Shown here: in pieces, positions 1-64,000 of the stretch
How the letters are laid out: the number at the start of each line of letters is the position of its first letter
Numbering within the stretch: position 1 is the stretch's first letter
Virus record (IMG/VR): IMGVR_UViG_3300016464_000060
Coordinates: 1 to 64,000 of that record
Length of the DNA: 64,000 nucleotides
Reading direction: 5' to 3' (one strand)
Source of the DNA: an uncultured virus (IMG/VR IMGVR_UViG_3300016464_000060)
Taxonomy: Duplodnaviria > Heunggongvirae > Uroviricota > Caudoviricetes
The notes under the pieces: generated by a model
Seen by the model: the letters and a program-made list of their open reading frames with translations, nothing else
Database searches by the model: none
Told to the model about the DNA's origin: nothing
Program-made: the position numbers and the translations under genes

Positions 1-1480
1 CGAGGGCTTTGAGTTCTTGGATAGATGCTGTTAACAAAGGGATAAGTTCGGAATAACGAACAGACAAATATTCTGTTTCATCACCTGTTTCTTTGTAATC
101 AGTTTTTTTAATTTTATCTATCGCTTCTGGAACAACTTTTTCTATGCTTTGAGCAATTAAACCAACACAAGGTTTTTTATCTTCGTCATGTTTCCATGTG
201 AATTTAACAGGTTCTAGTTTTGCTACATCCGCTAATGCATTTGTATAAGTTCCTGTTACATTTTTTAATCTTGAATCAGAATATGCTGCCCAAGAAGTCG
301 CACCATTTGATAAATAAACACCCCCCGACCCACCACATCGGGCAATAAGATTATTACTTATTTGAGACAACTCAGAAGTTCTGGTTGAATTCACTAAATA
401 TAAATGAATGTCGTTTCCATTTTGAGTAGAACCTAACTGAAGGTCTGCGTCTTGAGTTGCACTATATATTTGCAAAACAGGGGTAAGGGCACTTGTACCT
501 CCATTCATACTCCACCGACCATTGCTATTACAATACAGTCTTGGATTCCCAGCCCCATCAGACAGCACAATATTGTTTGATGTTGTGCGGATGTCTAGAC
601 CACCTCCGTTACCACCATAACGACCAAGGATAGTATTTCTAGCACCAGTGGTGATTGCGTATCCAGCGCCATTCCCAATAAAAGTATTTTGACCGCCAGT
701 AGTGGTTAAATAACCTGCTTCCATACCAATACAAGTATTGTCATCTGCTGTACTGCTATACCCAGCCCTATAACCAAGCCCAGTAAAATTAACATTTGTA
801 CTATTCGTATACCCCGCCTGATACCCTACTGCTGTGTNNTTGTTAGAGGCTGTGGTGTTGGCTTGGAGGGCGTTTTGTCCGATTGCTACATTGTTTGCCC
901 CAGTTGTATTTCCGATTAGTGCATTTATGCCTATACCTATATTCCAATTCCCTGTAGTATTAGCGGTCAATGCGGCATAACCTAAAGCAACACCGCCAAC
1001 ACCCGTTGTATTTGCTAATAGCGCTTGATAACCCACTGCTGTATTAAGTCCAGACCCACTATTAGCGCCTGCTAAAGCACTTACGCCAAACGCTGTATTT
1101 CCAGATACTCCATTAGTACCCTTACCAACAGTTTGTCCATTGATGGTTGCGTCAGCCGTTGTGGTTACTGTGCCCCCTGCTAATGCTGTTGTGTTCACCG
1201 TACCCTGACCCGGTGCAATCACCTGAGTTATTGGGCTTGTGTAGCGTACATAGATGTTGTTCGTTCCGCTCAACGGAGCAGATGTGAACGTGATGGTATT
1301 ACCTGATACCGTGTATGCGCTAGATGGGTTCTGTACTACGTTGTCAATTACAGCCTCAACCTGCGCCACAGACGCGACTGGGCGAGACAGCGTGAATGCG
1401 GTCGTACTACCGTTACCGCTGAAGTAATCAACGGCTGGGGTGAAAGCCTGCTGGGTGGAAGAGTTGCCAATTACTGCCAT
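1..1480 (-). CDS. Tail fibre/spike with Gly/Asn/Thr repeats and C-terminal intramolecular chaperone (peptidase S74-like); runs off the window edge
   Basis: Not in ORF track; translated by hand from ATG at 1480: MAVIGNSSTQQAFTPAVDYFSGNGSTTAFTLS..., repeats NTAVGYQALLANTTG, C-terminal WAAYSDSRLKN...VGLIAQ...VRYSELIPLLTASIQEL. 'nn' at 838-839 keeps the frame. Confidence 0.85.
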   Translation of the reverse strand, partial: MAVIGNSSTQQAFTPAVDYFSGNGSTTAFTLSRPVASVAQVEAVIDNVVQNPSSAYTVSGNTITFTSAPLSGTNNIYVRYTSPITQVIAPGQGTVNTTALAGGTVTTTADATINGQTVGKGTNGVSGNTAFGVSALAGANSGSGLNTAVGYQALLANTTGVGGVALGYAALTANTTGNWNIGIGINALIGNTTGANNVAIGQNALQANTTASNXXTAVGYQAGYTNSTNVNFTGLGYRAGYSSTADDNTCIGMEAGYLTTTGGQNTFIGNGAGYAITTGARNTILGRYGGNGGGLDIRTTSNNIVLSDGAGNPRLYCNSNGRWSMNGGTSALTPVLQIYSATQDADLQLGSTQNGNDIHLYLVNSTRTSELSQISNNLIARCGGSGGVYLSNGATSWAAYSDSRLKNVTGTYTNALADVAKLEPVKFTWKHDEDKKPCVGLIAQSIEKVVPEAIDKIKKTDYKETGDETEYLSVRYSELIPLLTASIQELKAL

Positions 1481-1481
1481 G

Positions 1482-1808
1482 TTATGCCACCGTCAATCCT
1501 GATACCCAAGCATCGGCTGAAGAAGACGCACTGGCTACCACTACCAGAATATCGCTCGCTTGCAGAATAATTCTGTTGCCTTGGATACATTCGTTTGAGC
1601 CCCCTACCGCCACGGTCGCGCCTTTGACTAAGTAGTAGTTGACCGCAGAGCGGGTAAAGTAAACATCACAAGTGATGGGGGATGTAGAGGTGTTAGACAC
1701 CACAAGGCTGGCTACAGCCAAGGTTGTTGCAGATGCGACTGTCGTTACAGTTGAACCGCTAGTGCTTACGTTCTTTACTCCGTACGATACGTTGGTGTAT
1801 GTGGTCAT
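1482..1808 (-). CDS. Small virion/tail-associated beta-rich protein
   Basis: 108 aa, Ser/Thr/Val-rich, in tail gene cluster. Confidence 0.6.
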   Translation of the reverse strand: MTTYTNVSYGVKNVSTSGSTVTTVASATTLAVASLVVSNTSTSPITCDVYFTRSAVNYYLVKGATVAVGGSNECIQGNRIILQASDILVVVASASSSADAWVSGLTVA

Positions 1809-1811
1809 GGT

Positions 1812-2183
1812 TTATCCGTTTATAAATCCCATAAAGTACGCCTGATCCAAAATGTTCTGCGTAGGGGGGTTGTTGGTCACCGAGTACTCGGCGGGGTAGG
1901 TCACAAAGACATCCTTAGTCCCTGCGCTGAAATTAACCAAAGAGCCTGAGTTGCTCGATGCCAAAACTGTCGTGCGGGCTAGGGTTGTCCCTGATGAGGT
2001 GTATGTACCGACCCCCACTTCCCACTCGGAAGTGCCCTGACCAGCGATGGTGTAGTAGGTGGTGTTGCCGTTGCCAATTACGGCAAAAGACTGAAAGCCT
2101 GTCGAGGCTCCAAGAAGGGTCACTGTCCCCGTACCAGTCGTCGTGGTAGTTTCCTTAACGCGGTCTGCAATAACAAGTGCCAT
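1812..2183 (-). CDS. Tail fibre-associated structural protein
   Basis: ADRVKETTTTTGTGT...EWEVGVGT...VNFSAGTKDVFVTYPA, a motif typical of phage tail-fibre N-terminal modules. Confidence 0.7.
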   Translation of the reverse strand: MALVIADRVKETTTTTGTGTVTLLGASTGFQSFAVIGNGNTTYYTIAGQGTSEWEVGVGTYTSSGTTLARTTVLASSNSGSLVNFSAGTKDVFVTYPAEYSVTNNPPTQNILDQAYFMGFING

Positions 2184-2191
2184 GTGTGTCC

Positions 2192-2860
2192 CTAACTCAC
2201 TACGGTATCAATCAACACCCAACCAGCGGTTTCGGCGTCATCAACCAACGCCCATCCAGCAGATTGCGAGTCATCTATATTTTGCCAGTTTGCATCCTGA
2301 CTGTCTATGACAATCGTCCAGTAAACCGCAGCCATCGTGCCTTGCGACGCCGTCGCTAAAAGACCAGACAACGCGGGGGATAGTGCAACACCCAAAGAAC
2401 CATTAGCGCCCACGGCTGCATTACCAGATATGGCAATACTCTTCTCTGGTGATAATGTGCCTTTAAAACCTAAAGCAGATAATCCTGTTAAGGCTACTGT
2501 TACGCTAACGCCAACCTGACCACCATAAGCAACCGCCGCATCGCCAAGGAATGGATACGACTTATCAACGGTAAGAGTTCCAACAAAACCTGACGCAGTC
2601 CGCCCGGTTAAGGTTATGGTTATGCTTGGGGCTAGTGTTCCTACGTATCCAGATGCCGCGTTACCTGTTAAACCGAAAGAAGACGCTGGGGAAACAGTCC
2701 CAACAAACGCAGAACTTGTCAGCCCTGTCAGGCCGACTGTAGAACTAGGCGTTAATGTTCCAACATACGCAGACGCAGACAACCCCGCTAGGGCGACACT
2801 GATGTCGTTTGTGCCTAACGAGGCATACGGGGATTGTGCGTAAGCGGATATGCCAAACAT
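2192..2860 (-). CDS. Repeat-containing structural/tail protein
   Basis: MFGISAYAQSPYAS start; repeated ~21-aa LTGxxAxGxVGTL units. Confidence 0.65.
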   Translation of the reverse strand: MFGISAYAQSPYASLGTNDISVALAGLSASAYVGTLTPSSTVGLTGLTSSAFVGTVSPASSFGLTGNAASGYVGTLAPSITITLTGRTASGFVGTLTVDKSYPFLGDAAVAYGGQVGVSVTVALTGLSALGFKGTLSPEKSIAISGNAAVGANGSLGVALSPALSGLLATASQGTMAAVYWTIVIDSQDANWQNIDDSQSAGWALVDDAETAGWVLIDTVVS

Positions 2861-2886
2861 GGTCTACGGCTTTATGCCGCCTCCGC

Positions 2887-3363
2887 TTAGGTTGTTGCGA
2901 TGCGAATTAACGCTGTCGATGTTGTGTTGCTAGGCATCGTCAGGGTAAACGTACCAGCCGTGATGGTCTGTGAACCAAATGTATATACACCAACCGCCTT
3001 GTTAGACTGGGTAGAGTTGTAGATCAATACCGTATCAAACGCCGTGGCCAACGTCACGTTCGTGTAAACAAGCGATGCTGAAGGAGTCCAGTAAGCCGTA
3101 CCTGCGGTTGCCGACGTATTAGTTGATGCTGGCACGGTGGCGTTAGTTACCGTCACACCGCCTGCGGTGTAGTTTGTACCAGAAACCTCACCCGTGGTTG
3201 AATACGCCGTGGTGGATGCGTCATACGTTGCTGACGCTAGGTACAGAGCACCTTTGAAAGTGTCTGCGGCTGTAGTAGCGCGAGTAGGAGCAACGCCAAA
3301 ATTATGGGTTCCTGTCAGAAGTTCCGCTAGGAAAGAGGTGCAAAGAGATGCGGTATTTGCCAT
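2887..3363 (-). CDS. Virion structural protein (paralogue of 3570-3998)
   Basis: FKGALY...STTAYSTTGEVSGTNYTAGG...IYN...GTFTL. Confidence 0.7.
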   Translation of the reverse strand: MANTASLCTSFLAELLTGTHNFGVAPTRATTAADTFKGALYLASATYDASTTAYSTTGEVSGTNYTAGGVTVTNATVPASTNTSATAGTAYWTPSASLVYTNVTLATAFDTVLIYNSTQSNKAVGVYTFGSQTITAGTFTLTMPSNTTSTALIRIATT

Positions 3364-3372
3364 GATGGCTCC

Positions 3373-3570
3373 TTATACGAAATTGGTTAGTTCGCCACCC
3401 GCAAACGCCGGTGCTTTTTTCAAGGTCACATGGACAGAACGATGGACTAACGCGCCGTCTTTCCAGTACTCCACCCAAGTGGTTAATTCGTTGTCGTCTT
3501 CAAACGTGCCTTCCTTCTTCTCCAGAAGTGCCTCGTCAACTTCACCTAATGTTGTATATACAAGTGCCAT
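3373..3570 (-). CDS. Hypothetical small protein
   Basis: 65 aa, abuts both neighbours in the operon. Confidence 0.6.
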   Translation of the reverse strand: MALVYTTLGEVDEALLEKKEGTFEDDNELTTWVEYWKDGALVHRSVHVTLKKAPAFAGGELTNFV

Positions 3571-3998
3571 TACGCGATCCTTATGATGGCTGAAGTGTTG
3601 GTTATGGCTGGGAATTGTACGGTGAATGTGCTTGTGCTGGTCTTATCTGCCCCGAAATCCAATACACAAATCGCCCCGTTATCCCCGCTCTTATAAATCA
3701 ATGCGCCCCGCGCTGTGATGGCTCCAGTCCACGAGGCGTTATCAAACGAAATATACGAAGTGGCAGCACCTGTCTGGTTACCGATTGTGGGTACTTGAGA
3801 GACAGTCAAAGCCAAACCACCCGCTACATAGTTCCCACCCGTGGCTTCACCAGTCGTTGTGTAGGCTGTTGTAGTCGCATCCAACGTAGCGTTGTTGGTG
3901 TACAGGGCTATGTAGAAAGTGCCGGACGTGAAGTTAAACGAGCCGTTCATCAAGCCCGTTTTAAATGTGTTGCAAGTCCAATTCCCAGTGAAGGCCAT
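3570..3998 (-). CDS. Virion structural protein (paralogue of 2887-3363)
   Basis: FYIALY...TTTAYTTTGEATGGNYVAGG...ARGALIY...VLDFGADKTS. Confidence 0.7.
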   Translation of the reverse strand: MAFTGNWTCNTFKTGLMNGSFNFTSGTFYIALYTNNATLDATTTAYTTTGEATGGNYVAGGLALTVSQVPTIGNQTGAATSYISFDNASWTGAITARGALIYKSGDNGAICVLDFGADKTSTSTFTVQFPAITNTSAIIRIA

Positions 3999-4711
3999 CA
4001 GGTCACCGCCTGTCTATATTGACCAGAACGGTAAGCATCCTGACGCTCCATTCCATCTCCAAGGCGTTTAGCCAAAGCTAGTGCTTCCTTGTACTTGGTG
4101 TCATACAAGGTAATCAAATCCTGCTCGCCCTTCATATAGGTATACGCTTCAACCAGCGAACCGTACAGAAGAACCGTGTCAAAGTTATCACCAAGCCATG
4201 TTGTTGTGGCCGTAGTGATGGACTCTGGGTAATAGTAAAAATGCAACTCTACGTTGTAAGCCGCGTCTGGTGTTGGGCCAAGAATAAACGAGAGTTCGTT
4301 GGTAATCGTGCTACCTGTAATCGTAGGGCCGAATAGTGCGTAGTATTTGGGTAAACCCCTATATGCAGCACCTGTGTCTGGATAAGCCTCGCGGATGAAG
4401 TTCACATCCTTGTTCAATAGATATGTGTATGTCTCGCTGCTTGTGCCATAGTTCTCAATGACCGCCATCGAGTAGGTAGCAAGATAATCATCAGGCGCGG
4501 ACAGGTACTTTAGACCAGTCGTCATTGCACCAATCATGTTTTTGCGCAATGATGGAAACTGTACCGAGTTGTAAATGCGTTGCTCAGCCTGCTCAATCAG
4601 ACGATTAATTTGCTCTGCGGAAGTAACAGTAGTCCCGTCCGCCAAAGTGGTAGACGGAAAGTTGTTCTCCGTATAGGTCTGAATCGCAGTTACTAACTCG
4701 GAATAGTTCAT
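3998..4711 (-). CDS. Head-tail adaptor/neck-type protein
   Basis: 237 aa; MNYSELVTAIQ...AEQRI...PTPD...LLYGSLVEA pattern of podovirus adaptor proteins. Confidence 0.6.
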   Translation of the reverse strand: MNYSELVTAIQTYTENNFPSTTLADGTTVTSAEQINRLIEQAEQRIYNSVQFPSLRKNMIGAMTTGLKYLSAPDDYLATYSMAVIENYGTSSETYTYLLNKDVNFIREAYPDTGAAYRGLPKYYALFGPTITGSTITNELSFILGPTPDAAYNVELHFYYYPESITTATTTWLGDNFDTVLLYGSLVEAYTYMKGEQDLITLYDTKYKEALALAKRLGDGMERQDAYRSGQYRQAVT

Positions 4712-4950
4712 GCCATTGGGCCTCGTGCCATTACGCCTTTAGTGGCAGCGCCAGTGCCACGGATTTTGATGCCGTCAGTTTTGACGGTTTCGTTGCCAGC
4801 AGACTTGCTAATTGCGCCAATAGACATATCAAGCGTTTCAGCTTTACTACGGTTTGGCTCTTTGCCGGGGTTAGAAGACACCGTTACGCTCTTGCCAGAC
4901 ATGGTGTGTGGCTTTGCGTAGGCAGATGCCGGTAGGTTGTTTTTAGCCAT
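4708..4950 (-). CDS. Small basic protein
   Basis: 80 aa, Lys-rich, ends RGTGAATKGVMARGPMA. Confidence 0.7.
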   Translation of the reverse strand: MAKNNLPASAYAKPHTMSGKSVTVSSNPGKEPNRSKAETLDMSIGAISKSAGNETVKTDGIKIRGTGAATKGVMARGPMA

Positions 4951-4951
4951 A

Positions 4952-5143
4952 TTAGCCTCCGCGTGAAGCGCCGCGTTGGTTCACGACTTTTGCCATGCCA
5001 CGTCCATACTGCTTCATCATCTCATTGGTCTTGCCGCCTTTAGCCAACTTGGTCATTGGCTTGCCGGGGTGCATCTTTTTTTCATGCTTGTGCACTGCAC
5101 CTGCAATCATTTTCTTGTCCTGTTTTAAATCTGCTTTGTCCAT
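4952..5143 (-). CDS. Small basic protein
   Basis: MDKADLKQDKK...LAKGGK; ATG at 5143 after GGAG. Confidence 0.65.
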   Translation of the reverse strand: MDKADLKQDKKMIAGAVHKHEKKMHPGKPMTKLAKGGKTNEMMKQYGRGMAKVVNQRGASRGG

Positions 5144-5152
5144 TCTCAACTC

Positions 5153-5542
5153 CTAAGTTGTTACTACCTCTACTGTACCCAAACTTATGGTCGAAACCAA
5201 GTTATTTGGCGTCATTCCTGCATCAAAAAAACTTGCACCCCCAACTGGAGCCCAGCCCCACTGAAAGATGCGACTACCACCACCAAGATAACCGTCTGCA
5301 CCTAAACCAGAAACTTGGTAACTCACATCAGGACGTGGATCACGTACACCTTGTGGGTCGTCTACCGGATACATACCCAACTGCAACTGAGGTTGGTCGG
5401 GATCCCAGCACGAGGAACAGACTAGCAGGTTATATGTTTTGGTCTTGATTACTTCCTTGCGTAACGCGGTTAACTTGAAACGAAAACCACATCGGTCACA
5501 TTCAGCAATCGAGTTCTTGCCGGATGAAAACCTATTACCCAT
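5153..5542 (-). CDS. Zn-finger-like conserved phage protein
   Basis: ECDRCGF...LVCSSCWDPDQPQL...RDPRPD. Confidence 0.65.
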   Translation of the reverse strand: MGNRFSSGKNSIAECDRCGFRFKLTALRKEVIKTKTYNLLVCSSCWDPDQPQLQLGMYPVDDPQGVRDPRPDVSYQVSGLGADGYLGGGSRIFQWGWAPVGGASFFDAGMTPNNLVSTISLGTVEVVTT

Positions 5543-6492
5543 TAGGTGCTACCCCCAATGAACATTTGACGCGGAACAAGGCGGATGGCTGCACGTTCTT
5601 GGTCTTCATCGGCTGCCGTCATCCATGCTTCGTCGTACTGGGCTTTCAAAACCTGCAATCTGTCCATCCCGCCGGGCACTTTAAGCGCTAAGTAATACGC
5701 CAATCCTGCGGTTAGACAGTTAATAAACCTAAAGGGAATGTCCATGACATTCACACCACCGCCCGCATCTTGCACGCGACGCATGCGCCAGTACACGAAC
5801 TGGTATGTCTGTGAGCCATCTGGCGTAGGCCAGACTGTGATGCTTTGTTTTTGTACTAGGCTAATTGCTGCGCCAGAAGTGTGGGCTGCTGCCGTCGTGC
5901 CTTGCTGTCCACGTGTACAGTTCAAAAGATACGCTGGTGTAGCACCATCGGCAACAGAAAACTCGTTAAACCCAATCAACTCACTGCCAATTTGAATGAA
6001 CCCTGCGTTGGGCACACCCACAAGACTGCTGATAGGGATTGATGTGTCCGTGGCTGTAATCGTTGCAGCCAAAGTACCTGCCAACACAGAAGACTGCCCG
6101 CTAAGACGCTGAATCCACACTTGAATTGGACGGCCTTGGGTTAACTTGTTGGGGATTGTGGCGTAGGTAGAAACACTAATACGCGTGATGGTTAGGTCGG
6201 CTTGCGTTGATGGGGTGTTGGCATTCGTGCGAATGACGTGCTCCAAAATGTCTGCCGTATCGTCTGGCAGTGCGTATGTTGGCTGGCCTTGGGTTAGGGT
6301 AATGACGTCTTGCTCAAACGTCCACATGTTGACCCCACGGTTAGCCCAGTCCGCAAACAACAAGTTCAAAGACCTACGAGCCGTGCGCAAATCATAGCCT
6401 GTGCGCAACTCCGAACCCACGCGCTCGAACGCTTCCTCCACTATTTCAGAGAGGTCTAGATTGAACGATGCGGTTCCGGAGGTGTACGCCAT
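5542..6492 (-). CDS. Head completion/tail adaptor protein
   Basis: 316 aa; ARRSLNLLFADWANRG...WPTPD...AGLAYYLA. Confidence 0.65.
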   Translation of the reverse strand: MAYTSGTASFNLDLSEIVEEAFERVGSELRTGYDLRTARRSLNLLFADWANRGVNMWTFEQDVITLTQGQPTYALPDDTADILEHVIRTNANTPSTQADLTITRISVSTYATIPNKLTQGRPIQVWIQRLSGQSSVLAGTLAATITATDTSIPISSLVGVPNAGFIQIGSELIGFNEFSVADGATPAYLLNCTRGQQGTTAAAHTSGAAISLVQKQSITVWPTPDGSQTYQFVYWRMRRVQDAGGGVNVMDIPFRFINCLTAGLAYYLALKVPGGMDRLQVLKAQYDEAWMTAADEDQERAAIRLVPRQMFIGGST

Positions 6493-6493
6493 G

Positions 6494-6667
6494 TCACTTC
6501 ATTTTCTTTAATGTCTGCGCCAAACGAGCGCGTTGACCCAATTTGCCGGGGGCTTTGGCTGCTTTGGCTAGTTTGCCTGCTGGAATCGGCTTGCCTTCTT
6601 TCGCACCAAGCGCGGAGCGCAGAGCGCCGGGCTTCTTGATCGCTTTCTGTATCCATTTTTCAGCCAT
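6494..6667 (-). CDS. Small basic protein (57 aa)
   Basis: Not in track; hand translation MAEKWIQKAIKKPGALRSALG...GQRARLAQTLKKMK; fills the operon gap exactly. Confidence 0.75.
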   Translation of the reverse strand: MAEKWIQKAIKKPGALRSALGAKEGKPIPAGKLAKAAKAPGKLGQRARLAQTLKKMK

Positions 6668-6900
6668 TATCTAAATCCCGCTGTTTTCTTTGCAATATTC
6701 TTAGGCTGTGCTACGAATTGTTTTCCGGCTTTTTTGCCAGCGCGTTTCGCACGCGTTGTCGCAGCGTACTCAGCAGGGCTGAGACTTTTGATCGCAGCTT
6801 CTGGAAGGTATCGCTCACCTGTTTTACTAGACGGTTTTCCACTTTTGGTCCTCCATTTCTGGTCACCCCAATCTTTTAAGGATTGCTGTGGCGCTTTCAA
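6667..6900 (-). CDS. Small basic protein
   Basis: QSLKDWGDQKWRTKSGKPS...ERYLP; K/R-rich. Confidence 0.7.
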   Translation of the reverse strand: MKAPQQSLKDWGDQKWRTKSGKPSSKTGERYLPEAAIKSLSPAEYAATTRAKRAGKKAGKQFVAQPKNIAKKTAGFR

Positions 6901-7172
6901 TCTCGGTAACCCCCACCTGCCGCCTTGTATTTCTTAGCAACAAGCTGAGCTTTGCGGGCTGACCATTGACCTGCACCTGTACCATGAGTGGCTGCGGCTT
7001 TTACCTGAGACACAATCTTCTTGCGAAGACTAGGCTTTGTGTAATTACCCGCAGCGTTGACCTTCCCACCGTCTTTAAACTGTGTAAAGTCAGTGTTGTC
7101 ACGACGTGCTTTTTTCACGCCTTTAGGCATTTTGCTGGGAGCGACGGCTCCCATACCGCGACTTGGCCTCAT
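6897..7172 (-). CDS. Small basic protein
   Basis: FKDGG...NYTKPSLRK...GQWSARKAQL...YKAAGGGY. Confidence 0.7.
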   Translation of the reverse strand: MRPSRGMGAVAPSKMPKGVKKARRDNTDFTQFKDGGKVNAAGNYTKPSLRKKIVSQVKAAATHGTGAGQWSARKAQLVAKKYKAAGGGYRD

Positions 7173-7175
7173 GTA

Positions 7176-7502
7176 TTAACACTTACCGCCGTAAGCCATT
7201 TTGATCTGCTTGGCTTTAGTCTTGCCTTTTTGAGCAATACCGTCAGCCGCACGGGTATACCCGCCAGAGGCCATTTTCTTGGTTGGCATGTCTTTAGATG
7301 CACCTTTTTTCTTAGCCATCATTGCCATAAAACCTGCGTTCATTTTTCCAGCCATACGGCCTCCTTTTGCGAATTTTTTGCCTTTATCGGCGGTTGCGAA
7401 ATCTTGTCCCACAGACTGCGGGACTCCTACTTTCTTGGCGAACGATGGATTGTGCGCCACCGCCTCCATGAAATTGTGTTGCTTTTTACTAGTTGAGGGC
7501 AC
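7176..7502 (-). CDS. Small basic protein
   Basis: MPSTSKKQHNFMEAVAH...; three xxxGG motifs; ADGIAQKGKTK. Confidence 0.7.
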   Translation of the reverse strand: MPSTSKKQHNFMEAVAHNPSFAKKVGVPQSVGQDFATADKGKKFAKGGRMAGKMNAGFMAMMAKKKGASKDMPTKKMASGGYTRAADGIAQKGKTKAKQIKMAYGGKC

Positions 7503-7740
7503 TCTTTTGCTCCCGTATAAACAGGTCTATCTTATTCTCAAGACGGTCGAGCCTATCTAGCACGCGGTTGATTTCGCCATGAACCTCGTTTTTGGTCATG
7601 TACTTCTCCGCGTTCTCTTCTCTGGTCTTGCTAAGAAGAATGGATATGCGTTTGGCTTCGTTGTTCACGCTGTTAACCCATAAAAGAATTAAAGCAGAAA
7701 GCAACGATAACCCAGCACTCCATAAGGTCGAGTTTTCCAT
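7489..7740 (-). CDS. Single-TM coiled-coil protein
   Basis: Start reassigned to MENSTLWSAG (7740); hydrophobic N-terminus then LDRLDRLENKID. Confidence 0.6.
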   Translation of the reverse strand: MENSTLWSAGLSLLSALILLWVNSVNNEAKRISILLSKTREENAEKYMTKNEVHGEINRVLDRLDRLENKIDLFIREQKSALN

Positions 7741-8063
7741 CAGCACATCCTTCCTTTGGTCTTGCCCTTTTGGGCAATTCCATCGGCTGCTTTTACATAC
7801 CCACCATCGGCGCAGTTCCAAGCCCGTAGGCTCTTGTTAATCCTCGAGTTGGGATCGTTTGCGGTCTTGGCGCTCGTTAATTTCGACTTCATGCCTTTCA
7901 TACGAGCGCAGAAAGAGTCGCGCCTTGAGCCGCCCTCCGGTTGAGGTCTCTTCAGACCCGGCTTGCCCGGATTCGCTGCGTTGTAAGAGGCTCGCCCCTT
8001 GGCGTTCAATCCGCCACTGGGATTCTTTCCTTCTTTGCGTTGCCATGCTGGTGTTTTAGCCAT
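7740..8063 (-). CDS. Small basic protein
   Basis: KNPSGGLNAKGR...RRDSFCARM...SLRAWNC; ADGIAQKGKTK. Confidence 0.7.
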   Translation of the reverse strand: MAKTPAWQRKEGKNPSGGLNAKGRASYNAANPGKPGLKRPQPEGGSRRDSFCARMKGMKSKLTSAKTANDPNSRINKSLRAWNCADGGYVKAADGIAQKGKTKGRMC

Positions 8064-8799
8064 TTACAACTTTCAAACGAGACTCCCGTATGCCCTTGAG
8101 CAAGGGGATAACAACTTCCTCGCGGAAATTGTTGGTGAATGTTTCGCTGCCAATATGGGGCAAGCTGATGTCCACATCGATGTAGACCTTGAACCCCATC
8201 TGGGTAGCCCTGTCGCAGAACAAATAGTCTTCGCCTACGTAGCGGTCTTCCACAATCGCAAAGTCAAATATAGCCGAGACCTTATTGCCTGTTACGTTGT
8301 TTGTGTATGACCACTCTGGGTGAGCGTCAATCATCTGCTCAATCACATGACGGCGGATAAGCATAAACCCTGTACCCACGCGCTTGACGCGCATGAGAGA
8401 GCCATCAAACTCCAAATCTTCTTTATCATTCCAATACAGGTCTGTGAAGAACTTTTTGTCTCTAGCCCTACGTGGGTATGCCCCAGCCACAATGTCTTTA
8501 TCTGAACCCTGCGCAAGCAAGCGCAGGATGTCTTCTGGCGTAGCAACTACGTCAGCATCTATAAAAAGCAGGTCTGTGCAGTCTGTCTTCAAAAACTCCG
8601 CCACCAGCGAGTTACGCGCCATAGTGATGATGGAGCAGTTTGAAATATCAGACAAAGTAATAGCCACGCCCAAGCGCATAGCTTCTGGCATCAACTGAGC
8701 CAGCGCATACGCCGTTTTGACGTTGACTTTACCGTCGTAGCAAGGAATACCGATAAACAGTTTTCTGCCTGCCAGAACCGCCTTTTTAGACTCAGCCAT
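8056..8799 (-). CDS. GT-A fold glycosyltransferase-like protein
   Basis: IGIPCY, ARNSLV, LLFIDAD (DxD), GTGFMLI, GEDYLFC, LPHIG. Confidence 0.8.
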   Translation of the reverse strand: MAESKKAVLAGRKLFIGIPCYDGKVNVKTAYALAQLMPEAMRLGVAITLSDISNCSIITMARNSLVAEFLKTDCTDLLFIDADVVATPEDILRLLAQGSDKDIVAGAYPRRARDKKFFTDLYWNDKEDLEFDGSLMRVKRVGTGFMLIRRHVIEQMIDAHPEWSYTNNVTGNKVSAIFDFAIVEDRYVGEDYLFCDRATQMGFKVYIDVDISLPHIGSETFTNNFREEVVIPLLKGIRESRLKVVNG

Positions 8800-9061
8800 A
8801 GAAAGCTACCGCAGTTACGCTTGCGCCGGGGGTCACAATAAGACTTGTAGAGCACAAGATTCCTTCGGCGGGAATCCAAATACTGCTTGTTGAAGCCGCT
8901 GCTATTGTGAATGTAAACAACGTGGTAGCCCCATCTTTAATAGCAATGGTAGTAGCCGCAGATGCGCTATACCAAATACCTTTAAAACGAGTGCGTCCGT
9001 CATAGACAGTCGTAGCAGTGCTTGCTGGGCAATCCGCGCCTTTAACATCTGTCTGCATCAT
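8792..9061 (-). CDS. Small virion protein
   Basis: 89 aa beta-rich ORF with GGAG RBS, in structural operon. Confidence 0.6.
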   Translation of the reverse strand: MMQTDVKGADCPASTATTVYDGRTRFKGIWYSASAATTIAIKDGATTLFTFTIAAASTSSIWIPAEGILCSTSLIVTPGASVTAVAFYG

Positions 9062-9075
9062 AATTAATCTCCTTT

Positions 9076-9098
9076 AAAAACGGGAGCCGAAACCCCCG
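9076..9098 (-). terminator. Probable intrinsic terminator
   Basis: Minus strand CGGGGGTTTCGGCTCCCG followed by TTTTT, just after gene 9106-9570. Confidence 0.55.
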
Positions 9099-9105
9099 AG
9101 ATCAA

Positions 9106-9570
9106 TTATTGTTGGCTAGCAGGTTGTGCTTGGTTGCCGCTTGCATCACGTACAGCGTATGTGATAACGATGGTTGCAGCGCCAGTAGTCAGTGAAGTTC
9201 CTGCCAAAGTGTAGGTAATGAACGTGTCAGTAGAACCGACGTTCAACCAACCACCGGGGGTGGTTGCATTTGCACCTAGAGCCGCGCTACCTACGTTGGT
9301 AATTGTGCCTGTAGTGGTGAAATCTGTGCCACCAATAGACAGTTTACAAGTAGTCGCCGCGCTAAACACTGTGGTCGTGACAACTTTAATGTCAACAATC
9401 TGTGAGCCTGCGGGGATAGAAATTGCGTTACCGGTTAATGTGTCATAAGTAACATTAACAGATTGAGAAACAACAGTACAGCCTGTGTTACGTGTTGTAG
9501 CGGCTGTAGAGCCTGTGGTGTTTTTGACAGTGCCCAACAACCAAGGGCCTAGATGCGTTGCAAATCCCAT
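9106..9570 (-). CDS. Capsid-associated/minor structural protein
   Basis: 154 aa Thr-rich; IPAGSQIVDI motif; downstream of major capsid gene. Confidence 0.6.
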   Translation of the reverse strand: MGFATHLGPWLLGTVKNTTGSTAATTRNTGCTVVSQSVNVTYDTLTGNAISIPAGSQIVDIKVVTTTVFSAATTCKLSIGGTDFTTTGTITNVGSAALGANATTPGGWLNVGSTDTFITYTLAGTSLTTGAATIVITYAVRDASGNQAQPASQQ

Positions 9571-9665
9571 GAGATTTTCTCCATGCGTTAAGGTGTATCA
9601 ATCTGCATGAGGTCAGCCGAGCCTGCTTGGTACACCGATGAATCTCGGTTGGTGCAATATACACC

Positions 9666-9706
9666 AAAAGAAAAGGGAGCACAAGGCTCCCTTTCCGTTT
9701 TTTTTT
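9666..9706. terminator. Intrinsic, possibly bidirectional terminator after major capsid gene
   Basis: AAAAGAAAAGGGAGC-ACAAG-GCTCCCTTTCCGTTTTTTTTT hairpin with A and T runs on both sides. Confidence 0.7.
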
Positions 9707-10616
9707 AGGACGAACCGGGTGAACCGAATACGCCTAATGGATCAGACCAGCCGAAGCTATAACGCTCGCGGGACTTGTAACGGACGTTGCCCGTATCAAA
9801 ATCACCGTCCATTGAATTGCTCAATGGAGTGCGCTCGAAGTGCTTCAAGCCGTTAGGTACGTCAGTTGTCAAGAACCAACCGTTAGTGTCAGTCAAGAAG
9901 TGGTTGACTGTATACCCTTCTGGGATAGAGCCATTGTTCTTGAGCGCGTTGATATCGTTGTCAGTAGTACCAACGCGGAGGTTAGTCTCTAACAAACGGG
10001 TAGCAACGAACATTAACGCTGGTGGGATGACCAACTTACGTGGCTTAGCAGCGATCAACAGACCACGCTCATCTGTCCAAGCAGCGATTTGAATGACGGC
10101 ATTCTCAAGAGAAGTTTCGTTCAAGTCAGCGTTGGTAGAAGGACGGTTGCTGTTGGTGCCACCAGAGATCAAGGGGTGTGCTGTAGAGAACAAAGCCACG
10201 CCGTCGCCACCGAGGTAGCTAGAAGAGAAGCCGTTGTTCAAAACAGAAGCTGCCTTGACTTGCTTGGTATAAGCCATAGCACGAGCCAGAGCCTTGGTGT
10301 AACGTGCAGACAAGCTGTCATACAAGTTATCTTCTACAGCCTCTTCAGTGATGGAGAAGCCAAGGGCGATAGTTTCGTGTGTGTAACGTGCGGTAAATGC
10401 TTCCTGTGCGTTGTCGTACTGGATTGCAGAACCTTCGTTCTTAACAGGAGCAGCAGAGAAACCAGAAAGTTTGGTCTCTTCTTCAAAGCTACGCTCAGAT
10501 TTCTCTGTTTCGTAGATTTCTTTGTGCTCTTCGCCGTAACGGGCGTACTCAAGACCGAACAATGCGTTCAAGCCGGGGAGCAGTTCTTTAAGTAGTTGTG
10601 CGCGTGAAATAGCCAT
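9705..10616 (-). CDS. Major capsid protein
   Basis: MAISRAQLLKELLPGLNALFG...SERSFEEE...DGVALFSTAHP...GDFDTGNVRYKSRERYSFG; follows scaffold and portal. Confidence 0.9.
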   Translation of the reverse strand: MAISRAQLLKELLPGLNALFGLEYARYGEEHKEIYETEKSERSFEEETKLSGFSAAPVKNEGSAIQYDNAQEAFTARYTHETIALGFSITEEAVEDNLYDSLSARYTKALARAMAYTKQVKAASVLNNGFSSSYLGGDGVALFSTAHPLISGGTNSNRPSTNADLNETSLENAVIQIAAWTDERGLLIAAKPRKLVIPPALMFVATRLLETNLRVGTTDNDINALKNNGSIPEGYTVNHFLTDTNGWFLTTDVPNGLKHFERTPLSNSMDGDFDTGNVRYKSRERYSFGWSDPLGVFGSPGSS

Positions 10617-10628
10617 TTATATTACTCC

Positions 10629-11243
10629 TTAGATACCGGTGGTATCGGTGTACTGGTGCAAGTTGAACTTGACCAAGAACTCGTAATAGGTCGTGGTAGA
10701 CACACCGGCAGGGCCAGTAGCAGTATCGGGCACAACATCAATTACACGAACGGGTAATGTATTAGTAGTAGCGGCGGAAGTTCCGTCGATACCATAGTAC
10801 GAATCACCAGTGACGGTAGAACCTGTAGCAACAGAAATCGCTACGTTGGCACCAACAATCGCGCGGGTAAACGGATTGGGGGTGGTGGTTTGACCATTGG
10901 TGGCAACTACTTTAAACACGGCGTTGGGATCATCCACAACATAGCCAAAGGCCATTGCAGAAGTCGTAGAAGCAGCGGCTGGGTAGTACTGACCTTGAAC
11001 AGTTTGGCCGTTCGCGTTCACATACTGGCATCCAACCAACACACCTACGCTGTCACCAGAGTTAGTAGTGCTGTTAGCGACGAGGTAACCGTTAGTATCA
11101 ATCTTGACGGTATCGCCATTAAGAATAGCGGTCGCGTAAGCTGGCGCTACGGGGATTTGACGGATCGCTCCGGCGTATGGTAGTCCGTCCAGTCGGTTGA
11201 CTGGCTTAAAACCGTACGTCTTGTCCACTGAGGGATAAGCCAT
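10629..11243 (-). CDS. Capsid decoration/stabilisation-type protein
   Basis: 204 aa directly upstream of MCP; YGFKPV...GDTV...VVDDPN. Confidence 0.6.
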   Translation of the reverse strand: MAYPSVDKTYGFKPVNRLDGLPYAGAIRQIPVAPAYATAILNGDTVKIDTNGYLVANSTTNSGDSVGVLVGCQYVNANGQTVQGQYYPAAASTTSAMAFGYVVDDPNAVFKVVATNGQTTTPNPFTRAIVGANVAISVATGSTVTGDSYYGIDGTSAATTNTLPVRVIDVVPDTATGPAGVSTTTYYEFLVKFNLHQYTDTTGI

Positions 11244-11254
11244 TTAAGACTCCT

Positions 11255-11707
11255 TTATTTAGAACCTGTACCAAATCCGCTTCCTCTGCTGGTCGACGAC
11301 TTGCGGTCGGCAAACAACGGCATACGCGGGTCGTTATTTCGCATGAAGTGGTTGTCCACTGATTCCATCTGGGTCTGCGCTTGGTTCTCGTAATACTCTT
11401 TCATGGCAGCGACTTTTTCAACGGTGTTTTTGCAGAGCATCAACCCGCCAATTTCGACATTGCCTGTCTGAGCATTACCAACAATCATCAGTTCCGGATG
11501 GTCCGCTGCTTTTACCGGTTCCCAACCATCGCGCATCATTTTTGATACGTGTGTAGGGTGTGCCTGTCCATTTATGTGCGTTGAAATCCAACGATATACA
11601 TAGCCGGGCTCAGGCGTCGGGTCTGGCAACGAGCTCGAAGGTTTATAGACCATTCGAACATTTTTTTCGCGTGTCAATGTGTCACGAGGGGTACGGTTTT
11701 CAGCCAT
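11255..11707 (-). CDS. Conserved head-module protein
   Basis: GYVYRWI...GWEPV...IGGLMLCK; between scaffold and capsid genes. Confidence 0.6.
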   Translation of the reverse strand: MAENRTPRDTLTREKNVRMVYKPSSSLPDPTPEPGYVYRWISTHINGQAHPTHVSKMMRDGWEPVKAADHPELMIVGNAQTGNVEIGGLMLCKNTVEKVAAMKEYYENQAQTQMESVDNHFMRNNDPRMPLFADRKSSTSRGSGFGTGSK

Positions 11708-12659
11708 TTTGATTCTCCAATATTAATACTTGTTCAGCATACTGCTTAGGGGTTAATTTGAACTTTTGTGCTAACGCCAACTGGGTTTTCGTTAACTCAA
11801 TCTTTCTTTTACCTGTCGAACGCGTCGCAGGCGCAACCACCGAGGCAGGTTTTCTTGGAGCCTCACCGGACCTTGGCCTGTCTTCGTTACCACCGAAAAC
11901 TTCAGGGAACTTCGACTTCACGCGAGCATCGATTTGCTCGAAATATTCATCAGAGCGGGGGTCTACCCCGGTGTTGACTAGCTTTTGATGCAGCCCTAGT
12001 GCGTAGCTGGTAACTTCTTCGAACCCGTTTGCTCCGAACCACTGGTTTTTTGCTTGCCAGCGCAAGGTTTTTTCGTCCGGTTGAACACGTTGCGGTTCTT
12101 GTGGTGTAGTTTGTACCTCAAAATTTTCGTCTTGTAAAGGGGTTGGTCGAAAATTTTTCGCAGCCTCCATTTTCATCTTGGCTTCGAGCAACGCCTCTTG
12201 GGCGGCAAGGATGGCATCCGCATCGAACGCTTCCTGTGCAGCTTTGTAGTCACGGCGGGCTTTCTCCAGCTCAGCTTCGGCAGCGGTTTTAGCCATCTGC
12301 GTGTACTGTTCGGTGCCCGTGTTGACGTTTTGGCGCAGCTTTTTGTTTTCTTCCAACAAGCGCTGTGTAAGAACCTCAAGTTCTTGCTTTTCCCTCAAGG
12401 TGGCTTCTTTGGCTCTGCGTTCGTCGTGACGAGCGTGTGTTAACTCCTTGATACGCTTTTGCGCGCCTTGGGTGTACTGCTCAATCTCGTCGTCAGTTGG
12501 GTCTTCTACTTCCCTGTCTAACGGTTTACGCCCACGATCTTGCTCGGGGGTGTCGTCAATGATGGAGACTTCAACATCATCTTCGTCTGGAGTGACGATT
12601 TCAATGTCTACGCTTTTATCCTCAATCTCGTCAGGGAACTTAAATTGTTCTCCGGCCAT
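11700..12659 (-). CDS. Probable capsid scaffolding protein
   Basis: Acidic N-terminus, long coiled coil (QKRIKELT...), position between portal and MCP. Confidence 0.7.
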   Translation of the reverse strand: MAGEQFKFPDEIEDKSVDIEIVTPDEDDVEVSIIDDTPEQDRGRKPLDREVEDPTDDEIEQYTQGAQKRIKELTHARHDERRAKEATLREKQELEVLTQRLLEENKKLRQNVNTGTEQYTQMAKTAAEAELEKARRDYKAAQEAFDADAILAAQEALLEAKMKMEAAKNFRPTPLQDENFEVQTTPQEPQRVQPDEKTLRWQAKNQWFGANGFEEVTSYALGLHQKLVNTGVDPRSDEYFEQIDARVKSKFPEVFGGNEDRPRSGEAPRKPASVVAPATRSTGKRKIELTKTQLALAQKFKLTPKQYAEQVLILENQNG

Positions 12660-12669
12660 ATCTGCTCCT

Positions 12670-13104
12670 TTAAGCGCGGGTTACACCGCGAGGGTCTTGC
12701 ACAACACATTCCACTTGGTCATCGTTGATGACGCGGAACTCTTTTCCAAATATCTTGAATCGCGTACCGGAGTACGTACGTACCAAGACGAAGTCGCCTT
12801 CTTTGCACCAAGCGCCTGTAGGGAACTTTTTGCTGTCTTTGTACGCATCTGGCCCTATACGCATAACGAACAACACCGTGGTGGCGTGTTCTTCTTGACG
12901 CAGGGTCGTTGCATCTCGAACTAAGTCGAGTGATGTGCCCGCTACTTTTTCATCAACTGGAGGGACGATACACAGGATTTTGTAGCCTGTGGGTACCGGA
13001 AGTGCGGAGGCTTTTGTTTCCTCTGAAGCTTGCGGCTCGGGTGCATCCAATGGTTGGATGGACGGCGGTAGTTGAATACCGGGAGGCAGGAGTATTTCAC
13101 TCAT
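12670..13104 (-). CDS. GroES/Cpn10-like co-chaperonin
   Basis: Start MSEILLP; PTGYKILC...GPDAYKD...WCKEGDFVLV..YSGTRF...FRVINDDQVECVV. Confidence 0.75.
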   Translation of the reverse strand: MSEILLPPGIQLPPSIQPLDAPEPQASEETKASALPVPTGYKILCIVPPVDEKVAGTSLDLVRDATTLRQEEHATTVLFVMRIGPDAYKDSKKFPTGAWCKEGDFVLVRTYSGTRFKIFGKEFRVINDDQVECVVQDPRGVTRA

Positions 13105-13291
13105 CTGTTTCTTCCACTTTCTTTGCAAGGTCAAGTAAGTAAGCCTCTGCGATGGCTAGACCATGAATCACCCCGCAGAGTTTTTGATATTGGTCGAACG
13201 ACTGACAGTTGCCATTGGCCATGTCATCTGTGTAGTTGTTCATATCGGTACGTATTTTTTCGCGCAATACGCGTGCGAATTCATCGATCAT
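13097..13291 (-). CDS. Small conserved protein after portal
   Basis: 64 aa, overlaps both neighbours. Confidence 0.6.
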   Translation of the reverse strand: MIDEFARVLREKIRTDMNNYTDDMANGNCQSFDQYQKLCGVIHGLAIAEAYLLDLAKKVEETDE

Positions 13292-15843
13292 TTGTTAGGC
13301 TTCTCCTTGGTTTGATTGCGTGCCAACTCGGCACGAATAGCAGCTTGCTCACGCTGATGTTTTAGGTTCTGACGGTGCACCTCTTGTTTATGCGTCAGTG
13401 TTTGATTGTGTTGTTGCGCTGCCATCACAGTTCTAGACTGCATAGCCGCGAGTTCTTGTTGTGCCCTTGCGGCGGCAATTGCCGGATCCTCGCCTTGAGT
13501 AGCGCGAAGTTTGTCTGCTTTCTCGGCAGCATCGAGCATTAACTTCTTTTGCTCCAACTCTAGTTTGTCTTTTTGAGCGGCAGCATCAATCATGATCTTT
13601 TTACCTTTGAGTTGCACCTCTTGCTGTTTGATCGCCAACTCTTGCGCTTGCATCTGTAGCACTGGGTCTTGCGCTTGTTGCTGGGCTTGCATCTGTGCAG
13701 CCTGCGCTTGGCTTTGTTGGAGCACTTGGTTCGCAGCCTGCGCCATCATGGTGGACAAGGCCAACTCGATCTCTGGTGGCAACTTCTCGTCTTCTGGAGG
13801 CAGTGGCATACCCAACTGTTGCTCAATCTTGGCACGGTAGGCGTAGCCAACGTGCTCTGCAATGTGTGCCATCATGGCCGCTTGCATCATTGGTGCTTTC
13901 GGGTTTTGTCCAACCAACTGCTGCACGATTGGGTCGTTAATCATCGACATGTGCACCTTGATATGTGCGTCGTGATCTTGGTGCATGAACGCCTTCATTG
14001 GCTCCATACGAAGCATGGCCATATTTTCTGACACAGGGTCTTTTGGCTTCTCGTCGTCTGGTAGTGGGATTAACTTGTCTGGGTTCTTAATGCCAAGAAC
14101 CTCAAGCATCCTGCGGTGTAGTTGCGGTAAGTCATAAATGTCCGGAGCCATCTGCGCCATCTGAATGACCGCTTGGTACTGGACAACCCGCTGGCTCATC
14201 GTCGCAGCATTTGGGTCGCTCACAGGAATAATATCTACGTTCTCGTAGTCCTCGTGGCGTGCACCGCGTGTGCCTTTTTCTGGGTCAAAGTTATAACTTG
14301 GGCTGGCGTTGTCACGGATGATCGTTGCCAACAGCCCCAACTCTTGCTTGAATGTGTAGTGCAGACGGGCTTGCACTGCCGTCATTACTTTAAGCTGGCG
14401 CTCCAAGAGAGCGAGCGTTGTGCCCACCGGTGCTTGAGCAGACATGTCGGAGACCTGCATATCTGCAGTAGCCGCAAAGCGGCGGCCTTCCTCTACGATT
14501 TTGTCTAGGAGCCCAGCCAAAACTGCGCTTGGCTCTTTGTAGGGAAGTGGGAGGATGTTCTCACGCAGTGCACCAGAGCCAATGTCTACGTCACGGAACT
14601 CTCCGGGTGCTATCGGTGTGTCATCACCCTTAATGCGAAGTCCACGAGACTTGAGGCCCCCGGGGAGGTTCGATAGTGTTCCCGCATCCACCAACTGACG
14701 CATGATGCTTGTGGCTGACTTGGCAAAGCCACCGATGAGGTGGAAGAGTCCGAAGCCGTAGGCTCCAAAGCCGGGGATGTATTGGTAGTGGACGAAGTGT
14801 TGGCGCTTGAGTCGATACTCATCGTCTTCTTTCCAATTACGGCGTATCGCCAGTATGTCGTTTGAGCCTTTAAGGATGGTGACCACGTAGGGCAGAGCAA
14901 TGCCTGTGACTTCCCCATCTTCGTCTTTGTCTTCGTAGCCAATCAAGTCCAAGTCCACATGGCACTCATACAGGACATAACGGTCGTCATTTAGATCGGA
15001 AAACCCAGTCTCTTTGTCTTTGGCTCTCTTGATGTCGTCTTGCGACGCTTTCATCGGGTCTGGCAAATCAATGTCGCGGTAGAACCCTGCTTGCTGTAGC
15101 TTAACGATTTCGTTCTTTGTTTTACGCATGACGTGCGTCACGCGATAACAGGTATCCATATCTGTCGCGCCATATGGCAAGAGGATGTCCTCTGCAGGCA
15201 CAAACATAGAAACTTGCCGCCCCATGTTAGGGTCTTCGTAGACTTTCTTAAACGCTGAACCCGTAGCAGGCAGCGACCACAACATACGCTCTTGCTCTGG
15301 ACGGAACTCTTTCATCACCTCCGTCAACTGGTAGTTCATGTCTTCCTCGACACGCTGCGCAGCTTCTTTTTTCTGCGGAGTCTCTTTACCAATAATCTTT
15401 GTGCGCACGGGCCCCTGCGCTGGGAACATCTCTGTGATCGTCTCACTTTGGAAGCGCACCACCGCTTCTGTAATCATTGGGTGAAACACGCCTGATGCGC
15501 CATTCCAAGGCTCTGTTCTTTCTTCATACTGCAAGCCCAATAGTTTGAGTCCCTGCGTATAGGCTTTCTCCCAGTCCTTGCGTGAGTTCTTGTCGTTTTC
15601 AATATCACCAACTAAGTCGCCAGCAAACGACTCCATTGCGCTTTCATCCATTTCTTCTGCCAAGTTGGCGTTGAAGTCATCTTTATCTTCACCGGGGATG
15701 ATGCTGATATCTAGCCCATCTGTATGGATGTTGACCGCCTCTGGATCAACAATCTCTATCTCAAATTCTTCTGGCTGCTCTTGCGCCAAGTCCTCAAGTC
15801 CTTGCGGTTGTGTGTATAGCGCTTTGTCGATGTTGGTTGCCAT
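13288..15843 (-). CDS. Portal protein (podovirus-type with long C-terminal coiled coil)
   Basis: 851 aa right after terminase; SRKDWE...HPMITEAVVRFQ...FVHYQYIPGFGAYGFG; Gln-rich tail. Confidence 0.85.
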   Translation of the reverse strand: MATNIDKALYTQPQGLEDLAQEQPEEFEIEIVDPEAVNIHTDGLDISIIPGEDKDDFNANLAEEMDESAMESFAGDLVGDIENDKNSRKDWEKAYTQGLKLLGLQYEERTEPWNGASGVFHPMITEAVVRFQSETITEMFPAQGPVRTKIIGKETPQKKEAAQRVEEDMNYQLTEVMKEFRPEQERMLWSLPATGSAFKKVYEDPNMGRQVSMFVPAEDILLPYGATDMDTCYRVTHVMRKTKNEIVKLQQAGFYRDIDLPDPMKASQDDIKRAKDKETGFSDLNDDRYVLYECHVDLDLIGYEDKDEDGEVTGIALPYVVTILKGSNDILAIRRNWKEDDEYRLKRQHFVHYQYIPGFGAYGFGLFHLIGGFAKSATSIMRQLVDAGTLSNLPGGLKSRGLRIKGDDTPIAPGEFRDVDIGSGALRENILPLPYKEPSAVLAGLLDKIVEEGRRFAATADMQVSDMSAQAPVGTTLALLERQLKVMTAVQARLHYTFKQELGLLATIIRDNASPSYNFDPEKGTRGARHEDYENVDIIPVSDPNAATMSQRVVQYQAVIQMAQMAPDIYDLPQLHRRMLEVLGIKNPDKLIPLPDDEKPKDPVSENMAMLRMEPMKAFMHQDHDAHIKVHMSMINDPIVQQLVGQNPKAPMMQAAMMAHIAEHVGYAYRAKIEQQLGMPLPPEDEKLPPEIELALSTMMAQAANQVLQQSQAQAAQMQAQQQAQDPVLQMQAQELAIKQQEVQLKGKKIMIDAAAQKDKLELEQKKLMLDAAEKADKLRATQGEDPAIAAARAQQELAAMQSRTVMAAQQHNQTLTHKQEVHRQNLKHQREQAAIRAELARNQTKEKPNK

Positions 15844-15851
15844 GTTGGTCC

Positions 15852-17390
15852 TCAGTAGTAAGCGTGCTGCCTACGTTTAAAAATTATCGGCTCATCTTTC
15901 TCGTCGGTATCGAGCGATATGAACCCGCCTTGTCTAAACCGCATCAGTGCTTGGGATGTTGTATCAACGAAGTCGTCATGCTCTCCAACTGGGAACGCCG
16001 CAACTTCCTCGATCACCTCACGCGCCCAGCGCGTATCCGGTGCCCACACCATGCCAGATGCAAACAAGTCCGCAATCGCGTTCAATCGTACCATCTTGTC
16101 GTTGCCACGGCTAGGGTTTGTCTCCCACGCTGGGATACCCATCGCTCTAAACTCTTGGATCAGTGGTGCGCCAGCAGACTTCTTCTCCACAATGAACGCA
16201 TCAGGCTCCCATTCTTTGTAGTGTTTGAACGCTATCTGCTTTAACTCGGGGAAAGTCATGCGGTCTTTGAACGCATCGAGCAAAATAATCTGCGCCTTGT
16301 GTCCTTCTTCCTCGTTGTAGAACACGCCCCACGTAGTACACGCGCTGTAGTCGGAGTTTGTCTTGACCTCGTGCGCCGTATCCCAAGACTGGATGATGTA
16401 GTCGCACATAGGCGGGTTTTCTGGCTCCCAAATACGCCACATTTTGCGAGATATGACTGCGCTGTTGTCCGATGTGGGCTGCTGCATGTACTGCGCGTTC
16501 CAGTATCGTGGGTCAATACTAGCCTTCGTAGCCTTTAGTGCGCCTAGCGCCCATTGTTCTGGCCAAAGAGACTTCTCGTTGTCCGTGCCCTCGTTTAATA
16601 TGGCGGGCAACTCCACAATTTCCCACGGTATGGACTCAGGATTCTTCGTTTGGTAGTCAATAAGCCGTCCTGTTAGGTCAAGAAGCGACCAACGGGTCAT
16701 GATGACGATGATCGCACCCCCGGGCATCAGACGCTGCAGCGGGCCCGTCTGGAACCACGACCACGCTGTGTCAAACGCTAGACGAGAATTTACTTTAACG
16801 TCTTGTTCTGAATGCGGGTCATCAATAACGAATAAGTCAGCGCCGCGCCCAGCAAGCGCTCCGCCGACACCCGCCGCGTAGTACTGTCCACCGGCAGACG
16901 TAGACCATTTTCCGGCGGCTTTTTGGTCGTCAGCCACATGCGTTGAGGGGAAGATTTCACGATACTCCTCCGTGTCGATCAAGTTACGAACTCTGCGTCC
17001 AAAATCTTCAGACAAACCGGCGGTATGCGTACCCATGATGATCTTTTTATTAGGGTATTTACCTAGAAAGTATGCTGGAAACAGGTAAGAGCTGAATTCT
17101 GACTTACCCATACGTGGCGCGATGTTGATAATCACGCGTTTTTTCTTGCCGGAGATCACGTCTTCAAAGATTTTTGCCAGTTTCCTGTGCTGTGGCCCCA
17201 CTTTAAAGCCCGGATAAACGTGTTTTGCAAAGTCCAGGATGTATTCTCTGGCGTTATAGAGCGACGCACGACGCTCGCGCTCCTCCAGCATGTCCATCAA
17301 CTCGATCTTCTCCTGCACCGACATCTTGGGCAGGGCTAACTGGAGCGCTTTGGCTTCAGACTGCGTCAGGTTTAGGCTGCTGAAGTTCAT
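15852..17390 (-). CDS. terL: Terminase large subunit
   Basis: Walker A APRMGKS, Walker B FVIDDP, QYMQQP, nuclease SWDTA...HDDFVD. Confidence 0.95.
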   Translation of the reverse strand: MNFSSLNLTQSEAKALQLALPKMSVQEKIELMDMLEERERRASLYNAREYILDFAKHVYPGFKVGPQHRKLAKIFEDVISGKKKRVIINIAPRMGKSEFSSYLFPAYFLGKYPNKKIIMGTHTAGLSEDFGRRVRNLIDTEEYREIFPSTHVADDQKAAGKWSTSAGGQYYAAGVGGALAGRGADLFVIDDPHSEQDVKVNSRLAFDTAWSWFQTGPLQRLMPGGAIIVIMTRWSLLDLTGRLIDYQTKNPESIPWEIVELPAILNEGTDNEKSLWPEQWALGALKATKASIDPRYWNAQYMQQPTSDNSAVISRKMWRIWEPENPPMCDYIIQSWDTAHEVKTNSDYSACTTWGVFYNEEEGHKAQIILLDAFKDRMTFPELKQIAFKHYKEWEPDAFIVEKKSAGAPLIQEFRAMGIPAWETNPSRGNDKMVRLNAIADLFASGMVWAPDTRWAREVIEEVAAFPVGEHDDFVDTTSQALMRFRQGGFISLDTDEKDEPIIFKRRQHAYY

Positions 17391-17982
17391 CTTCTGGGCT
17401 TATGTCGGTTTTGTCGGGGGTTATTTCTGTCACATCCTCTACGTCCACGACCCCCATAAATTTGTTGAGCTTCTCCTTGATCTTTTTGTCGATCTCTGAG
17501 TCCGACATGTCGGCCTTCTTGACCTCCACCCGTTCGGTGAATAGGGCAACTTCTGTGATCCGCCCCAGCATGTCTAATGCTTTGAGCCGCACTCTAGCGT
17601 CTGGATGGTTTGTTTCTTCCAAAATTTTGGCCACAGCCATACCGCGCAGGTTCTTAGCCTGCTCCACGAACTCCCAGTCATAGGCAGAGAGCATGGCCAC
17701 CAGATGGCGTACTGCCTCTGGAGTTTTAATTTGTGTAAGTTGGTGTTTGGTTTCCGCCACCGGCGTGTTGGTGGAGAGCGCGGTGAATACTTTTTGCGCT
17801 GCCTTGGCGTTGGCTTCTTTCAAAGCCTTGTCGTCATCATCTACCCCCAGTTTCTCTAGCCACGCCGTTGTGTTGACTTGCGCGTTTAGCGTTTCTTGAG
17901 GGGACACCTTCTCCAAAGGAGTGGCTACCTTTGCTTTGTTCTCCAAGATTGGAGGCTCAAAATCTACCAAATGTTCCAGCAT
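17356..17982 (-). CDS. Probable terminase small subunit
   Basis: Directly upstream of terL; helical, RLKALDMLG motif. Confidence 0.6.
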   Translation of the reverse strand: MLEHLVDFEPPILENKAKVATPLEKVSPQETLNAQVNTTAWLEKLGVDDDDKALKEANAKAAQKVFTALSTNTPVAETKHQLTQIKTPEAVRHLVAMLSAYDWEFVEQAKNLRGMAVAKILEETNHPDARVRLKALDMLGRITEVALFTERVEVKKADMSDSEIDKKIKEKLNKFMGVVDVEDVTEITPDKTDISPEDELQQPKPDAV

Positions 17983-18003
17983 TTATCCCTTACGGCGTGC
18001 GGG

Positions 18004-18032
18004 TTGCGTTCCCGATAGCGCGAGTGTATACT
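18004..18032 (+). promoter_or_regulatory. Sigma70-like promoter
   Basis: TTGCGT-17 bp-TATACT. Confidence 0.55.
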
Positions 18033-18038
18033 AACTTC

Positions 18039-18141
18039 TGGTAGGTGTGCAAGCAGTTGTCAAGTCTGGATGCACATTTGCTTCTCCTGATGGGATAACC
18101 ATCTTCAACCCCGGCGTTCAACAGGCGTCGGGGTTTTTTTA
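18039..18141 (+). ncRNA. Candidate ~100-nt small RNA with anti-SD/anti-start segment
   Basis: Lies between promoter 18004-18032 and terminator 18107-18141; no substantial ORF; three hairpins; 18075-18089 CATTTGCTTCTCCTG is the reverse complement of CAGGAGAAGCAAATG. Confidence 0.5.
18107..18141 (+). terminator. Intrinsic terminator
   Basis: AACCCCGGCGTT-CAACA-GGCGTCGGGGTT followed by a T run. Confidence 0.75.
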
Positions 18142-18148
18142 TTTGTGC

Positions 18149-18164
18149 TGTCAAGCGTTTGACA
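18149..18164. promoter_or_regulatory. Palindrome family B, copy 1 (TGTCAA-N4-TTGACA)
   Basis: TGTCAAGCGTTTGACA; related copies at 27687 and 38583. Confidence 0.6.
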
Positions 18165-18443
18165 AGGTTTCTTGGAATTTTTTATAAAAATTTATGGGGT
18201 AGTAGTTTAGTTTTACAGAAATGTGAAGTGTGGTTACGAAACACTGTTCATAGGACGACGCAGTTCAGCCTTGCAATAGGGTTGGTGGGGGTATGGTGGG
18301 TTAGCCCAAAACGGACTTTTGGAAATTTTTTTTCCCCTACCAATGTCAAACTGAAGGTGTTGGTTCAGAGGAGAGCCAGCAACTTCCGCCACAGATTCGT
18401 GGCAACAACGGGGACAGATGTCCCCATTCACTAGGAGATAGTT

Positions 18444-18830
18444 ATGTCAGTTCAAAAGTATGTCAACGACATCAAAGCAGGTTCGGCTCTTGTCGAGAGC
18501 GGTTACGCTGGACTCAAGTCCATCTATGGTCGCCGTAAGAATCGTGAGGCTGTTCGTGTCGAGTTGCTTCCTTACTTTGCAAAGTCCTACAAAGTCGCAC
18601 TCGTTGCGGGCGAGGGCAAAGCAGAGGGCAAGCAAGTGCTCGACAGCACTGCTGATTCGTATGAGGCTTGTCGCAAGGCTTTGGCTCGCACGCTCGACGC
18701 AATCCTGCCTGCAACCGCAGGTTCGTCTGCAAAGCCAGCATTCACACGCAAGCAACTCGCAGAAGCCAAACGCTTCTTGTCTTTATTCGAGAGCAAGACT
18801 CTCGCCAAGCAAGCCTTAGAGCAACTCTAA
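18444..18830 (+). CDS. Hypothetical protein, first gene of early arm
   Basis: 128 aa, AGGAG RBS, just after first family-A palindrome. Confidence 0.75.
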   Translation: MSVQKYVNDIKAGSALVESGYAGLKSIYGRRKNREAVRVELLPYFAKSYKVALVAGEGKAEGKQVLDSTADSYEACRKALARTLDAILPATAGSSAKPAFTRKQLAEAKRFLSLFESKTLAKQALEQL

Positions 18831-18929
18831 GATTAATCACAACGGGGACATATGTCCCCATTCTTTGCAAGCGGTGCGGGAGCGAGCCTCCCGCGCAATT
18901 CATTTCTTTGTCTAACTCAGGAGATTCCC

Positions 18930-19073
18930 ATGTATTCAATCCATTTCTCACCAGCCGAAGGCTTTCCCGCAACATACACAGTCTGCGTTCAGTTTGACCA
19001 CATCGTTGTGGCGCAGTGCTATTGGGACAAACTCAACAAGAGTGGTTTCCACATGGTGTCCACACGCCCATAA
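18930..19073 (+). CDS. Small hypothetical protein
   Basis: Start reassigned to MYSIHF after CAGGAG RBS. Confidence 0.5.
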   Translation: MYSIHFSPAEGFPATYTVCVQFDHIVVAQCYWDKLNKSGFHMVSTRP

Positions 19074-19167
19074 GCAGTCAACTCTGCAAGCCTAGCGTGC
19101 TAGGTTTGCGGGGCAATATTGCCCGACATCGGGGACAACTGTCCCCATTACTACAAGGAGAAGCATC

Positions 19168-19332
19168 ATGTTCAAACTCGGACAACGCATCAATCCCAAC
19201 GCCCTGTTGGTATTGAACTACAACCTCAAGACCTTGCGTCTTGCGCCCGCCGAACCCAAGACAGGCACAGCCTACGCCATGCCTAAAGACTGGAAGGCAA
19301 TCAAGTCCCAAACCCAACCACTTACCAAGTAA
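19168..19332 (+). CDS. Small hypothetical protein (54 aa)
   Basis: Not in track; AAGGAG RBS, MFKLGQRINPNALL... Confidence 0.55.
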   Translation: MFKLGQRINPNALLVLNYNLKTLRLAPAEPKTGTAYAMPKDWKAIKSQTQPLTK

Positions 19333-19342
19333 GGAGTTCATC

Positions 19343-19537
19343 ATGTTTACTGCAAAAGAAGTTCTAGCCATTGTGTTCATGGCTATGCTCGCCTTCTACG
19401 GCGCAATCATTGGCACTCGCGGGCTCGATGAGTTCGGCACGGGCTGGCTCTGGCTCATCTTGCTATGGACATCAGGCTTAATCGTGGGCTTACTCGTAGG
19501 CTATATCTGCAACAACTGGAGCGATGACCATGCGTAA
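19343..19537 (+). CDS. Small two-TM membrane protein
   Basis: AAGGAG RBS; MFTAKEVLAIVFMAMLAF...WLWLILLW. Confidence 0.6.
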   Translation: MFTAKEVLAIVFMAMLAFYGAIIGTRGLDEFGTGWLWLILLWTSGLIVGLLVGYICNNWSDDHA

Positions 19538-19622
19538 CAACATCCTCTGGGCAATAGGCTCTGTCGCCTTCCAACTCCTGTGCATCTATCTCCTCTCAAC
19601 CCTCATCAAGTAAGGAAACATC

Positions 19623-19859
19623 ATGCGTAAATACCAACAAATTGCCACAGTCGCAAACATACCCACACCCAAAGGCACACTCGTAGTCCAAGACTACTTC
19701 CCCACCAAAGGCAAAGGAGACCCCAAGTGGCGTGAGTATGTGCTCCACCTCGCAGGCTTCATAGGCGGGCAAGGACTGGTATTCACAACCGAGCAAGCCC
19801 GTGACCATTGGATAGCCCAACAAGGCATAACAATGGTGCAACAACCCCTAGTTTGGTAA
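19623..19859 (+). CDS. Hypothetical protein
   Basis: 78 aa with AAGGA RBS. Confidence 0.6.
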   Translation: MRKYQQIATVANIPTPKGTLVVQDYFPTKGKGDPKWREYVLHLAGFIGGQGLVFTTEQARDHWIAQQGITMVQQPLVW

Positions 19860-19912
19860 CAACAATGGGGACAAATGTCCCCGTTACTACTAAAGTATCT
19901 ACTATCCAGCAC

Positions 19913-20204
19913 TATCCATGATTTGACCGACTGGCTACCAACTCAGACACCCCGCAACCCGCATGAACATTAGCATCCGCCAAAAACTGTCCTTAATATA
20001 TATCTTTTTATTTTATTTATATATATATATAGGGGTATTTATATATATGTGTTTATTTTTATTTTTTAAAGACTTACTTTTGTGGCTTTAGTTTAAGCAC
20101 ATGGTAAAAAATGATAGACACCAAGGACAGTTTTGCTCCATCGCTAGTGTTCATGCGGGCTCCGACATGTCCAAGTTGGTAGCCAGTTGGTTGAATCATG
20201 GATA
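19913..20204. other. Candidate replication origin: AT-rich core between 82-bp imperfect inverted arms
   Basis: Left arm 19913-19994, right arm 20123-20204, core 19995-20122 with (TA)n and T runs. Confidence 0.6.
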
Positions 20205-20249
20205 CTTCATGCTAAAATGTCTGACCTTTAACTGCTAGGAAGATTAATC

Positions 20250-20963
20250 ATGCGTTTGCGATACAGACATTACATGCACATCACAGAAAACGAACTCATC
20301 AATCGTTTACAAAAGCGAAAACTCCACCCCTCTGCACGCGCAGAGATTATTCGCATTGTTGCCGAACAAAAGCACCAACTTCGTGTCGAGCGTGGGAGGA
20401 ATCACCAACACACACGGATGTGGGAAGAACTAATGACTCCGCTAAAGTATGAGCGCAAGCAAGTTGCGTCTCTTTTGAATTACAACGGCGGTGCTGAGCG
20501 TGACTTGGCATTGCGTAAATATTGGGCGCTTCTTGATGCCACGATTGGCAAGATGACGCTGGCTCAGCGTGCGCGTGAGTTCACGCCGTATCAGATAGCC
20601 GAGGCGATGAATCGCCCGAACAAGGGCGTGCATTGGACAGACTGGATTACGCCCACGAAAAAGTTAGAAATAACTGCGCTCTTTGATGCGATACCGCACA
20701 AACCCAAGGCAAAGAAGAAACTGCCGTTCGAGCGCACGATACCCAAGACCCTGTGGGCGAAACTGCACACACGCCTACTCATACGCACACAAAAGGAACT
20801 TGAGGTGGCTAAACAAAAACTCAACGCCTCTCGTATCGAGGGCAAAGCAGACCTTATAGAGCACAGACAACTGACTGTGTCTAACATTGAACAAGCATTG
20901 GTGTGGATAAGAGACACCAAGGAGGGCGTAGCCCTGCCCGTCACATGGCATGGATTTTTTTAA
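20250..20963 (+). CDS. Hypothetical basic helical protein
   Basis: 237 aa with AGGAAG RBS, adjacent to origin-like element. Confidence 0.7.
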   Translation: MRLRYRHYMHITENELINRLQKRKLHPSARAEIIRIVAEQKHQLRVERGRNHQHTRMWEELMTPLKYERKQVASLLNYNGGAERDLALRKYWALLDATIGKMTLAQRAREFTPYQIAEAMNRPNKGVHWTDWITPTKKLEITALFDAIPHKPKAKKKLPFERTIPKTLWAKLHTRLLIRTQKELEVAKQKLNASRIEGKADLIEHRQLTVSNIEQALVWIRDTKEGVALPVTWHGFF

Positions 20964-20981
20964 ACAACAAGGAGGAATGGT

Positions 20982-21236
20982 ATGCATGGAAGTAAAGCAG
21001 AGTTCGTTAAATACATCCACAGTTTTTATGGCAAAGGCGGGTTATACCCGCACAAGCGTGAAGGCAAGTGTTTAACCAAGAGAGATATCAGCATCACGCT
21101 GGACTTAGGGCGTGTGCTTATGAGCAAGCACAAACACACATGGGCAGGGGGTGACACATGTGACCGAGAGTTCTTGCGTGACGAGTTGTATCAAAGAGTC
21201 ATGGGCTTTAAGCCCGTAAACAACCAGTGTTTGTAA
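20982..21236 (+). CDS. Hypothetical protein
   Basis: 84 aa, AAGGAGG RBS. Confidence 0.65.
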   Translation: MHGSKAEFVKYIHSFYGKGGLYPHKREGKCLTKRDISITLDLGRVLMSKHKHTWAGGDTCDREFLRDELYQRVMGFKPVNNQCL

Positions 21237-21331
21237 ATTTTTAACGGGGACATTTGTCCCCATTCGGTAAACAGCATTATGTTGGGCGATGCCGTTTACC
21301 TTCCCGAAACTAGCCCACAAGGAGAAAGCAA

Positions 21332-21574
21332 ATGTTAAAAGTCTTATTCAAAGTTAAGTGCATAGACGCTAGTGACAGTTATGACTATTTGGAATTGGGG
21401 CAGGTGTATGGCGTGAGTCGTGTCAGCGCACCCAACACCATCGGTCTTGTCAACACGCGTGGCAAAGACAAGGGAGAAATAACACCCAACGAAGAAGAGG
21501 TGTATTACATCGAGGGCATGCCCGCCGAATGGGATGCCAGCCGTTTTGAAATTGTTGAAGGAGAGACAGTATGA
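21332..21574 (+). CDS. Hypothetical protein
   Basis: 80 aa; KVKCID...LELGQVY...ASRFEIV. Confidence 0.65.
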   Translation: MLKVLFKVKCIDASDSYDYLELGQVYGVSRVSAPNTIGLVNTRGKDKGEITPNEEEVYYIEGMPAEWDASRFEIVEGETV

Positions 21575-21909
21575 AACAAAGCACATATGACTTAGTAGGA
21601 CACGCCCTTGACTGGGCGGTAGTCAAGGCTCTTACATGGAGTCAAGCGTTCATCAAATTAAATTACCAAAATGGTTTCCATCCTTCAACCAACTGGGCGC
21701 AAGGTGGCGTAATCATCGAGCGTGAGTGCATATCCATCGAACACAAAACAGGCACAGATTGGTGGGTTGCCACTCGCATCGAAGGCTCAGCAGTTTCTGA
21801 AGAATATGGTAGGACGCCACTCGTCGCAGCGATGCGCTGTTATGTAGCAAGCAAGTTAGGTGACACAGTAGATATTCCCGATGAACTTTTAACAAAGGAA
21901 ACAATATGA
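21571..21909 (+). CDS. NinX/DUF2591-like phage protein
   Basis: ALDWAV...PSTNWAQGGVIIERE...TPLVAAMRCYVAS. Confidence 0.7.
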   Translation: MKQSTYDLVGHALDWAVVKALTWSQAFIKLNYQNGFHPSTNWAQGGVIIERECISIEHKTGTDWWVATRIEGSAVSEEYGRTPLVAAMRCYVASKLGDTVDIPDELLTKETI

Positions 21910-22895
21910 AAGCGCAAGTAGTAATAGTTGAGGGGTATTGGAAAGATACCCGTGAGAGTTTTGAGAAGCGTTGTGTCGTCATGCCCAAACAGGCAAGCGA
22001 CTCTATGCGTGATGAGATTCTTGACGATGTAGGCAAGGATATTTTTTATGTGTTCGAGGAAGGCGAACAAATCTTAGGCGCGCACTATGACTTTGTCATT
22101 GTGTTCTATCACCCAGTCCGTGAAATTGAATTAGGAGAAGTGCAATGACATATGCAGACCAGGTAATGGCGTGGAAACAAAACGCACCAGTAGTCAAGAT
22201 TCCTATCGGGCGTTACACGCTGACTTATAGGTATGGGTGCAGTTACGAATCAAACTGGGAAGATTGTTGGGTGTGTTTAGAAAGTGCAATGTATGACCTC
22301 GATTGGGACGACACGCCTGAGTCTAAATACTTTGATGAGATAGATGCGTCAATTAAATCCAGTATTCACGACATCGCGTATGTCGACAAGTTATTGGAAG
22401 CAATTAAAAAGAAACCATTTCAAGGAGCGACAGTATGAAACACAAAACAAACATTGAACTCGTAACCGAGATGATGTCTTACAGCAAACAAGGCGTGCTC
22501 ATGCAAGCCTTCATCATTGAGTCAATAGCCAACTATGCAGAGCGTGTTAAGAGCGCACTCAAGGATGCTAAAGATGAGAACGCCTTTATCAGTCCCCACG
22601 CATGGCTTGCCTGTGCTGAGGAAGCACTCGATGCAATCAACAACCGCAATAAGGAGACAGTATGAAAGTAAAAGCAAAAGGTATTCGTGTGCACATCGTG
22701 TTGGAGTTTGACAATGTCGATAACCCTGACTGCGATGAAGCAGACGCAATAACACACAACATCACCGCATCGACTGACTGGTTATCCGATGAGTTAAACG
22801 CAAGCCGATGCTATGTGAATGATGTGACAGAAACGCTATGGGTTGACGACCCCGACAACGAAGTTTTATATCCAAAGGAGGACACCAACGCATAA
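21906..22895 (+). CDS. Four translationally coupled hypothetical genes (21906-22148, 22145-22438, 22435-22665, 22662-22895)
   Basis: ATGA start/stop overlaps, purine-rich RBSs, 76-97 aa. Confidence 0.65.
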
Positions 22896-22963
22896 CCAAA
22901 GGGGTAGGCATACCCCATTCATCGGGGACATCTGTCCCCATTCATTCAATCAGGAGATATTAA

Positions 22964-24679
22964 ATGAAACTTTTCTATGTAACTTTCCGTGACCAAAATG
23001 ACGAGCAAACAGAACGCGTCATCATCGGTCAAATCGGTCATCGTTTCTCATACACACGCATCATGCCTACTTGTCATCATGGCGTGTTCAGTGAGAGTAT
23101 CCACAATCCACCACGCTTTACGCGTTACTTCGAGACACGCCATCGTGCAGTGCTCGGGTGCAGGACTGCTGAAGAGGTAGTCATGTGTTTGAACGACCCA
23201 TACCCCAAGTCGCTCATCGTCACGCAGTTCACGCCTGAGCAAGCCAAGTCTTTGCGCACTGTCGGTATTGAGATGTATAAAGAGATAATTTATGCGTTCT
23301 ATCAAGCGTGTAACAACGGCAACTCAAACCGCATCTACAGCAACATGGTGTTTAGACTTAATGCTAAGCAACACCAGCGCGAATACTTTGACTGGCATGG
23401 CAACAATGTGTATCCGCAAAACTACATGGCAATTCGTGCGTTGTATCGTGACCTCGGTGCGTTAGTTGCCCAAGTCGAGCAAGATGGTGACAGCACGCCA
23501 GTCGATGAGTTCCTCATGGACAGATGCGACAGGGCAGGGGTCGATGCCGTTGCGTTGTATGACAGCATCAGCAGTAAAGTCAATCTCGGTCTGACGCATT
23601 GCGACTGCGGGCATCTTGAGTATGACCACAACACAGAAAATGTGCGCAGTGACACATGGTGTCGTCAATGCTTCGAGGATGACGCTGTGTATGTCGAGAA
23701 TCGTGACGAGTATTGGTCACGAGACGATGCGTATTACCACGAGCGCGATGGTTGCTATTACTCGTATGATGAGGATGAGTATGACGAGGATGACGACAGT
23801 CAAGACTCCGATGGACTCATGTCTTACAGCACCAATGTGCTCAACTTTCTCAGCAAGGACTTGACCATCCAGTCGTCTCCGCATGGTGACTTCCTCATGG
23901 GTATCGAGTTCGAGATGGAGACTACAGACGGACACTATGTCAACGATGCAGTCGAGGATGTGCGTGCCCAACTGGGCGAAGAGTATTGCGTGTGTAAGTC
24001 TGACGGCTCGCTGGGTCATCTTGGCTTAGAGATTGTTACTGCCCCGCGTGGTCTTGCCGAGCACATCAGACGCTTCAAGGGCTGGGATGTCAAGTCGCAC
24101 TATCGTGCATGGGATACCAAGCGTTGCGGTCTGCATGTGCACATCGACTCTCGTGCGTTCACGCAGATGACTCTCGGCAAGTTCATCATGCTCATCAACA
24201 GCGATACCAATGTCGAGTTCATACGCAAGATTGCAGGTCGTCATCCACACACCGATGACCAAGCCCGCAGTTACTGCGCGTCCGAGCGCCAAGAGGTTGT
24301 TGTCAATCCCAAGAAGGCAGTCAAGGACAAGTCGCATGAGCGCTATCGCATGGTCAATCTGCAGAACTTGAGCGCTAGAGAGTCCAAGCGTTTGACTAGC
24401 ACCACCGCATATGGCGGTCGCTATGACACTGTCGAGTTGCGTATCTTTCGCGCATCTCTCAGCAAGACGCGTATGTTGGCGCAGATAGAGTTCACCCATG
24501 CGTGTGTGTGCTTCTGTCGTGTCGCATCGTGGCGTGACCTCAATCAAATCAGTTTCGTCAAGTATCTCAAGACTGTCTCCAGTCAGTATCCCAACCTTGC
24601 CGATTGGTATGGCGTGCGTAGACGCTCAGCCAAGGTTACTGCCGAGTCACAGTGCCGTGACGCAGTCGAGTCCGTTTAA
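22964..24679 (+). CDS. Putative amidoligase (COOH-NH2 ligase, glutamate-cysteine ligase-like fold) with Cys-rich and acidic N-terminal part
   Basis: MGIEFE, KSDGSL, LEIVT, CGLHVHI, RYRMVN, TVELRIF motifs. Confidence 0.85.
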   Translation: MKLFYVTFRDQNDEQTERVIIGQIGHRFSYTRIMPTCHHGVFSESIHNPPRFTRYFETRHRAVLGCRTAEEVVMCLNDPYPKSLIVTQFTPEQAKSLRTVGIEMYKEIIYAFYQACNNGNSNRIYSNMVFRLNAKQHQREYFDWHGNNVYPQNYMAIRALYRDLGALVAQVEQDGDSTPVDEFLMDRCDRAGVDAVALYDSISSKVNLGLTHCDCGHLEYDHNTENVRSDTWCRQCFEDDAVYVENRDEYWSRDDAYYHERDGCYYSYDEDEYDEDDDSQDSDGLMSYSTNVLNFLSKDLTIQSSPHGDFLMGIEFEMETTDGHYVNDAVEDVRAQLGEEYCVCKSDGSLGHLGLEIVTAPRGLAEHIRRFKGWDVKSHYRAWDTKRCGLHVHIDSRAFTQMTLGKFIMLINSDTNVEFIRKIAGRHPHTDDQARSYCASERQEVVVNPKKAVKDKSHERYRMVNLQNLSARESKRLTSTTAYGGRYDTVELRIFRASLSKTRMLAQIEFTHACVCFCRVASWRDLNQISFVKYLKTVSSQYPNLADWYGVRRRSAKVTAESQCRDAVESV

Positions 24680-24706
24680 TTTCAATAACCATCAGGAGTA
24701 TTTATT

Positions 24707-25792
24707 ATGTGTTTAATCATTACAGGTCAGTCATCCAAGATTCGTTCAACTCTGCTCGACACAGCAGGTATGCTCGGCGAAATCTATTCATCCAACCCCG
24801 ATGGTATTGGCATCATGTATGCAACAGCCAAGGGACTCAAAGTTGTCAAGACACTCCCCAAGAATGTCAACGATGCCACAGCGTTCATCCGCAAGTTACC
24901 TAGTGACGAGCGCGAACTTGCTATCCACTTCCGTTGGACTACGCATGGCGACACCGACATGCTCAACTGCCATCCATACGATGTCGTCACGGGCTATGTT
25001 GCGATGATGCACAACGGCGTGTTGCATACGGGTAATAGTGCAGACACTTCCAAGTCTGACACTTGGCACTTCATCAATGACTATCTCAAAGATGCTGTGC
25101 ATGACGCGCCCAATCTCGTGCATACCGAGGGCTTCCTCACCTTGCTTGCTGACTTCATCGGTGACAACCGCTTCGTGTTCATGGACGGCGATGGGCGTAT
25201 GTCTCATGTCAACTATGACCAAGGCATCGAGCACGATGGTCTGTGGTTCAGCAACACATATGCATGGAAGCCAGCGACTCTCATCCCCAACTACTACAAG
25301 TCCAGCAAGCACTACAACTATGCCAACTACAACAGCGCATACAACAACTACATGGACGATGAGTGGGAGATGGAGACATGGAACAACTCGTTCGCAAGCA
25401 AGTCTCTCGACTACAAGCCTGTGTCTGCGCATAGCGCACAGTGGCAAGACGATGACTATGAGGACGCTGTTACATCTGCCGAGATGTGCCAAGCACTCAA
25501 CGAGTGCGATGTCGATACTGTCGAGTCATACCTTGAGACCTTCCCTATCACATTCATCAACACCGTCTACAACGAGATGTCGCCCATCGCCACACGCTAC
25601 ACAACCATCAATGACCTAGTGAGTTACGAGCAAGATGTCTACAAGGCGTTGCTTGACTGTGACCTCGCTGCGTTGCATGACTTCGTGCGTGACGGCAAGT
25701 CTGCGTCCGTTGTAGCCGAGGTGATGTGCTACTACATGGAGTGGTATTACAAGAACGAGACAACTCGCCCTCTGTTGCCCGCCATGATGTAA
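24707..25792 (+). CDS. Class II (Ntn) glutamine amidotransferase
   Basis: N-terminal MC, NPDGIG, HFRWTTHG, NCHPY, MMHNG, SDT. Confidence 0.9.
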   Translation: MCLIITGQSSKIRSTLLDTAGMLGEIYSSNPDGIGIMYATAKGLKVVKTLPKNVNDATAFIRKLPSDERELAIHFRWTTHGDTDMLNCHPYDVVTGYVAMMHNGVLHTGNSADTSKSDTWHFINDYLKDAVHDAPNLVHTEGFLTLLADFIGDNRFVFMDGDGRMSHVNYDQGIEHDGLWFSNTYAWKPATLIPNYYKSSKHYNYANYNSAYNNYMDDEWEMETWNNSFASKSLDYKPVSAHSAQWQDDDYEDAVTSAEMCQALNECDVDTVESYLETFPITFINTVYNEMSPIATRYTTINDLVSYEQDVYKALLDCDLAALHDFVRDGKSASVVAEVMCYYMEWYYKNETTRPLLPAMM

Positions 25793-25810
25793 ACGACCAG
25801 TGTTAGTGCT

Positions 25811-25841
25811 GAATGGGGTGGGTTCACCCCATTCGTTTTTT
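25811..25841 (+). terminator. Intrinsic terminator after amidotransferase
   Basis: GAATGGGGTG-GGTT-CACCCCATTC then GTTTTTT. Confidence 0.7.
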
Positions 25842-25860
25842 AAACCAAAGGAGAAAGCAA

Positions 25861-27684
25861 ATGAAAAAGTATCAGATACAGGTGCGCCTGTCTTACTATG
25901 TTTGGGTGGATGTTGAAGCAGAGCACGAGCACTCTGCCGTAGACCAAGCCGTTCGCAAAGCATGGTTCGAAATGGACAAACAACGCGGGTGCTGGGGCGA
26001 AGAGCCCAAGGTGCTAGACATAATCGTTAAACCAGAGGAGAAAGCAAATGCGTAAGAGAACTATAACGGTATCAGAACTAATTGAGGTTCTAAAAGAAAT
26101 GCCACAAGACCATGAAGTCTATTGGCATGGAGAAAACAAACGCATAAAGATAAGTGATGTTGTAGATGTGGGTGATGTAGTGGACTTGTATAACTATGAA
26201 GGAGAAAGCAAATGTATGAAGTAATTAAAACCAATGATGGGTTCATGGTGCGTGACAAACACACAGGGGAATATGCCCATGACGAGAACGGGGATAACTT
26301 GTTTGACTCAGAGGAAGAAGCAAAGAAGTTGTTGCTGATAACGCGTATGCGTGTCGCAATAGACCAGTTATTTGAAACAGTGGAAGAGGGGGATGCAGAT
26401 TCTGTGGCGCACTTAGCCTTGAGATTTAAACGACTGTTTGGAACTAAGGAGAAAGCAAATGAGTGACTTAGACATACTGATACAAGAGATAGCACGCATA
26501 GCCCTTGAAGACAGCTATACGCTGAGACGCATAGGGCATGAGTTAGATGTAAGTGATGAAGAACTACAACGAGTTGCGCAATACCTCAACGCATTATTAG
26601 AAGGAGAAAGCAAATGAACGAGAAAGAAATTAAAGCGTTAGATGCAGTGGTTAACTGGGTGCTAAGAGAAGAGCCCGAAGAGGCTAGTAGTGAGCACATA
26701 TACAACCATGCACAGACACTTAAAACATTTTTAGCCATGAAATCAATGACTAAAGACGAACGCCTAGCGCGTGTGTGCGACTTACTTTTTAAACTAAACA
26801 GAGAGGAGATATTGCGAGACGGGGACTGGTGGTATGGCACAGACAACTATGACTTTAATTTCTTTGATTGGGAAGGAACGCCATACCATATAAATGTGAC
26901 TGTGTATGACACAACGCGCAAGGATTTCCAATACTCAGAAGAGCAACAAGTTTTTAGTAAAAAGATTTTTATAGAGGGAAGAATATGAAACGATTGATAG
27001 ACATTATTGGACGCGCATACGACTTGAGTGTGCAAGTGCAAGACGACAAGATAGACCCCGCATTAGCCGAAGAGGTATCGAGCGAGTGTGCCGAATTCTT
27101 GGCGATATGGGACGAGGACTGGGGTGCGTTTGACTCTATGGATAGCGTAGACCAAGAGTTGTGGCGCATGATTACGCAAATTAAACAAGGAGCAAAAGCA
27201 TGAGTTTCATAACCAAGATAGAGCAAGAGTATCCTGACTTTTATGTGTTGCACATGGAAGATGGGCGAGTGATAGGTATCACAAGTGAGTGCATCGTTGT
27301 CTATGAAAACATAGACGATGTGTTTGAGGGGGGTCTTAAAGACAGACCCACAATAAATTTAATCAAGGAGGAAACAGAATGACAGATAAAACATATAACG
27401 GATGGACTAACTACGCCACATGGCGTGTGAACTTGGAGATATTTGATGGGCATCCCTTGTCGGACTTCCCGTTTGACCAAGGTGCGTCTGATGAACCCGA
27501 ACTCATAGACCCCTACGAGTTAAGCCTTGCACTCAAAGATTATGTGGAGAACTACATCTATGGTGCGGGTGGGGGCAATGGCAACATTGCCGTGGACTAC
27601 GCGCTTGCGTTCATATCAGATGTGAATTGGTATGAAATTGCCACACACATGATTGAAGACGCTGTCGAGGAGAGTAGCCACTAA
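25861..27684 (+). CDS. Run of small hypothetical genes (25861-26055, 26048-26224, 26212-26466, 26459-26617, 26614-26988, 26985-27203, 27200-27382, 27379-27684)
   Basis: Overlapping starts and stops; 26048 (MRKRTITVSELIE) and 26459 (MSDLDILIQE) translated by hand; the last has the phage motif YNGWTNYATWRVNL. Confidence 0.7.
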
Positions 27685-27686
27685 CT

Positions 27687-27725
27687 TGTCAATCGTTTGA
27701 CAGAAAGTGAGAATCGAGATATGCT
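27687..27725 (+). promoter_or_regulatory. Sigma70 promoter overlapped by palindrome family B copy 2
   Basis: TGTCAATCGTTTGACA; TTGACA (27697)-17 bp-TATGCT (27720). Confidence 0.7.
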
Positions 27726-27746
27726 TAGACACAAAGGAGAAAGCAA

Positions 27747-28307
27747 ATGCCAGATATAAAAACTGCGCTAACAAATGTTCTCTCGCAATGGGAACAAGAC
27801 GAGAAAAAACAAATCACTAAACAACAGGAGAAGCCAATGGCTAAACACTTATTCACCACCACAAACAATGTCTCACGCGAGACCTTTAACTACATCAAAG
27901 CAAACCCCAACAAAACCACAGCAGAAGTGGCAAAAGCCTTAGAAAAGAAAGGATTCAAGGAAGGTTCAGTCACATCCATCTGCGCTCAGTTATCCAAGCA
28001 AGGGCAAGTGTTAAAGGATGGCTACACGAAGCGCTTGGTGGCCATAGGTAGCGAGTATCAACCACTCAAAGCAGCCAAACACTTCAAGACAACTACACCC
28101 CCCACACGCAAGGTTATTAAGATAACTAAGCGCGAGAAGACTATGCAAGATGCTGGCCTTGCCGCTATTGCCCCACAAGAGCAAGCCGTTCGTAGGGCAG
28201 CGCTGATACTATTAGATGACTTCGACCCGCATGACCTTGTGAATAAACTCTCCGTCATGCAAGCCCGTCAGTTGTATGACTTACTCAAACAAATCTTCGG
28301 AGGCTAA
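27747..28307 (+). CDS. Hypothetical protein, possible winged-helix DNA-binding
   Basis: FNYIKANPNKTTAEVAKAL...SVTSICAQLSKQGQV; second RBS/ATG at 27837. Confidence 0.6.
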   Translation: MPDIKTALTNVLSQWEQDEKKQITKQQEKPMAKHLFTTTNNVSRETFNYIKANPNKTTAEVAKALEKKGFKEGSVTSICAQLSKQGQVLKDGYTKRLVAIGSEYQPLKAAKHFKTTTPPTRKVIKITKREKTMQDAGLAAIAPQEQAVRRAALILLDDFDPHDLVNKLSVMQARQLYDLLKQIFGG

Positions 28308-28310
28308 GAC

Positions 28311-29018
28311 ATGATGCAGACACAAGTAGCAGAGGGTCATCCAACCACACGCGTGTTCCCGCGCACACTCCAGGAAGCCTATCCAAAACATTACGTCAAT
28401 GAAGGCGTGTTCGAGGGACCCTATCGTGACCCACACCTCAGTGACTTCGCCATCCTGTGCGCGTTGATCGCCATCGTTGGGTTTTTCTTTTATATGTTTA
28501 GCAAATACATTTGGGGGTGATATGGATAAAGATAAAGCAGCGTTCCCTCTGCATGATGCAGGACACGGAAGCGCCTTCGACAAAGGCATGACATTGCGTG
28601 ATTATTTTGCGGCAAAGGCTATGCAAGGTATGTTTGCAAACCCAGACGATAGTCATGAACAATATGATTTAAATTATAAAGACTACACAGAAGAAATTGC
28701 TCGATGCGCTTATTGCATGGCAGACGCAATGATGAAAGCGAGGGAAGCATGACAGACGAGGATGAAGAGTTCAACCGCATCGAGCGGGAGTCCCACATCA
28801 AAAAAGAGTATGTGCGGGACATTCAAAAGCGAATGGATGAACTAGCCGTTGCCCGTGTGTTGGTGCGCGAGTTAGGTGACCGACTGTCTCGCCTTGAGGC
28901 GGGGCATACCCGCAATGATGTTATTGAGGAAGTGGCTAAAGAGATAGAGAAGTTCACCGCATTCGGTACGGACACGGTGCAGAGTTTCGCTGTTTACATC
29001 AGGGGGATGAAGACATGA
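28311..29018 (+). CDS. Three small hypothetical genes (28311-28520, 28522-28752, 28749-29018)
   Basis: 28522 carries the common phage motif AFP...GMTLRDYFAAKAMQG. Confidence 0.65.
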
Positions 29019-29435
29019 GACAAGCATTAGAAATGGCACTTGAGGCGTTGGAACGTAGTGTTGCGACTTGTTTTGACCAGCGTTCACATGATGAAGTAAT
29101 GGGCAGACCAGAGCATTTTGTAAACCGAGCCATCACCGCCATCAAAGAAGCATTAGCACAACCAGAGCAAGAGCCTGTGGCGTTCTACGTTTACAAGCCT
29201 ACGTTACCTCGAGGACATCTTGGGAATGTCTCAGACGGTGACTTGCCTTGGGTGTATGACCAAGACCCATCATCAGGATATTCGGCAAGGATGCTTGTCT
29301 ACACCACCCCACCACAGCGCNNTTGGGCTGACGGATGAGGATAAACAAACCGCTTTTGATGCTACTCAAGAAGGCGGTGGCTTTTGGGAATTCGCTGATG
29401 CAATCGAAGCCAAACTCAAGGAGAAGAACACATGA
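29015..29435 (+). CDS. Modular hypothetical protein broken by an assembly ambiguity
   Basis: ALAQPEQEPVA...YTTPPQR[nn]GLTDEDK...AIEAKLKEKNT; frame change sits at 'nn' 29321-29322. Confidence 0.6.
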
Positions 29436-30427
29436 GAGAAATGAGGGAGGTGCGATTTTTTACCGATGACTACGGGAATCTTTGGAGACACGTAGAAACA
29501 GACACTGTTAGATTTTGGTTCGAAGCACCAAACAGAAGGATACATGCCTTACTTATGTTGTGGGAGGGCTACGACGATTGGGGCAGTTTGAAGCCAAACT
29601 TAACTGTTTTAGAGAGGGGCTACGCATGAACCCGCAGTGGACTGACCTACCCACAATAACAATCCTAGACATCTACCAAGAAGTTTTAAAAGAATGGCGC
29701 GGTGGGCATCAGGTCAACGGACAGATAGCATTTGCCAGAGCCATTGAAGCCAATATTAAAGGAGTTAAACACATGATTAGAAAACCAGTAGGACTGACTG
29801 CGCCATACAGGGCAGAAGATGACGATGACATTCAAGATTACAAAAAGCCTTGGGTTGGGCTGACGGATAAAGAAATTGATGCGGGGTTGTTGCGTACTAA
29901 CTATTCGATGCAGACTGCTGGGGCATGGCGAGATGGTGTTGAGTGGGCAATGAAACAATTAAAGGAGAAGAACAATGCATGATGTATTTGTATTTATAGC
30001 TGGCATGTTGATGCCGATGGTCATAGGTGTGGTCGTGGAAGCCTGCGACTGGATTAAATCTAAGATAAGGAGAGACATAGATGCTTGAAACAATTGCATG
30101 GTCGGTTTTGTTGATGGGGCTAGGCGCACTCATAGTCGTGCTAGTGGGCGTGGCAATCATTTGGGTTAGCAAGGAAGATATATGAAAAAAGAAGAAATGG
30201 TTGCGCTACTGCGTAGCGTCAACTGCGACGAGAACACAGTGACTGCCATGACCAATGCTTACGAGATGGGGTTTGAGCATGGGGCGAGTGTTTACAAACA
30301 GTTAGGCGCTGCGATTGAGGATGCTACAGATGTATGCAAAGCGGTTGACCAAGGCGACATAGCAGGCGCTAAGACCGCAAGCCAATACTTCTGGGACACA
30401 CTTGGCAAAGTAAGGGATATGGAATGA
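29432..30427 (+). CDS. Small hypothetical genes (29432-29629, 29626-29982, 30182-30427)
   Basis: Coupled starts; 29626-29982 repeats the WVGLTD...LKEKN module. Confidence 0.55.
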
Positions 30428-30939
30428 ACAAACAGCTATTGATCGGGTGCGGGTCACTCAAGAACAAACGCCTATCTCTTGACGGGACGAACCAATGGGA
30501 AGACCTGACAACGCTTGACTACAACCCTGACCACAGACCTGATGTGGTGTGGAATTTGATGGAGTTTCCACTGCCGTTTGAGGACAACACTTTTGATGAG
30601 GTGCATGCCTACGAGGTACTGGAGCACACAGGTGCACAAGGAGACTACAAGTTTTTCTTTGCGCAGTTCTCTGAGTTCTGGCGCATCTTGCGTCCTAACG
30701 GACACATGCTAGTGACTTGCCCCTCACGCCATTCAGCATGGGCATGGGGTGACCCGAGCCACACGCGGGTACTACAGCAAGAGCACTTGATCTTCTTGAG
30801 CCAAGCAGAGTACAGCAAGCAGATAGGTAAGACATCTATGTCTGACTTCAGAAACATATACAAGGCCGACTTCCATACCTTGTGGGTACAGGAGGACGAG
30901 AACGCTTTGAACTTCATCATCAAGGCAATCAAGCCATGA
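30424..30939 (+). CDS. Class I SAM-dependent methyltransferase-like protein
   Basis: LLIGCG, LPFEDNTFDEV, EVLEH, EFWRILRPNG, DPSH. Confidence 0.8.
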   Translation: MNKQLLIGCGSLKNKRLSLDGTNQWEDLTTLDYNPDHRPDVVWNLMEFPLPFEDNTFDEVHAYEVLEHTGAQGDYKFFFAQFSEFWRILRPNGHMLVTCPSRHSAWAWGDPSHTRVLQQEHLIFLSQAEYSKQIGKTSMSDFRNIYKADFHTLWVQEDENALNFIIKAIKP

Positions 30940-31181
30940 AATGCCCCGTGTGCGGCGCATGGACGCTAGTTAAACAAACAACTAAATCACCCACATTTGG
31001 GTATACAAGGAGAAGAGAATGTGCAAATGAACACCGATTCACAACCAAAGAAGTCGTCATCCCGCAAGAGGCCATTGACGAAGAACGCAGAGTTAATCTT
31101 GCGAATAACCTCGAACGACTGGAATCCATTCGAGCGAGCAGACCCAAGCGTGTTAGAAAAAGTAATGCGCGAATCTACTAA
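30936..31181 (+). CDS. Zn-ribbon protein (NrdR N-terminal-like)
   Basis: MKCPVCG...RRRECANEHRFTTKE. Confidence 0.7.
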   Translation: MKCPVCGAWTLVKQTTKSPTFGYTRRRECANEHRFTTKEVVIPQEAIDEERRVNLANNLERLESIRASRPKRVRKSNARIY

Positions 31182-31272
31182 ACAACGCATTCATCAAATG
31201 CAGGAGGCCACATGGTAAATAAATAACCTACGCTACAACCACAAACAATTTTTTAAATAACAGGAGAAGTAA

Positions 31273-31938
31273 ATGGTTACCACCACTAAAGAAGAAACAG
31301 GCGTTATCTCTGCACCGAAGTTCGGTACAGTTAAATTCATCATTGAGGGCACAGCCCCTTTGGTTGTTGAACGCTTTAGTAAGAAAGCAGAGTTGATGGC
31401 TAAGATGGCAGAAGGTCCATCCGCCAAGAACAAGAAGAACCGCGAAGCGCGCGACTACGACAAAGAAGCAGAGGAAGCACGCTACAGAAGCCCCGAGAAA
31501 TGGGAAGGTATGAACGCTGCAGCCTTTCGTGCGGCCATGATCAGTGCGTGTCGTCTGGTCGGATTCAAGATGACGCTGGCTAAACTATCCACGTTCGTCG
31601 AAGCCGATGGCTTTGATGTAAATGATGGCGTCCCTCTTGTGCGTATTTATGGGCAAAGCCATACTTACACAGCACATACAAGAAACGCTACTGGCGTGGT
31701 GGATGTGCGCTCGCGTCCTATGTATCGCAACTGGGCGGCTTGCCTGTCTGTGCGCTACGACATGGATCAGTTCAAGATGTCAGATGTACTCAACCTCGTA
31801 GCGCGTTGCGGTATGCAGGTTGGTATTGGGGCAGGCCGACCCGACAGCAAAGCAAGTGCTGGTTGTGGCTTTGGTCTTTTTAGAGTTGTGCCTACTGAAC
31901 AAGCGAAAGGAGTGATGAAGAAGTACGGCATTAAATAA
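31273..31938 (+). CDS. Stand-alone RAMP/Cas7-like protein
   Basis: 221 aa; first strand FIIEGTAPL, helix AAAFRAAMISA (cf. RAMP PxSSxKGxxR), RPMYRNW, C-terminal Gly-rich loop GIGAGRP...GCGFGLF. Confidence 0.65.
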   Translation: MVTTTKEETGVISAPKFGTVKFIIEGTAPLVVERFSKKAELMAKMAEGPSAKNKKNREARDYDKEAEEARYRSPEKWEGMNAAAFRAAMISACRLVGFKMTLAKLSTFVEADGFDVNDGVPLVRIYGQSHTYTAHTRNATGVVDVRSRPMYRNWAACLSVRYDMDQFKMSDVLNLVARCGMQVGIGAGRPDSKASAGCGFGLFRVVPTEQAKGVMKKYGIK

Positions 31939-31939
31939 C

Positions 31940-32339
31940 CACCGCAGGCATGTCTAGGCGCAGATCGGCGCGGTCAGGCTCGGCTTGGCAAGGTGTGGTA
32001 AAGCACGGCAGGCGTAGCGGGGTGAGGCGTGGATAGGACGGGCAAAGAACGGTCAGGCAAAGCACGGCAGGCGGGGCGGCGCAAGGCGAGGCGAGTTCTG
32101 GTTTGGTTGGGCAATGCACGGCAGGCGTGGCTAGGCTGGGCTTGGTTCGGCGCAGAGTGGCGCAGTGAGGCAAGGCAGGCGGGGCGGGGCGCCGTTCGGT
32201 ACGGAGGGTTCCGTTAAGGTACAGCAAGGCAGGCTAGGTGAGTCCGAGATAGGTGTGGCATGGCAAGGCAGGTATGGCCCGGCGTGGCTCGGAATGGTGC
32301 GGCAGATCACGGTACGGCAAGGCACAGCACCGCAGGCAT
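31940..32339 (+). repeat. Non-coding (GGY-NN)n pentamer array in 7 units, candidate guide-RNA array
   Basis: 72 pentamers, 49 starting GGY; units at 31947, 32011, 32070, 32124, 32178, 32232, 32271; flanked by direct repeat CACCGCAGGCAT. Confidence 0.9.
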
Positions 32340-32357
32340 TTTTTAACAGGAGAAACA

Positions 32358-32822
32358 ATGAGTTATGAATTAGAAAGAACAGTGTTAACAACCATCGCTA
32401 AACAAAACGATGGCATCTTGCAAGTAGATGATGTGCTTGCAGAGGCAAGCAACGAGGACAGCCCATTACATAAACATTTTGAGTGGGACGACTCGGTTGC
32501 AGCCGAACAGCACAGACGCTATCAAGCAAGGGTGTTAATTCAGAAGTGTCACATCACGCTAGTAGAAAGCGAGCCTACAAAAATACGGGCGTTCGTTAGT
32601 CTGCAAGCTGATCGTGACGAGGGCGGGGGCTACCGCCTGACAACATCGGTGATGAGTGATGAAGAGTTACGCGAAGAGTTACTGCATGAGATGAGTCTGA
32701 CGATTGCTCGTTGGACGCGTAAGTTGCACCTACTAGATTCGTTGACCACAGAACTTATCTTGCAGTTGGAGAATCAAGTAACCCCCAAGAAAGTTAGTAA
32801 CGTAAGAAGGATAAGCGCATGA
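32358..32822 (+). CDS. Unknown 154-aa protein directly after the array (candidate accessory subunit)
   Basis: Start reassigned to ATG 32358 after CAGGAG; VLAEASNEDSPLHKHFEWDDSVAAEQHRRYQARVLI. Confidence 0.75.
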   Translation: MSYELERTVLTTIAKQNDGILQVDDVLAEASNEDSPLHKHFEWDDSVAAEQHRRYQARVLIQKCHITLVESEPTKIRAFVSLQADRDEGGGYRLTTSVMSDEELREELLHEMSLTIARWTRKLHLLDSLTTELILQLENQVTPKKVSNVRRISA

Positions 32823-33103
32823 TTCCAAACCACGCACAGATTAACCTACGCTTTAACGGCACAAGCGCTGACGACATACAAGTTAGTGGTAACCACTACA
32901 AAGATATGCCCATCCAGCCTTGGCATGTGATGGAGTCGGTGTTAACCCGCGAAGAGTTCATCGGCTTTCTAAAAGGCAATGTGATTAAATATTCCCTCCG
33001 CGCTGGGCGCAAGGAAGGTAGCGATGACGCTGGCAAGGCTCGGCACTACATGCAAAAACTATCGGAGGTAATCAATGGCATCCACACCGGAGAAACGGGT
33101 TAA
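32819..33103 (+). CDS. DUF3310-like protein
   Basis: GNHYKD...GFLKGNVIKY..RAGRK...DAGKARHY. Confidence 0.75.
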   Translation: MIPNHAQINLRFNGTSADDIQVSGNHYKDMPIQPWHVMESVLTREEFIGFLKGNVIKYSLRAGRKEGSDDAGKARHYMQKLSEVINGIHTGETG

Positions 33104-33377
33104 AGAAACCGTTAAAAAAGCACTCGATGCTATGGGCATCTGGCACTTCTCGCCCTTCCAAGCGGGCATGGGGCGTGCCGGTATCCCTGACATCATCGCT
33201 TGCTACAAGGGGTTATTCGTGGCCATCGAGTGCAAGGCCGGTAAGGGGAAGACAACCGCCCTACAAGAGCGGGAGATAGAAGCCATACGCAGAGCCAAGG
33301 GGCTGGCGTTTGTGGTTAATGAAGACAACATGCACAACATAAAGGAATTACTTACATGGAACAAAGACGAACATTAG
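33075..33377 (+). CDS. VRR-NUC nuclease/resolvase
   Basis: EKRVK...GIPDII...AIECKA...TALQ. Confidence 0.85.
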   Translation: MASTPEKRVKETVKKALDAMGIWHFSPFQAGMGRAGIPDIIACYKGLFVAIECKAGKGKTTALQEREIEAIRRAKGLAFVVNEDNMHNIKELLTWNKDEH

Positions 33378-33652
33378 GACAAAGCAAAGAAGCACTGGAG
33401 TTCATGCTCAAACTCGACAGCCTGTCAGAAGAAAAGCGTAACTACTTACGCACAGTATTTAAAGGCTTGGTTGAGTGCTGCGTAGACGACAAGATGCACG
33501 GGGTCGTGGTACTGGGTCACGAAGATAGCCACGCCAGTATCTACACCATGAACTGCAACGAGATGGAAGCGGCGTTCATACTAAACCAAGTCACGGGCAG
33601 TTTCAACGAGATAAACATGGCCGATGCGCCAGCCAAGGAGATGTTTAATTGA
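33356..33652 (+). CDS. Hypothetical protein
   Basis: 98 aa in operon. Confidence 0.55.
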   Translation: MEQRRTLGQSKEALEFMLKLDSLSEEKRNYLRTVFKGLVECCVDDKMHGVVVLGHEDSHASIYTMNCNEMEAAFILNQVTGSFNEINMADAPAKEMFN

Positions 33653-33790
33653 GAACAGAAACAGGAGAAGTAATAAGCAAGAAAGAAGCGCTTGTGCGCG
33701 AGGCTATGGAGTGCGGGTTCCAACGCTTTGAAGCCGAGGCGTTTTACCACTGCCTACGTAGGTTCAAAGAAAACATAATGAAAGAGAAGC

Positions 33791-35758
33791 ATGAGCAAAC
33801 CATTCGACAAAATAATAACGATTGACTTCGAGACGCGGTGGGCTAAGAAAGACTACACGCTATCGAAGTTAACAACGGAGGAGTACATACGTGATGAACG
33901 ATTCAAGGCATTCGGACTATGCGCCCATGAGTATGGAAGTGATGAACCAATTAGATGGGTTAGTGGAAGAGACTTACCTGAATTCTTTTCTGGAATCGAC
34001 TGGGGACGAACCGCCGTGCTTGCGCATAACGCACAGTTCGATATATCCATCCTCGAGTGGGTCTACGATATACACCCGGCCTTTATCTTCGACACGCTAT
34101 CAATGGCACGCGCTCTACGAGGCGTGGAAGTTGGCAATAGTTTGGCCAGACTTGCAGAGGATTTTGGACTCCCAGCAAAGGGCACCGCTGTTCATTCAAC
34201 TGATGGAGTTCACGAGCTTCACCCCGCGCTCGAGCGAGAACTCGCTGAGTACTGCAAACATGATGTGTTTTTGTGCGAGGAAATATTCAAAAGGTTGGTT
34301 GATGCCTATCCACAGAAGGAACTCAGACTTATAGACATGACCTTGAAGATGTACACGCGCCCCGTGCTTGTACTAGACCCCAACATGTTGACCGACGCCA
34401 TACTAGAAGAGAAGGAGAAGCGTGATGAATTACTACAGAGGCTCGGCGTGGAGGAAACTTCGCTCGCGTCGAATCCAAAGTTTGCAGCCCTACTTGAAGC
34501 GCTTGGGGTGGCTGTCCCGACCAAGACCAGTAAAACTACCGGCAAGCAAACACTTGCTCTGGCAAAGAACGATGCGATGTTCCAAGCGCTCCTCAACGGC
34601 GAACGTGAAGACGTTGCGCTCCTTTGTGAAGCGCGTCTTCGGGTTAAATCTACAACCGAGCGTACCCGTGCTCAACGGTTCCTTGACATTAGCCAACGTG
34701 GCTCCCTACCAGTACCTCTCTCCTACTACGGTGCGGCGACGGGTCGTTGGACGGCGGCAAAAGGCTCGGCGATTAACATGCAAAACCTCAAGCGAGGTTC
34801 ATTCCTACGCAAAGCGGTTATGGCTCCCGAAGGGCAAAGTCTGGTCGTCGGCGACCTCTCGCAAATTGAGCCGCGAGTACTCGCGTGGCTTTCGGATTAC
34901 ACAGAGATGCTTGACATCTTTCGGGCAGGTGGTGACCCTTATGCCGCGTTTGGTGCGCAGATGTTTAACATTCTCGGACTTAGTAAAGAATCGCACCCTG
35001 ATCTACGGCAGTCTGCGAAGAGCGCACTCTTGGGTTGCGGCTACGGCCTTGGCTGGGCATCGTTTGCCTCGCAGTTACTTACGGGCTTCCTTGGTGCTCC
35101 GCCGGTCAGGTACGACATGGCGTTCGCAAAGAAACTCGGCGTTACTAAAGAGGCTGTCGAGCGCTTCATAGAGTGGGACGACAACGTCACCAAAATGCGG
35201 GAGATTCCCCACACATGCACAGAGAAGGAATTACTGATTCACTGCATGGCCGCTAAGCGCATCATCGATATCTACCGCTCGACTGCTACGCCTGTGGTGG
35301 ACTTGTGGAATATGTTCGGTCAGTTGATTGAGACGAGCCTGTATGGGGGTAGGGAATACACCTATAAGTGCCTGACCTTCAAGAAGGAGCAGATCGTTCT
35401 GCCCTCTGGCATGAGCCTGTTGTACCCCAATCTCAAGCGCACCAAGGATGCGCAAGGCAGAGCCCAGTGGACATACGGTGAAGATTCGACTAAACTGTAC
35501 GCAGGCAAGATAACAAACAACGTCACGCAGGGCGTAGCAAGATGCGTGATGACAGACGGGATGCTCCGCGTAGCAAAGAGATATCCAGTCAAAGGCACAG
35601 TGCATGACGAGTTAATCGCCGTTGTGCCAGATGCAGAGGTGGATGACGCTAAGACTTGGGTCTTGGCGCAAATGACTATGGAGCCACGGTACATGCCGGG
35701 GATTCCATTAGAGGCTGACGGTGGCGCACACCGTCGTTATGGGTTAGCAAAAAATTAG
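33791..35758 (+). CDS. DNA polymerase family A with 3'-5' exonuclease
   Basis: IDFET, AHNAQFD, YCKHD, ATGRW, NMQN, DLSQIEPR, RQSAKSALLGCGYG, TVHDE. Confidence 0.95.
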   Translation: MSKPFDKIITIDFETRWAKKDYTLSKLTTEEYIRDERFKAFGLCAHEYGSDEPIRWVSGRDLPEFFSGIDWGRTAVLAHNAQFDISILEWVYDIHPAFIFDTLSMARALRGVEVGNSLARLAEDFGLPAKGTAVHSTDGVHELHPALERELAEYCKHDVFLCEEIFKRLVDAYPQKELRLIDMTLKMYTRPVLVLDPNMLTDAILEEKEKRDELLQRLGVEETSLASNPKFAALLEALGVAVPTKTSKTTGKQTLALAKNDAMFQALLNGEREDVALLCEARLRVKSTTERTRAQRFLDISQRGSLPVPLSYYGAATGRWTAAKGSAINMQNLKRGSFLRKAVMAPEGQSLVVGDLSQIEPRVLAWLSDYTEMLDIFRAGGDPYAAFGAQMFNILGLSKESHPDLRQSAKSALLGCGYGLGWASFASQLLTGFLGAPPVRYDMAFAKKLGVTKEAVERFIEWDDNVTKMREIPHTCTEKELLIHCMAAKRIIDIYRSTATPVVDLWNMFGQLIETSLYGGREYTYKCLTFKKEQIVLPSGMSLLYPNLKRTKDAQGRAQWTYGEDSTKLYAGKITNNVTQGVARCVMTDGMLRVAKRYPVKGTVHDELIAVVPDAEVDDAKTWVLAQMTMEPRYMPGIPLEADGGAHRRYGLAKN

Positions 35759-35765
35759 GAGAAGC

Positions 35766-36071
35766 ATGCAACTACCAAAGAAAATTAGAGTTGGTAACAA
35801 GTGGTACAGCGTCGAGGTTGTCGAAGCTATGGTCGAGAAAGGTTACATGGGCAAGGTTTATTACCCTGAACAGAAGATCAAAATCGGCTTAACAAGCACA
35901 CAGACAGGCAAGAAGTTTGCAACCACGGATGTTAACGATACGTTCTGGCACGAGTTAGTCCACGCAATACTCAACGACATGGGGTATGACACCTTAAACC
36001 GCAACGAGCGTTTCGTAACTGGCTTTGCCAAGCGATTAAACAAAGCAATAGAGACAGCGAGATTTGAATGA
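35766..36071 (+). CDS. Small HExxH metallopeptidase-like protein
   Basis: TFWHELVHAIL...ERFV. Confidence 0.65.
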   Translation: MQLPKKIRVGNKWYSVEVVEAMVEKGYMGKVYYPEQKIKIGLTSTQTGKKFATTDVNDTFWHELVHAILNDMGYDTLNRNERFVTGFAKRLNKAIETARFE

Positions 36072-36733
36072 CTAAAGTTGTTTGGAGCCACAGCTCCCTT
36101 AAAGACTACGAGGGCTGCGCCCGCCGTTACCACGAGGTAAAGATTCTCAAGAAGTACCCCTTCAAAGAAACCGAAGCCGTGCTATATGGCAAGGAGTTGC
36201 ACAAGGCAGCCGAAGATTATGTTGGTAAAGGCGAGCCGTTGCCCGAACAGTTTGAGTTCATCAAGGACACGCTGGACGCACTGATGGCCAAGCCCGGTCG
36301 CAAGTTAGTTGAGTATCAGATGGCGCTCACCGAAGACCTACAGCCTACCGGCTGGTTCGACAAAAACGTATGGGTGCGAGGTGTGGCTGACTTGTTGATA
36401 GTGGACGACGACAACCTGACCGCATGGGTGGTTGACTACAAGACGGGCAACAACAAGTACCCTGATCGAGAACAACTTAAACTTATGTCGCTCATGGTGT
36501 TCGCCAACTTCCCACACATTCGCGAAGTTAAGTCAGCACTGCTCTTTGTGGTCAAGAATGATATGGTCAAGCACACAATGACAGTAGACGAAGCCGACCC
36601 TGAGTGGTGGAAATACCGTGAGCGAGTCGGACGCATAGCGGCCTCGATGGACGCTGATGTATGGAACCCAAACCGCACCCCGCTATGCGGATGGTGCCCA
36701 GTCAAATCATGCGAATTTCACAAGGAGCACTAG
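36068..36733 (+). CDS. PD-(D/E)XK exonuclease (RecB/Cas4-like)
   Basis: WSHSSL..YEGC, RGVADL, VVDYKTG, QLKL, LCGWCPVKSC. Confidence 0.85.
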   Translation: MTKVVWSHSSLKDYEGCARRYHEVKILKKYPFKETEAVLYGKELHKAAEDYVGKGEPLPEQFEFIKDTLDALMAKPGRKLVEYQMALTEDLQPTGWFDKNVWVRGVADLLIVDDDNLTAWVVDYKTGNNKYPDREQLKLMSLMVFANFPHIREVKSALLFVVKNDMVKHTMTVDEADPEWWKYRERVGRIAASMDADVWNPNRTPLCGWCPVKSCEFHKEH

Positions 36734-36734
36734 C

Positions 36735-36971
36735 ATGACGCAAGTAAATGGCAAACGCGATTACAAGCACGCATACAAACTGCAGAAAAAATCTGGCGAA
36801 ACAAAAGACCAGCTTGAACGACAAAAAGCACGGCAGTTATATGACCGCAAGGGTATCAACAGATCAGGCAAAGACATTGATCACATCACACCGCTACGCA
36901 AGGGCGGTAAGACAAAACCCGGCAATCTAAGACTGCGTAATAAAAGCGCCAACCAAGGCGATAACAAATAA
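36735..36971 (+). CDS. Small HNH-like protein
   Basis: GKDIDHITPLRKGG...NLR...N; start reassigned to MTQVNG. Confidence 0.7.
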   Translation: MTQVNGKRDYKHAYKLQKKSGETKDQLERQKARQLYDRKGINRSGKDIDHITPLRKGGKTKPGNLRLRNKSANQGDNK

Positions 36972-36985
36972 CATCAGAGAAGCAA

Positions 36986-38548
36986 ATGGAAATCATCGAA
37001 GACAAAGCACTCTTACTACGAACCAGAAGCCCAGATAAGTACAGCATCATCCCCCGCAGTCAAGTCGTTGAGCAATACGCTGACGGCTCTGCAGATGTCG
37101 CTGTCTTCTGGGGGCTGGACGAGGCGCGGGTATTAAAAAATATGGGGGTCAAGAACGTCCCCTCACCCATCACCAGACGCTACAACTGGCCGGGGCGACA
37201 CAAGCCTATGGCACATCAGATCGAAACGTCTGCGTTCCTCACACTACATCGCAAAGCGTTCGTGTTCTCCGAACCCGGCACGGGCAAGACGCTCTCAGCA
37301 TTGTGGGCGGCTGACTACTTGATGCAACGCGGTGAGGTGCGTCGCTGTTTGATCTTGTGTCCCTTGTCGATCATGCAGTCAGCGTGGATGCAGGACTTAA
37401 ACGCTAGCATCATCCACCGTAGCGCAGTCATTGCCCACCACCCACAGGCGGCACGGCGCATCGAGATGGTTCAGCAGAACTACGACTTCGTCATCACAAA
37501 CTACGAAGGGCTTAACTTAATTGCAGACGAGGTCAATGCCAACGGCAAGTTTGACTTAGTTATTGTGGACGAGGCCAACGCATACAAGACCGTGACCACC
37601 AGACGCTGGAAGGCGTTGCAGTCAATCATCAAGCCCGATACTTTGTTGTGGATGATGACGGGCACACCCGCCTCACAGTCGCCAGCCGATGCGTATGGCT
37701 TGGCTAAGTTGGTCAACCCCAACAACGTGCCTCGATTCTTTACTGCTTGGCGTGATCAAGTGATGAACAAAATTACCCAGTTCAAGTGGGCACCAAAGGC
37801 TAACGCTACCGAGACAGTCCATGCCGCGCTACAACCCGCTATTAGGTTCACCAAAGACCAATGCTTGGACTTACCGCCCGTCATCACCATGACCCGCGAG
37901 GTGCCCCTAACACCACAGCAAAAGAAATACTACGAGTTGCTCAAGGAGCGCATGCTCATCCAAGCCGCAGGCGAGACGATCAGCGCAGTCAACGCGGCGG
38001 CAGGCGTGTCCAAGCTGTTGCAAATTTCCTGTGGTGCTGCCTACACCGATGATGGTGAGGTGGTGGAGTTTGACGCAACGCCTCGCCTGTCGGTGCTAGA
38101 AGAAATCTTGGAAGAGACTTCGCGCAAGGTGATTGTGTTTGCTATGTTTACAAGCAGTATCGACGCCATCATTAACCACCTCAACAAGCAAGGCATAGCA
38201 GCCGAGATGATTCGTGGGGACGTACCGGCATCCAAGCGTGGTGACATCATCCGCAGATTCCAGAATGACCCCGAACCCCGCATCCTTGTGATGCAACCGC
38301 AAGCAACTGCACACGGCATTACTTTGACTGCCGCTGACACAGTTGTGTTCTATGGCCCATTGATGTCGGTGGAGCAGTACATCCAATGTATTGCCCGCGC
38401 TGATCGCAAGGGTCAGACGTCCGACAAGGTTACTGTTATGCACATAGAGAGTAGCCCGATAGAGAAGAAGATGTTTAAAGCATTGACTTCCAAGGTGAGC
38501 GACCACTCACTATTGACCCAGTTATTCGAGAGCGAAATTAAATCTTGA
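36986..38548 (+). CDS. SNF2-family helicase
   Basis: EPGTGKT, IVDEA, MTGTP, HGITL, QCIARADRKGQ. Confidence 0.9.
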   Translation: MEIIEDKALLLRTRSPDKYSIIPRSQVVEQYADGSADVAVFWGLDEARVLKNMGVKNVPSPITRRYNWPGRHKPMAHQIETSAFLTLHRKAFVFSEPGTGKTLSALWAADYLMQRGEVRRCLILCPLSIMQSAWMQDLNASIIHRSAVIAHHPQAARRIEMVQQNYDFVITNYEGLNLIADEVNANGKFDLVIVDEANAYKTVTTRRWKALQSIIKPDTLLWMMTGTPASQSPADAYGLAKLVNPNNVPRFFTAWRDQVMNKITQFKWAPKANATETVHAALQPAIRFTKDQCLDLPPVITMTREVPLTPQQKKYYELLKERMLIQAAGETISAVNAAAGVSKLLQISCGAAYTDDGEVVEFDATPRLSVLEEILEETSRKVIVFAMFTSSIDAIINHLNKQGIAAEMIRGDVPASKRGDIIRRFQNDPEPRILVMQPQATAHGITLTAADTVVFYGPLMSVEQYIQCIARADRKGQTSDKVTVMHIESSPIEKKMFKALTSKVSDHSLLTQLFESEIKS

Positions 38549-38554
38549 AAGGAG

Positions 38555-38598
38555 TTTGCAAACAATTTAATTTCATGTACACTGTCAAACCTTAGACA
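38555..38598 (+). promoter_or_regulatory. Sigma70-like promoter with palindrome family B copy 3 at the start site
   Basis: TTTGCA(A)...TACACT (38578) then TGTCAAACCTTAGACA (38583-38598). Confidence 0.55.
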
Positions 38599-38618
38599 AA
38601 CATCAGGAGAAAACAACA

Positions 38619-39026
38619 ATGAGTGAACAACAAATACCACTCGACAAATTAGCAAAGGTCTACCGCAAAATGCGCGACCAGATTTCGGAGTTGACCAAAG
38701 AGTACGACACGCAAGTGGAGTTGCTCAAGGCTCAGCAAGAAGAGATCAAGAACGCTATGAAAGAACAGATGCAAGCACTCGGCGTAACGTCTGTTCGCAC
38801 TGACCAAGGCACAGTAGTTCTGTCTGTCAAGACGCGCTACTCAACCGCCGACTGGGACTCATTCAAGAAGTTTGTGATGGAGCACGATGCGCTCGACTTG
38901 TTCGAGAAGCGGATTGCCCAGACCAACATGAAGCAGTTCCTAGAAGAAAACCCCGGTGTCGTACCGCCGGGTCTGAACTCCAACTCGGAGTATGACATTT
39001 CGGTACGCAAACCTTCAGCAAAGTGA
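38619..39026 (+). CDS. Conserved replication-module coiled-coil protein
   Basis: Coiled coil, SVRTDQGTV, DWDSF, VPPGL. Confidence 0.65.
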   Translation: MSEQQIPLDKLAKVYRKMRDQISELTKEYDTQVELLKAQQEEIKNAMKEQMQALGVTSVRTDQGTVVLSVKTRYSTADWDSFKKFVMEHDALDLFEKRIAQTNMKQFLEENPGVVPPGLNSNSEYDISVRKPSAK

Positions 39027-39034
39027 GAAACTAA

Positions 39035-39985
39035 ATGAGCAACGTAGCAGTATTTAATCCATCCAAACTCCCCGCCTTTGCACGCACAGGCGAACTCTCT
39101 GACGTAGCCAAAGCCCTAGCCGGTGGTGGCGCGGGTAACGCAGGCAAGCGTATATCTATCAAGGGCGGTGTGTTCCGTCTCTTGTCTGGTGGCAAGGAAG
39201 TTGCCGCTATCGACGAGCGCTTCCTCGATGTGGTAATCGTCAAGGCCGCGCCTAAAGTCGCACGTACCTTCTACATGGCCAAGTACGATGGCGAGACAGC
39301 CGCCGCCCCTGACTGCTGGTCAAATGACGGGGACAAGCCAGACGCTAAGTCACGCAACATCCAGTCTGATACCTGTGCAAGTTGCCCACAAAACGTGGCG
39401 GGGTCGGGTAATGGGCAAAGCCGTGCTTGCCGTTACCAACAGCGCCTTGCTGTGGTCTTGGCTAACAACGTCGAGGGTGACGTGATGCAGTTGGCTCTGC
39501 CAGCGACATCCATATTCGGCAAGGAAGACGGCGAGAACCGCCCACTCCAAGCGTATGCCCGTTGGTTGGTCGCTCAGTCTGTTGACCCTAGCATGGTCGT
39601 GACCCGCATGAAGTTCGACACTAAAGCCGAAGCGCCTAAGTTGTTCTTCAAGGCTATGCGTTGGCTAACTGACGAAGAGTATGAAGTAGCCACTAAGCAA
39701 GGTGCGACAGACGATGCGGCCAAGGCAGTCGTGCTCAATGTGGCTACCCAAGACGGCAAGCCTGCTGACTCGCTCAAGGGTGCTGCACCCAAGGCCAAGG
39801 CTCCTGTGGTTGAGGAAGAGGACGAGGCTCCAGCGCCAGCACCCAAGGCCAAAGCCAAGGCTAAAGCCGAGCCTGTAGAGGACGATGAGGAGCCAACCGT
39901 GCGCAAGGAAGAGAAGAAGCCTAGCGCCGTGCCCGGCAAGAAGTCACTCGCTGACGTAGTTGGCGCGTGGGACGACGAAGACTAA
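39035..39985 (+). CDS. Probable single-stranded DNA-binding protein
   Basis: RISIKGGVF, PDCWSNDG, CASCPQN, ACR; flexible tail ending acidic WDDED. Confidence 0.65.
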   Translation: MSNVAVFNPSKLPAFARTGELSDVAKALAGGGAGNAGKRISIKGGVFRLLSGGKEVAAIDERFLDVVIVKAAPKVARTFYMAKYDGETAAAPDCWSNDGDKPDAKSRNIQSDTCASCPQNVAGSGNGQSRACRYQQRLAVVLANNVEGDVMQLALPATSIFGKEDGENRPLQAYARWLVAQSVDPSMVVTRMKFDTKAEAPKLFFKAMRWLTDEEYEVATKQGATDDAAKAVVLNVATQDGKPADSLKGAAPKAKAPVVEEEDEAPAPAPKAKAKAKAEPVEDDEEPTVRKEEKKPSAVPGKKSLADVVGAWDDED

Positions 39986-39994
39986 AAAGGATTC

Positions 39995-40060
39995 GGGGGG
40001 AAAGCGGATGCTGACAGGTCTAGATTGGACTCCTGACTGTTGGACGTAGCGAGTACCCCC
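39995..40060 (+). ncRNA. Candidate structured RNA with bulged-G (loop E/sarcin-ricin-like) motif
   Basis: GGGGG-GAAA-GC...GC-GAGTA-CCCCC outer stem; inner CTGACAG/CTGTTGG and GTCTA/TGGAC. Confidence 0.45.
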
Positions 40061-40070
40061 ACCCCACACC

Positions 40071-40349
40071 ATGCCCTACTCACAAAAAATCATTGACGAA
40101 ATTGCGAAGACGCCCAAGTCGCTGGGAACCCAGCTTGGGCGTTGGGCGATTCACCATGACTTCTCGGTCGTGCGTATATCCAAAGCCTTGGGTGTCACGC
40201 GCCAAACTGTGTACAACTGGTTCTTGGGTAAGGACATCTTCCCCGCCTACGTGTACCGCGCAGAAGTCCTGCTCGAAATATTACAAAAATCAAAATCAGC
40301 CGACGAGGCTTGGAGAGAAACATGCAAAGTTTTCAACCTAGAAACTTGA
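40071..40349 (+). CDS. Cro/XRE-like HTH protein
   Basis: VVRISKALGVTRQTVYNWFLG. Confidence 0.8.
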   Translation: MPYSQKIIDEIAKTPKSLGTQLGRWAIHHDFSVVRISKALGVTRQTVYNWFLGKDIFPAYVYRAEVLLEILQKSKSADEAWRETCKVFNLET

Positions 40350-40504
40350 CCAACAGCGAACTCATCAACCAGTGTGCGCTAATTCTTGACAGAGAAGATT
40401 TGCCCACTGCGTTCCAACACGAACTGCTTAGACGCTTCACGGCGCTTGCACCGTTGGACGAGTTCCCACCAAAAGACCCCGCACAAAAAGACCTCTTCCT
40501 GTAA
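40322..40504 (+). CDS. Small hypothetical protein
   Basis: MQSFQPRNLTNSELI after GGAG. Confidence 0.5.
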   Translation: MQSFQPRNLTNSELINQCALILDREDLPTAFQHELLRRFTALAPLDEFPPKDPAQKDLFL

Positions 40505-40521
40505 TCAACCCAAGGACTTAA

Positions 40522-43419
40522 ATGAATCCGCTTGAATTCCTTGCGGTTGTTTTGCCGTCTGCGGGTCACGGAAGTTACTGCGCGGCAGAGTTAACTAAGA
40601 AAAAAGAGCACCTATTCGTCGAGCACTTGGACGATTTCTACCCCAAGGTGGACACTTGGGTTGCCAACGAATGCGATGTCTTCTTTGCGCTGGCTACCTT
40701 TGATGAGAACAACAAACGTAAGGCCGAGAACGCCCGCTTTATCAAGGCGCTGTTCATTGACATGGACGGCTACGCCACCAAGAAGCAGGCCGCATACGCG
40801 CTCAAAGCGTTCCTTGCCGAAACTGGGTTGGACATACTGGGCTCGCCTTGGATTGTCGGCTCTGGTGGTGGACTGCATTGCTATTGGCCGTTTGAAGAAG
40901 CCGTCGAGATTGAGGAGTGGAAGCCCCTTGCCGAGAACTTTAAACGCCTGTGCAAGCAACAAAAGCTAAGCATCGACATGACCGTGACGGCTGACGCCGC
41001 CCGTGTGCTACGCATACCCGAGACGACCAACTTTAAGAAGAAGTACGAAACCCCACGCCCAGTCAGACTGCTGGCAGAGGGTGACATATTTAACTTTGAG
41101 AGTTTGAAAGCTCACGTAGTGAGCCAGTTAAAGAGTATTGCACCAGCACCGACAGCGTCAGCCATTCCGGGCAAACGCCCAACCAACGCCCCAGTTGTAC
41201 AACCATCAACGACTGCCGTGACGCTGTTTGAGAACAGCACGACTAAGTTCGCCAAAATCTTAAAGCGCACCAAGGACGGCACGGGATGTGCACAGTTACG
41301 CTACTACGCAGAGAACGCTAGTGACGAGGGCATGGAGCCGTTGTGGCGTGGGTGGTTGAGCATTGCACAGAAGTGTCAGGACGCACCGAAGGCCGCCATA
41401 TGGTTGACCGAGTTGCACCCATACACCGAAGAACGCATGCACCAGAAGCTGGCAGAGATCAAGGGACCCTATCCTTGCGTCAAGTTCGATAGCGAGAACC
41501 CCGGCATTTGTGACGGGTGCCCCCACTTTGGCAAGATAACCAACCCACTAGCGCTTGGACGAGAACTGATGCTAGACACATCGGTTAAAGAAATTGAAGT
41601 CCATGTAACCACGGATAGCCCATCCATAAACGAGGAAGTTCGTAAAGTCCTTCGCCCCACCCCTCCCAAGGGCTATGCCTATGGTGCACGGGGTGGGGTA
41701 TTTATGGAGAAAGAAGATGTGGATGCCGAAGGCAACAAGACCAAGCGCCAGATCATGATCTTGCCCCACGAGTTATTCGTGGTGGATATCCTGCGGCACA
41801 ACGGGGAGCACACGGTGCATATGCTGAGCCTACGCCCCGATGGGGTGGAGACAGTCACGATGTCACAGAAGGCGGTAGTCAGTAAAGACGAAACCGTCAA
41901 AGCGCTTGCGCTTCAAAACATTATTGCTTCGTATGGTGCGGGCAATGACAAAAACTTATTTGATTATGTGCGGGCTTGTGTCGAACAGGCAAGCACAGGA
42001 AAGGCTCCCGTGAGAGTACCCACTAACTACGGCTGGCAAGAGAACGATACGTTCGTGTTTGCTGGCAAGATTTTCTCTAAGGGTTTACCCCCAGTATCCG
42101 TGCCTATGCCCGGCTTAGAGAACATCGTATCCAACACCAAACCCACAGGAACGATTGAGGCATGGCGCTCATTTGTGCAGATGCTAGTCAAGAAAGGAAT
42201 GTGGGAGCATTTGACGATCATGCTGGCAGGAGCCAGCGCTCCGTTGATGCGCTTCACAGGTATCTATGGCATTACATACCACTGCGGTTCAACCGAGTCA
42301 GGCACAGGCAAGTCGTTGGCGCTTGAGGCTGCCGCCTCTATTTGGGGTCACCCAGTCCACTACAGAACGGGCAAGAGCACTTCGCCCGTGGCCATGCAAC
42401 AGCGCCTTGGATTGCTGTGCAGTATGCCCCTGATAACGGACGAGTTGACCAGCAAGAACCGCGCTAACTTTGAATGGTTGCCTGAGTTCCTACTGGATAT
42501 GACAGAAGGGCGGGGCAAGGAGCGTATGGAGTCAGGCGCTAACAAGGAGCGTATCAACCTCTCCACATGGATGACCAACGCCATCATGTCATCCAATACC
42601 CACGTAGTAGACGGCTTGACTGGTGGACGCAAGCACTCGTCTGAGGGCGAGTTGCGCCGTTTGCTGGAATTTATCCTGACCCAAGAGTTAACTTGGGAGC
42701 CATACGAGATTGAGATCATCAAGTCCCTGCACAATAACTACGCAGTCGCTGGCTACATGCTGTCGCAGTACATGGTGGACAACCTAGATCGTCTGCATAC
42801 GCTCGTGCCTGAGTCAGTTACGCAGATGTACAAGGAGTTCGGGGCTACCAACGACGAGCGTTTCTGGATGGCCGGCATCGGCACCATCGTCACAGCGGCG
42901 ATCATTATGGGGGACGCTGGCATCGTCAACATTCCTGTTAAGCCTATCATTGCTTGTTTGAAGAAAGTTGTGTCCTCGATGCGGGGCAACATTAAAGCCA
43001 ACGCCCGCAATGCAGAAGATGTGCTCAACTCATATGTGCGCGAGAACTACGGCCACTTTATTGTGGTGCGTAACCTAGAGTCGGGCATCTTGGCAGAACT
43101 AGGCGGGGGTGGAGAAGTTGACAAAGCCACAACACGCTCGGAGATTATGGGTCGCGTAGAGCACGGGTTTACACCAGACCACATAGACTTTTATATTGAG
43201 GAGCAACTGCTTAAAGCCTACTGTTCGTCAATGAGTTTTGGGTATGCCGACTTTAAGCGTCAGTTAGCGGCGCAGTTTACCGTGTCGCATATGGCTAAGA
43301 AAGACATGACGGCTAAGACGCAGGGACCCCAAATGCGTGTGGGTGTGTTAAAAATAAGCCGTCGCATTTCTGATATGGACGATGAAGCTAAAAATACATT
43401 ATCCGTGGGATCAGACTGA
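40522..43419 (+). CDS. Primase-helicase fusion (RepB-like primase, Zn-binding region, DUF927-type helicase)
   Basis: LFIDMD, SGGGLHCYW, DAARVLRIP, EPLW, CDGCPH, SGTGKS, LITDE. Confidence 0.85.
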   Translation: MNPLEFLAVVLPSAGHGSYCAAELTKKKEHLFVEHLDDFYPKVDTWVANECDVFFALATFDENNKRKAENARFIKALFIDMDGYATKKQAAYALKAFLAETGLDILGSPWIVGSGGGLHCYWPFEEAVEIEEWKPLAENFKRLCKQQKLSIDMTVTADAARVLRIPETTNFKKKYETPRPVRLLAEGDIFNFESLKAHVVSQLKSIAPAPTASAIPGKRPTNAPVVQPSTTAVTLFENSTTKFAKILKRTKDGTGCAQLRYYAENASDEGMEPLWRGWLSIAQKCQDAPKAAIWLTELHPYTEERMHQKLAEIKGPYPCVKFDSENPGICDGCPHFGKITNPLALGRELMLDTSVKEIEVHVTTDSPSINEEVRKVLRPTPPKGYAYGARGGVFMEKEDVDAEGNKTKRQIMILPHELFVVDILRHNGEHTVHMLSLRPDGVETVTMSQKAVVSKDETVKALALQNIIASYGAGNDKNLFDYVRACVEQASTGKAPVRVPTNYGWQENDTFVFAGKIFSKGLPPVSVPMPGLENIVSNTKPTGTIEAWRSFVQMLVKKGMWEHLTIMLAGASAPLMRFTGIYGITYHCGSTESGTGKSLALEAAASIWGHPVHYRTGKSTSPVAMQQRLGLLCSMPLITDELTSKNRANFEWLPEFLLDMTEGRGKERMESGANKERINLSTWMTNAIMSSNTHVVDGLTGGRKHSSEGELRRLLEFILTQELTWEPYEIEIIKSLHNNYAVAGYMLSQYMVDNLDRLHTLVPESVTQMYKEFGATNDERFWMAGIGTIVTAAIIMGDAGIVNIPVKPIIACLKKVVSSMRGNIKANARNAEDVLNSYVRENYGHFIVVRNLESGILAELGGGGEVDKATTRSEIMGRVEHGFTPDHIDFYIEEQLLKAYCSSMSFGYADFKRQLAAQFTVSHMAKKDMTAKTQGPQMRVGVLKISRRISDMDDEAKNTLSVGSD

Positions 43420-43594
43420 GAGGGGGCAGGGGTTCTTTATCCCCTGCCTTGATACGGACGGCGTGCGTGAAGAGGGATTAAAGCAGGCAGTACGCCTGCG
43501 TATCCTCGATGCCAAAGCCTACCCCGCAGTTCGCAACGACCTTATTGGGGTATGGTTTTATCGGCCACCTCACGCATCCCAGAAGCAAACTTGA
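43382..43594 (+). CDS. Small hypothetical protein, last gene of plus-strand arm
   Basis: YPW...GQGFFIPCLD. Confidence 0.55.
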   Translation: MKLKIHYPWDQTERGQGFFIPCLDTDGVREEGLKQAVRLRILDAKAYPAVRNDLIGVWFYRPPHASQKQT

Positions 43595-46500
43595 TCTTGG
43601 TTTGACGAACCTTGTCGAGTTGCTGGCGCTTTTCGATGGGTGACAAGTTAGATGCGCGGATGGCTGTCTCGTATTGAGTTAGTTCCCGTATTGTTGAAGT
43701 GTAGTAGTCAGCCATTTCGGATGCCATGTACTCGTTGCCCCGCTTCTGTAAGAGCGCCATAGCCTCTGCGCGTTGACCTTTTAATAGCATGTCGTCCACA
43801 GTGTTCTGCACCTTTTGGACTTCTAGCATGCGGTCATACATGTTTGTAATGATCGCACCAGCATCGTTAGGCTGGAACGCACCACCAATCAAAGGCATTT
43901 CGGACAAGCGCTTGTACGCTTTTTCTGGCGTGCCTGTAGGGCTGTAGCCAATACTCAGGGCTTGCATCAAAGCCAAACCTAAACCGCCTGTGTAGCCTTG
44001 CACCAAGTGCTCGATCATGATGGGCGACACGCCACCCGCTTTGCCCAAAGACTTGGCTATTTCAGAAGTCTGTTCGCGGAACTGCTGTTCTGGGAGCAGG
44101 CTCTTTTCTTGTGCCGACAAAATGTCGCGGCCTGTGTAGAACGACTTGCCCAGTTTGGCTTCGACATATGGCTTGAGTGCCTGTGGAATTCCGTAGGATG
44201 TACCGCCCGGAATAGTTTGCAACAAGATTTGTTCAAACGCTTTTACTGCGTCTTCGCCGCCGTGTTTATCAACCATCGAGTTATACAACGCTTCTGGCAG
44301 CGCTTTAAAGATATAGCCAATCTCAAACGGAACAGGCAAACGCACAGGCTCATCAACACCCGGCACACGTATAAACCAGTTGCCGTATTTTTGGTCAGGC
44401 GTAGCGTTTTTGTATGCTTCGTCGTCTTGCATCATTGCGGTGTACGCCAGCGTACCAGCCGCCAACATCATGCCTCGGGTCAGCAGTTTTTCTTGAATCT
44501 TCAAACGCTCGTTGAATGGCATCTTGCCAAACAACGACTTGTACAGCACATTGAGTGACTGAATCTGTGCGTTAAAGAAAGGAATCAGCGACGAAATAAT
44601 GTGGATGCTAGGTGACGCACCCCGCTTGTTAAAGTTCATGGACTCTAACGCCATCAGCGTAGCTTCCATCTCAGACAAACCTTGTTTGATGTAGCTGTTG
44701 TACTGAGCGCGGCGGGTTGTCGCATCTGCCTCCATCGTCATGGCTTCCCACTTAGACAAACTGTTTAACCAGCCCGGCTTGTTTTCAGACATGCGCTTCA
44801 AGATCATGGTCAGGTCTTCGGTTGTACCTGTAAAGATTTGACCGCCAGTAATACCACGGGACTCCAAAACGCCTTTGGTTGGGCTACCAATTTCTTTAAG
44901 TGCGCCCATGACAGGTGAAAAGTTAGCGCCAGCCAAAATAGGGGCGGCCAACGAATCACGGAACAACTGCTTAGCGCTATACAACGGAAGTGCCGTCACA
45001 GCTTTACGTAACAACCTAGCCGGCGCGCCCATCGCACGGAATATGACTGGCATCTGCGTTGGGATACCTTCCATGCCCTTAACAAGCAAATCGCCCGGAA
45101 TTTCGCGTGTGCCTTGGATCATGGCGTATTTATCAACACCATCGACCTTAAACTTAACAATGTTGGGGCCGTCAGTTCTACCAACAAACTTAGCCAAATC
45201 AATACTTTCTAACTCAAACACTGCGTTTTTGGTTGCCATATTGCGCAACGCCATGTCCACAATCATGTTTGTGTTTTGCACAGAGCTTGTTAAAAAGTCT
45301 AGGATCGGTCTATCGCCACCAATTAACTGATGCAAGTATGGCTGTTCGGCAATGCTTCCAATACGGATAGGCGTTTCTTTTCCAATGATTAGCTCAGCAA
45401 CGCCGTTGCGCTCACGATACCAAGGAATGTAGTCGTCGTTCTTAACAAGGTCAGCCGCTACTTCTTTAGTAATAACACCTGTTCGCTCCAGCAACTTAAT
45501 CAAGTTTCTGTTGTATGCGTTGTACTCTTTGCGGGCACGGTCAAAGTTAGCTTTCAAACCGGGCGTTGCTTCAATCGCACGCATCGCTTGGTCAAGCTGT
45601 GCTTGTGTTACTTTGCCACCAAAGTTAAGAGCATCAAGCCCCTTGTCTTTGGCACGGATAGCCGACATGTATAGCGTAAACAAACGCTGGGCGGCTTCTG
45701 GGCTGCCGGCTGGCGCATCTTTTAAAATGTTAACCACGCTCTTAATGCTTGGACCCGCTTTGCTGGCAAATATATGTTCCGTTCTACCGTCTTTGCGAAC
45801 AATGTCTTGCAACTCAATAGCGCCATTGCCAACAGACTGAGCCGTAAAGTTCATGCGTTGGTCGTACATACGCAAGTAGTACATCATTTGGCTGCCTTTA
45901 AGCGGCTCCATTACTTTGGATAGACGCTCAAAACCTGCAAACCTATCAACCAACTGAGTTTCAAACGCTACGCCAGAGCCATTTGCTCTGACGCTGTCAT
46001 ACCAACTCTTATCTGTTGCAATAGCGGCGTCAGATGTGCGACCTGCCTCGGCCAAAAGCCCGTTGGCGTAACGAACTGCTTCACTCTTCATAGCCAGCAT
46101 GCCGGTTGGGGACACGTAAGTACCAGCCAACTCTTGCTGCATCTTGCGTGTGGCTTGGAACAGTGTGTAATACAAATCGTTTGTAGACACGTTGGCGGCG
46201 TTCATTAGCCCCATGCTCTTTAGTGCGCTACGAATAGCGCCAAGAATAACTTTGATATAACGCCCCATCTTTTCAACAAAAGACTCGTCGACAGTGCGCT
46301 CTTGCAAAGTAGCCAACATTTCGCGCACAGCCTGCACTTCACCAATACGACGCAACTTTGCCGCTTCTTCCACGTTGCCTTTGGCTTCTGCAGCCAATGC
46401 TTTGTTTTCCCACGCTTGAGCAGTTTTGGCAACATCAGACTCAACGCCCAACGCCTCGGCCATGCCGTATATACCGCCTTCAGAAGTGCGGATGGCCTTA

Positions 46501-49500
46501 GCCAAGTCCGCCATACCTTGGGGGCCAAGCACTATGTCAACGCCATAGTGACCAATTGTTTCGTGCAGTATTGTTTTCTCAAGATCAAGTAGTGAGTCGT
46601 GCATGTTGCCAACCACCACTACCGTTCCGTCTGGCAGTACGCCTCCCTTGACGGCACTAGCTTCAATGTCCACACCATCCATAGCCAAGGCGCGTAAGAA
46701 CTTAACAGGCGCTTCGTTTAATGTCGGTGCGTAAACAAACTTAACATCTTTAGGCAACTTCTTGGCAAACTCGTCTGCCATTTTCTTGGCTTGGTCTGCA
46801 TCAACTGGGTTAGTAGGCACAGCGCCCTCATAGCGCAACACGGTGCCGCTATCGTTCTCACTACCAGCGTTAGTTAATTTATCAATGTACGTATCGACAA
46901 GTTCACGCAAAACCTTCTTGCGTTCTGCGCTACCTTCGGGGTACATTTTTGCCAACCTGTCGGTCTTAGCCAACTGCATGGCTTGGCGTCTAATCTTGAC
47001 TTCGGCTGAAGTTGCAGATTTCAAAGAGTCGTTACGCTTAATAAGCGGTTTAACGTCTGTGTTTTTCTCTTGACGTTGCAGCGTGCGCATGGTCTTGGCC
47101 ATGTCAGCTGTATTCTCTGCAACAGACACACGTTGGGCTTTAGTTGCCTCCGGTGCTTTAGGAACAATAAACTCGTCTGCTGCTTTCTTGGCAGCAAAAT
47201 ATTGCTGGGTAAGCGTATTGATGCGCTCTTCGTTCTTGGCATCCATTGGGCGCAACTTCTCTTGACGAGTCGTTACCACACCTTCTAATTGCGCCACGGC
47301 GTTTGTAAGTTCTGTCTTACGGCGGTTGTAGCCACCCTCGGTCATACGGCTAGTACCGCGATCCCACGCCTCGTTTAATAAACGTAACTGCGTTTTAGCA
47401 GAGTCAAGTTGGTCTTGGGCATTGCGTAATGACTTACGTGCAGTACTAAGATCTGTTTGCCCCACAAGTGTGCGGGCATGTTCAATCTCTTTGCGCAAGC
47501 GTTCTTGGTCACCACGCGCTTTAAAGTAAGCGTTCTGGTCTTTCTTACTCAACCCCATGACGGCTTCTTGAACTGCCACAGTTGCGTCAAGTTCTATAGG
47601 CTCTGCGCCCATTTCTTCCACGACAGTCACATAACGTGCACCTGCCAAGTCTTCCATGAGTTTTTGTTTGCGTTCTAAGTTAGCGGTCGCTAACTCAATC
47701 TGCTTGTCTGTGCCTTGTCTTTCGGCACGAGCCAGCGCACTACGGGCTTTCTTCAACTGGTCGTATGCTTTAGACGCGTCCAACCCCTTGCGCTTCTTAT
47801 CGTCGTCGTTAGCATCTGGGTCTTTAGCAGGGTCGTAATCAAACACGGGGCCTTCGGCTGTGTAGCGCACAGTCCAGCCAGCGTTCATGGTTTGTACTTG
47901 GCGTTGTTCGCCAAACGTACCTGTAATCTCTGCAGCCTTTGCGCCTTCAGCGCTCAACGCCTTAACACGCTTAACTATCGTGCCGGGCAATCCAAGGCCG
48001 TTATCCAGCGCAGTCTTCAGCGCAGGAGAAACCAACGGTTGCTTAGCCTCAAAGAACGCTTGCAAACCTACATTAGACTTACGAATCTTGGCATTTGCTT
48101 CATCAACAACCGCTTGTGCCTGCACCAATGCCGCCTTGCGCTTAGCAATCTCTGTGCGTTTCTTAGTGTCTTCTGCACGTAAAGCTTGTTCAGCCGCTTT
48201 AACTTTTGCCCAAGCATCTTTTAACGCGCTATCTGCGCGTACCAACATTTGCACATCAACTTCTAACGCCGTTGTCAAGTTGGCGTCCATTGTCTTTATG
48301 GTTTTGTCTATGGTTTGGATGCGCTCGCGCAACTCATAGATGTCTTGGTTAAAGTCAATAAAAGCTTGTTTGTTTGTAGGCGGCTCGGCTCTGGCCAACT
48401 TTGCCAAAGCATCAACCACAGTACCGCGCTCGTTACGAAGTGCTTCTACTTCCTCTGTATGCTGTTTCATCACAGCATCTTTAATTTCTTGCGCACGCGC
48501 CAGCGCTCTACCAAACGCAGTCTTTAATGGCGCAGCAGGGTCTATATCAGAATTAAACTCCTCCATAAAACTTTCAGTCATGCGCTGCAGTCGGCCTTCT
48601 GCCGTTTGCAAAAACTGCATAGTCTCTAAGTCAGAACGCAAACTAATTAAATTTTGTATTTCAAAATAACTAAGCACACGTTGGTCAGGCGTTTCGCCTT
48701 TCATGCGCTTACTTAACACTTTAATTTGGCTATTTAAAACACCAATGTCTTTTTGGGTTTTGTTTAAAGTTGGTTGCTCTTCTGTCAAAGCAGTAAACGT
48801 AACTTCTGGTTTTACCAATCCGTTTTTACGAACACGCTCGTCGGTAGCATCCATGACGCGTTTGGCATCGTCCACTGCTTTTTGTGCAACCAATAACGCG
48901 TCGGCTGTCTCGGGCATGGCTTCTGCAGCCTGTGCCAACTCACTAACCAAATCAAGTTGGGCATCACTGACAGTAAGCAAAAAGCTTTTTGCTCGTGCTT
49001 CAAACTCGTCGGATAATTTACGTAGTCTTTTTTCTTCTTCCCTGTAAAGTGTAATAGTTGCATTTGCAGCACGATTAGCTTTGACGCCTTCAAGTAATTG
49101 TTTTTCTTCTTCAGCAGTAAGCGGATGTGCTTTTAAATATTCAGGCGTTATTTGGATAACCGTTGTTGGGCCTGTACGCATACCAACAGCGCGCGCACCT
49201 TCTCTAAGGGCAAACAAATATTTTTCATGTACTAAGTCGGCCTTGCGTTTGTACTCGCCCGACATTTCGTTGTAATACTGCGATGTAGTTGGCAAAGAGC
49301 CCCTGCCCATTTTGCGCAAATTAGCCAACACGGTATTAGCCGTTACATAGTCTGTTCGTACTTGGTACAACTCCGCCTGTGTAACAGGCAAAGTAGCAAC
49401 GGTTTCTTTAGCGGCTTTGCGTAATTTAGCAATCTTGCCGTATTTGCTAGAGCCTAAAAACTTTTCCGCAGACTCAAAGACCATGCCTTTTTCTGGCACT

Positions 49501-52500
49501 TCACCAAACATGTCTTGGGTAAATAAGTCTTCAGTCTTGCCTGTAGAAAACAACCCGATGTCTTGCAAAGCTTTTTTGTTCTTGACGTAAGCAGTCTCTA
49601 AACTGTCAAGCAGTTTGTTTAACTCTTTAACACGGCGTAGTTGACTTTCGTTAAGCGGTCTGCGTGGTGGGACGCGTTCGCCAAGACGTACTTCTTTTTG
49701 TTCTACAGGCTTTAATCCTGTAGCAATTTCTTCCAATTCCGCTTTGGCGTCTCTAATGGCGGTACTAAGCACGCGGTCGTTGTCTTCAAACTCCGTGCCT
49801 AACTCGGTAGCCATATCTTCGCTAAGACCTAACTCGTGCATGCGTTGTAGCGACTTAGCAACCGTGTCGTAATCTTTAGCAACAAACGCTTCTTGGGCTT
49901 TAGCCTTTAATTCATCCAACTCATCACGGCGCTCTTTAAAGTCAAGCGGTAGAGTTGGCGGTTGTACCTTGGCTTCTTCGGATTTAACAAACTTGTCGTA
50001 GTTGTCACGCAGTTTGGCAATCTCGTTTACCAACTTTTCGCGTTCGGCTTTCTTGCCATGAACGCCTTTGAGTTTTTCCAATTCTTTTTCTTTGGCAACA
50101 ACAGCGTCCATTAAGCGTTGTTTAATACCCATTGGTCCAATACCTGCCGCACGGGTAGGCTTGGTTGGCTCGGTTGCTTTTTCAACTACAGCGTCTAACT
50201 GTTCTTGGATAGACTCCAGCGCACGAGGCAAACTGCCAAATGGCCGGCGCTCTAATGCACGAATGTCTTTCTGGAATGTGCCATATGTAGCGTGTTTGCG
50301 CCCCAAGTCGGACAGCATCTGGGCAATCTGCTGCGATATTTCTGAGTCGCGTGCATTGAGTTTGGTAAAACCTTCTTTGACTTTAAGATACTTTTGTTGC
50401 TCTGCTTCACGCGCTGCATGCTCTGGCGTACCAAGTTTACCGTCTGGCATAGCTTGCCATTTCTGACGCGCAGGCTCAAGAAAGTTTTGCTGGTAGTTCT
50501 TCATCTGCTGGCGCACGCGTTGCAATTCTTCTTGCAACGACTTCAGTTTGCCAACAGCACGGTCTAGTTTCTTTTGCTCTTCGGGTGTGCGAACGTACTT
50601 TTCTCCGGCGTAAACCAGCTCGCCTGTTTCTGTACGCTTTTCTTCCGCTTCTTTTTGTGACTTAATTAATGGCTCTTGCACCTTGCCCGTTACTTCAACA
50701 GTCTTGGGTCGTGCCAAGTAACGCGTGCTTAACTCCATCAAAGGTCTAGACAACTGATCCGTTATTTGTAATACATCCGTAGCCGTTAGACCGGGCTGAC
50801 GTTCAGCGGCTCGACCATGCGCTATCTCAGACAGCGCAGCTTGCACATACAAGCGGCGTAAAGTAACTAAGCGTTTTGCGTCTAACGTATCGAGCACCGG
50901 TTTGTTTGACGCTTTAGCCCGTGCTAACCAGCCCAGTAATTGCTGGAATATTGCTTCTTTCTTTTCTGCTTGACGCCGCGCTTCCAGTTTGTGGCGCATA
51001 GCGCTTACTTTGTCAGTAGGCGCAGTTTTAATGTCCGCCGCACCGCTAATACCCAACGCTTGGGCTAAGTCGTTTGCATCTTTAGTTTTAATTTGCTCTA
51101 ACGGTGGCAGTTTTGTGCTGACAACTTCTGGGCGATGTAGCGTCTTGGTCAGTTCTTCTGCTGTTTTTTCTTCGCGCACACCAACGCCAGTCTTAGATTG
51201 CAACTCTGTAATGTGGTTTAACAGGCGTTGTGCTTCTTCTGCTTGTACGTCACGGCGGATAATGTCTTTGGCGGCAGGCGTTAGCCGACCTTCCATGTCG
51301 TATAGTTTGTTTTCTGTAAACTGATCGTTTACAAATTTAAAGTCCTCTTGTGCTTGGGCTTTGTGTTTTGCCAGCACATCGCGCAATTTGTTGCGAACTT
51401 GCGTAGCAGTTTCTGGGTTATTTAAGTCTAGTGTGGCATTACCAAAACCAGTAAGACCCAGAGCTTGGCGCACTTCTGCCGTAATCAATCCAGTATCAAT
51501 GGCTTCTTGGACAGAAGTTTTGCCGCCAACCAGTGTTTCTTTTTCTATCCGTGCGGCTTCAGCATCCGTAATGTCTTTGGCTTTGCCTTGCGCGTCCACG
51601 ATGTACGGCACACGGCGCGTGGGGCCGGTAGTGCCTTCAACGGGCACATCACGGTACAAAACTTTTTGCCTTTGTTCTGGAACTTGACCTTTGCGCAGGG
51701 CTTGCGCATACTGTTCTGGCGTTAATTCAAACTGTTTACCGACTTCACGTTCGGTTAGTTGTTGTTCGTACTCTTGGCCTTGGGCAAACAAAGCCTGTTG
51801 CTGTTGGGTCTGGGCTTCCCGTTTCTTGCGTTCTGCCTCAGTCTCAAACTTACCGAACCCTTCTTCAATTTCGGCAATATCTTGTTGGAGTTGGCGCTTT
51901 TCGTAGCCCGGAGCAAACATATCCATCTGCTCTTCAGGCATAGCCCGCACCTCGCCCGGCCTAATTTCACTAGGCACCATGCGTGTTTCTGCGGCGCGTT
52001 GTTTGTTTATTGCATCAAGCTGCTGGGCTATCTGGCTAACTTTGGCGTAGTCGCCAACACTTCTGGCTTCTGCCATTTGTGCGTATAGTGAGTCAGCACT
52101 TACTTCTTTTGGCTGTGTCTTCTTTATGTCTGCTATAGCCAACCGCGCTTTTTCTTCTGCGCTTGCTAACTGTTGAAGTTGCAAAGCCAGCCGCGACACG
52201 GTGGCCATGTCGTTCCTAGCCTCGGCCTCGTCCATTTGTCTTTGTAAAGCGGGGATGGCAGTGCTATATCCGCGCATCTCTTGTTCTAGGCGCTGTTGCT
52301 CTTGTCTAAGTTCATCTTGTTTAGCAAGACGTTCTTCATCTAACTGTTGGGGTGTTTTAAGTGGTGAGTATTCCCCCGCTTGTAGGGTATCTCCCATTAA
52401 CGCCAACAGTTCTGGCGTGCCTGTCTTGCGTGCTTCTTCTAGCGCAGCCTTACGTTTTTCAGCCTCTTCTGTCTCTTGACGTAAGCGCTCTTCTTCTTGC

Positions 52501-53489
52501 AACGTCTTGAGTTGTTCGGCGGCTCGCTCTTCTTCCGTCTTGCGGGCAATATCGGCACGGGCTGCAGCTTTGTCTGAAAACCGGCCAGCCGCACCAATAG
52601 GAGAAAGCAAACCAACCTGATAAGCTGTTTCTCCGTACTCTTTCAACGCATCCGCATTTGTTAGGGATAACCCTGCTTGTGCCCGTTCCAACATCTGTTG
52701 GGCAATTTCGGTTGGAATTTCCGCCAGTGCGCCGGTAGTAATACCTTTACGTAAGGTTGTCAGTAATTTTTCTTCCGCTAAAGCAGCGGCTTTACCAGCA
52801 GTATCGCCAAGCAACGCTTTCTCAGGTATGCCGGTTAGTTTGCTAACAAGACGCCCACCTAAAGGAATAAAGCTACCCGCTACATCAAGCGCGGCTTGAG
52901 GAACAGCGGCTGCAGCAGCAGCGCTTCGACTGATCGGTGCTCTTTCTTGAACTTGGCGTTCAATGTTTCCACCAAACTGGGTTAACAATGACGGGGCTAA
53001 TGCTCCACCAACACCACCAATTACAGAACCAACAGGGCCTGCTAATGAGCCAAGTGCAGCACCGGCACGCGCACCACCTAACGTAGCGGCAATATTTGGG
53101 GCTTGTTCAGCAAGGGCAGCAGGAATTTGACTTAACGCTTCTCCCGCCGCAGGCAAAATACCGCGCTGTTTGTATGCGTCAATAACTTTGTCAAGGCTAA
53201 CTTGTTCGGCGTAGCGAGAGCCTATATCACGCCCGCGTTCTATGCCTTTGCGTCCAGCTTCTTCTGGTGCACCAACTAAAGCGCCTATACCCGTGCGGGC
53301 TTGTGACAGTAAAGATTCCGCACCTTTGCCAAGCGCTGCCCCAAGACCTTCTTTGGCTAACCCAACGCGCTCGTAAAAGTCGGAGATTGGCATCTCCGGA
53401 TAAAACTTGTTATGTAGTGCATCTGCCAGTTCCCTATCGCTTAACTCGTTATATTGCGGGTATTGCTGGCGGATTTCACTAATTTTCAT
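43542..53489 (-). CDS. Giant polyvalent internal virion/ejection protein with zincin-like motif and LPD38-like C-terminus
   Basis: 3315 aa; Gly/Ala hydrophobic N-terminal region, long coiled coils, ILHETIGHYG, IPFFNAQIQ...RLPVPFEIG. Confidence 0.75.
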   Translation of the reverse strand: MKISEIRQQYPQYNELSDRELADALHNKFYPEMPISDFYERVGLAKEGLGAALGKGAESLLSQARTGIGALVGAPEEAGRKGIERGRDIGSRYAEQVSLDKVIDAYKQRGILPAAGEALSQIPAALAEQAPNIAATLGGARAGAALGSLAGPVGSVIGGVGGALAPSLLTQFGGNIERQVQERAPISRSAAAAAAVPQAALDVAGSFIPLGGRLVSKLTGIPEKALLGDTAGKAAALAEEKLLTTLRKGITTGALAEIPTEIAQQMLERAQAGLSLTNADALKEYGETAYQVGLLSPIGAAGRFSDKAAARADIARKTEEERAAEQLKTLQEEERLRQETEEAEKRKAALEEARKTGTPELLALMGDTLQAGEYSPLKTPQQLDEERLAKQDELRQEQQRLEQEMRGYSTAIPALQRQMDEAEARNDMATVSRLALQLQQLASAEEKARLAIADIKKTQPKEVSADSLYAQMAEARSVGDYAKVSQIAQQLDAINKQRAAETRMVPSEIRPGEVRAMPEEQMDMFAPGYEKRQLQQDIAEIEEGFGKFETEAERKKREAQTQQQQALFAQGQEYEQQLTEREVGKQFELTPEQYAQALRKGQVPEQRQKVLYRDVPVEGTTGPTRRVPYIVDAQGKAKDITDAEAARIEKETLVGGKTSVQEAIDTGLITAEVRQALGLTGFGNATLDLNNPETATQVRNKLRDVLAKHKAQAQEDFKFVNDQFTENKLYDMEGRLTPAAKDIIRRDVQAEEAQRLLNHITELQSKTGVGVREEKTAEELTKTLHRPEVVSTKLPPLEQIKTKDANDLAQALGISGAADIKTAPTDKVSAMRHKLEARRQAEKKEAIFQQLLGWLARAKASNKPVLDTLDAKRLVTLRRLYVQAALSEIAHGRAAERQPGLTATDVLQITDQLSRPLMELSTRYLARPKTVEVTGKVQEPLIKSQKEAEEKRTETGELVYAGEKYVRTPEEQKKLDRAVGKLKSLQEELQRVRQQMKNYQQNFLEPARQKWQAMPDGKLGTPEHAAREAEQQKYLKVKEGFTKLNARDSEISQQIAQMLSDLGRKHATYGTFQKDIRALERRPFGSLPRALESIQEQLDAVVEKATEPTKPTRAAGIGPMGIKQRLMDAVVAKEKELEKLKGVHGKKAEREKLVNEIAKLRDNYDKFVKSEEAKVQPPTLPLDFKERRDELDELKAKAQEAFVAKDYDTVAKSLQRMHELGLSEDMATELGTEFEDNDRVLSTAIRDAKAELEEIATGLKPVEQKEVRLGERVPPRRPLNESQLRRVKELNKLLDSLETAYVKNKKALQDIGLFSTGKTEDLFTQDMFGEVPEKGMVFESAEKFLGSSKYGKIAKLRKAAKETVATLPVTQAELYQVRTDYVTANTVLANLRKMGRGSLPTTSQYYNEMSGEYKRKADLVHEKYLFALREGARAVGMRTGPTTVIQITPEYLKAHPLTAEEEKQLLEGVKANRAANATITLYREEEKRLRKLSDEFEARAKSFLLTVSDAQLDLVSELAQAAEAMPETADALLVAQKAVDDAKRVMDATDERVRKNGLVKPEVTFTALTEEQPTLNKTQKDIGVLNSQIKVLSKRMKGETPDQRVLSYFEIQNLISLRSDLETMQFLQTAEGRLQRMTESFMEEFNSDIDPAAPLKTAFGRALARAQEIKDAVMKQHTEEVEALRNERGTVVDALAKLARAEPPTNKQAFIDFNQDIYELRERIQTIDKTIKTMDANLTTALEVDVQMLVRADSALKDAWAKVKAAEQALRAEDTKKRTEIAKRKAALVQAQAVVDEANAKIRKSNVGLQAFFEAKQPLVSPALKTALDNGLGLPGTIVKRVKALSAEGAKAAEITGTFGEQRQVQTMNAGWTVRYTAEGPVFDYDPAKDPDANDDDKKRKGLDASKAYDQLKKARSALARAERQGTDKQIELATANLERKQKLMEDLAGARYVTVVEEMGAEPIELDATVAVQEAVMGLSKKDQNAYFKARGDQERLRKEIEHARTLVGQTDLSTARKSLRNAQDQLDSAKTQLRLLNEAWDRGTSRMTEGGYNRRKTELTNAVAQLEGVVTTRQEKLRPMDAKNEERINTLTQQYFAAKKAADEFIVPKAPEATKAQRVSVAENTADMAKTMRTLQRQEKNTDVKPLIKRNDSLKSATSAEVKIRRQAMQLAKTDRLAKMYPEGSAERKKVLRELVDTYIDKLTNAGSENDSGTVLRYEGAVPTNPVDADQAKKMADEFAKKLPKDVKFVYAPTLNEAPVKFLRALAMDGVDIEASAVKGGVLPDGTVVVVGNMHDSLLDLEKTILHETIGHYGVDIVLGPQGMADLAKAIRTSEGGIYGMAEALGVESDVAKTAQAWENKALAAEAKGNVEEAAKLRRIGEVQAVREMLATLQERTVDESFVEKMGRYIKVILGAIRSALKSMGLMNAANVSTNDLYYTLFQATRKMQQELAGTYVSPTGMLAMKSEAVRYANGLLAEAGRTSDAAIATDKSWYDSVRANGSGVAFETQLVDRFAGFERLSKVMEPLKGSQMMYYLRMYDQRMNFTAQSVGNGAIELQDIVRKDGRTEHIFASKAGPSIKSVVNILKDAPAGSPEAAQRLFTLYMSAIRAKDKGLDALNFGGKVTQAQLDQAMRAIEATPGLKANFDRARKEYNAYNRNLIKLLERTGVITKEVAADLVKNDDYIPWYRERNGVAELIIGKETPIRIGSIAEQPYLHQLIGGDRPILDFLTSSVQNTNMIVDMALRNMATKNAVFELESIDLAKFVGRTDGPNIVKFKVDGVDKYAMIQGTREIPGDLLVKGMEGIPTQMPVIFRAMGAPARLLRKAVTALPLYSAKQLFRDSLAAPILAGANFSPVMGALKEIGSPTKGVLESRGITGGQIFTGTTEDLTMILKRMSENKPGWLNSLSKWEAMTMEADATTRRAQYNSYIKQGLSEMEATLMALESMNFNKRGASPSIHIISSLIPFFNAQIQSLNVLYKSLFGKMPFNERLKIQEKLLTRGMMLAAGTLAYTAMMQDDEAYKNATPDQKYGNWFIRVPGVDEPVRLPVPFEIGYIFKALPEALYNSMVDKHGGEDAVKAFEQILLQTIPGGTSYGIPQALKPYVEAKLGKSFYTGRDILSAQEKSLLPEQQFREQTSEIAKSLGKAGGVSPIMIEHLVQGYTGGLGLALMQALSIGYSPTGTPEKAYKRLSEMPLIGGAFQPNDAGAIITNMYDRMLEVQKVQNTVDDMLLKGQRAEAMALLQKRGNEYMASEMADYYTSTIRELTQYETAIRASNLSPIEKRQQLDKVRQTKIKFASGMREVADKTIPQ

Positions 53490-53491
53490 AA

Positions 53492-55345
53492 CTAGCCTTT
53501 ACCTAGGATTCCTAGTGGGTCATTTTGTGATGGTCCCGGCTGTGCTAGGGCAGGGGCCATTTTTATACCAAATTGGTTGTATGCGTCCATGCGGTATTTG
53601 TTTCGCATTCTGTCATACAAGTCTGGCGATTGTAACAACAACATTTTATTGTTTTTAGCCCAAGTATCAAGCGCTTCTTGTGCAGCTTTTTCAGCCAACT
53701 GCACTTCGTTCTTTTCTTTGGCTCCGCGCTCAATTGCTTCGCTATAAGCGCCGTAGTATTTACCCAATGCTTTGCGGTACTCGGATTCGCTTGCCGCTTT
53801 TTCGGCTGCAGCCACATCCCCAACCGTACCAATACCAGCTTCGCCAACCGCACCAAACAAATTGGGGTTTTTGTTAGCCAACAAGCGCATCCCCATAAGA
53901 AACGCTGGGTCTTTAAATAAACTGGCAAGCCCACCACTACCGGTAGCCGCACTTTCTTTTGTTACTTCTGGGGGCTCTGGCGGCTTTTTAATTTCTGGCG
54001 TTGGCTGAACTTGTCCCAGACTTCTATCTGTGGCTTCTAAATCTTCGCCCATTTTCATAGGCGGTATTGTTTTTTCTTTTTCCATTCCGCCTGTTGGGTA
54101 ACTAACAATTCGTTTACCCAACTCAAGCATTTGCTGTCCATAAGGCATTGTTGCAGGAGGTGTTTTTTCTTTAGCGACCTTTGTAATTGCGGCGGCTAAA
54201 CCTGTATCGCTACCAATATCGCCTTGTAATTGCTCCAACTGTTCTGGAGTAGCGTTGGTTAAAGCATTTGCTGCGCCTTTGCTTAGCGCCAGTCCAGTAA
54301 GCCCTGTTGTTAAAGGCACAGACGCAGCAGTACCAACTTTACCCAAAGCTTGGCCTACAGTGGTTCCGGGGCGAAACATAGGCGCTGTTAATGCTTCTTT
54401 TCCTACCGCCGCAGTGCCACCTAAAGTTGCTAAACCCGCTGCTGTTCTTGGAAGTAATGACGCTAAACGTGCATCTTGTTGAGGAACGTCGGCAGCTGCT
54501 TGCGCAGTTCCAACAGGGACAGGCGTCTTATCTATGCTATCTCTTGCTTCTGGCAACGTTGATACAGAAGACGCTAAATTCATAAGACGGTTGTTCCAAC
54601 CTGCCAAAGAACTACCGTGTACTTTAGGATTAGTTTCTGCTAAACGGTTGTATTCTTCTAAACGGTCTTCAAGCAATTTATTGACATCACCGCCTGAGTT
54701 GTTTACTGCTTGTTTAGCAAAATCATATCTGTGGTTTACAAAAGTATCGAGCGCAGCCGCAGCAAGTTTTGGGTTGCGTTTGGCCATATCGCCAAGTTTG
54801 TTGGCGTCCCAATAGTCGCGTTTATAAATGCGTTTTGCTTCTTCTTTGGTTAACTTATCAAGGTCAACATTCGGATGCCCTTTAGCACTAATGCCGTATT
54901 TAGTACGCCCGCCTTGATCAACAGTTTCCCCACCTTCACGCTCAAACAATGCAGCAACGGCCTGTTCAAAAACAGCGTTAGGATCATACGGATTAGTTAC
55001 GAGCCCTTTGTCTTTAAATCCAATGATGCCACCTTCTGCTTTACCTATTGGTGCCATGTTAGGCGCAGGCAATCTGCCAATACCAAGGTTCTCTGGCAAC
55101 GCTCCAGTCACATTACCCATAGGGTCAACTGCCGCCATCTCAGCAATATCCTGATCCACAACTGTTGGCTGTTGCACACCTGCCAATTTTGCTTGTGCAC
55201 TAACACGCATTGCTTTGCGACGATTAGATTCGGCTAATGCTAGTGAAACGGTATACGGGTCGTTTTTGTGCATCGCCGCATACTTTTGCAACATTAGGTC
55301 TGGCATTTTTGCCAGTTGGCTTGTAATTTGGTTGACGTTAAACAT
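53492..55345 (-). CDS. Internal virion protein with GH108-like lysozyme domain
   Basis: EREGG..VDQGGRTKYGIS...LTKEEAKRIYKRDYWD...GWNNR. Confidence 0.8.
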   Translation of the reverse strand: MFNVNQITSQLAKMPDLMLQKYAAMHKNDPYTVSLALAESNRRKAMRVSAQAKLAGVQQPTVVDQDIAEMAAVDPMGNVTGALPENLGIGRLPAPNMAPIGKAEGGIIGFKDKGLVTNPYDPNAVFEQAVAALFEREGGETVDQGGRTKYGISAKGHPNVDLDKLTKEEAKRIYKRDYWDANKLGDMAKRNPKLAAAALDTFVNHRYDFAKQAVNNSGGDVNKLLEDRLEEYNRLAETNPKVHGSSLAGWNNRLMNLASSVSTLPEARDSIDKTPVPVGTAQAAADVPQQDARLASLLPRTAAGLATLGGTAAVGKEALTAPMFRPGTTVGQALGKVGTAASVPLTTGLTGLALSKGAANALTNATPEQLEQLQGDIGSDTGLAAAITKVAKEKTPPATMPYGQQMLELGKRIVSYPTGGMEKEKTIPPMKMGEDLEATDRSLGQVQPTPEIKKPPEPPEVTKESAATGSGGLASLFKDPAFLMGMRLLANKNPNLFGAVGEAGIGTVGDVAAAEKAASESEYRKALGKYYGAYSEAIERGAKEKNEVQLAEKAAQEALDTWAKNNKMLLLQSPDLYDRMRNKYRMDAYNQFGIKMAPALAQPGPSQNDPLGILGKG

Positions 55346-55353
55346 GTTGTCCC

Positions 55354-56322
55354 TTACCCCATTTTATGGATGGCTAATTCAGCTAATCCTGCCGGACGTT
55401 TTTCTTTAATTGCGCCGCCTTTTGCAGAGGCTTTAAGCGGGTTGCCAAACGAGTTATTAAGCGCGGCTGCCGTCAATCCCAAACCAGCCACTTGCGCTAG
55501 TTGACTAGGATTTGAATACACATTTTGAATTGAGCTAGTCATTGGCAAACCAGTCAAAATACCTTGCATGTAACTCAGTTTGTTGAAGGGGTCTTGTTTT
55601 TGCGCCAAGAAGTCTTGGTACTGCTGGTTCAAAATGTTTTGTTGTTGCTGTTGCTGCTGAGTGCCCAACGCATTTTGCAAGTTAATGTTGCCTGTTTGTT
55701 GCGCATACTGGTTTTGCCCTAACTGCCCCAAGGTACTAGCGGCTTGACCAGCGGTATTGAGTCCAGCCAGTTGGTTTTGCAAATTCTGGTTGTACTGTTG
55801 TTGGGCTTGGGCAAACGCATTGTTGTAGCCCTGCCCAATAATGCTCTGTAGCCCCATGTTACGGTTGCGCTCGTTTTCAGCGGCCATGATTGCTTCACGC
55901 GCTCCACCAAAAGCGCCTACTTTTGTAGCATTAGCTTGCTGTTGAGTACCCCCAATGTCATACATCCGGTTAGCTTCTGCTAACTGGGGAGCCAGCACGT
56001 ACTGTAGATACGGGTTCATATACCCACCGACTTGGCTTTGGAACCCGTATGGATTAGCCTGTCCTGCAACGCCTAAACCGCCAATACCAGCAGTACCCGC
56101 CAAACCCGTAGCTTGTCCAGTTTGTGGGGTTATCCCTAAGTTACTTGCACCAGTAAATGCTTGGTTTTGTAAGCCAGTAAAGTCTGCAGTTCGCTGTGCT
56201 GGGTATGGCTGATAGGGCGTGCCAGTTAATGCTTCGGCTTTGCCTAACAAATTTTCTACATATGGCTGGGCATACGCAGAGATCGCATTTTGTTGCGTGA
56301 CGACTTGTGTTGGATCTGCCAT
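55354..56322 (-). CDS. Internal virion/DNA-ejection protein
   Basis: Gln-rich; YMNPY, GAFGGAR motifs. Confidence 0.7.
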   Translation of the reverse strand: MADPTQVVTQQNAISAYAQPYVENLLGKAEALTGTPYQPYPAQRTADFTGLQNQAFTGASNLGITPQTGQATGLAGTAGIGGLGVAGQANPYGFQSQVGGYMNPYLQYVLAPQLAEANRMYDIGGTQQQANATKVGAFGGAREAIMAAENERNRNMGLQSIIGQGYNNAFAQAQQQYNQNLQNQLAGLNTAGQAASTLGQLGQNQYAQQTGNINLQNALGTQQQQQQQNILNQQYQDFLAQKQDPFNKLSYMQGILTGLPMTSSIQNVYSNPSQLAQVAGLGLTAAALNNSFGNPLKASAKGGAIKEKRPAGLAELAIHKMG

Positions 56323-56331
56323 TTCTTTTCC

Positions 56332-57645
56332 TTATGCGGGTAAATACTTAGCCGCGTTAGTGTTCTTAGCTACTTTGCTTTTGCCTGTGGTTTTGCCACG
56401 GGCTTGCTGAACTCTGTCCATCATCTTGTACAACTGTCTAGCACCGGCATCAGTAGAGCCATTACCGAGTTCAGAAACAATACGGGCAGGTACCACAAAC
56501 TCACCATCAGCAAGACGAGCAGGCTGCTTGTCTCCGATTTGCGCTGGGATTGAGTCTGAAACGCCATCACCGGGCCCCCTTAGTAATCTGCCGCCATCAG
56601 AGTAACCGCCTAAATCAGATAAGCCCCCTGCGGCTAAACGAGTACCTTGCATATTAGGCTCGCCAGACATTTGTCCTACAGTACCGCCACCAGAAGGGGC
56701 GAGGTTTGCCATCATGTTGGTAGATTGCGGTGTTTGGTAGGGCGTACCAAAAGCGGACGTGGTCATGTTTGCCATCGGGTACATAGTGTTTGCACCTACT
56801 GCGGCTTGGTTGGACATTAACTCTACGGGACCACCGCCAGCCAAAGCAATGATTCCGCCGTCTGCGGCTTGGTAAGGAGTCTGCGCAACCATAGTAGGCG
56901 CAAACCATTTGCGCTCACTTGTGTCTTGTCCCGGTATATACGCCGTATTTATTGGGTTATTGGGGTTTTGAAGGTTGTAATCAAACTTATAAGGGCGAAT
57001 CATTTGCGGTTTTTGCGCTGCTGTAGGCATAGCTTTTGGTCTTGCCGCGTCCATAACTCCGGGAAGTGCTGCAGCGCCTAAAACTTTATAGCCGCCTAGT
57101 GCTTGAATTGTGTTAGGGCTATTCCAAATAGCTTGTGCACCGGTCGCCGCCTTTTCATACCAAGGAATGTTGTTTAGCGCTTCTTGTCGAACGGCTTCTG
57201 CCCCCGCTTCTCCTCCCACTGCGCCAGATATTCCAGTTGTATCTGTAGCCGCCGCACCTGCATCCATCACATTACCCGCCAAACTAGCACCGCCGTAAGC
57301 GCCTACACCACCCATTAAACTTCGTGTGGGGTCTTTTCCGCCGGTAGCAGCATAGTTTGTAGCCGCAACACTTGCGGCAATTTGCCAAGCAGCCAACTCA
57401 GGAAAAGCAATAGCTAGCGCAGCGCCAGTAACAGTTGCTCCAATACCGCTTGTGGCGTTACCCAATTCTTGGCCTAAGTTAAAGGCTTCTGGTAGTCCAG
57501 TGTGTGGGTTAATACTTAATGACTTGCCTTTTGATTGTGCCAACGCTTGAAGTCCTGCGACTTCTTTTGGATTCATGTGGACAAGGGTTGAGTCGCCATG
57601 ACGACCATGCGCGGCTAAGTGTTTTGCAGCAACTTCAAGGCTCAT
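56332..57645 (-). CDS. Internal virion protein
   Basis: GRHGDSTLVHM...INPHTGLPE; GPGDGVSDSIPA...LADGEFV. Confidence 0.7.
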   Translation of the reverse strand: MSLEVAAKHLAAHGRHGDSTLVHMNPKEVAGLQALAQSKGKSLSINPHTGLPEAFNLGQELGNATSGIGATVTGAALAIAFPELAAWQIAASVAATNYAATGGKDPTRSLMGGVGAYGGASLAGNVMDAGAAATDTTGISGAVGGEAGAEAVRQEALNNIPWYEKAATGAQAIWNSPNTIQALGGYKVLGAAALPGVMDAARPKAMPTAAQKPQMIRPYKFDYNLQNPNNPINTAYIPGQDTSERKWFAPTMVAQTPYQAADGGIIALAGGGPVELMSNQAAVGANTMYPMANMTTSAFGTPYQTPQSTNMMANLAPSGGGTVGQMSGEPNMQGTRLAAGGLSDLGGYSDGGRLLRGPGDGVSDSIPAQIGDKQPARLADGEFVVPARIVSELGNGSTDAGARQLYKMMDRVQQARGKTTGKSKVAKNTNAAKYLPA

Positions 57646-57679
57646 ATATGCCTCACAAAAAGGGGGTTAATCGAGTTTA

Positions 57680-58354
57680 TCATGTCAAGGGCGCAGACAC
57701 AAATGTCATTGTGGCTATAACAGAAGCGGTGGTTGGGCGAGTGGGGGTGACTCCCGCCGCGTAGTACTGCATGGTCACAGCGGTGTTGTCCGTAGACCAG
57801 TACAACTGAATGTAGTCATTAGCTGCCATACTTATTAAATAGTTCCAACCCGTGATGATGTGCCCCGGTGTTCCGCCGTGCGAATTGGGGACAGAAATTA
57901 AACCGTTAGACCCCACTACATCTGTAGAAGCACCGCCGTCATTACCTTGTCTTATCCAGACACTTACATCATGTATCTGGGTATCTGTGTTTTGAAACTG
58001 GGAACTAAACTGTAGGTTGTAAATGCCGGGGTACACCACAGTAATTTTTGAACTACTAACAACAGATACATTGTTTGTAGCGGCTGTGTCCGTCGTGTTA
58101 AATGTCATTGCGGTGGCTGTATTAGCCGTAGCAGTTTGTGTGGTGGTATCTTGGAAAGAACCGCATACCGTGCGCAAAAACCTGCCGCCAGTGTTAGTGA
58201 GCAGCGATTGAGTTAAGTTGTCTACCTCATTGAAGTACTGGCGCAAGATGCCAGTTAAAGCATCTACATACGTGCGGTCGTACTCAACCGGAGCAGCAGG
58301 CAGGCGAGGCTGCTGGGAGGGCCGTAACTGGGTGGTGATTTGGGAAATTGTCAT
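57680..58354 (-). CDS. Tail-associated structural protein
   Basis: LPAAPVEYD N-terminus; beta-sandwich C-terminus (GIYNLQFSSQ). Confidence 0.6.
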   Translation of the reverse strand: MTISQITTQLRPSQQPRLPAAPVEYDRTYVDALTGILRQYFNEVDNLTQSLLTNTGGRFLRTVCGSFQDTTTQTATANTATAMTFNTTDTAATNNVSVVSSSKITVVYPGIYNLQFSSQFQNTDTQIHDVSVWIRQGNDGGASTDVVGSNGLISVPNSHGGTPGHIITGWNYLISMAANDYIQLYWSTDNTAVTMQYYAAGVTPTRPTTASVIATMTFVSAPLT

Positions 58355-60507
58355 CTGCGCCCGTCTGGTCTAACATCAATACGTGGCACGCCTAACTGCC
58401 ACTGTGTACCAAGGTCGGTAGAGGAAATCTTGAACGCCATCTGTCTACCACGTATGCGCACATAGACCTGCTGGGTAAATTGCTGGACGTTATATGTAGT
58501 TGTGCTTACGTAAGACTGCGTGCTGTCAACGGCACGGTTATCTGATGACCCGTAGTTAGAGCCGGGAAAGTTACGAGGACGAACCGTGAAGTCAGCGGAG
58601 GGCGCTGCTGCGGTTGAGCCGTCAAATGTGATGTCAGGTATAAGACGCCACACAAAGCCAAAGTTGTGACCGTCACCAATATCAAAGTCCGAAGACTGCA
58701 CATATGCATCAATAGCCAGCGGAGTGCTAGTCTCATTATTGTCAACAGTAGTTTCATGGTATACCACCGCCCCGTTTGTGTAACTTGTAGGAGTGCCAGC
58801 ATCATTATTAGCCGTGTATCCAATAGCTGCCGTAGGCTCAGTACGTAGCGGGCTATCTAACCATGCTGTGCGGGGGCGCACAGTCGAGCCGTTCATAGTG
58901 CCGTAGTACCAAGTGCGCTCTAGGTGGTTATAGATGACGTAGCGGTCAATCAAGGTATTAGGGGAGCCAGCAGTGCCTGTTCCGTTTCCTCCATCAGATG
59001 TGGTGCCGGTAATAGATGGGTAGAACCACCATATCTCGTTGTAGCCTTCGTTAGTGCCAGAGTGAATCTGGAACGCTTCTGTTAAGTTGATGTTGCCATA
59101 GATGTACTGACGCAAAGCACAGGGAAGAGTTTCCACCCGTCCAGAGTACATATAGAACTTATCAGCGCCCATCCAGTACGTGACGTTGTTAACCACAGAT
59201 ATAGCGTTTGGACTGACGATAGAAATGTTGTCCGCAAGAAGTTGAGTTCCCCAAACATACGGTGCCCCTAAGTACTGAAATGCATAAATAGCCGAGTCTG
59301 TTAACACCAAAATTTCTTGACGGGTCTGCATAGCAGACACAATGGTTGAGCCGTGGCTTAGACGAATACCCCCCGCTTGGTTGGTAATAGAAGGAGCCCA
59401 AACAATAGTTGTGCCAGTAGCGGGAGTAAACGCGTTTTGGTCAGACCAGCGAATCTGCATAGGGTCTTGGGCGGTCGTGGCATATACGCCCGTGGGGTCG
59501 TTACAACCAAACGCAAACACAAACCTAGAAGAGTCAGACACCAACACAAAGTTTGCTACAGAGGGGCAACTAGAGTCGGGCGTATAGGTAGTGCCTTTTA
59601 CAACTATGCCTGTACTAGCCTTAACAATTTGCCCACGGTCGTAGACGTTAGGGTTTGAGTTATTTGCCCAGTAGTACATTGCACCACCACGGGGATTAAA
59701 GATTAAATCTTCTCCGTAGTTAGACTGACTCCACAGACGCAACTGCACGCCAATACCCAAACCCGCTGGCGCAGGTGAACCCCAGCCGGTAGATGAATAC
59801 CCTGTAGTAACGCCACCCCAACCACCAACACCCCAGCCTGTGCCGTAGGTGTAAGTTGAATTACCTGTAGTAAGTTGAAAATCGCCGACCGTGGAGGCTC
59901 CGCCATTGCCAGAATCGCTTCCATTCGCTGTAGCAGTGGCAGTTATGGTAAATACGTTGTTACTTGTAACGGTTACAACTTGATACTCTTGATTGAGCAC
60001 AGTTGCCGTGATATTACCGCCAAGGGACGCGGCTCCGCTAAAACAAACAAAATCTCCAGCCTGCGCACCATGCCCTGCGCAAGTTACAGTAATTGTGGCT
60101 GAGCCGTTTGTAGCCGCGAAAGTAACTGCCCCCGCCGCCGTTGTTGAGCGTATAGGCGTGATGTCGTTGTAGCTACCACCACTTGAGTTTTGTAGATAAT
60201 ATTTTAAGTTAGTGCCCACTGACAACAGGTTGTAGCCAGTAAGATTGATCCAGTTCCAAAGTGTTTTGGCAATACCCCAGTACACGCCTGTAGATGGTGT
60301 TGCAGATGTTGACGTACCACTAGATGTAAAAGTGCCCGTTGGGGCAGTGGTGTTAATAGCCCCGCCGTCGCGTTGCCAGCCGCCAATCTTCTCAGGGTAG
60401 CCAGAACGGAAACGAATCTTGTCGCAGTCGTACCATCCACCCTCGTTGGATAGGGTCGTGCCTTCTCTGTTTACACCGGGTCTAAACTGTAGTTTCTGTA
60501 ATGGCAT
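58351..60507 (-). CDS. Tail nozzle/tubular protein (P22 gp10/T7 gp12-like position)
   Basis: 718 aa; RPGVNRE..GGWYDCDKIRF, IRWSDQ, EIWWFYP, RIRGRQ, RPDGRR. Confidence 0.7.
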   Translation of the reverse strand: MPLQKLQFRPGVNREGTTLSNEGGWYDCDKIRFRSGYPEKIGGWQRDGGAINTTAPTGTFTSSGTSTSATPSTGVYWGIAKTLWNWINLTGYNLLSVGTNLKYYLQNSSGGSYNDITPIRSTTAAGAVTFAATNGSATITVTCAGHGAQAGDFVCFSGAASLGGNITATVLNQEYQVVTVTSNNVFTITATATANGSDSGNGGASTVGDFQLTTGNSTYTYGTGWGVGGWGGVTTGYSSTGWGSPAPAGLGIGVQLRLWSQSNYGEDLIFNPRGGAMYYWANNSNPNVYDRGQIVKASTGIVVKGTTYTPDSSCPSVANFVLVSDSSRFVFAFGCNDPTGVYATTAQDPMQIRWSDQNAFTPATGTTIVWAPSITNQAGGIRLSHGSTIVSAMQTRQEILVLTDSAIYAFQYLGAPYVWGTQLLADNISIVSPNAISVVNNVTYWMGADKFYMYSGRVETLPCALRQYIYGNINLTEAFQIHSGTNEGYNEIWWFYPSITGTTSDGGNGTGTAGSPNTLIDRYVIYNHLERTWYYGTMNGSTVRPRTAWLDSPLRTEPTAAIGYTANNDAGTPTSYTNGAVVYHETTVDNNETSTPLAIDAYVQSSDFDIGDGHNFGFVWRLIPDITFDGSTAAAPSADFTVRPRNFPGSNYGSSDNRAVDSTQSYVSTTTYNVQQFTQQVYVRIRGRQMAFKISSTDLGTQWQLGVPRIDVRPDGRR

Positions 60508-60515
60508 TTCTAATC

Positions 60516-61175
60516 CTAGACATTCATAGCAGCAAGCACTTTGTCGTACTTTGCCTTGCGCTCGGCATACCCAATTAGACCACCGTTGATACGTTTAGTC
60601 ATTCCTTCTAGGTCGCCTTTATCGGCATACGATGAAAGATTATTGGCCTTCCAGAACCACCCGGCACTTCTTGCAGCATACATTGGCTCAAGTAGCAGAT
60701 CAGGATTACCGACAAGATCAACGCCAAGACTTTGACCACACCGCGCATAGTTGTCCTTGCCAGTTAATTGCTTTAGACCTCTTCCCCTGAACGCGAAGCC
60801 CTCACCAGACTCAGCGGGGCCATTTCCCATACGAGCCGAGTAGACCAAATTTGCTATCAACTCAGGCTTACCGGCTATGCTGTTAGCCACTGCGGTAGGG
60901 ATGTTCTTTCCCTTCTCATCCTTCTTAGGCTTTTTATCGGGGCCAAGTACGGCAAATCGGTTAGGCCAGCAAGCGGCAAGCGTGGCAGCCTTGTAGTTGA
61001 GGTTTTCAGAAAGCATGGTGTAGCCACCAGACTCATGGCTAGTCTGCGCTAGGAACGCGGCAACGCGCTGTGGTGTGTTAATTTCAAACTCAGCGCAAGT
61101 CTCTATGACGGCGTTAATCCACTTATCAGGGTCTTTTACGCCAGCCGCTACAAGTAGTGGGTTGTTTGGCGTCAT
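60516..61175 (-). CDS. GH19 (chitinase-like) endolysin
   Basis: AAFLAQTSHESG, ENLNY, FRGRGLKQLTG, SAGWFW, TKRINGG. Confidence 0.9.
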   Translation of the reverse strand: MTPNNPLLVAAGVKDPDKWINAVIETCAEFEINTPQRVAAFLAQTSHESGGYTMLSENLNYKAATLAACWPNRFAVLGPDKKPKKDEKGKNIPTAVANSIAGKPELIANLVYSARMGNGPAESGEGFAFRGRGLKQLTGKDNYARCGQSLGVDLVGNPDLLLEPMYAARSAGWFWKANNLSSYADKGDLEGMTKRINGGLIGYAERKAKYDKVLAAMNV

Positions 61176-61654
61176 GTCTGCTGTTCCTTTTGCTTCTGGT
61201 CAACTGCCTCTTGGCTCTTATTACTTGAACCATAGAAGAATCGAATCAAACTGTTGACAGCAGTACCAATCAGGAAACCCAAGATGATGTTGATAAAGTC
61301 TCGGTTGTGGTTATCTATTGGTAGGAATGACACTAAGAAGAAATACAGGAACGAAATAAAAGTTATGAACCAAGCATAACGCTGAGTAAATTTACGAGTG
61401 CTTTCATCGTTCATATACATATCCGTTGCCCGCTGGGTGGACTTCTCGTCCAACTCAGCCATGAATTCAGAGTGCCTGTTTGCTTCCTCTTGTAATTTAG
61501 CGTTGTACTCAGGGGTGGCTTGGCCTTGGGGCTTTAACTCCATGCCCAGTTTCTCCTGCACCGCGTCCACGCCTTTTTCAACGACTTGATCGGCGACCTT
61601 GTGCATCCCGTTTTCAATCAGGTTTGCTACGATTCCTGCAACTATTGGTAACAT
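61172..61654 (-). CDS. Holin-like membrane protein
   Basis: Two TM helices, FFYGSS motif, directly upstream of endolysin. Confidence 0.65.
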   Translation of the reverse strand: MLPIVAGIVANLIENGMHKVADQVVEKGVDAVQEKLGMELKPQGQATPEYNAKLQEEANRHSEFMAELDEKSTQRATDMYMNDESTRKFTQRYAWFITFISFLYFFLVSFLPIDNHNRDFINIILGFLIGTAVNSLIRFFYGSSNKSQEAVDQKQKEQQT

Positions 61655-61818
61655 TATTTTTCCTTTAGTTCCTGTTTTAACCTACGCAACTCTTTGATCT
61701 CTCGCTTGAGTTGTGCTTTCATATATAGGGTTTCTACGTATGCCAGTGTGGTTGTTGCGACTATTACACATAGCGCCACTGCACTCAAAACCCACCCGAT
61801 AAGACGCGCAGTTGCCAC
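61654..61818 (-). CDS. Small single-TM protein (54 aa)
   Basis: Not in track; hand translation from GTG: ATARLIGWVLSAVALCVIV...ELRRLKQELKEK. Confidence 0.45.
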   Translation of the reverse strand: MATARLIGWVLSAVALCVIVATTTLAYVETLYMKAQLKREIKELRRLKQELKEK

Positions 61819-62498
61819 ATCAGCCACCCGAAAAGTAAAGAGATAAATACCACGGCAATCACTCCTGCTGTTACTTCAATACAAAAAATCTCTGCCTGTT
61901 CCTTACGCCATCTTGCCAAGCGCCTCTTTCTCAACATCTCTGACCTAGCCCAAGCCTGTTCCTGTTCGATCTTCTTGTGCATCTTCAAGAACCTGCTATA
62001 CAAATCCTTCAACTCCGCTGGGGCGTAGACCATCGCCTCACGCACCTGTTCAAACAACTTCTCCATCTGTAACTCAATCAACGCACGCTCAATCGCCTTC
62101 TTGCTGGTGTTTTGCGTTGGGTCGTAGTTTGTTTTACTTTGCTCCTCTAGTTCGTGGTAGTAGTCGTTTATCTGCTGTTGTGTGTCGAACAGAAACCCCA
62201 ACTTGTCACCGATGTCCTTGATAAGTTTGAGTTCAAGTTCTTCGTAGGACTGCTTGACTGCGACGGTCTTTGCCGCTTTCGCCACAGGCTTTGGCGCGTC
62301 TGACTTAACAGGCTGTTTGCGAAACAGTCCAACAAACCAATCAAAGATGCCCTTAATGGCCTTAACGTCGCCGATGACGCCTTCAACGGTTTTCTTGGCT
62401 CCCTCAAGTTCAAGTCGGCCTTGGTGCAGAAAGTCGCATCCCTGCTTGATAAAGCCAACAGCGGTTTGTGCCGCCATGAGGAGAGTGAAAGGGTCCAC
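61785..62498 (-). CDS. Coiled-coil protein with C-terminal TM
   Basis: MDPFTLLMAA start; 237 aa. Confidence 0.65.
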   Translation of the reverse strand: MDPFTLLMAAQTAVGFIKQGCDFLHQGRLELEGAKKTVEGVIGDVKAIKGIFDWFVGLFRKQPVKSDAPKPVAKAAKTVAVKQSYEELELKLIKDIGDKLGFLFDTQQQINDYYHELEEQSKTNYDPTQNTSKKAIERALIELQMEKLFEQVREAMVYAPAELKDLYSRFLKMHKKIEQEQAWARSEMLRKRRLARWRKEQAEIFCIEVTAGVIAVVFISLLFGWLMWQLRVLSGGF

Positions 62499-62501
62499 AT
62501 C

Positions 62502-63485
62502 TTAGGCAGTTCTGTTCCACATATATACAGCGATATATGGCGAGATGGTTGTTACGGCTGTACCAGAACCTGTGCCGTCCGTTGTACCTGACACGCTGTG
62601 GGTGTGAGAGATATCCGCGTAGTTTGTGTATGTAGCGGGGCCATTACCAGCGTTGTAGTTCTGTACAAACTCCCTGTTACCCGCATCGCCGCCATATTCG
62701 GCAGTAGAGTCGTTTGAACCGACATAATGCTGGTGAGTTGAATTTGCACTCATGCCGCCAGTTGTCGCACTGAATGTGTGGGTGTGACTTGGCAGGTTAG
62801 TTGTAGACAGCGTTGTCGTTGCCGAACCGCCAGTTGATCCTGCGGTGTATGTACCGTCTGCACTTATTGGCATCCGGCCTTGTCCATACGCTACCCATGT
62901 ACCAAACCCAAGGAGCGTTCCCGGATTTGTACTTACCGTGCTCATATAGATAGAGCCAATTGGATACGCCGCGACAAGCGCTGAAGTCACGAATGCCGTT
63001 GTTGCAATCTGGGTTGTGTTCGTACCCGCCGCCGCAGTGGGGGCCAGAGGAGTGCCAGTCAAAGTTGGGTTGGCTAAGGTGGGAGACACCATATAGTTAG
63101 TAGCCACTACCACATCCGTGCCGTTGGACACTAGGACAATCTTTGCTGCCGCAGGGACTGACACGCCTGTTTGCCCGCTTACTTTGACGGTGATGGCGCT
63201 AGAAGTATTGTTGTAGATGAAGTAGAGTTTCTTGTTGGAAGGCACAACCAGTGTGCCACCACCTGTCCCTGTTAGTTCAAGGAACATATTTCTAGCCGTG
63301 GCTGATGCGCCGTTAGTCATCGCAAGGGTGTCAGTGCCCCCCGAACAAGCGTAGGTTGTGTAGCCAGAGATAGCCTGCTCGATCAGCGTGCCGAGGTTTG
63401 TGTTGGTAGTTGACCCCCAGTTACCGGCCTGATCTCCCGTGCCAATCAACTCGATGGCTAGGTTGGTTGAATATGTACTTGACAT
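62502..63485 (-). CDS. Tail fibre/baseplate-type protein
   Basis: WGSTTNTNL, PTAAAGTNTTQIATTAFV, YPIGSIY, NLPSHTH, PYIAVYMWNRTA. Confidence 0.8.
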   Translation of the reverse strand: MSSTYSTNLAIELIGTGDQAGNWGSTTNTNLGTLIEQAISGYTTYACSGGTDTLAMTNGASATARNMFLELTGTGGGTLVVPSNKKLYFIYNNTSSAITVKVSGQTGVSVPAAAKIVLVSNGTDVVVATNYMVSPTLANPTLTGTPLAPTAAAGTNTTQIATTAFVTSALVAAYPIGSIYMSTVSTNPGTLLGFGTWVAYGQGRMPISADGTYTAGSTGGSATTTLSTTNLPSHTHTFSATTGGMSANSTHQHYVGSNDSTAEYGGDAGNREFVQNYNAGNGPATYTNYADISHTHSVSGTTDGTGSGTAVTTISPYIAVYMWNRTA

Positions 63486-63506
63486 AGTGGTTTTCCTTTA
63501 GATGGA

Positions 63507-63680
63507 TTATGCCGTGGGTTCGTCTGCAGGCAAAGGCGTATTTCCCGCCTCAAGCCATGCTAAATATTGCTGGTAATCGGTGTTAGCGGGGTCGAATGGG
63601 ACAATAGCACCATCTGATAATCTACGAATATGAAATGTGGATACTTTTTTTTCTGTATCTGAATAAACTTGTTGGTACAT
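63507..63680 (-). CDS. Small tail-fibre-associated protein (57 aa)
   Basis: Not in track; MYQQVY...IVPFDPANTDYQQYLAWLEAGNTPLPAD. Confidence 0.7.
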   Translation of the reverse strand: MYQQVYSDTEKKVSTFHIRRLSDGAIVPFDPANTDYQQYLAWLEAGNTPLPADEPTA

Positions 63681-63682
63681 TT

Positions 63683-64000
63683 TTATAACTCCGCAGAAAT
63701 GTCTACATAAGCAGATGAATTATTATTTCCAAGCCAAACAGCCGCACCACCAGACGCAACAGATGTAGTCACATTTAATTCAAGACCAGCACTATCAGTT
63801 CCATAATAGATAGTTCCTAATGAAGTTACAGCATATTGTGATGGCACGTTTACTGCTGTATTAGATTGGCTTATTGTAGGAGTTGCTCTTACAGTATTTG
63901 CGTATTTTATGTAAACAAGAACACTAGTACCGCCTGCTCCTCTGCCAGAACCAAAACCAACATAACCACCTGATAAAGAACCTAGTCTTTGATAATACCT
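63683..64000 (-). CDS. C-terminal part of a tail fibre/receptor-binding protein (5' end outside window)
   Basis: Open frame RYYQRL...RATPT...VDISAEL*. Confidence 0.7.
   Translation of the reverse strand, partial: RYYQRLGSLSGGYVGFGSGRGAGGTSVLVYIKYANTVRATPTISQSNTAVNVPSQYAVTSLGTIYYGTDSAGLELNVTTSVASGGAAVWLGNNNSSAYVDISAEL

Follow-up and report, generated by a model that had tools for sequence, protein, structure and literature searches.

The antisense RNAs sar of phage P22 and OOP of phage lambda are encoded in cis and transcribed opposite their target gene. The c4 RNA takes part in the immunity of temperate phages, being cut from the leader of the operon that it controls and acting on the same transcript. 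In bacteria, C/U-rich anti-Shine-Dalgarno sRNAs include AbcR1 and NfeR1 of rhizobia, RsaE/RoxS and the Betaproteobacteria toxic sRNA (RF02278). To our knowledge, next to nothing is known of regulatory RNAs in virulent and uncultured phages; the phage sRNAs in the literature that we consulted belong to lambda, P1/P7, prophages or a phage satellite. In the portions of the papers available to us, c4 of phages P1 and P7 is a small structured phage RNA that blocks the translation of a phage gene around its ribosome-binding site (PMC12197685), a lambda sRNA acts in trans on host replication (bioRxiv 10.1101/2024.10.31.621285), an sRNA is described in the ICP1/PLE system (bioRxiv 10.1101/2022.04.08.487710), and bacterial sRNAs of the anti-Shine-Dalgarno kind are treated in PMC8844928 and PMC10746234.

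A candidate sRNA unit was found at positions 18004-18142 (plus strand) of a phage window of 64,000 nt, the window being the whole stretch of DNA that was analysed, from an uncultured virus. It lies at the divergence point of the late (minus) and early/middle (plus) arms, in a divergent region of 461 bp, where it takes up most of the gap next to the first late gene (ATG 17982). A covariance model scan found the element to be single-copy in the genome, and on the sequence evidence given below it is very probably a real small-RNA gene. Like c4, the element has a structure that presents complementary stretches and is predicted to pair around the ribosome-binding site of a phage gene, but it has its own promoter and terminator, is located in a divergent control region, and has its supported target 19 kb away. 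With sar and OOP it shares its short length, its own promoter and terminator, its location in a phage regulatory region and the pairing over a translation start, whereas its supported target is unlinked, a role in cis on the late leader being possible. The bacterial sRNAs resemble it in having a single-stranded pyrimidine motif between hairpins, an intrinsic terminator and pairing with several ribosome-binding regions; however, they are cell-encoded and serve cellular regulons, while the seed described here reaches as far as the start codon and varies with a single phage gene, and the element is not a member of these groups by sequence or structure. As far as the available parts of the two reports go, the lambda and ICP1/PLE sRNAs are likewise phage or satellite RNAs that pair with unlinked mRNAs in lytic growth, but they come from other phages, have other targets (a host gene; satellite and phage genes), have no sequence relation to the element, and are not described there as an anti-ribosome-site seed co-varying with a phage helicase start.

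Across the whole window, Rfam 15 gave 0 matches at gathering thresholds. At E <= 10 in 17950-18450, the best plus-strand rows scored 13.6-21.2 bits against thresholds of 39-102 (RF02278, 16 bits against 50; RF00519, 13.6 against 41; RF02837, 18.3 against 49.5), and the c4 model gave no row. No tRNA or tmRNA genes were found in the window. By large terminase, the nearest cultured relatives of the clade are Pelagibacter phage HTVC027P and lake phage DSL-LC04 (~51-52% identity). The element was not found in the whole genomes of DSL-LC04 and HTVC027P with covariance model R1, nor by a regex search in the terminase neighbourhoods of the nearest cultured phages, and the phage collection gave no match to 17800-18600 (blastn) or to the 208-aa protein (tblastn). 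An N4-like phage, suggested by a 3315-aa ORF and repeated hairpins, was considered and dropped, since no PHROG matches the ORF, an LPD38 'large polyvalent protein' domain is all that it shows, and the relatives by terminase are of the HTVC023P type.

The features of the unit are as follows.

18004-18009, plus strand: -35-like hexamer TTGCGT of the sRNA promoter, read from the sequence; of 55 distinct relatives, 50 have a TTG-initial hexamer 16-18 nt upstream of the -10.
18025-18032, plus strand: TG and -10 hexamer TATACT (hexamer 18027-18032), read from the sequence, with a 17-nt spacer from TTGCGT.
18040-18142, plus strand: predicted sRNA transcript of ~103 nt, from the fold and covariance model matches.
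18040-18082, plus strand: stem-loop 1 of the minimum-energy fold, outer helix 18040-18051 with 18071-18082, the 3' arm holding CAUUUGCU.
18075-18089, plus strand: extended seed CAUUUGCUUCUCCUG, reverse complement CAGGAGAAGCAAATG.
18083-18088, plus strand: free toehold UCUCCU, a pyrimidine stretch and the only part of the seed that is unpaired in the fold.
18089-18103, plus strand: stem-loop 2 of the fold, GAUGG / CCAUC.
18107-18142, plus strand: intrinsic terminator found by the scanner, a 12-bp stem at 18107-18135 (7 G-C) followed by a U-run.

The promoter has a sigma-70-like general form, TTGnnn, a 17/18-nt spacer and TG-TAYAnT. The -10 is of the form TAnAnT in all 55 distinct relatives (TACACT in 30, TATACT in 16, TATATT in 6 and TATAGT in 3), and TG is found immediately 5' of it in 52. 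An earlier note on this DNA had proposed the promoter TTGCGT-17-TATACT with correct coordinates. It is conserved in the relatives although a consensus promoter scanner did not call it (8 of 12 matches, threshold 9), and its support comes from this conservation and not from the scanner. The 5' end of the RNA was taken to lie 7-8 nt past the -10. A search for sequencing runs with the element listed none on record as RNA; the best four (X1-X4), labelled RNA-Seq, are probably DNA contigs.

The plus-strand fold has an energy of -44.8 kcal/mol (z = -5.2), and none of 200 shuffles was as stable. Covariance models built from relatives match the plus strand at 18039-18142 (R1, 22.4 bits) and 18050-18141 (R2, 47.8 bits). 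The strong terminator noted before was recovered by the scanner (18107-18135, 12 pairs, T-run); a short U-rich linker precedes it after stem-loop 2, and a run of 7 U and a UUC linker are present, sequences to which Hfq might bind if the host has it. The single-stranded seed that had been proposed proved narrower: UCUCCU (18083-18088) is free, but not all of UUGCUUCUCCU is, as CAUUUGCU, half of the 15-nt complement, is sequestered in the conserved stem 1. The mean unpaired probability of the pyrimidine run is 0.78, compared with 0.41 for the entire RNA, and it exceeds 0.5 in 55 of 55 sequences.

The unit has relatives in ~150 uncultured viral contigs, which form one clade. For a first set 80 loci were fetched, 76 of them with at least 150 nt of upstream sequence, which gave 55 distinct sequences; the element has the same place and orientation as in the window in 76 of 76. 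A second set was obtained with a 53%-identical protein as query, the viral collection containing 304 relatives of the neighbouring protein. Here R2 matches 76 of 76 loci with upstream sequence, and nothing else at E <= 0.1 in 341,850 bases on both strands. The three-hairpin fold is common to all 55 sequences of the first set despite lengths of 72-130 nt, and in each of them the plus strand folds to a lower energy than the minus strand (mean -38.6 against -29.9 kcal/mol), many G-U pairs making the fold of stem 1 specific to the plus strand. These counts and the strand-specific fold agree with the earlier proposal of a stand-alone plus-strand RNA gene at the early/late divergence. A conserved reading frame is ruled out by the indels and the range of lengths.

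Alignment with MAFFT followed by RNAalifold yielded only 4 pairs for all 55 sequences because indels disrupt the alignment, and an 11-sequence subset was partly misaligned; the structure tests therefore rest on folds of the single sequences, on an alignment of one clade without gaps and on covariance models. In the ungapped one-clade alignment (A4), 97.7% of the cells are paired, against 36.5-51.9% with slid partners, and a single-clade covariance model recovers the window element at 18039-18142 on the plus strand. The family alignment (A5) has 92.6% paired cells (42.2-47.3% in slid controls), double-sided change in 23 of 26 pairs, and 261 double-changed cells against 73.8 +/- 6.9 in shuffles (reached in 0 of 500), and that of the second set (A6) has 88.9% paired cells (45.6-57.1% in slid controls) and 245 double-changed cells against 93.3 +/- 8.1 (reached in 0 of 500); as these two alignments were obtained by fitting to the model, their pair counts lean towards the structure, a bias from which A4 and the per-sequence folds are free. 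Helix 1 is 89.3% paired, with double-sided change in 12 of 13 pairs (52 distinct relatives). For helix 2 the figure is 94.0% in the first set and 82.7% in the second, and all 6 pairs show double-sided change in each; helix 3, the terminator, is 96.8% and 98.1% paired in the two sets, with compensatory changes. Covariation in related phages, named beforehand as a check on the RNA, is thus present, compensatory changes being abundant in both sets, and the seed motif is conserved in both as well.

The candidate targets of the seed in the window are listed below.

36974-36991, plus strand: start region of the SNF2-family helicase gene (ATG 36986), the phylogenetically supported target; duplex -18.9 to -20.5 kcal/mol.
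31261-31275, plus strand: start region of gene 31273 (221 aa); 15/15 pairs including one G:U, -24.5 kcal/mol.
27825-27839, plus strand: in-frame internal start of gene 27747 (ATG 27837); 14/15 match, -24.8 kcal/mol in the unbiased scan.
35757-35768, plus strand: start region of gene 35766 (101 aa); -19.1 to -22.5 kcal/mol.
21321-21334, plus strand: GGAGAAAGCAAATG start, first of seven copies; one bulged A, -20.3 kcal/mol.
25850-25863, plus strand: GGAGAAAGCAAATG start, second copy; -19.6 kcal/mol.
26037-26050, plus strand: GGAGAAAGCAAATG start, third copy; -19.7 kcal/mol.
26201-26214, plus strand: GGAGAAAGCAAATG start, fourth copy; -20.9 kcal/mol.
26448-26461, plus strand: GGAGAAAGCAAATG start, fifth copy; -19.6 kcal/mol.
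26603-26616, plus strand: GGAGAAAGCAAATG start, sixth copy; -19.6 kcal/mol.
27736-27749, plus strand: GGAGAAAGCAAATG start, seventh copy; -19.6 kcal/mol.

The complementarities first noticed in the letters alone are present, with a 12/12 match at the helicase start (36977-36988), one letter off (G:U) at 31261-31275 and one mismatch at 27825-27839. Among the genes called in the window, 31273 has the start region that matches the seed most strongly. This gene had been labelled 'RAMP', a name that must be given up, as it has no Pfam match and its sole PHROG is phrog_4652, of unknown function; no homologue was found in eight compared regions. The seven repeated starts reported earlier are real and precede ORFs of 52-186 aa (ATGs 21332, 25861, 26048, 26212, 26459, 26614 and 27747); all pair with the seed through one bulge, and they are not conserved in relatives. 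Together with the start of gene 31273 they are plausible as extra targets in this phage only. For gene 35766 the difference between own and cross pairs is only -1.4 kcal/mol (7 genomes).

Start regions with pairing energies <= -18 kcal/mol account for 12 of 48 early/middle genes and 0 of 33 late genes, and none of 1000 seeds with the CUCC core fixed and the flanks shuffled reached the 12 of 48. Of the 23 best sites in an unbiased scan of the two strands, 14 coincide with start regions of plus-strand ORFs. With intramolecular folding taken into account, seven motif targets have a net gain of -5.8 to -14.7 kcal/mol and controls one of 0 to -10.2 kcal/mol, a predicted discrimination that is modest. 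Comparison of each seed with its own set of start regions in eight genomes gave a weak and mixed result, the own or a near-identical seed being best for 4 of 8 sets.

The helicase gene, which has the Pfam domains SNF2-rel_dom and Helicase_C, behaves differently from the other ortholog groups. An initial test of its start region with eight lineages gave 4 of 40,320 permutations. In 14 lineages with both loci, own pairs have a mean of -20.3 kcal/mol against -15.7 kcal/mol for cross pairs, 0 of 200,000 permutations being as good; 11 of the 14 own pairs are at <= -18.9 kcal/mol, and the match is absent in the other three (G002, -15.1; G021, -8.5; G025, -11.4 kcal/mol). The own-minus-cross difference is -5.4 kcal/mol for the helicase, and from -1.4 to +1.3 kcal/mol for the other eight of nine ortholog groups. 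States of the spacer and AUG are matched (GCAAAUG/CAUUUGC, GCAAUG/CAUUGC and GCAUG/CAUGC), and so are those of the purine and pyrimidine stretches (GAGAAGC/GCUUCUC, GAGAAAGC/GCUUUCUC, GAGAGC/GCUCUC and GAGAGAGC/GCUCUCUC), indels on both partners being among them. Where CAU is changed to CGU or CUGU, pairing with the AUG is retained via G:U wobbles, a kind of pair that works only between RNAs. Natural pair variants are GAGAGAGCAAAUGCA in G022 and GGAGAAAGCAUG in G005. Among the sites of each genome, the helicase start comes first in G004 and G022, but 14th in G001, 21st in the 26-kb arm of the window and 100th in G002.

The one target for which these comparisons show selection for pairing is the start region of the SNF2 helicase gene, and the sRNA most likely lowers helicase translation by base pairing. 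The earlier proposal of a trans-acting RNA that shuts off early and middle translation can be kept in part: the helicase start co-varies with the seed in 14 lineages, whereas a general shut-off is not borne out, 8 of 9 gene groups being without signal. The computed properties of the element (conserved promoter, fold, strand and terminator, seed exposure, complementarities and helicase-start co-variation) include those of the sRNA functional class, namely own promoter and terminator, covarying structure, accessible seed and maintained target complementarity. A specific target backed by compensatory evolution is rare for a candidate sRNA, and the natural sRNA/helicase-start pairs of the different lineages are a ready-made set of compensatory mutants, which makes the pairing directly testable.

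It seems rather probable that an independently transcribed sRNA of ~100 nt (18040-18142, plus strand) represses translation from the helicase start by toehold pairing. In phage mRNAs, the purine-rich ribosome-binding region would be contacted first by the free UCUCCU as toehold; pairing would then spread in the 5' direction through the 3' arm of stem 1 (CAUUUGCU), over the spacer and the AUG, so that the 30S subunit would be kept off and translation lowered. The conserved target under selection would be the SNF2-family helicase start (36986); in this phage the same seed could also fit the starts of 31273 and 35766 and the internal start 27837, and, with one bulge, those of the seven GGAGAAAGCAAATG genes. 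Transcription, pairing in the cell, the repressive effect and its timing in infection are what we infer from the computed properties. If this is true, control of phage translation at the RNA level may be a common and overlooked strategy.

The same DNA could instead act through its minus strand, as the leader of a late operon whose transcription runs leftwards across it (ribosome-binding site, ATG and mini-ORF MCIQT), or as a cis-antisense regulator that blocks late expression by full-length pairing or polymerase collision, and this is unlikely. On the minus strand, 48 of the 55 distinct sequences have a Shine-Dalgarno sequence with an ATG 4-10 nt downstream, and 4 others have GTG or TTG in its place, but the start codon is absent in 3 of 55, and the CAU-to-CGU variants destroy the ATG yet keep the RNA pairing. 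The minus-strand ORF is open to the end of the extract, 21 nt into the 208-aa gene, in nine sequences (six of the G005-type clade, L054, L060 and L072), and is in frame with that gene in the G005-type clade and L060; however, the minus-strand peptides are unrelated: they have 2-37 aa or are fusions with the following gene, and share only the letters of the conserved promoter DNA. The sRNA region is the sole possible site in the 461-bp divergent region for the promoter of the first late gene, but a minus-strand promoter-like site was found neither by the scanner nor on reading 18040-18200. The better plus-strand fold energy in 55 of 55 sequences, with a G-U-rich stem 1, also stands against a minus-strand product, and such a product would leave unexplained that the helicase start, 19 kb away, changes with the seed. 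Cis action may occur in addition to trans action.

Two further minus-strand candidates were rejected. For a gene for a small protein or leader peptide, start codon, frame and peptide are not conserved together in the 55 sequences. The conserved TGGCAACTGCTTGCA recalls a sigma-54 promoter, but the consensus GG-to-GC spacing is one base longer, and the window has TTGACA there.

A generic anti-Shine-Dalgarno RNA, which would damp any strong-AGGAG mRNA of host or phage through UCUCCU alone, the longer matches being by-products of stem 1 and a phage-wide start consensus, is quite unlikely. It would agree with UCUCCU being the only free part of the seed, with a gain of -10.2 kcal/mol for the strong-Shine-Dalgarno control start 24707, equal to that of some motif targets, and with the lack of a lineage-specific match in 8 of 9 ortholog groups; the repeated motif AGGAGAAAGCA is also present 9 times in the distant relative G005. 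Yet seeds with the same core and shuffled flanks reached the target count in 0 of 1000 trials, and in many lineages the helicase start has no GGAG (AGAGAAG, GAGAGAG) and still tracks the spacer length and AUG-proximal letters of the sRNA. Some seeds are without CUCC (CUUCUCUU), mirroring a helicase start of the AGAGAAG type.

It is very doubtful that the RNA is a two-faced developmental timer, acting in trans on the SNF2 helicase (and, in some lineages, small middle genes) and in cis on the late leader. The leader of the late (packaging, structural) operon would be fully complementary to the sRNA and would carry a helicase-like decoy start site; accumulating middle mRNAs with a matching start region would soak up the sRNA, and the late operon would be released. 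The gene may, on this account, be an inverted copy of the helicase start. Finally, a cis-acting leader, attenuator or protein-binding RNA heading the early operon, with transcription stopping at 18135 unless a factor allows read-through, would suit the position ahead of the early genes, the shared orientation and the terminator at the end of the element, but is highly improbable given the strength of that terminator (a 12-bp stem and 7 U in a row) and the separate conserved promoter-like block past it in relatives (TTGACA or TAGACA, ~18 nt, TATAAA or TATAAT), and gives no cause for the conserved exposed seed or the helicase co-variation.

As a side observation, the similarity between the sRNA locus and the helicase start extends past the ribosome-binding site, with indels, ATCAG(G)AGAAGCAAATG being present at both.

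The predicted small-RNA gene (18004-18142) is present in one copy in the genome, and the viral record is 68,169 bp long with terminal repeats, the window covering its bases 1-64000. By terminase, the closest cultured phages are Pelagibacter phage HTVC027P (51%) and lake phage DSL-LC04 (52%). Because genes run on the minus strand from 17982 and on the plus strand from 18444, the element sits in the only divergent control region:

leftwards from 17982, minus strand: late-side genes (208-aa gene, large terminase, portal and so on)
18004-18009, plus strand: -35-like TTGCGT of the sRNA promoter, from sequence reading
18027-18032, plus strand: -10 TATACT of the sRNA promoter, after a 17-nt spacer
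rightwards 18444 to 43419, plus strand: early/middle-side genes (DNA polymerase, PD-(D/E)XK nuclease, SNF2-type helicase, primase-helicase)

Re-reading the window confirmed all letters and coordinates of the earlier note, which had described an sRNA antisense to the phage's own start motif. The promoter, with 8/12 matches, was not called by the promoter scanner in the window; the terminator claimed in that note was placed by the scanner at 18107-18135, as 12 pairs followed by a T-run. The plus-strand RNA 18040-18142 is predicted to fold to -44.8 kcal/mol (z = -5.2, equalled by 0/200 shuffles) and the minus strand to -28.7 (z = -2.55). The seed, 18075-18089, with reverse complement CAGGAGAAGCAAATG, had been taken to be single-stranded; in the predicted fold this holds for UCUCCU (18083-18088), but stem 1 pairs 18040-18051 with 18071-18082 and therefore sequesters CAUUUGCU, leaving UCUCCU alone free.

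A search with the neighbouring 208-aa protein gave 80 viral contigs (53-96% identity), and the sRNA unit was found in the same place and orientation in each of the 76 contigs with 150 nt or more of upstream sequence. These comprise 55 distinct sRNA sequences of 72-130 nt, all with a -10 of the form TAnAnT (preceded by TG in 52), and 50 of them with a -35 beginning TTG 16-18 nt upstream of it. A common architecture of stem 1, free pyrimidine run, stem 2, short linker and terminator is predicted for 55/55, the plus strand folds more stably than the minus in each, and the pyrimidine run has a mean predicted unpaired probability of 0.78 vs 0.41 overall. A wider second set (query, a 53%-identical protein; 304 relatives found, 80 kept) retains the pyrimidine seed, in variants including CUUUCUCCUU, CUCUCUCCU and CUUCUCUU; a covariance model built from relatives matches 76/76 of its loci that include upstream sequence, with no other match at E <= 0.1. 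Covariance-model search did not find the element in the genomes of the two closest cultured phages.

In one clade (10 sequences), aligned without gaps, 97.7% of cells are paired, vs 36.5-51.9% when the partners are slid; many of the pairs are G-U and would be mismatched on the opposite strand. A covariance model based solely on this clade recovers the window element at 18039-18142 (+) as well as the other clades, with only two weak off-place matches within 630 kb. Of the cells in the resulting family alignment, which has 52 distinct rows, 92.6% are paired (42.2-47.3% slid); 23 of the 26 pairs have changed on both sides, and the 261 compensated cells were reached by 0/500 shuffles. The second set has 88.9% of cells paired vs 45.6-57.1% slid; its count of doubly changed pairs, reached by 58/500 shuffles, is not significant alone. 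Judged by these sequence comparisons, 18040-18142 is a conserved, structured element and very probably an RNA gene of the plus strand, and the conservation data exclude chance or a decayed gene start as its explanation.

On the minus strand at the seed, a ribosome-binding site is followed by ATG in 48/55 sequences, by GTG or TTG in four, and by no start codon in three. The ORFs encode 2-37 aa or lack a stop within the extracted stretch, one clade and locus L060 reading in frame into the 208-aa gene, and the peptides are unrelated among the 55 sequences. The CAU of the seed also pairs with a target AUG and, within stem 1, with the 5' arm, and its changes are mostly to CGU, by which the ATG is destroyed and both RNA pairings are kept via wobble. 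Unrelated peptides, variable ORFs and these changes make a conserved coding function of the mini-ORF unlikely. The minus-strand site might have a role in the late-operon leader; cis-antisense control of that leader is an improbable account of the RNA, and such action may coexist with action in trans.

The complementarities reported earlier to start regions of this phage were found to be correct, including those to GGAGAAAGCAAATG, which starts seven plus-strand ORFs of 52-186 aa:

27825-27839, plus strand: internal start (27837) of the 27747 gene, seed match with one mismatch
31261-31275, plus strand: start region of gene 31273, seed match with one differing letter that gives a G:U pair
36977-36988, plus strand: helicase start, 12/12 seed match

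With our own rough gene calls (48 early/middle and 33 late starts), 12 early/middle start regions form computed duplexes of -18 kcal/mol or below with the 17-nt seed, and the best late start reaches -16.8 kcal/mol. Flank-shuffled seeds with CUCC fixed gave a mean count of 0.09 and a maximum of 8, so that 12 was reached by 0/1000. Plus-strand ORF start regions make up 14 of the 23 best sites in a two-strand duplex scan of the whole window. The best non-self site of the scan (-25.6 kcal/mol) is 31007-31025, inside gene 30936-31181; its sequence, AAGGAGAAGAGAATGTGCA, starts a 3-codon ORF and resembles the sRNA reverse complement up to the TGCA of stem 1. The energy needed to open stem 1 counts against these target predictions: when the full sRNA was co-folded with 70-nt target pieces, the seven motif targets tested gained a net -5.8 to -14.7 kcal/mol and five controls 0 to -10.2 kcal/mol.

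From contigs with both loci, each lineage's sRNA was taken together with its helicase start region. In 14 non-redundant lineages the mean duplex energy is -20.3 kcal/mol for own pairs and -15.7 for cross pairs (0/200,000 permutations as good), and the own seed ranks 1st-4th of 14 in 11 lineages; for the first 8 lineages alone, 4/40,320 permutations were as good. Changes are matched on the sRNA and the helicase start, length changes included: the spacer beside the helicase AUG (AAA, AA, A or AG) and the stretch preceding GC (AAG, AAAG, AG or AGAG) vary with a match in the sRNA, and at the second codon AUGCA pairs with UGCAU, and AUGGA with UCCAU, UUCAU or UCCGU. This co-variation argues for selection, since under neutral drift at loci 19 kb apart own pairs would not stay superior to cross pairs. 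In an internal control of nine ortholog groups, each present in four or more of 7 genomes, the own-minus-cross difference was -5.4 kcal/mol for the helicase alone and -1.4 to +1.3 for the other eight. The helicase start is often without GGAG, so ribosome binding alone does not explain its conservation. That the RNA is a generic anti-Shine-Dalgarno damper, possibly host-directed, is improbable, and that it serves the early operon as a leader or attenuator is highly improbable.

The helicase start ranks 1st in genomes G004 and G022, 4th-5th in G005 and G003, 14th in G001, 21st in the window and 100th in G002, and among the 14 lineages the helicase match is absent in G002, G021 and G025. The helicase start of G021 (the contig of L140; loci L207 and L208) has a deletion of the pairing stretch; elsewhere in that genome a near-identical helicase-type start heads an unrelated 88-aa ORF and is the best sRNA site there, the likeness extending through the first codons ATGCAAAT. 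In G001 (the contig of L018), at 41367-43793 and 45362-48217, the helicase and DNA polymerase each match in two pieces, although the open frames, of 812 and 956 aa, are uninterrupted; this points to in-frame insertions a few hundred residues long, which may be inteins.

The best-supported reading is a four-step anti-ribosome-site mechanism, of which we infer transcription and everything after it. A host-type promoter would yield a stable three-hairpin RNA; its free UCUCCU would dock onto the purine-rich ribosome-binding region; strand displacement would extend the pairing into CAUUUGC, up to the start codon; and initiation on the helicase mRNA would be blocked, in this phage probably also on 31273, 27747/27837, 35766 and the seven small genes. 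This predicted mode of action resembles that of c4 of P1/P7 and of bacterial C/U-seed sRNAs. Rfam gave no family match for the element, which fell outside in every known-family membership test run; by analogy it would work like known anti-ribosome-site RNAs, yet lies outside the known families tested. A 2025 phage sRNA review (PMC12197685) has c4 and AsxR among its examples, and 'lytic phage' and 'helicase' are absent from its searched text. The literature search found no description of such an RNA, and the words sRNA, non-coding, antisense and intergenic are absent from the HTVC027P transcriptome paper.

Directly after the sRNA terminator, 18150-18188 holds a conserved palindrome, TGTCAAGCGTTTGACA (TGTCTAnnGTTAGACA in relatives), that resembles an operator on the early promoter: it extends over the -35 of a promoter-like block on the plus strand, TTGACA-18-TATAAA. 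Further blocks conserved in relatives lie at 18205-18310, including TTACAGAAA..GGTTACGAAACAGTGTTCAT, possibly a second promoter, and the G-rich run TGGGGGTATGGTGGGTTAG; they may mark an origin, a packaging signal or a repeat boundary. The palindromic hairpin GGGGACAnnTGTCCCC occurs six times in the window vs 0.01 expected by chance, mostly just upstream of an early gene:

18410-18425
18844-18859
19131-19146
19867-19882
21246-21261
22924-22939

Relatives have lineage-specific versions at similar frequency (AACCGGGGACATCATGTCCCCGGTT in G004, CATTCGAGGACA..TGTCCTCGAATC in G003), and the hairpins may serve in processing, in termination or as phage-specific promoter hairpins. TGTAYACT recurs once more in the window, at 38555-38583 (two matches in all vs 4 expected by chance, a count not significant alone), with TTTGCA 17 nt upstream of TACACT; this site adjoins the helicase gene end, precedes gene 38619 (DUF7307, Pam3 gp33-like) and may be a second promoter of the sRNA-promoter type. 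Near its C-terminus the 3315-aa ORF at 43542-53489 (-) carries LPD38 ('large polyvalent protein associated domain 38'), its single Pfam domain, and it has no PHROG match; an N4-type polymerase was rejected, as no test run supported it. Two neighbouring early/middle genes at 22964-25792, weakly similar to amidoligase (PHROGs) and class-II glutamine amidotransferase (Pfam, below cut-off), may belong together as a small module for modification or metabolism.

Follow-up and report, generated by a model that had tools for sequence, protein, structure and literature searches.

A probable staggered-array VIPR system in a freshwater phage, with guides predicted to target genes of rival mobile elements

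Introduction

What is the function of a phage cassette in which a small gene, a patterned non-coding tract and a second small gene follow one another on one strand? A first-pass annotation, made from the sequence alone, read the cassette as a candidate RNA-guided system composed of a lone RAMP (Cas7-like) gene, an array of GGY triplets alternating with variable NN pairs, and an accessory gene. VIPR systems, which are related to CRISPR and use RNA guides to silence DNA, were published in 2026. The analysis presented here points, with high confidence, to a VIPR system of the staggered-array kind, which is carried by a lytic 68-kb freshwater phage and would silence genes of rival mobile elements.

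The phage and the layout of the locus

The window, i.e., the whole stretch of 64,000 nt that was analysed, corresponds to bases 1–64,000 of a virus record of 68,169 nt, which has a terminal repeat and is classed as complete. Family scans of the window ORFs identified terminase, portal, major head protein, DNA polymerase A, helicase and primase, and a profile search of the phage genome found no PF00589 integrase. Since structural and replication genes are present and this integrase is absent, the phage is probably lytic and tailed. Of the 24 sequencing runs listed, 20 contain the stretch in whole or in part (11 studies, mostly of fresh or brackish water). The cassette is located amid early and replication genes and comprises the following features.

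vipr gene: 31273..31938, + strand, 221 aa, predicted RAMP (Cas7-like) guide-binding protein
Staggered vrRNA array: 31941..32339, + strand, seven modules, with an 11-nt direct repeat at either end (31941 and 32329)
T run and AGGAGA ribosome-binding site: 32339..32357, + strand, between the array and the partner gene, read from the sequence
vap-like partner gene: 32358..32822, + strand, 154 aa, phrog_15946

Sequence and translation bear out the layout first described, in which a 221-aa ORF, a non-coding tract (31941–32339) and a 154-aa ORF with its own ribosome-binding site share one strand; the motifs IEGTAPL, AAAFRAAM and GIGAGRP..GFGLF are likewise present in the 221-aa translation. The vipr gene is also preceded by a similar T run plus AGGAGA. 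A scan for sigma-70 promoters and terminators, uninformative here, made no call at 32339..32357. In the metatranscriptome run X19, scattered contigs cover vipr, the 3' end of the array and vap; contigs by themselves cannot show transcription. The phage has the minimal VIPR locus of vipr and one accessory gene, with no CRISPR array. In line with the first-pass annotation, which had recognised no cas1/2/3/5/6 gene, no cas family is recognised among the scanned ORFs; CRISPR repeats and spacers were not found, and an identity as class 1 CRISPR-Cas was rejected for want of a direct-repeat/spacer array and of cas genes.

The relatives used throughout are 41 related viral loci, 40 of which extend past vipr, while the remaining one is cut inside it. 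In all 40, the partner gene lies behind the array, and it also follows vipr in Cy-LDV1 and in mycobacteriophages. Sequence searches of the ESM Atlas and the PDB with the partner returned only unnamed viral clusters and chance-level matches, and family scans gave no match to a nuclease family. Alignment of the partner with Vap1 of Escherichia phage SUSP1 by hhalign reached a probability of 0.3% with a shallow profile, and no match was found in SUSP1. The prediction of a complex between Vipr and the partner scored 0.00, which speaks neither for nor against one.

Fold, family and pocket of Vipr

Homologues of the 221-aa protein number 5,483 among 5,661 candidates, with 2,063 cluster representatives at E <= 0.001. 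Pfam and NCBIfam hold no family for Vipr or its partner, and PHROGs only families of unknown function. The AlphaFold2 model of Vipr, built from a 131-row alignment, has a pLDDT of 92 and a pTM of 0.86; a single-sequence prediction (pLDDT 33) was discarded. The rows listed by Foldseek for this model are class 1 CRISPR effector complexes, the best being Csm3 complexes (E 3.5e-5). VIA-align superposes the model on a Csm complex with Z 10.1 and rmsd 3.7 over 135 aligned residues; its best 27 rows are all CRISPR RAMP entries, with Z values of 8–10 to Csm and Cmr subunits. Searched against the PDB, the Vipr family profile has a sole match, the Vipr of SUSP1 (36pp, E 5.4e-7), which hhalign aligns at a probability of 95.6% and E 1.2e-8 over 172 columns with 23% identity. 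The RAMP/Cas7 fold first proposed from sequence motifs is thus recovered by structure prediction, both structural searches and the profile match, and Vipr is a single-RRM RAMP with thumb and G-loop, homologous to the described Vipr proteins.

The G1 pocket departs from that of SUSP1. In the hhalign alignment, thumb residue R138 and G-loop residue R179 of SUSP1 are retained as R148 and R189, while H17, D177 and W178 correspond to E33, A187 and G188. Each of 120 close homologues, out of 120, has both E33 and A187. The wider alignment has 131 rows, 96 of them with Glu at position 187, and A187 accompanies E33 in every one of the eight rows that carry the latter. In SUSP1, D177A abolishes silencing, according to the available text (10.64898/2026.04.26.720927), and changes of GGY to AGY or GGA are among the perturbations that do the same (10.64898/2026.04.26.720920). 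Because D177, needed for silencing in SUSP1, is Ala here, the clade of the window Vipr probably reads G1 differently, as judged from an alignment at 23% identity.

Architecture of the array

The array contains 30 GGY-NN-GGY pairs, compared with 3.3 +/- 1.8 (maximum 10) in 2,000 dinucleotide shuffles, and the best other 400-nt stretch of the window holds 5 on the + strand and 3 on the − strand. Among its 72 triplets, 49 are GGY and 23 are variants such as AGC, AGA, GGA and GTT. The alternating units of the first description stand; they form not one continuous 5-nt register but seven modules separated by one-base slips. These measure, in order, 64, 59, 54, 54, 54, 39 and 64 nt, each of the form 5n+4; they abut and are joined at GGCAGGC, with a one-base shift of register at each GCAGG.

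Adjacent arrays, which the first reading had proposed to look for beside homologues, are present in 40 of the 40 related loci that extend past the gene. Measured from one junction to the next over the window and the related loci, 377 of 389 lengths equal 4 mod 5. Among 257 unique modules, positions 1 and 2 are G at 90% and 88%, position 3 is a pyrimidine at 84% and A at 15%, and positions 4–5 have a near uniform base composition. Cy-LDV1 and mycobacteriophage Saal share the same gene pair and the same junctions.

Tandem Repeats Finder detected just a weak 15-nt piece of the array, and Rfam gave no match anywhere in the window. The array folds no better than its shuffles (z +0.82), and the modules have no structured 3' tail. 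A reading as plain satellite DNA was considered and rejected. A role of variant triplets in preventing folding found no support (mean z 0.13, with 56% of 255 modules above zero).

Guides and their predicted targets

Under the published VIPR rule, a single target base is skipped between the bases read by successive NN pairs (10.64898/2026.04.26.720920). The seven guides of the window, with the targets assigned by this rule, are as follows.

Guide 1: 31947..32010, + strand, 12 units; putative target, antisense, TFKECAEAYI of a P4/IntA-type tyrosine integrase
Guide 2: 32011..32069, + strand, 11 units; putative target, antisense, WV[FL]RYTSPT in the arm-binding domain of P4/IntA-type integrases
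Guide 3: 32070..32123, + strand, 10 units; target not found in viral contigs or 251 genomes
Guide 4: 32124..32177, + strand, 10 units; putative target, antisense, ATAEKHYT in a second integrase family, at the end with the catalytic tyrosine
Guide 5: 32178..32231, + strand, 10 units; putative target, sense, GGASTGPKTK of an HGGxSTG-domain gene
Guide 6: 32232..32270, + strand, 7 units; putative target, sense, YDRYVIK of a Sak4-like ssDNA-annealing ATPase of other phages
Guide 7: 32271..32334, + strand, 12 units; putative target, antisense, [FL]VVLAIETGM, box I of phage-type tyrosine integrases

Six of the seven fall in codon register on conserved motifs when read with a one-nucleotide skip. From these matches, they are predicted to target rival mobile elements, namely four integrase sites, one island gene and one phage recombination gene. 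The first suggestion, 'competing phages or host genes', is narrowed by this to the genes of rival elements.

Ten units of guide 1 (a 20-base skip pattern) have 43 exact matches in GTDB genomes, against about one expected by uniform-base arithmetic. All but one (42/43) lie in a single reading, TFK[ED]CA[ED]AY[IM], of P4/IntA-type integrases, one being a broken ORF. These integrases match the NCBIfam PRK09692 integrase domain with a score below its cut-off, and their genomes include Limnohabitans, Polynucleobacter and Methylopumilus as well as many Alphaproteobacteria. In viral contigs, an 8-unit pattern of guide 1 gave 23 matches, one of which is an integrase (22/24). The metagenome matches of guide 2 number 71; 35 are in frame within integrase ORFs, at WVFRYTSPT of the arm-binding domain, and 21 of these 35 have the exact dinucleotides of the window. 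The variant of this guide in two close relatives, L001 and L002, has one arginine codon block exchanged for the other. In viral contigs, none of 46 guide 2 matches is an integrase and 32 belong to one unrelated phage gene, a case which illustrates that a wobble-skipping pattern can match any well-sampled family by chance. Guide 3 has 17 viral matches with no common in-register family, and none in 251 genomes.

The core of guide 4 has 18 exact matches in 16 of 301 genomes of the family of genome G001, all 18 encoding ATAEKHYT, and its reversed control has none; the motif also accounts for 8 of 22 viral matches, and the target site lies within a PF00589 match. A search with nine units and one mismatch found guide 4 in 0 of 127 genomes, an outcome explained by unit 9, where the majority of targets have a serine codon from the other block. 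Guide 7 is the weakest of the integrase assignments made from such matches: 5 of 251 genomes match within two mismatches (control 0), of which two carry PF00589 integrases matched at box I (19/20 and 18/20), two are unrelated, and the fifth has a 20/20 match in a short contig-end ORF with no PF00589 match. Among its 21 viral matches, two are integrases.

Guide 5 follows the CxxH of the HGGxSTG domain in 29 of its 42 viral matches, including L424 at 20/20, and the target gene matches NF041373 (E 1e-15). Within two genera, guide 5 showed no enrichment over control, at 1/127 (control 4) and 0/201 (control 1). Guide 6, whose search pattern included an eighth unit taken from a relative's version, falls in the Sak4-like gene in 119 of 120 among the matches listed, at 27 differing site sequences; the gene matches phrog_124 (E 1e-45). 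Three further clade guides match other sites of this gene perfectly, and the controls gave none.

The recognition code across the clade

Guides of related loci provide an independent test of the code. When 236 unique clade guides were compared, antisense and with a one-base skip, with the 43 guide-1 integrase ORFs, 25 matched at no less than 90%, nine of them perfectly; 4 of the 25 are variants of guide 1. At the same threshold, seven other skip and strand settings gave 1–5 matches, none perfect, five shuffles gave 1–4 (0 perfect), and flanking DNA gave five (one perfect). With 75 integrase genes as the target set, 33 guides out of 146 reach >=87%, 32 of the 33 in the wobble register and all 33 antisense. 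The Sak4 gene set is matched by 4 of 146 guides at >=92% under the one-base skip and by none under other skips or shuffles, and the HGGxSTG gene set by four further clade guides at >=87% (other skips 0–2, shuffles 0–1). Guides reading in the sense direction comprise 4 of the 4 listed for Sak4, plus guide 6, and 4 of the 5 for HGGxSTG, so both strands are used.

These statistics argue that a one-nucleotide-skip code, with the skipped base at the codon wobble position, holds for the clade. They sustain the earlier idea that NN pairs carry targeting information, while the one-nucleotide-skip rule and the seven-module structure had been missing from it. Pairing does not seem to extend evenly along a guide. 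Among 29 guides selected for a core match of 92%, the mean number of matches (out of 2) is 1.07 and 0.90 for the last two units and 0.45 for the junction unit, suggesting that the 3' end pairs weakly; the cores of this set match by construction. Match rates after GGA and after other variant triplets are as good as after GGY (0.964, 0.963 and 0.968 for the three classes). Triplets are associated with their neighbouring NN pairs (chi-square p ~1e-15 and 5e-10, the related modules being non-independent). Copying of the skipped target base by the third triplet base was rejected, with 49 of 219 equal and 52.5 expected.

Target elements, self-avoidance and host

In freshwater Burkholderiales, the guide-1 integrases lie in small islands with an AlpA-type gene and often a primase and an HGGxSTG gene. 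One such island, in genome G082, consists of integrase, AlpA, primase-polymerase, primase-helicase and HGGxSTG genes in that order; no structural gene was seen in its ~5 kb. Guide 5 has a 17/18 match in this island, and the island's integrase is matched by four clade guides. PICI-type elements carry integrase, AlpA and primase genes. The target islands look like satellites, and some of the integrase matches may be prophages or other islands. No paper was found in the literature under 'HGGxSTG'.

The targeted families PF00589, phrog_124 and NF041373 are all absent from the phage genome. The window guides have no strong self-match, the best being 12/14 or lower fractions. When 236 guides were compared with the genome of this phage and 40 related loci, 42 matched at >=80% under the one-base skip, with 31–43 under other skips and 34–47 in shuffles; targeting of self or of clade mates was rejected on this lack of excess, and guides against vipr were not found. 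The host of the phage is plausibly a member of the Burkholderiales.

Module exchange and turnover

The window, L001 and L002 encode identical Vipr proteins, 657 and 661 of the 666 nt of the gene being equal. Their module orders are 0-1-2-3-4-5-6 in the window, 0-2-3-7-1-6 in L001 and 0-5-8-3-7-1-6 in L002; entire modules have been replaced or have changed place between phages that are nearly identical. The 32 distinct arrays contain 191 module families, of which 58 recur; the guide-6 family is present in 12 of the 32, and the order differs in 7 of 34 array pairs that share at least two module families. Contigs from three of the four runs compared, which belong to separate studies, have joints within the array, several of which coincide with junctions or lie a few bases away; the joints may include short-repeat assembly artefacts. 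Two of these joints carry newly inserted modules, and the flanking genes differ by a few letters.

Proposed mechanism and alternatives

In the proposed mechanism, the vipr–array–vap operon would be transcribed with the early and replication genes. By homology with the systems of SUSP1 and P. fulva, Vipr would polymerise on the RNA with one subunit per 5-nt unit, hiding the triplet and presenting the NN pairs. The 4-nt GGCA step may break the register and so delimit the seven guides, with or without cutting, after which the 5' units of each guide would pair with double-stranded DNA, two bases per three, the codon wobble base being skipped. If SUSP1 is a fair guide, bound filaments would block transcription of the integrases and of the HGGxSTG gene in satellite-like islands and prophages, as well as of the Sak4-like recombination gene of rival phages, and competitors would thereby be kept immobile during infection; repression as the output of the staggered subtype is thus what we infer by analogy. 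In keeping with the exchange pattern observed, guides may be renewed as whole cassettes through recombination at the shared junction, a route on which crossovers would be expected to concentrate in GGCAAGGCAGGC. Points against this reading include Ala for D177, Gly for W178, the 23 of 72 non-GGY triplets, guide 3, for which no target was found, and guide 5, which is not enriched over control in two genera.

The alternative that survives best departs from silencing by separate guides in maturation only. It takes the transcript to be one unprocessed multi-guide RNA or an mRNA-embedded scaffold, on which seven filaments form with the register slip as their sole separator, and we consider it rather unlikely. 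There is no tail, hairpin or ribozyme between modules, no Cas6-like gene adjoins, and the junction is merely a 4-nt step, as an uncut RNA would allow; nevertheless, the junction is conserved and the two final units pair weakly, which looks like an end signal, and the legend of fig. S18 in the discovery preprint mentions 'individual processed vrRNAs' (10.64898/2026.04.26.720920), though its main text omits this type from the confirmed ones.

An improbable alternative keeps the same code and changes the output to DNA cutting, a block of recombinase access or replication, or mRNA binding, with a distinct partner. VIPR types III–V do encode predicted nucleases or helicases (10.64898/2026.04.26.720920), and the partner here is not detectably Vap1 and falls in no assigned family; it also lacks any nuclease family match. 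RNA targeting would predict the mRNA-complementary orientation seen in 33 of 33 integrase-matching guides, but the sense guides against Sak4 and HGGxSTG extend the matches to both strands, as DNA targeting does. A degenerate satellite or decaying VIPR, whose target matches reflect the chance fit of gapped patterns to conserved motifs, is very improbable: multi-match chance families occur (guide 2 in its one unrelated phage gene), guide 3 finds no target and the pocket residues are unlike those of SUSP1, but independent guides converge on differing sites of the same families solely under the one-base skip and in the wobble register, E33 and A187 are invariant in close homologues, one module is common to 12 of 32 distinct arrays, and the clade-guide test (25/236 against 1–5 in controls) largely refutes it.

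Within the preferred reading of a silencing VIPR system, we tentatively propose, as a possibility that falls short of an even chance, that the staggered subtype is a distinct VIPR branch. Its guides would be delimited by the one-base slip, a rebuilt G1 pocket (a sheet Glu for the G-loop Asp) would tolerate non-GGY triplets, and GGCAGGC would act as the recombination joint for a trade in cassettes. The phages would thereby gain a Cas1-free adaptive memory directed at the integrase-AlpA-primase-HGGxSTG islands, a large and sparsely described family in freshwater Burkholderiales.

Three questions become testable with the 1.55-kb cassette: how guides are produced from tail-less staggered arrays, by what route VIPR guides come and go in the absence of Cas1, and whether the triplet code is looser in a Vipr without the G-loop acid. 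Its decoded guides constitute a map of the enemies of the phage clade, with three integrase families, HGGxSTG islands and Sak4-bearing phages, and the 221-aa protein, together with its naturally occurring array of seven guides, might serve as a compact tool for multiplexed repression.

Comparison with known systems

Class 1 CRISPR Cas7, Csm3 and Cmr proteins share with Vipr the RRM core, the thumb and the glycine-rich loop. However, they advance in 6-nt steps with near-contiguous pairing, whereas VIPR uses a 5-nt step and gapped pairing.

The type II VIPR of SUSP1 (PDB 36pp) has the homologous Vipr described above and likewise targets the recombinase of an integrated parasite in the wobble register. 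For SUSP1 and P. fulva, the available texts describe one protomer per repeat, an R-loop triplex and transcriptional silencing, with the satellite immobilised via its recombinase and the accessory gene needed in infection (10.64898/2026.04.26.720927; 10.64898/2026.10.15.759431). The guides of SUSP1 are separate, about 100 nt long, end in a 3' pseudoknot tail and flank the genes, whereas those of the window abut, are tail-less and lie between the genes; a type II identity was rejected, as the modules abut and show no excess folding. The partner shows no detectable relation to SUSP1 Vap1 by hhalign with its shallow profile, and the predicted target set is broader than that of SUSP1, extending to three integrase families, HGGxSTG and Sak4.

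The resemblance to viral GGY/NN 'VIPR' systems, which the first-pass annotation had pointed out, is upheld by homology to the SUSP1 Vipr, the array grammar and the one-base-skip code. The closest counterparts are the staggered-array VIPRs (10.64898/2026.04.26.720920), an assignment which rests on the wording of the fig. S18 legend and on module lengths of 4 mod 5. Both have a lone RAMP and one accessory gene in a phage, alternating GGY and NN, guides with a 1-nt overlap, each beginning where the preceding one ends, a one-nucleotide-skip code with wobble alignment, and no self-targets. That preprint names staggered arrays without a test, and they are not among the array types it confirmed by sRNA-seq (10.64898/2026.04.26.720920); in a search of the 2026 VIPR literature, the word 'staggered' was found in this discovery paper only. 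A further preprint describes, in its available text, 99 clusters of VIPR-like arrays, with non-canonical triplets among them (10.64898/2026.10.21.760802). The accessible texts of the VIPR preprints, whose supplements may contain such data, yielded no targets, processing data or turnover for staggered arrays, and no HGGxSTG or Sak4 target or pocket change. The VIPR class, its code and structure, staggered arrays and recombinase targeting are already in these preprints, and the present locus is a new example. Whereas published staggered arrays come with no targets or sRNA data in the text, here six of seven guides are decoded and the exchange of modules is seen.

Guide strand and target class

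Among the guides of the related viral loci L001-L040, the strand that is read varies with the class of gene matched. All 33 integrase-matching guides read antisense, all four guides against the Sak4-like ssDNA-annealing ATPase gene among the matches listed read sense, and the guides matching the HGGxSTG-domain gene are sense to that gene in four of five cases. This bias by target class may reflect either the route by which the guides originate or the strand that is best silenced.

HGGxSTG islands

One HGGxSTG gene lies in a small island of genome G082:

L459:6017-10875, small island carrying an HGGxSTG gene as well as genes for an integrase, an AlpA-type excisionase and a primase or polymerase fragment

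Loci L198, L197, L171 and L460 are small islands with the same kinds of gene. None of the five islands showed a structural gene, and all look satellite-like. A literature search for 'HGGxSTG' found no paper; the longer HGGxSTG proteins of phage contigs, examined by eye, presumably resemble small terminases.

Other features of the window

Three further features were recorded in the window:

22964-25792, early region, Amidoligase_2 gene adjoining a class II glutamine amidotransferase gene
43542-53489, (-) strand, 3,315-aa ORF, neighboured by DNA-ejection and endolysin-like genes
19996-20066, AT-rich tandem tract within the gap between the two diverging gene directions

The first is a gene pair known in other phages. 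The 3,315-aa ORF, for which a PHROG match at 1e-5 was not found, is probably a giant internal virion protein, and the AT-rich tract is a candidate origin or promoter region. A small assembly gap at 29300-29320, outside the vipr/array/partner cassette, consists of ambiguous bases that give X in translations near 29330.

Variation among related loci and named carriers

Most related arrays hold 4-13 modules; L012, L019, L013 and L022 carry 16-24 modules in a single array of up to about 1.2 kb, and in L013 and L032 an extra short ORF of about 80-90 codons separates vipr from the array.

Cultured or named carriers of vipr, partner and array include mycobacteriophages, with 27 records, and Gordonia phages, with 4-5. 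Mycobacterium phage Saal (L468:2063-2310), whose array overlaps gene 51 at its annotated 5' end, and Cyanophage Cy-LDV1 (L467:3115-3300, 3915-4060) encode the same vipr and partner family with the same GGCAGGC-joined arrays. Cy-LDV1, the mycobacteriophages and the Gordonia phages offer ready experimental models of the staggered VIPR subtype.
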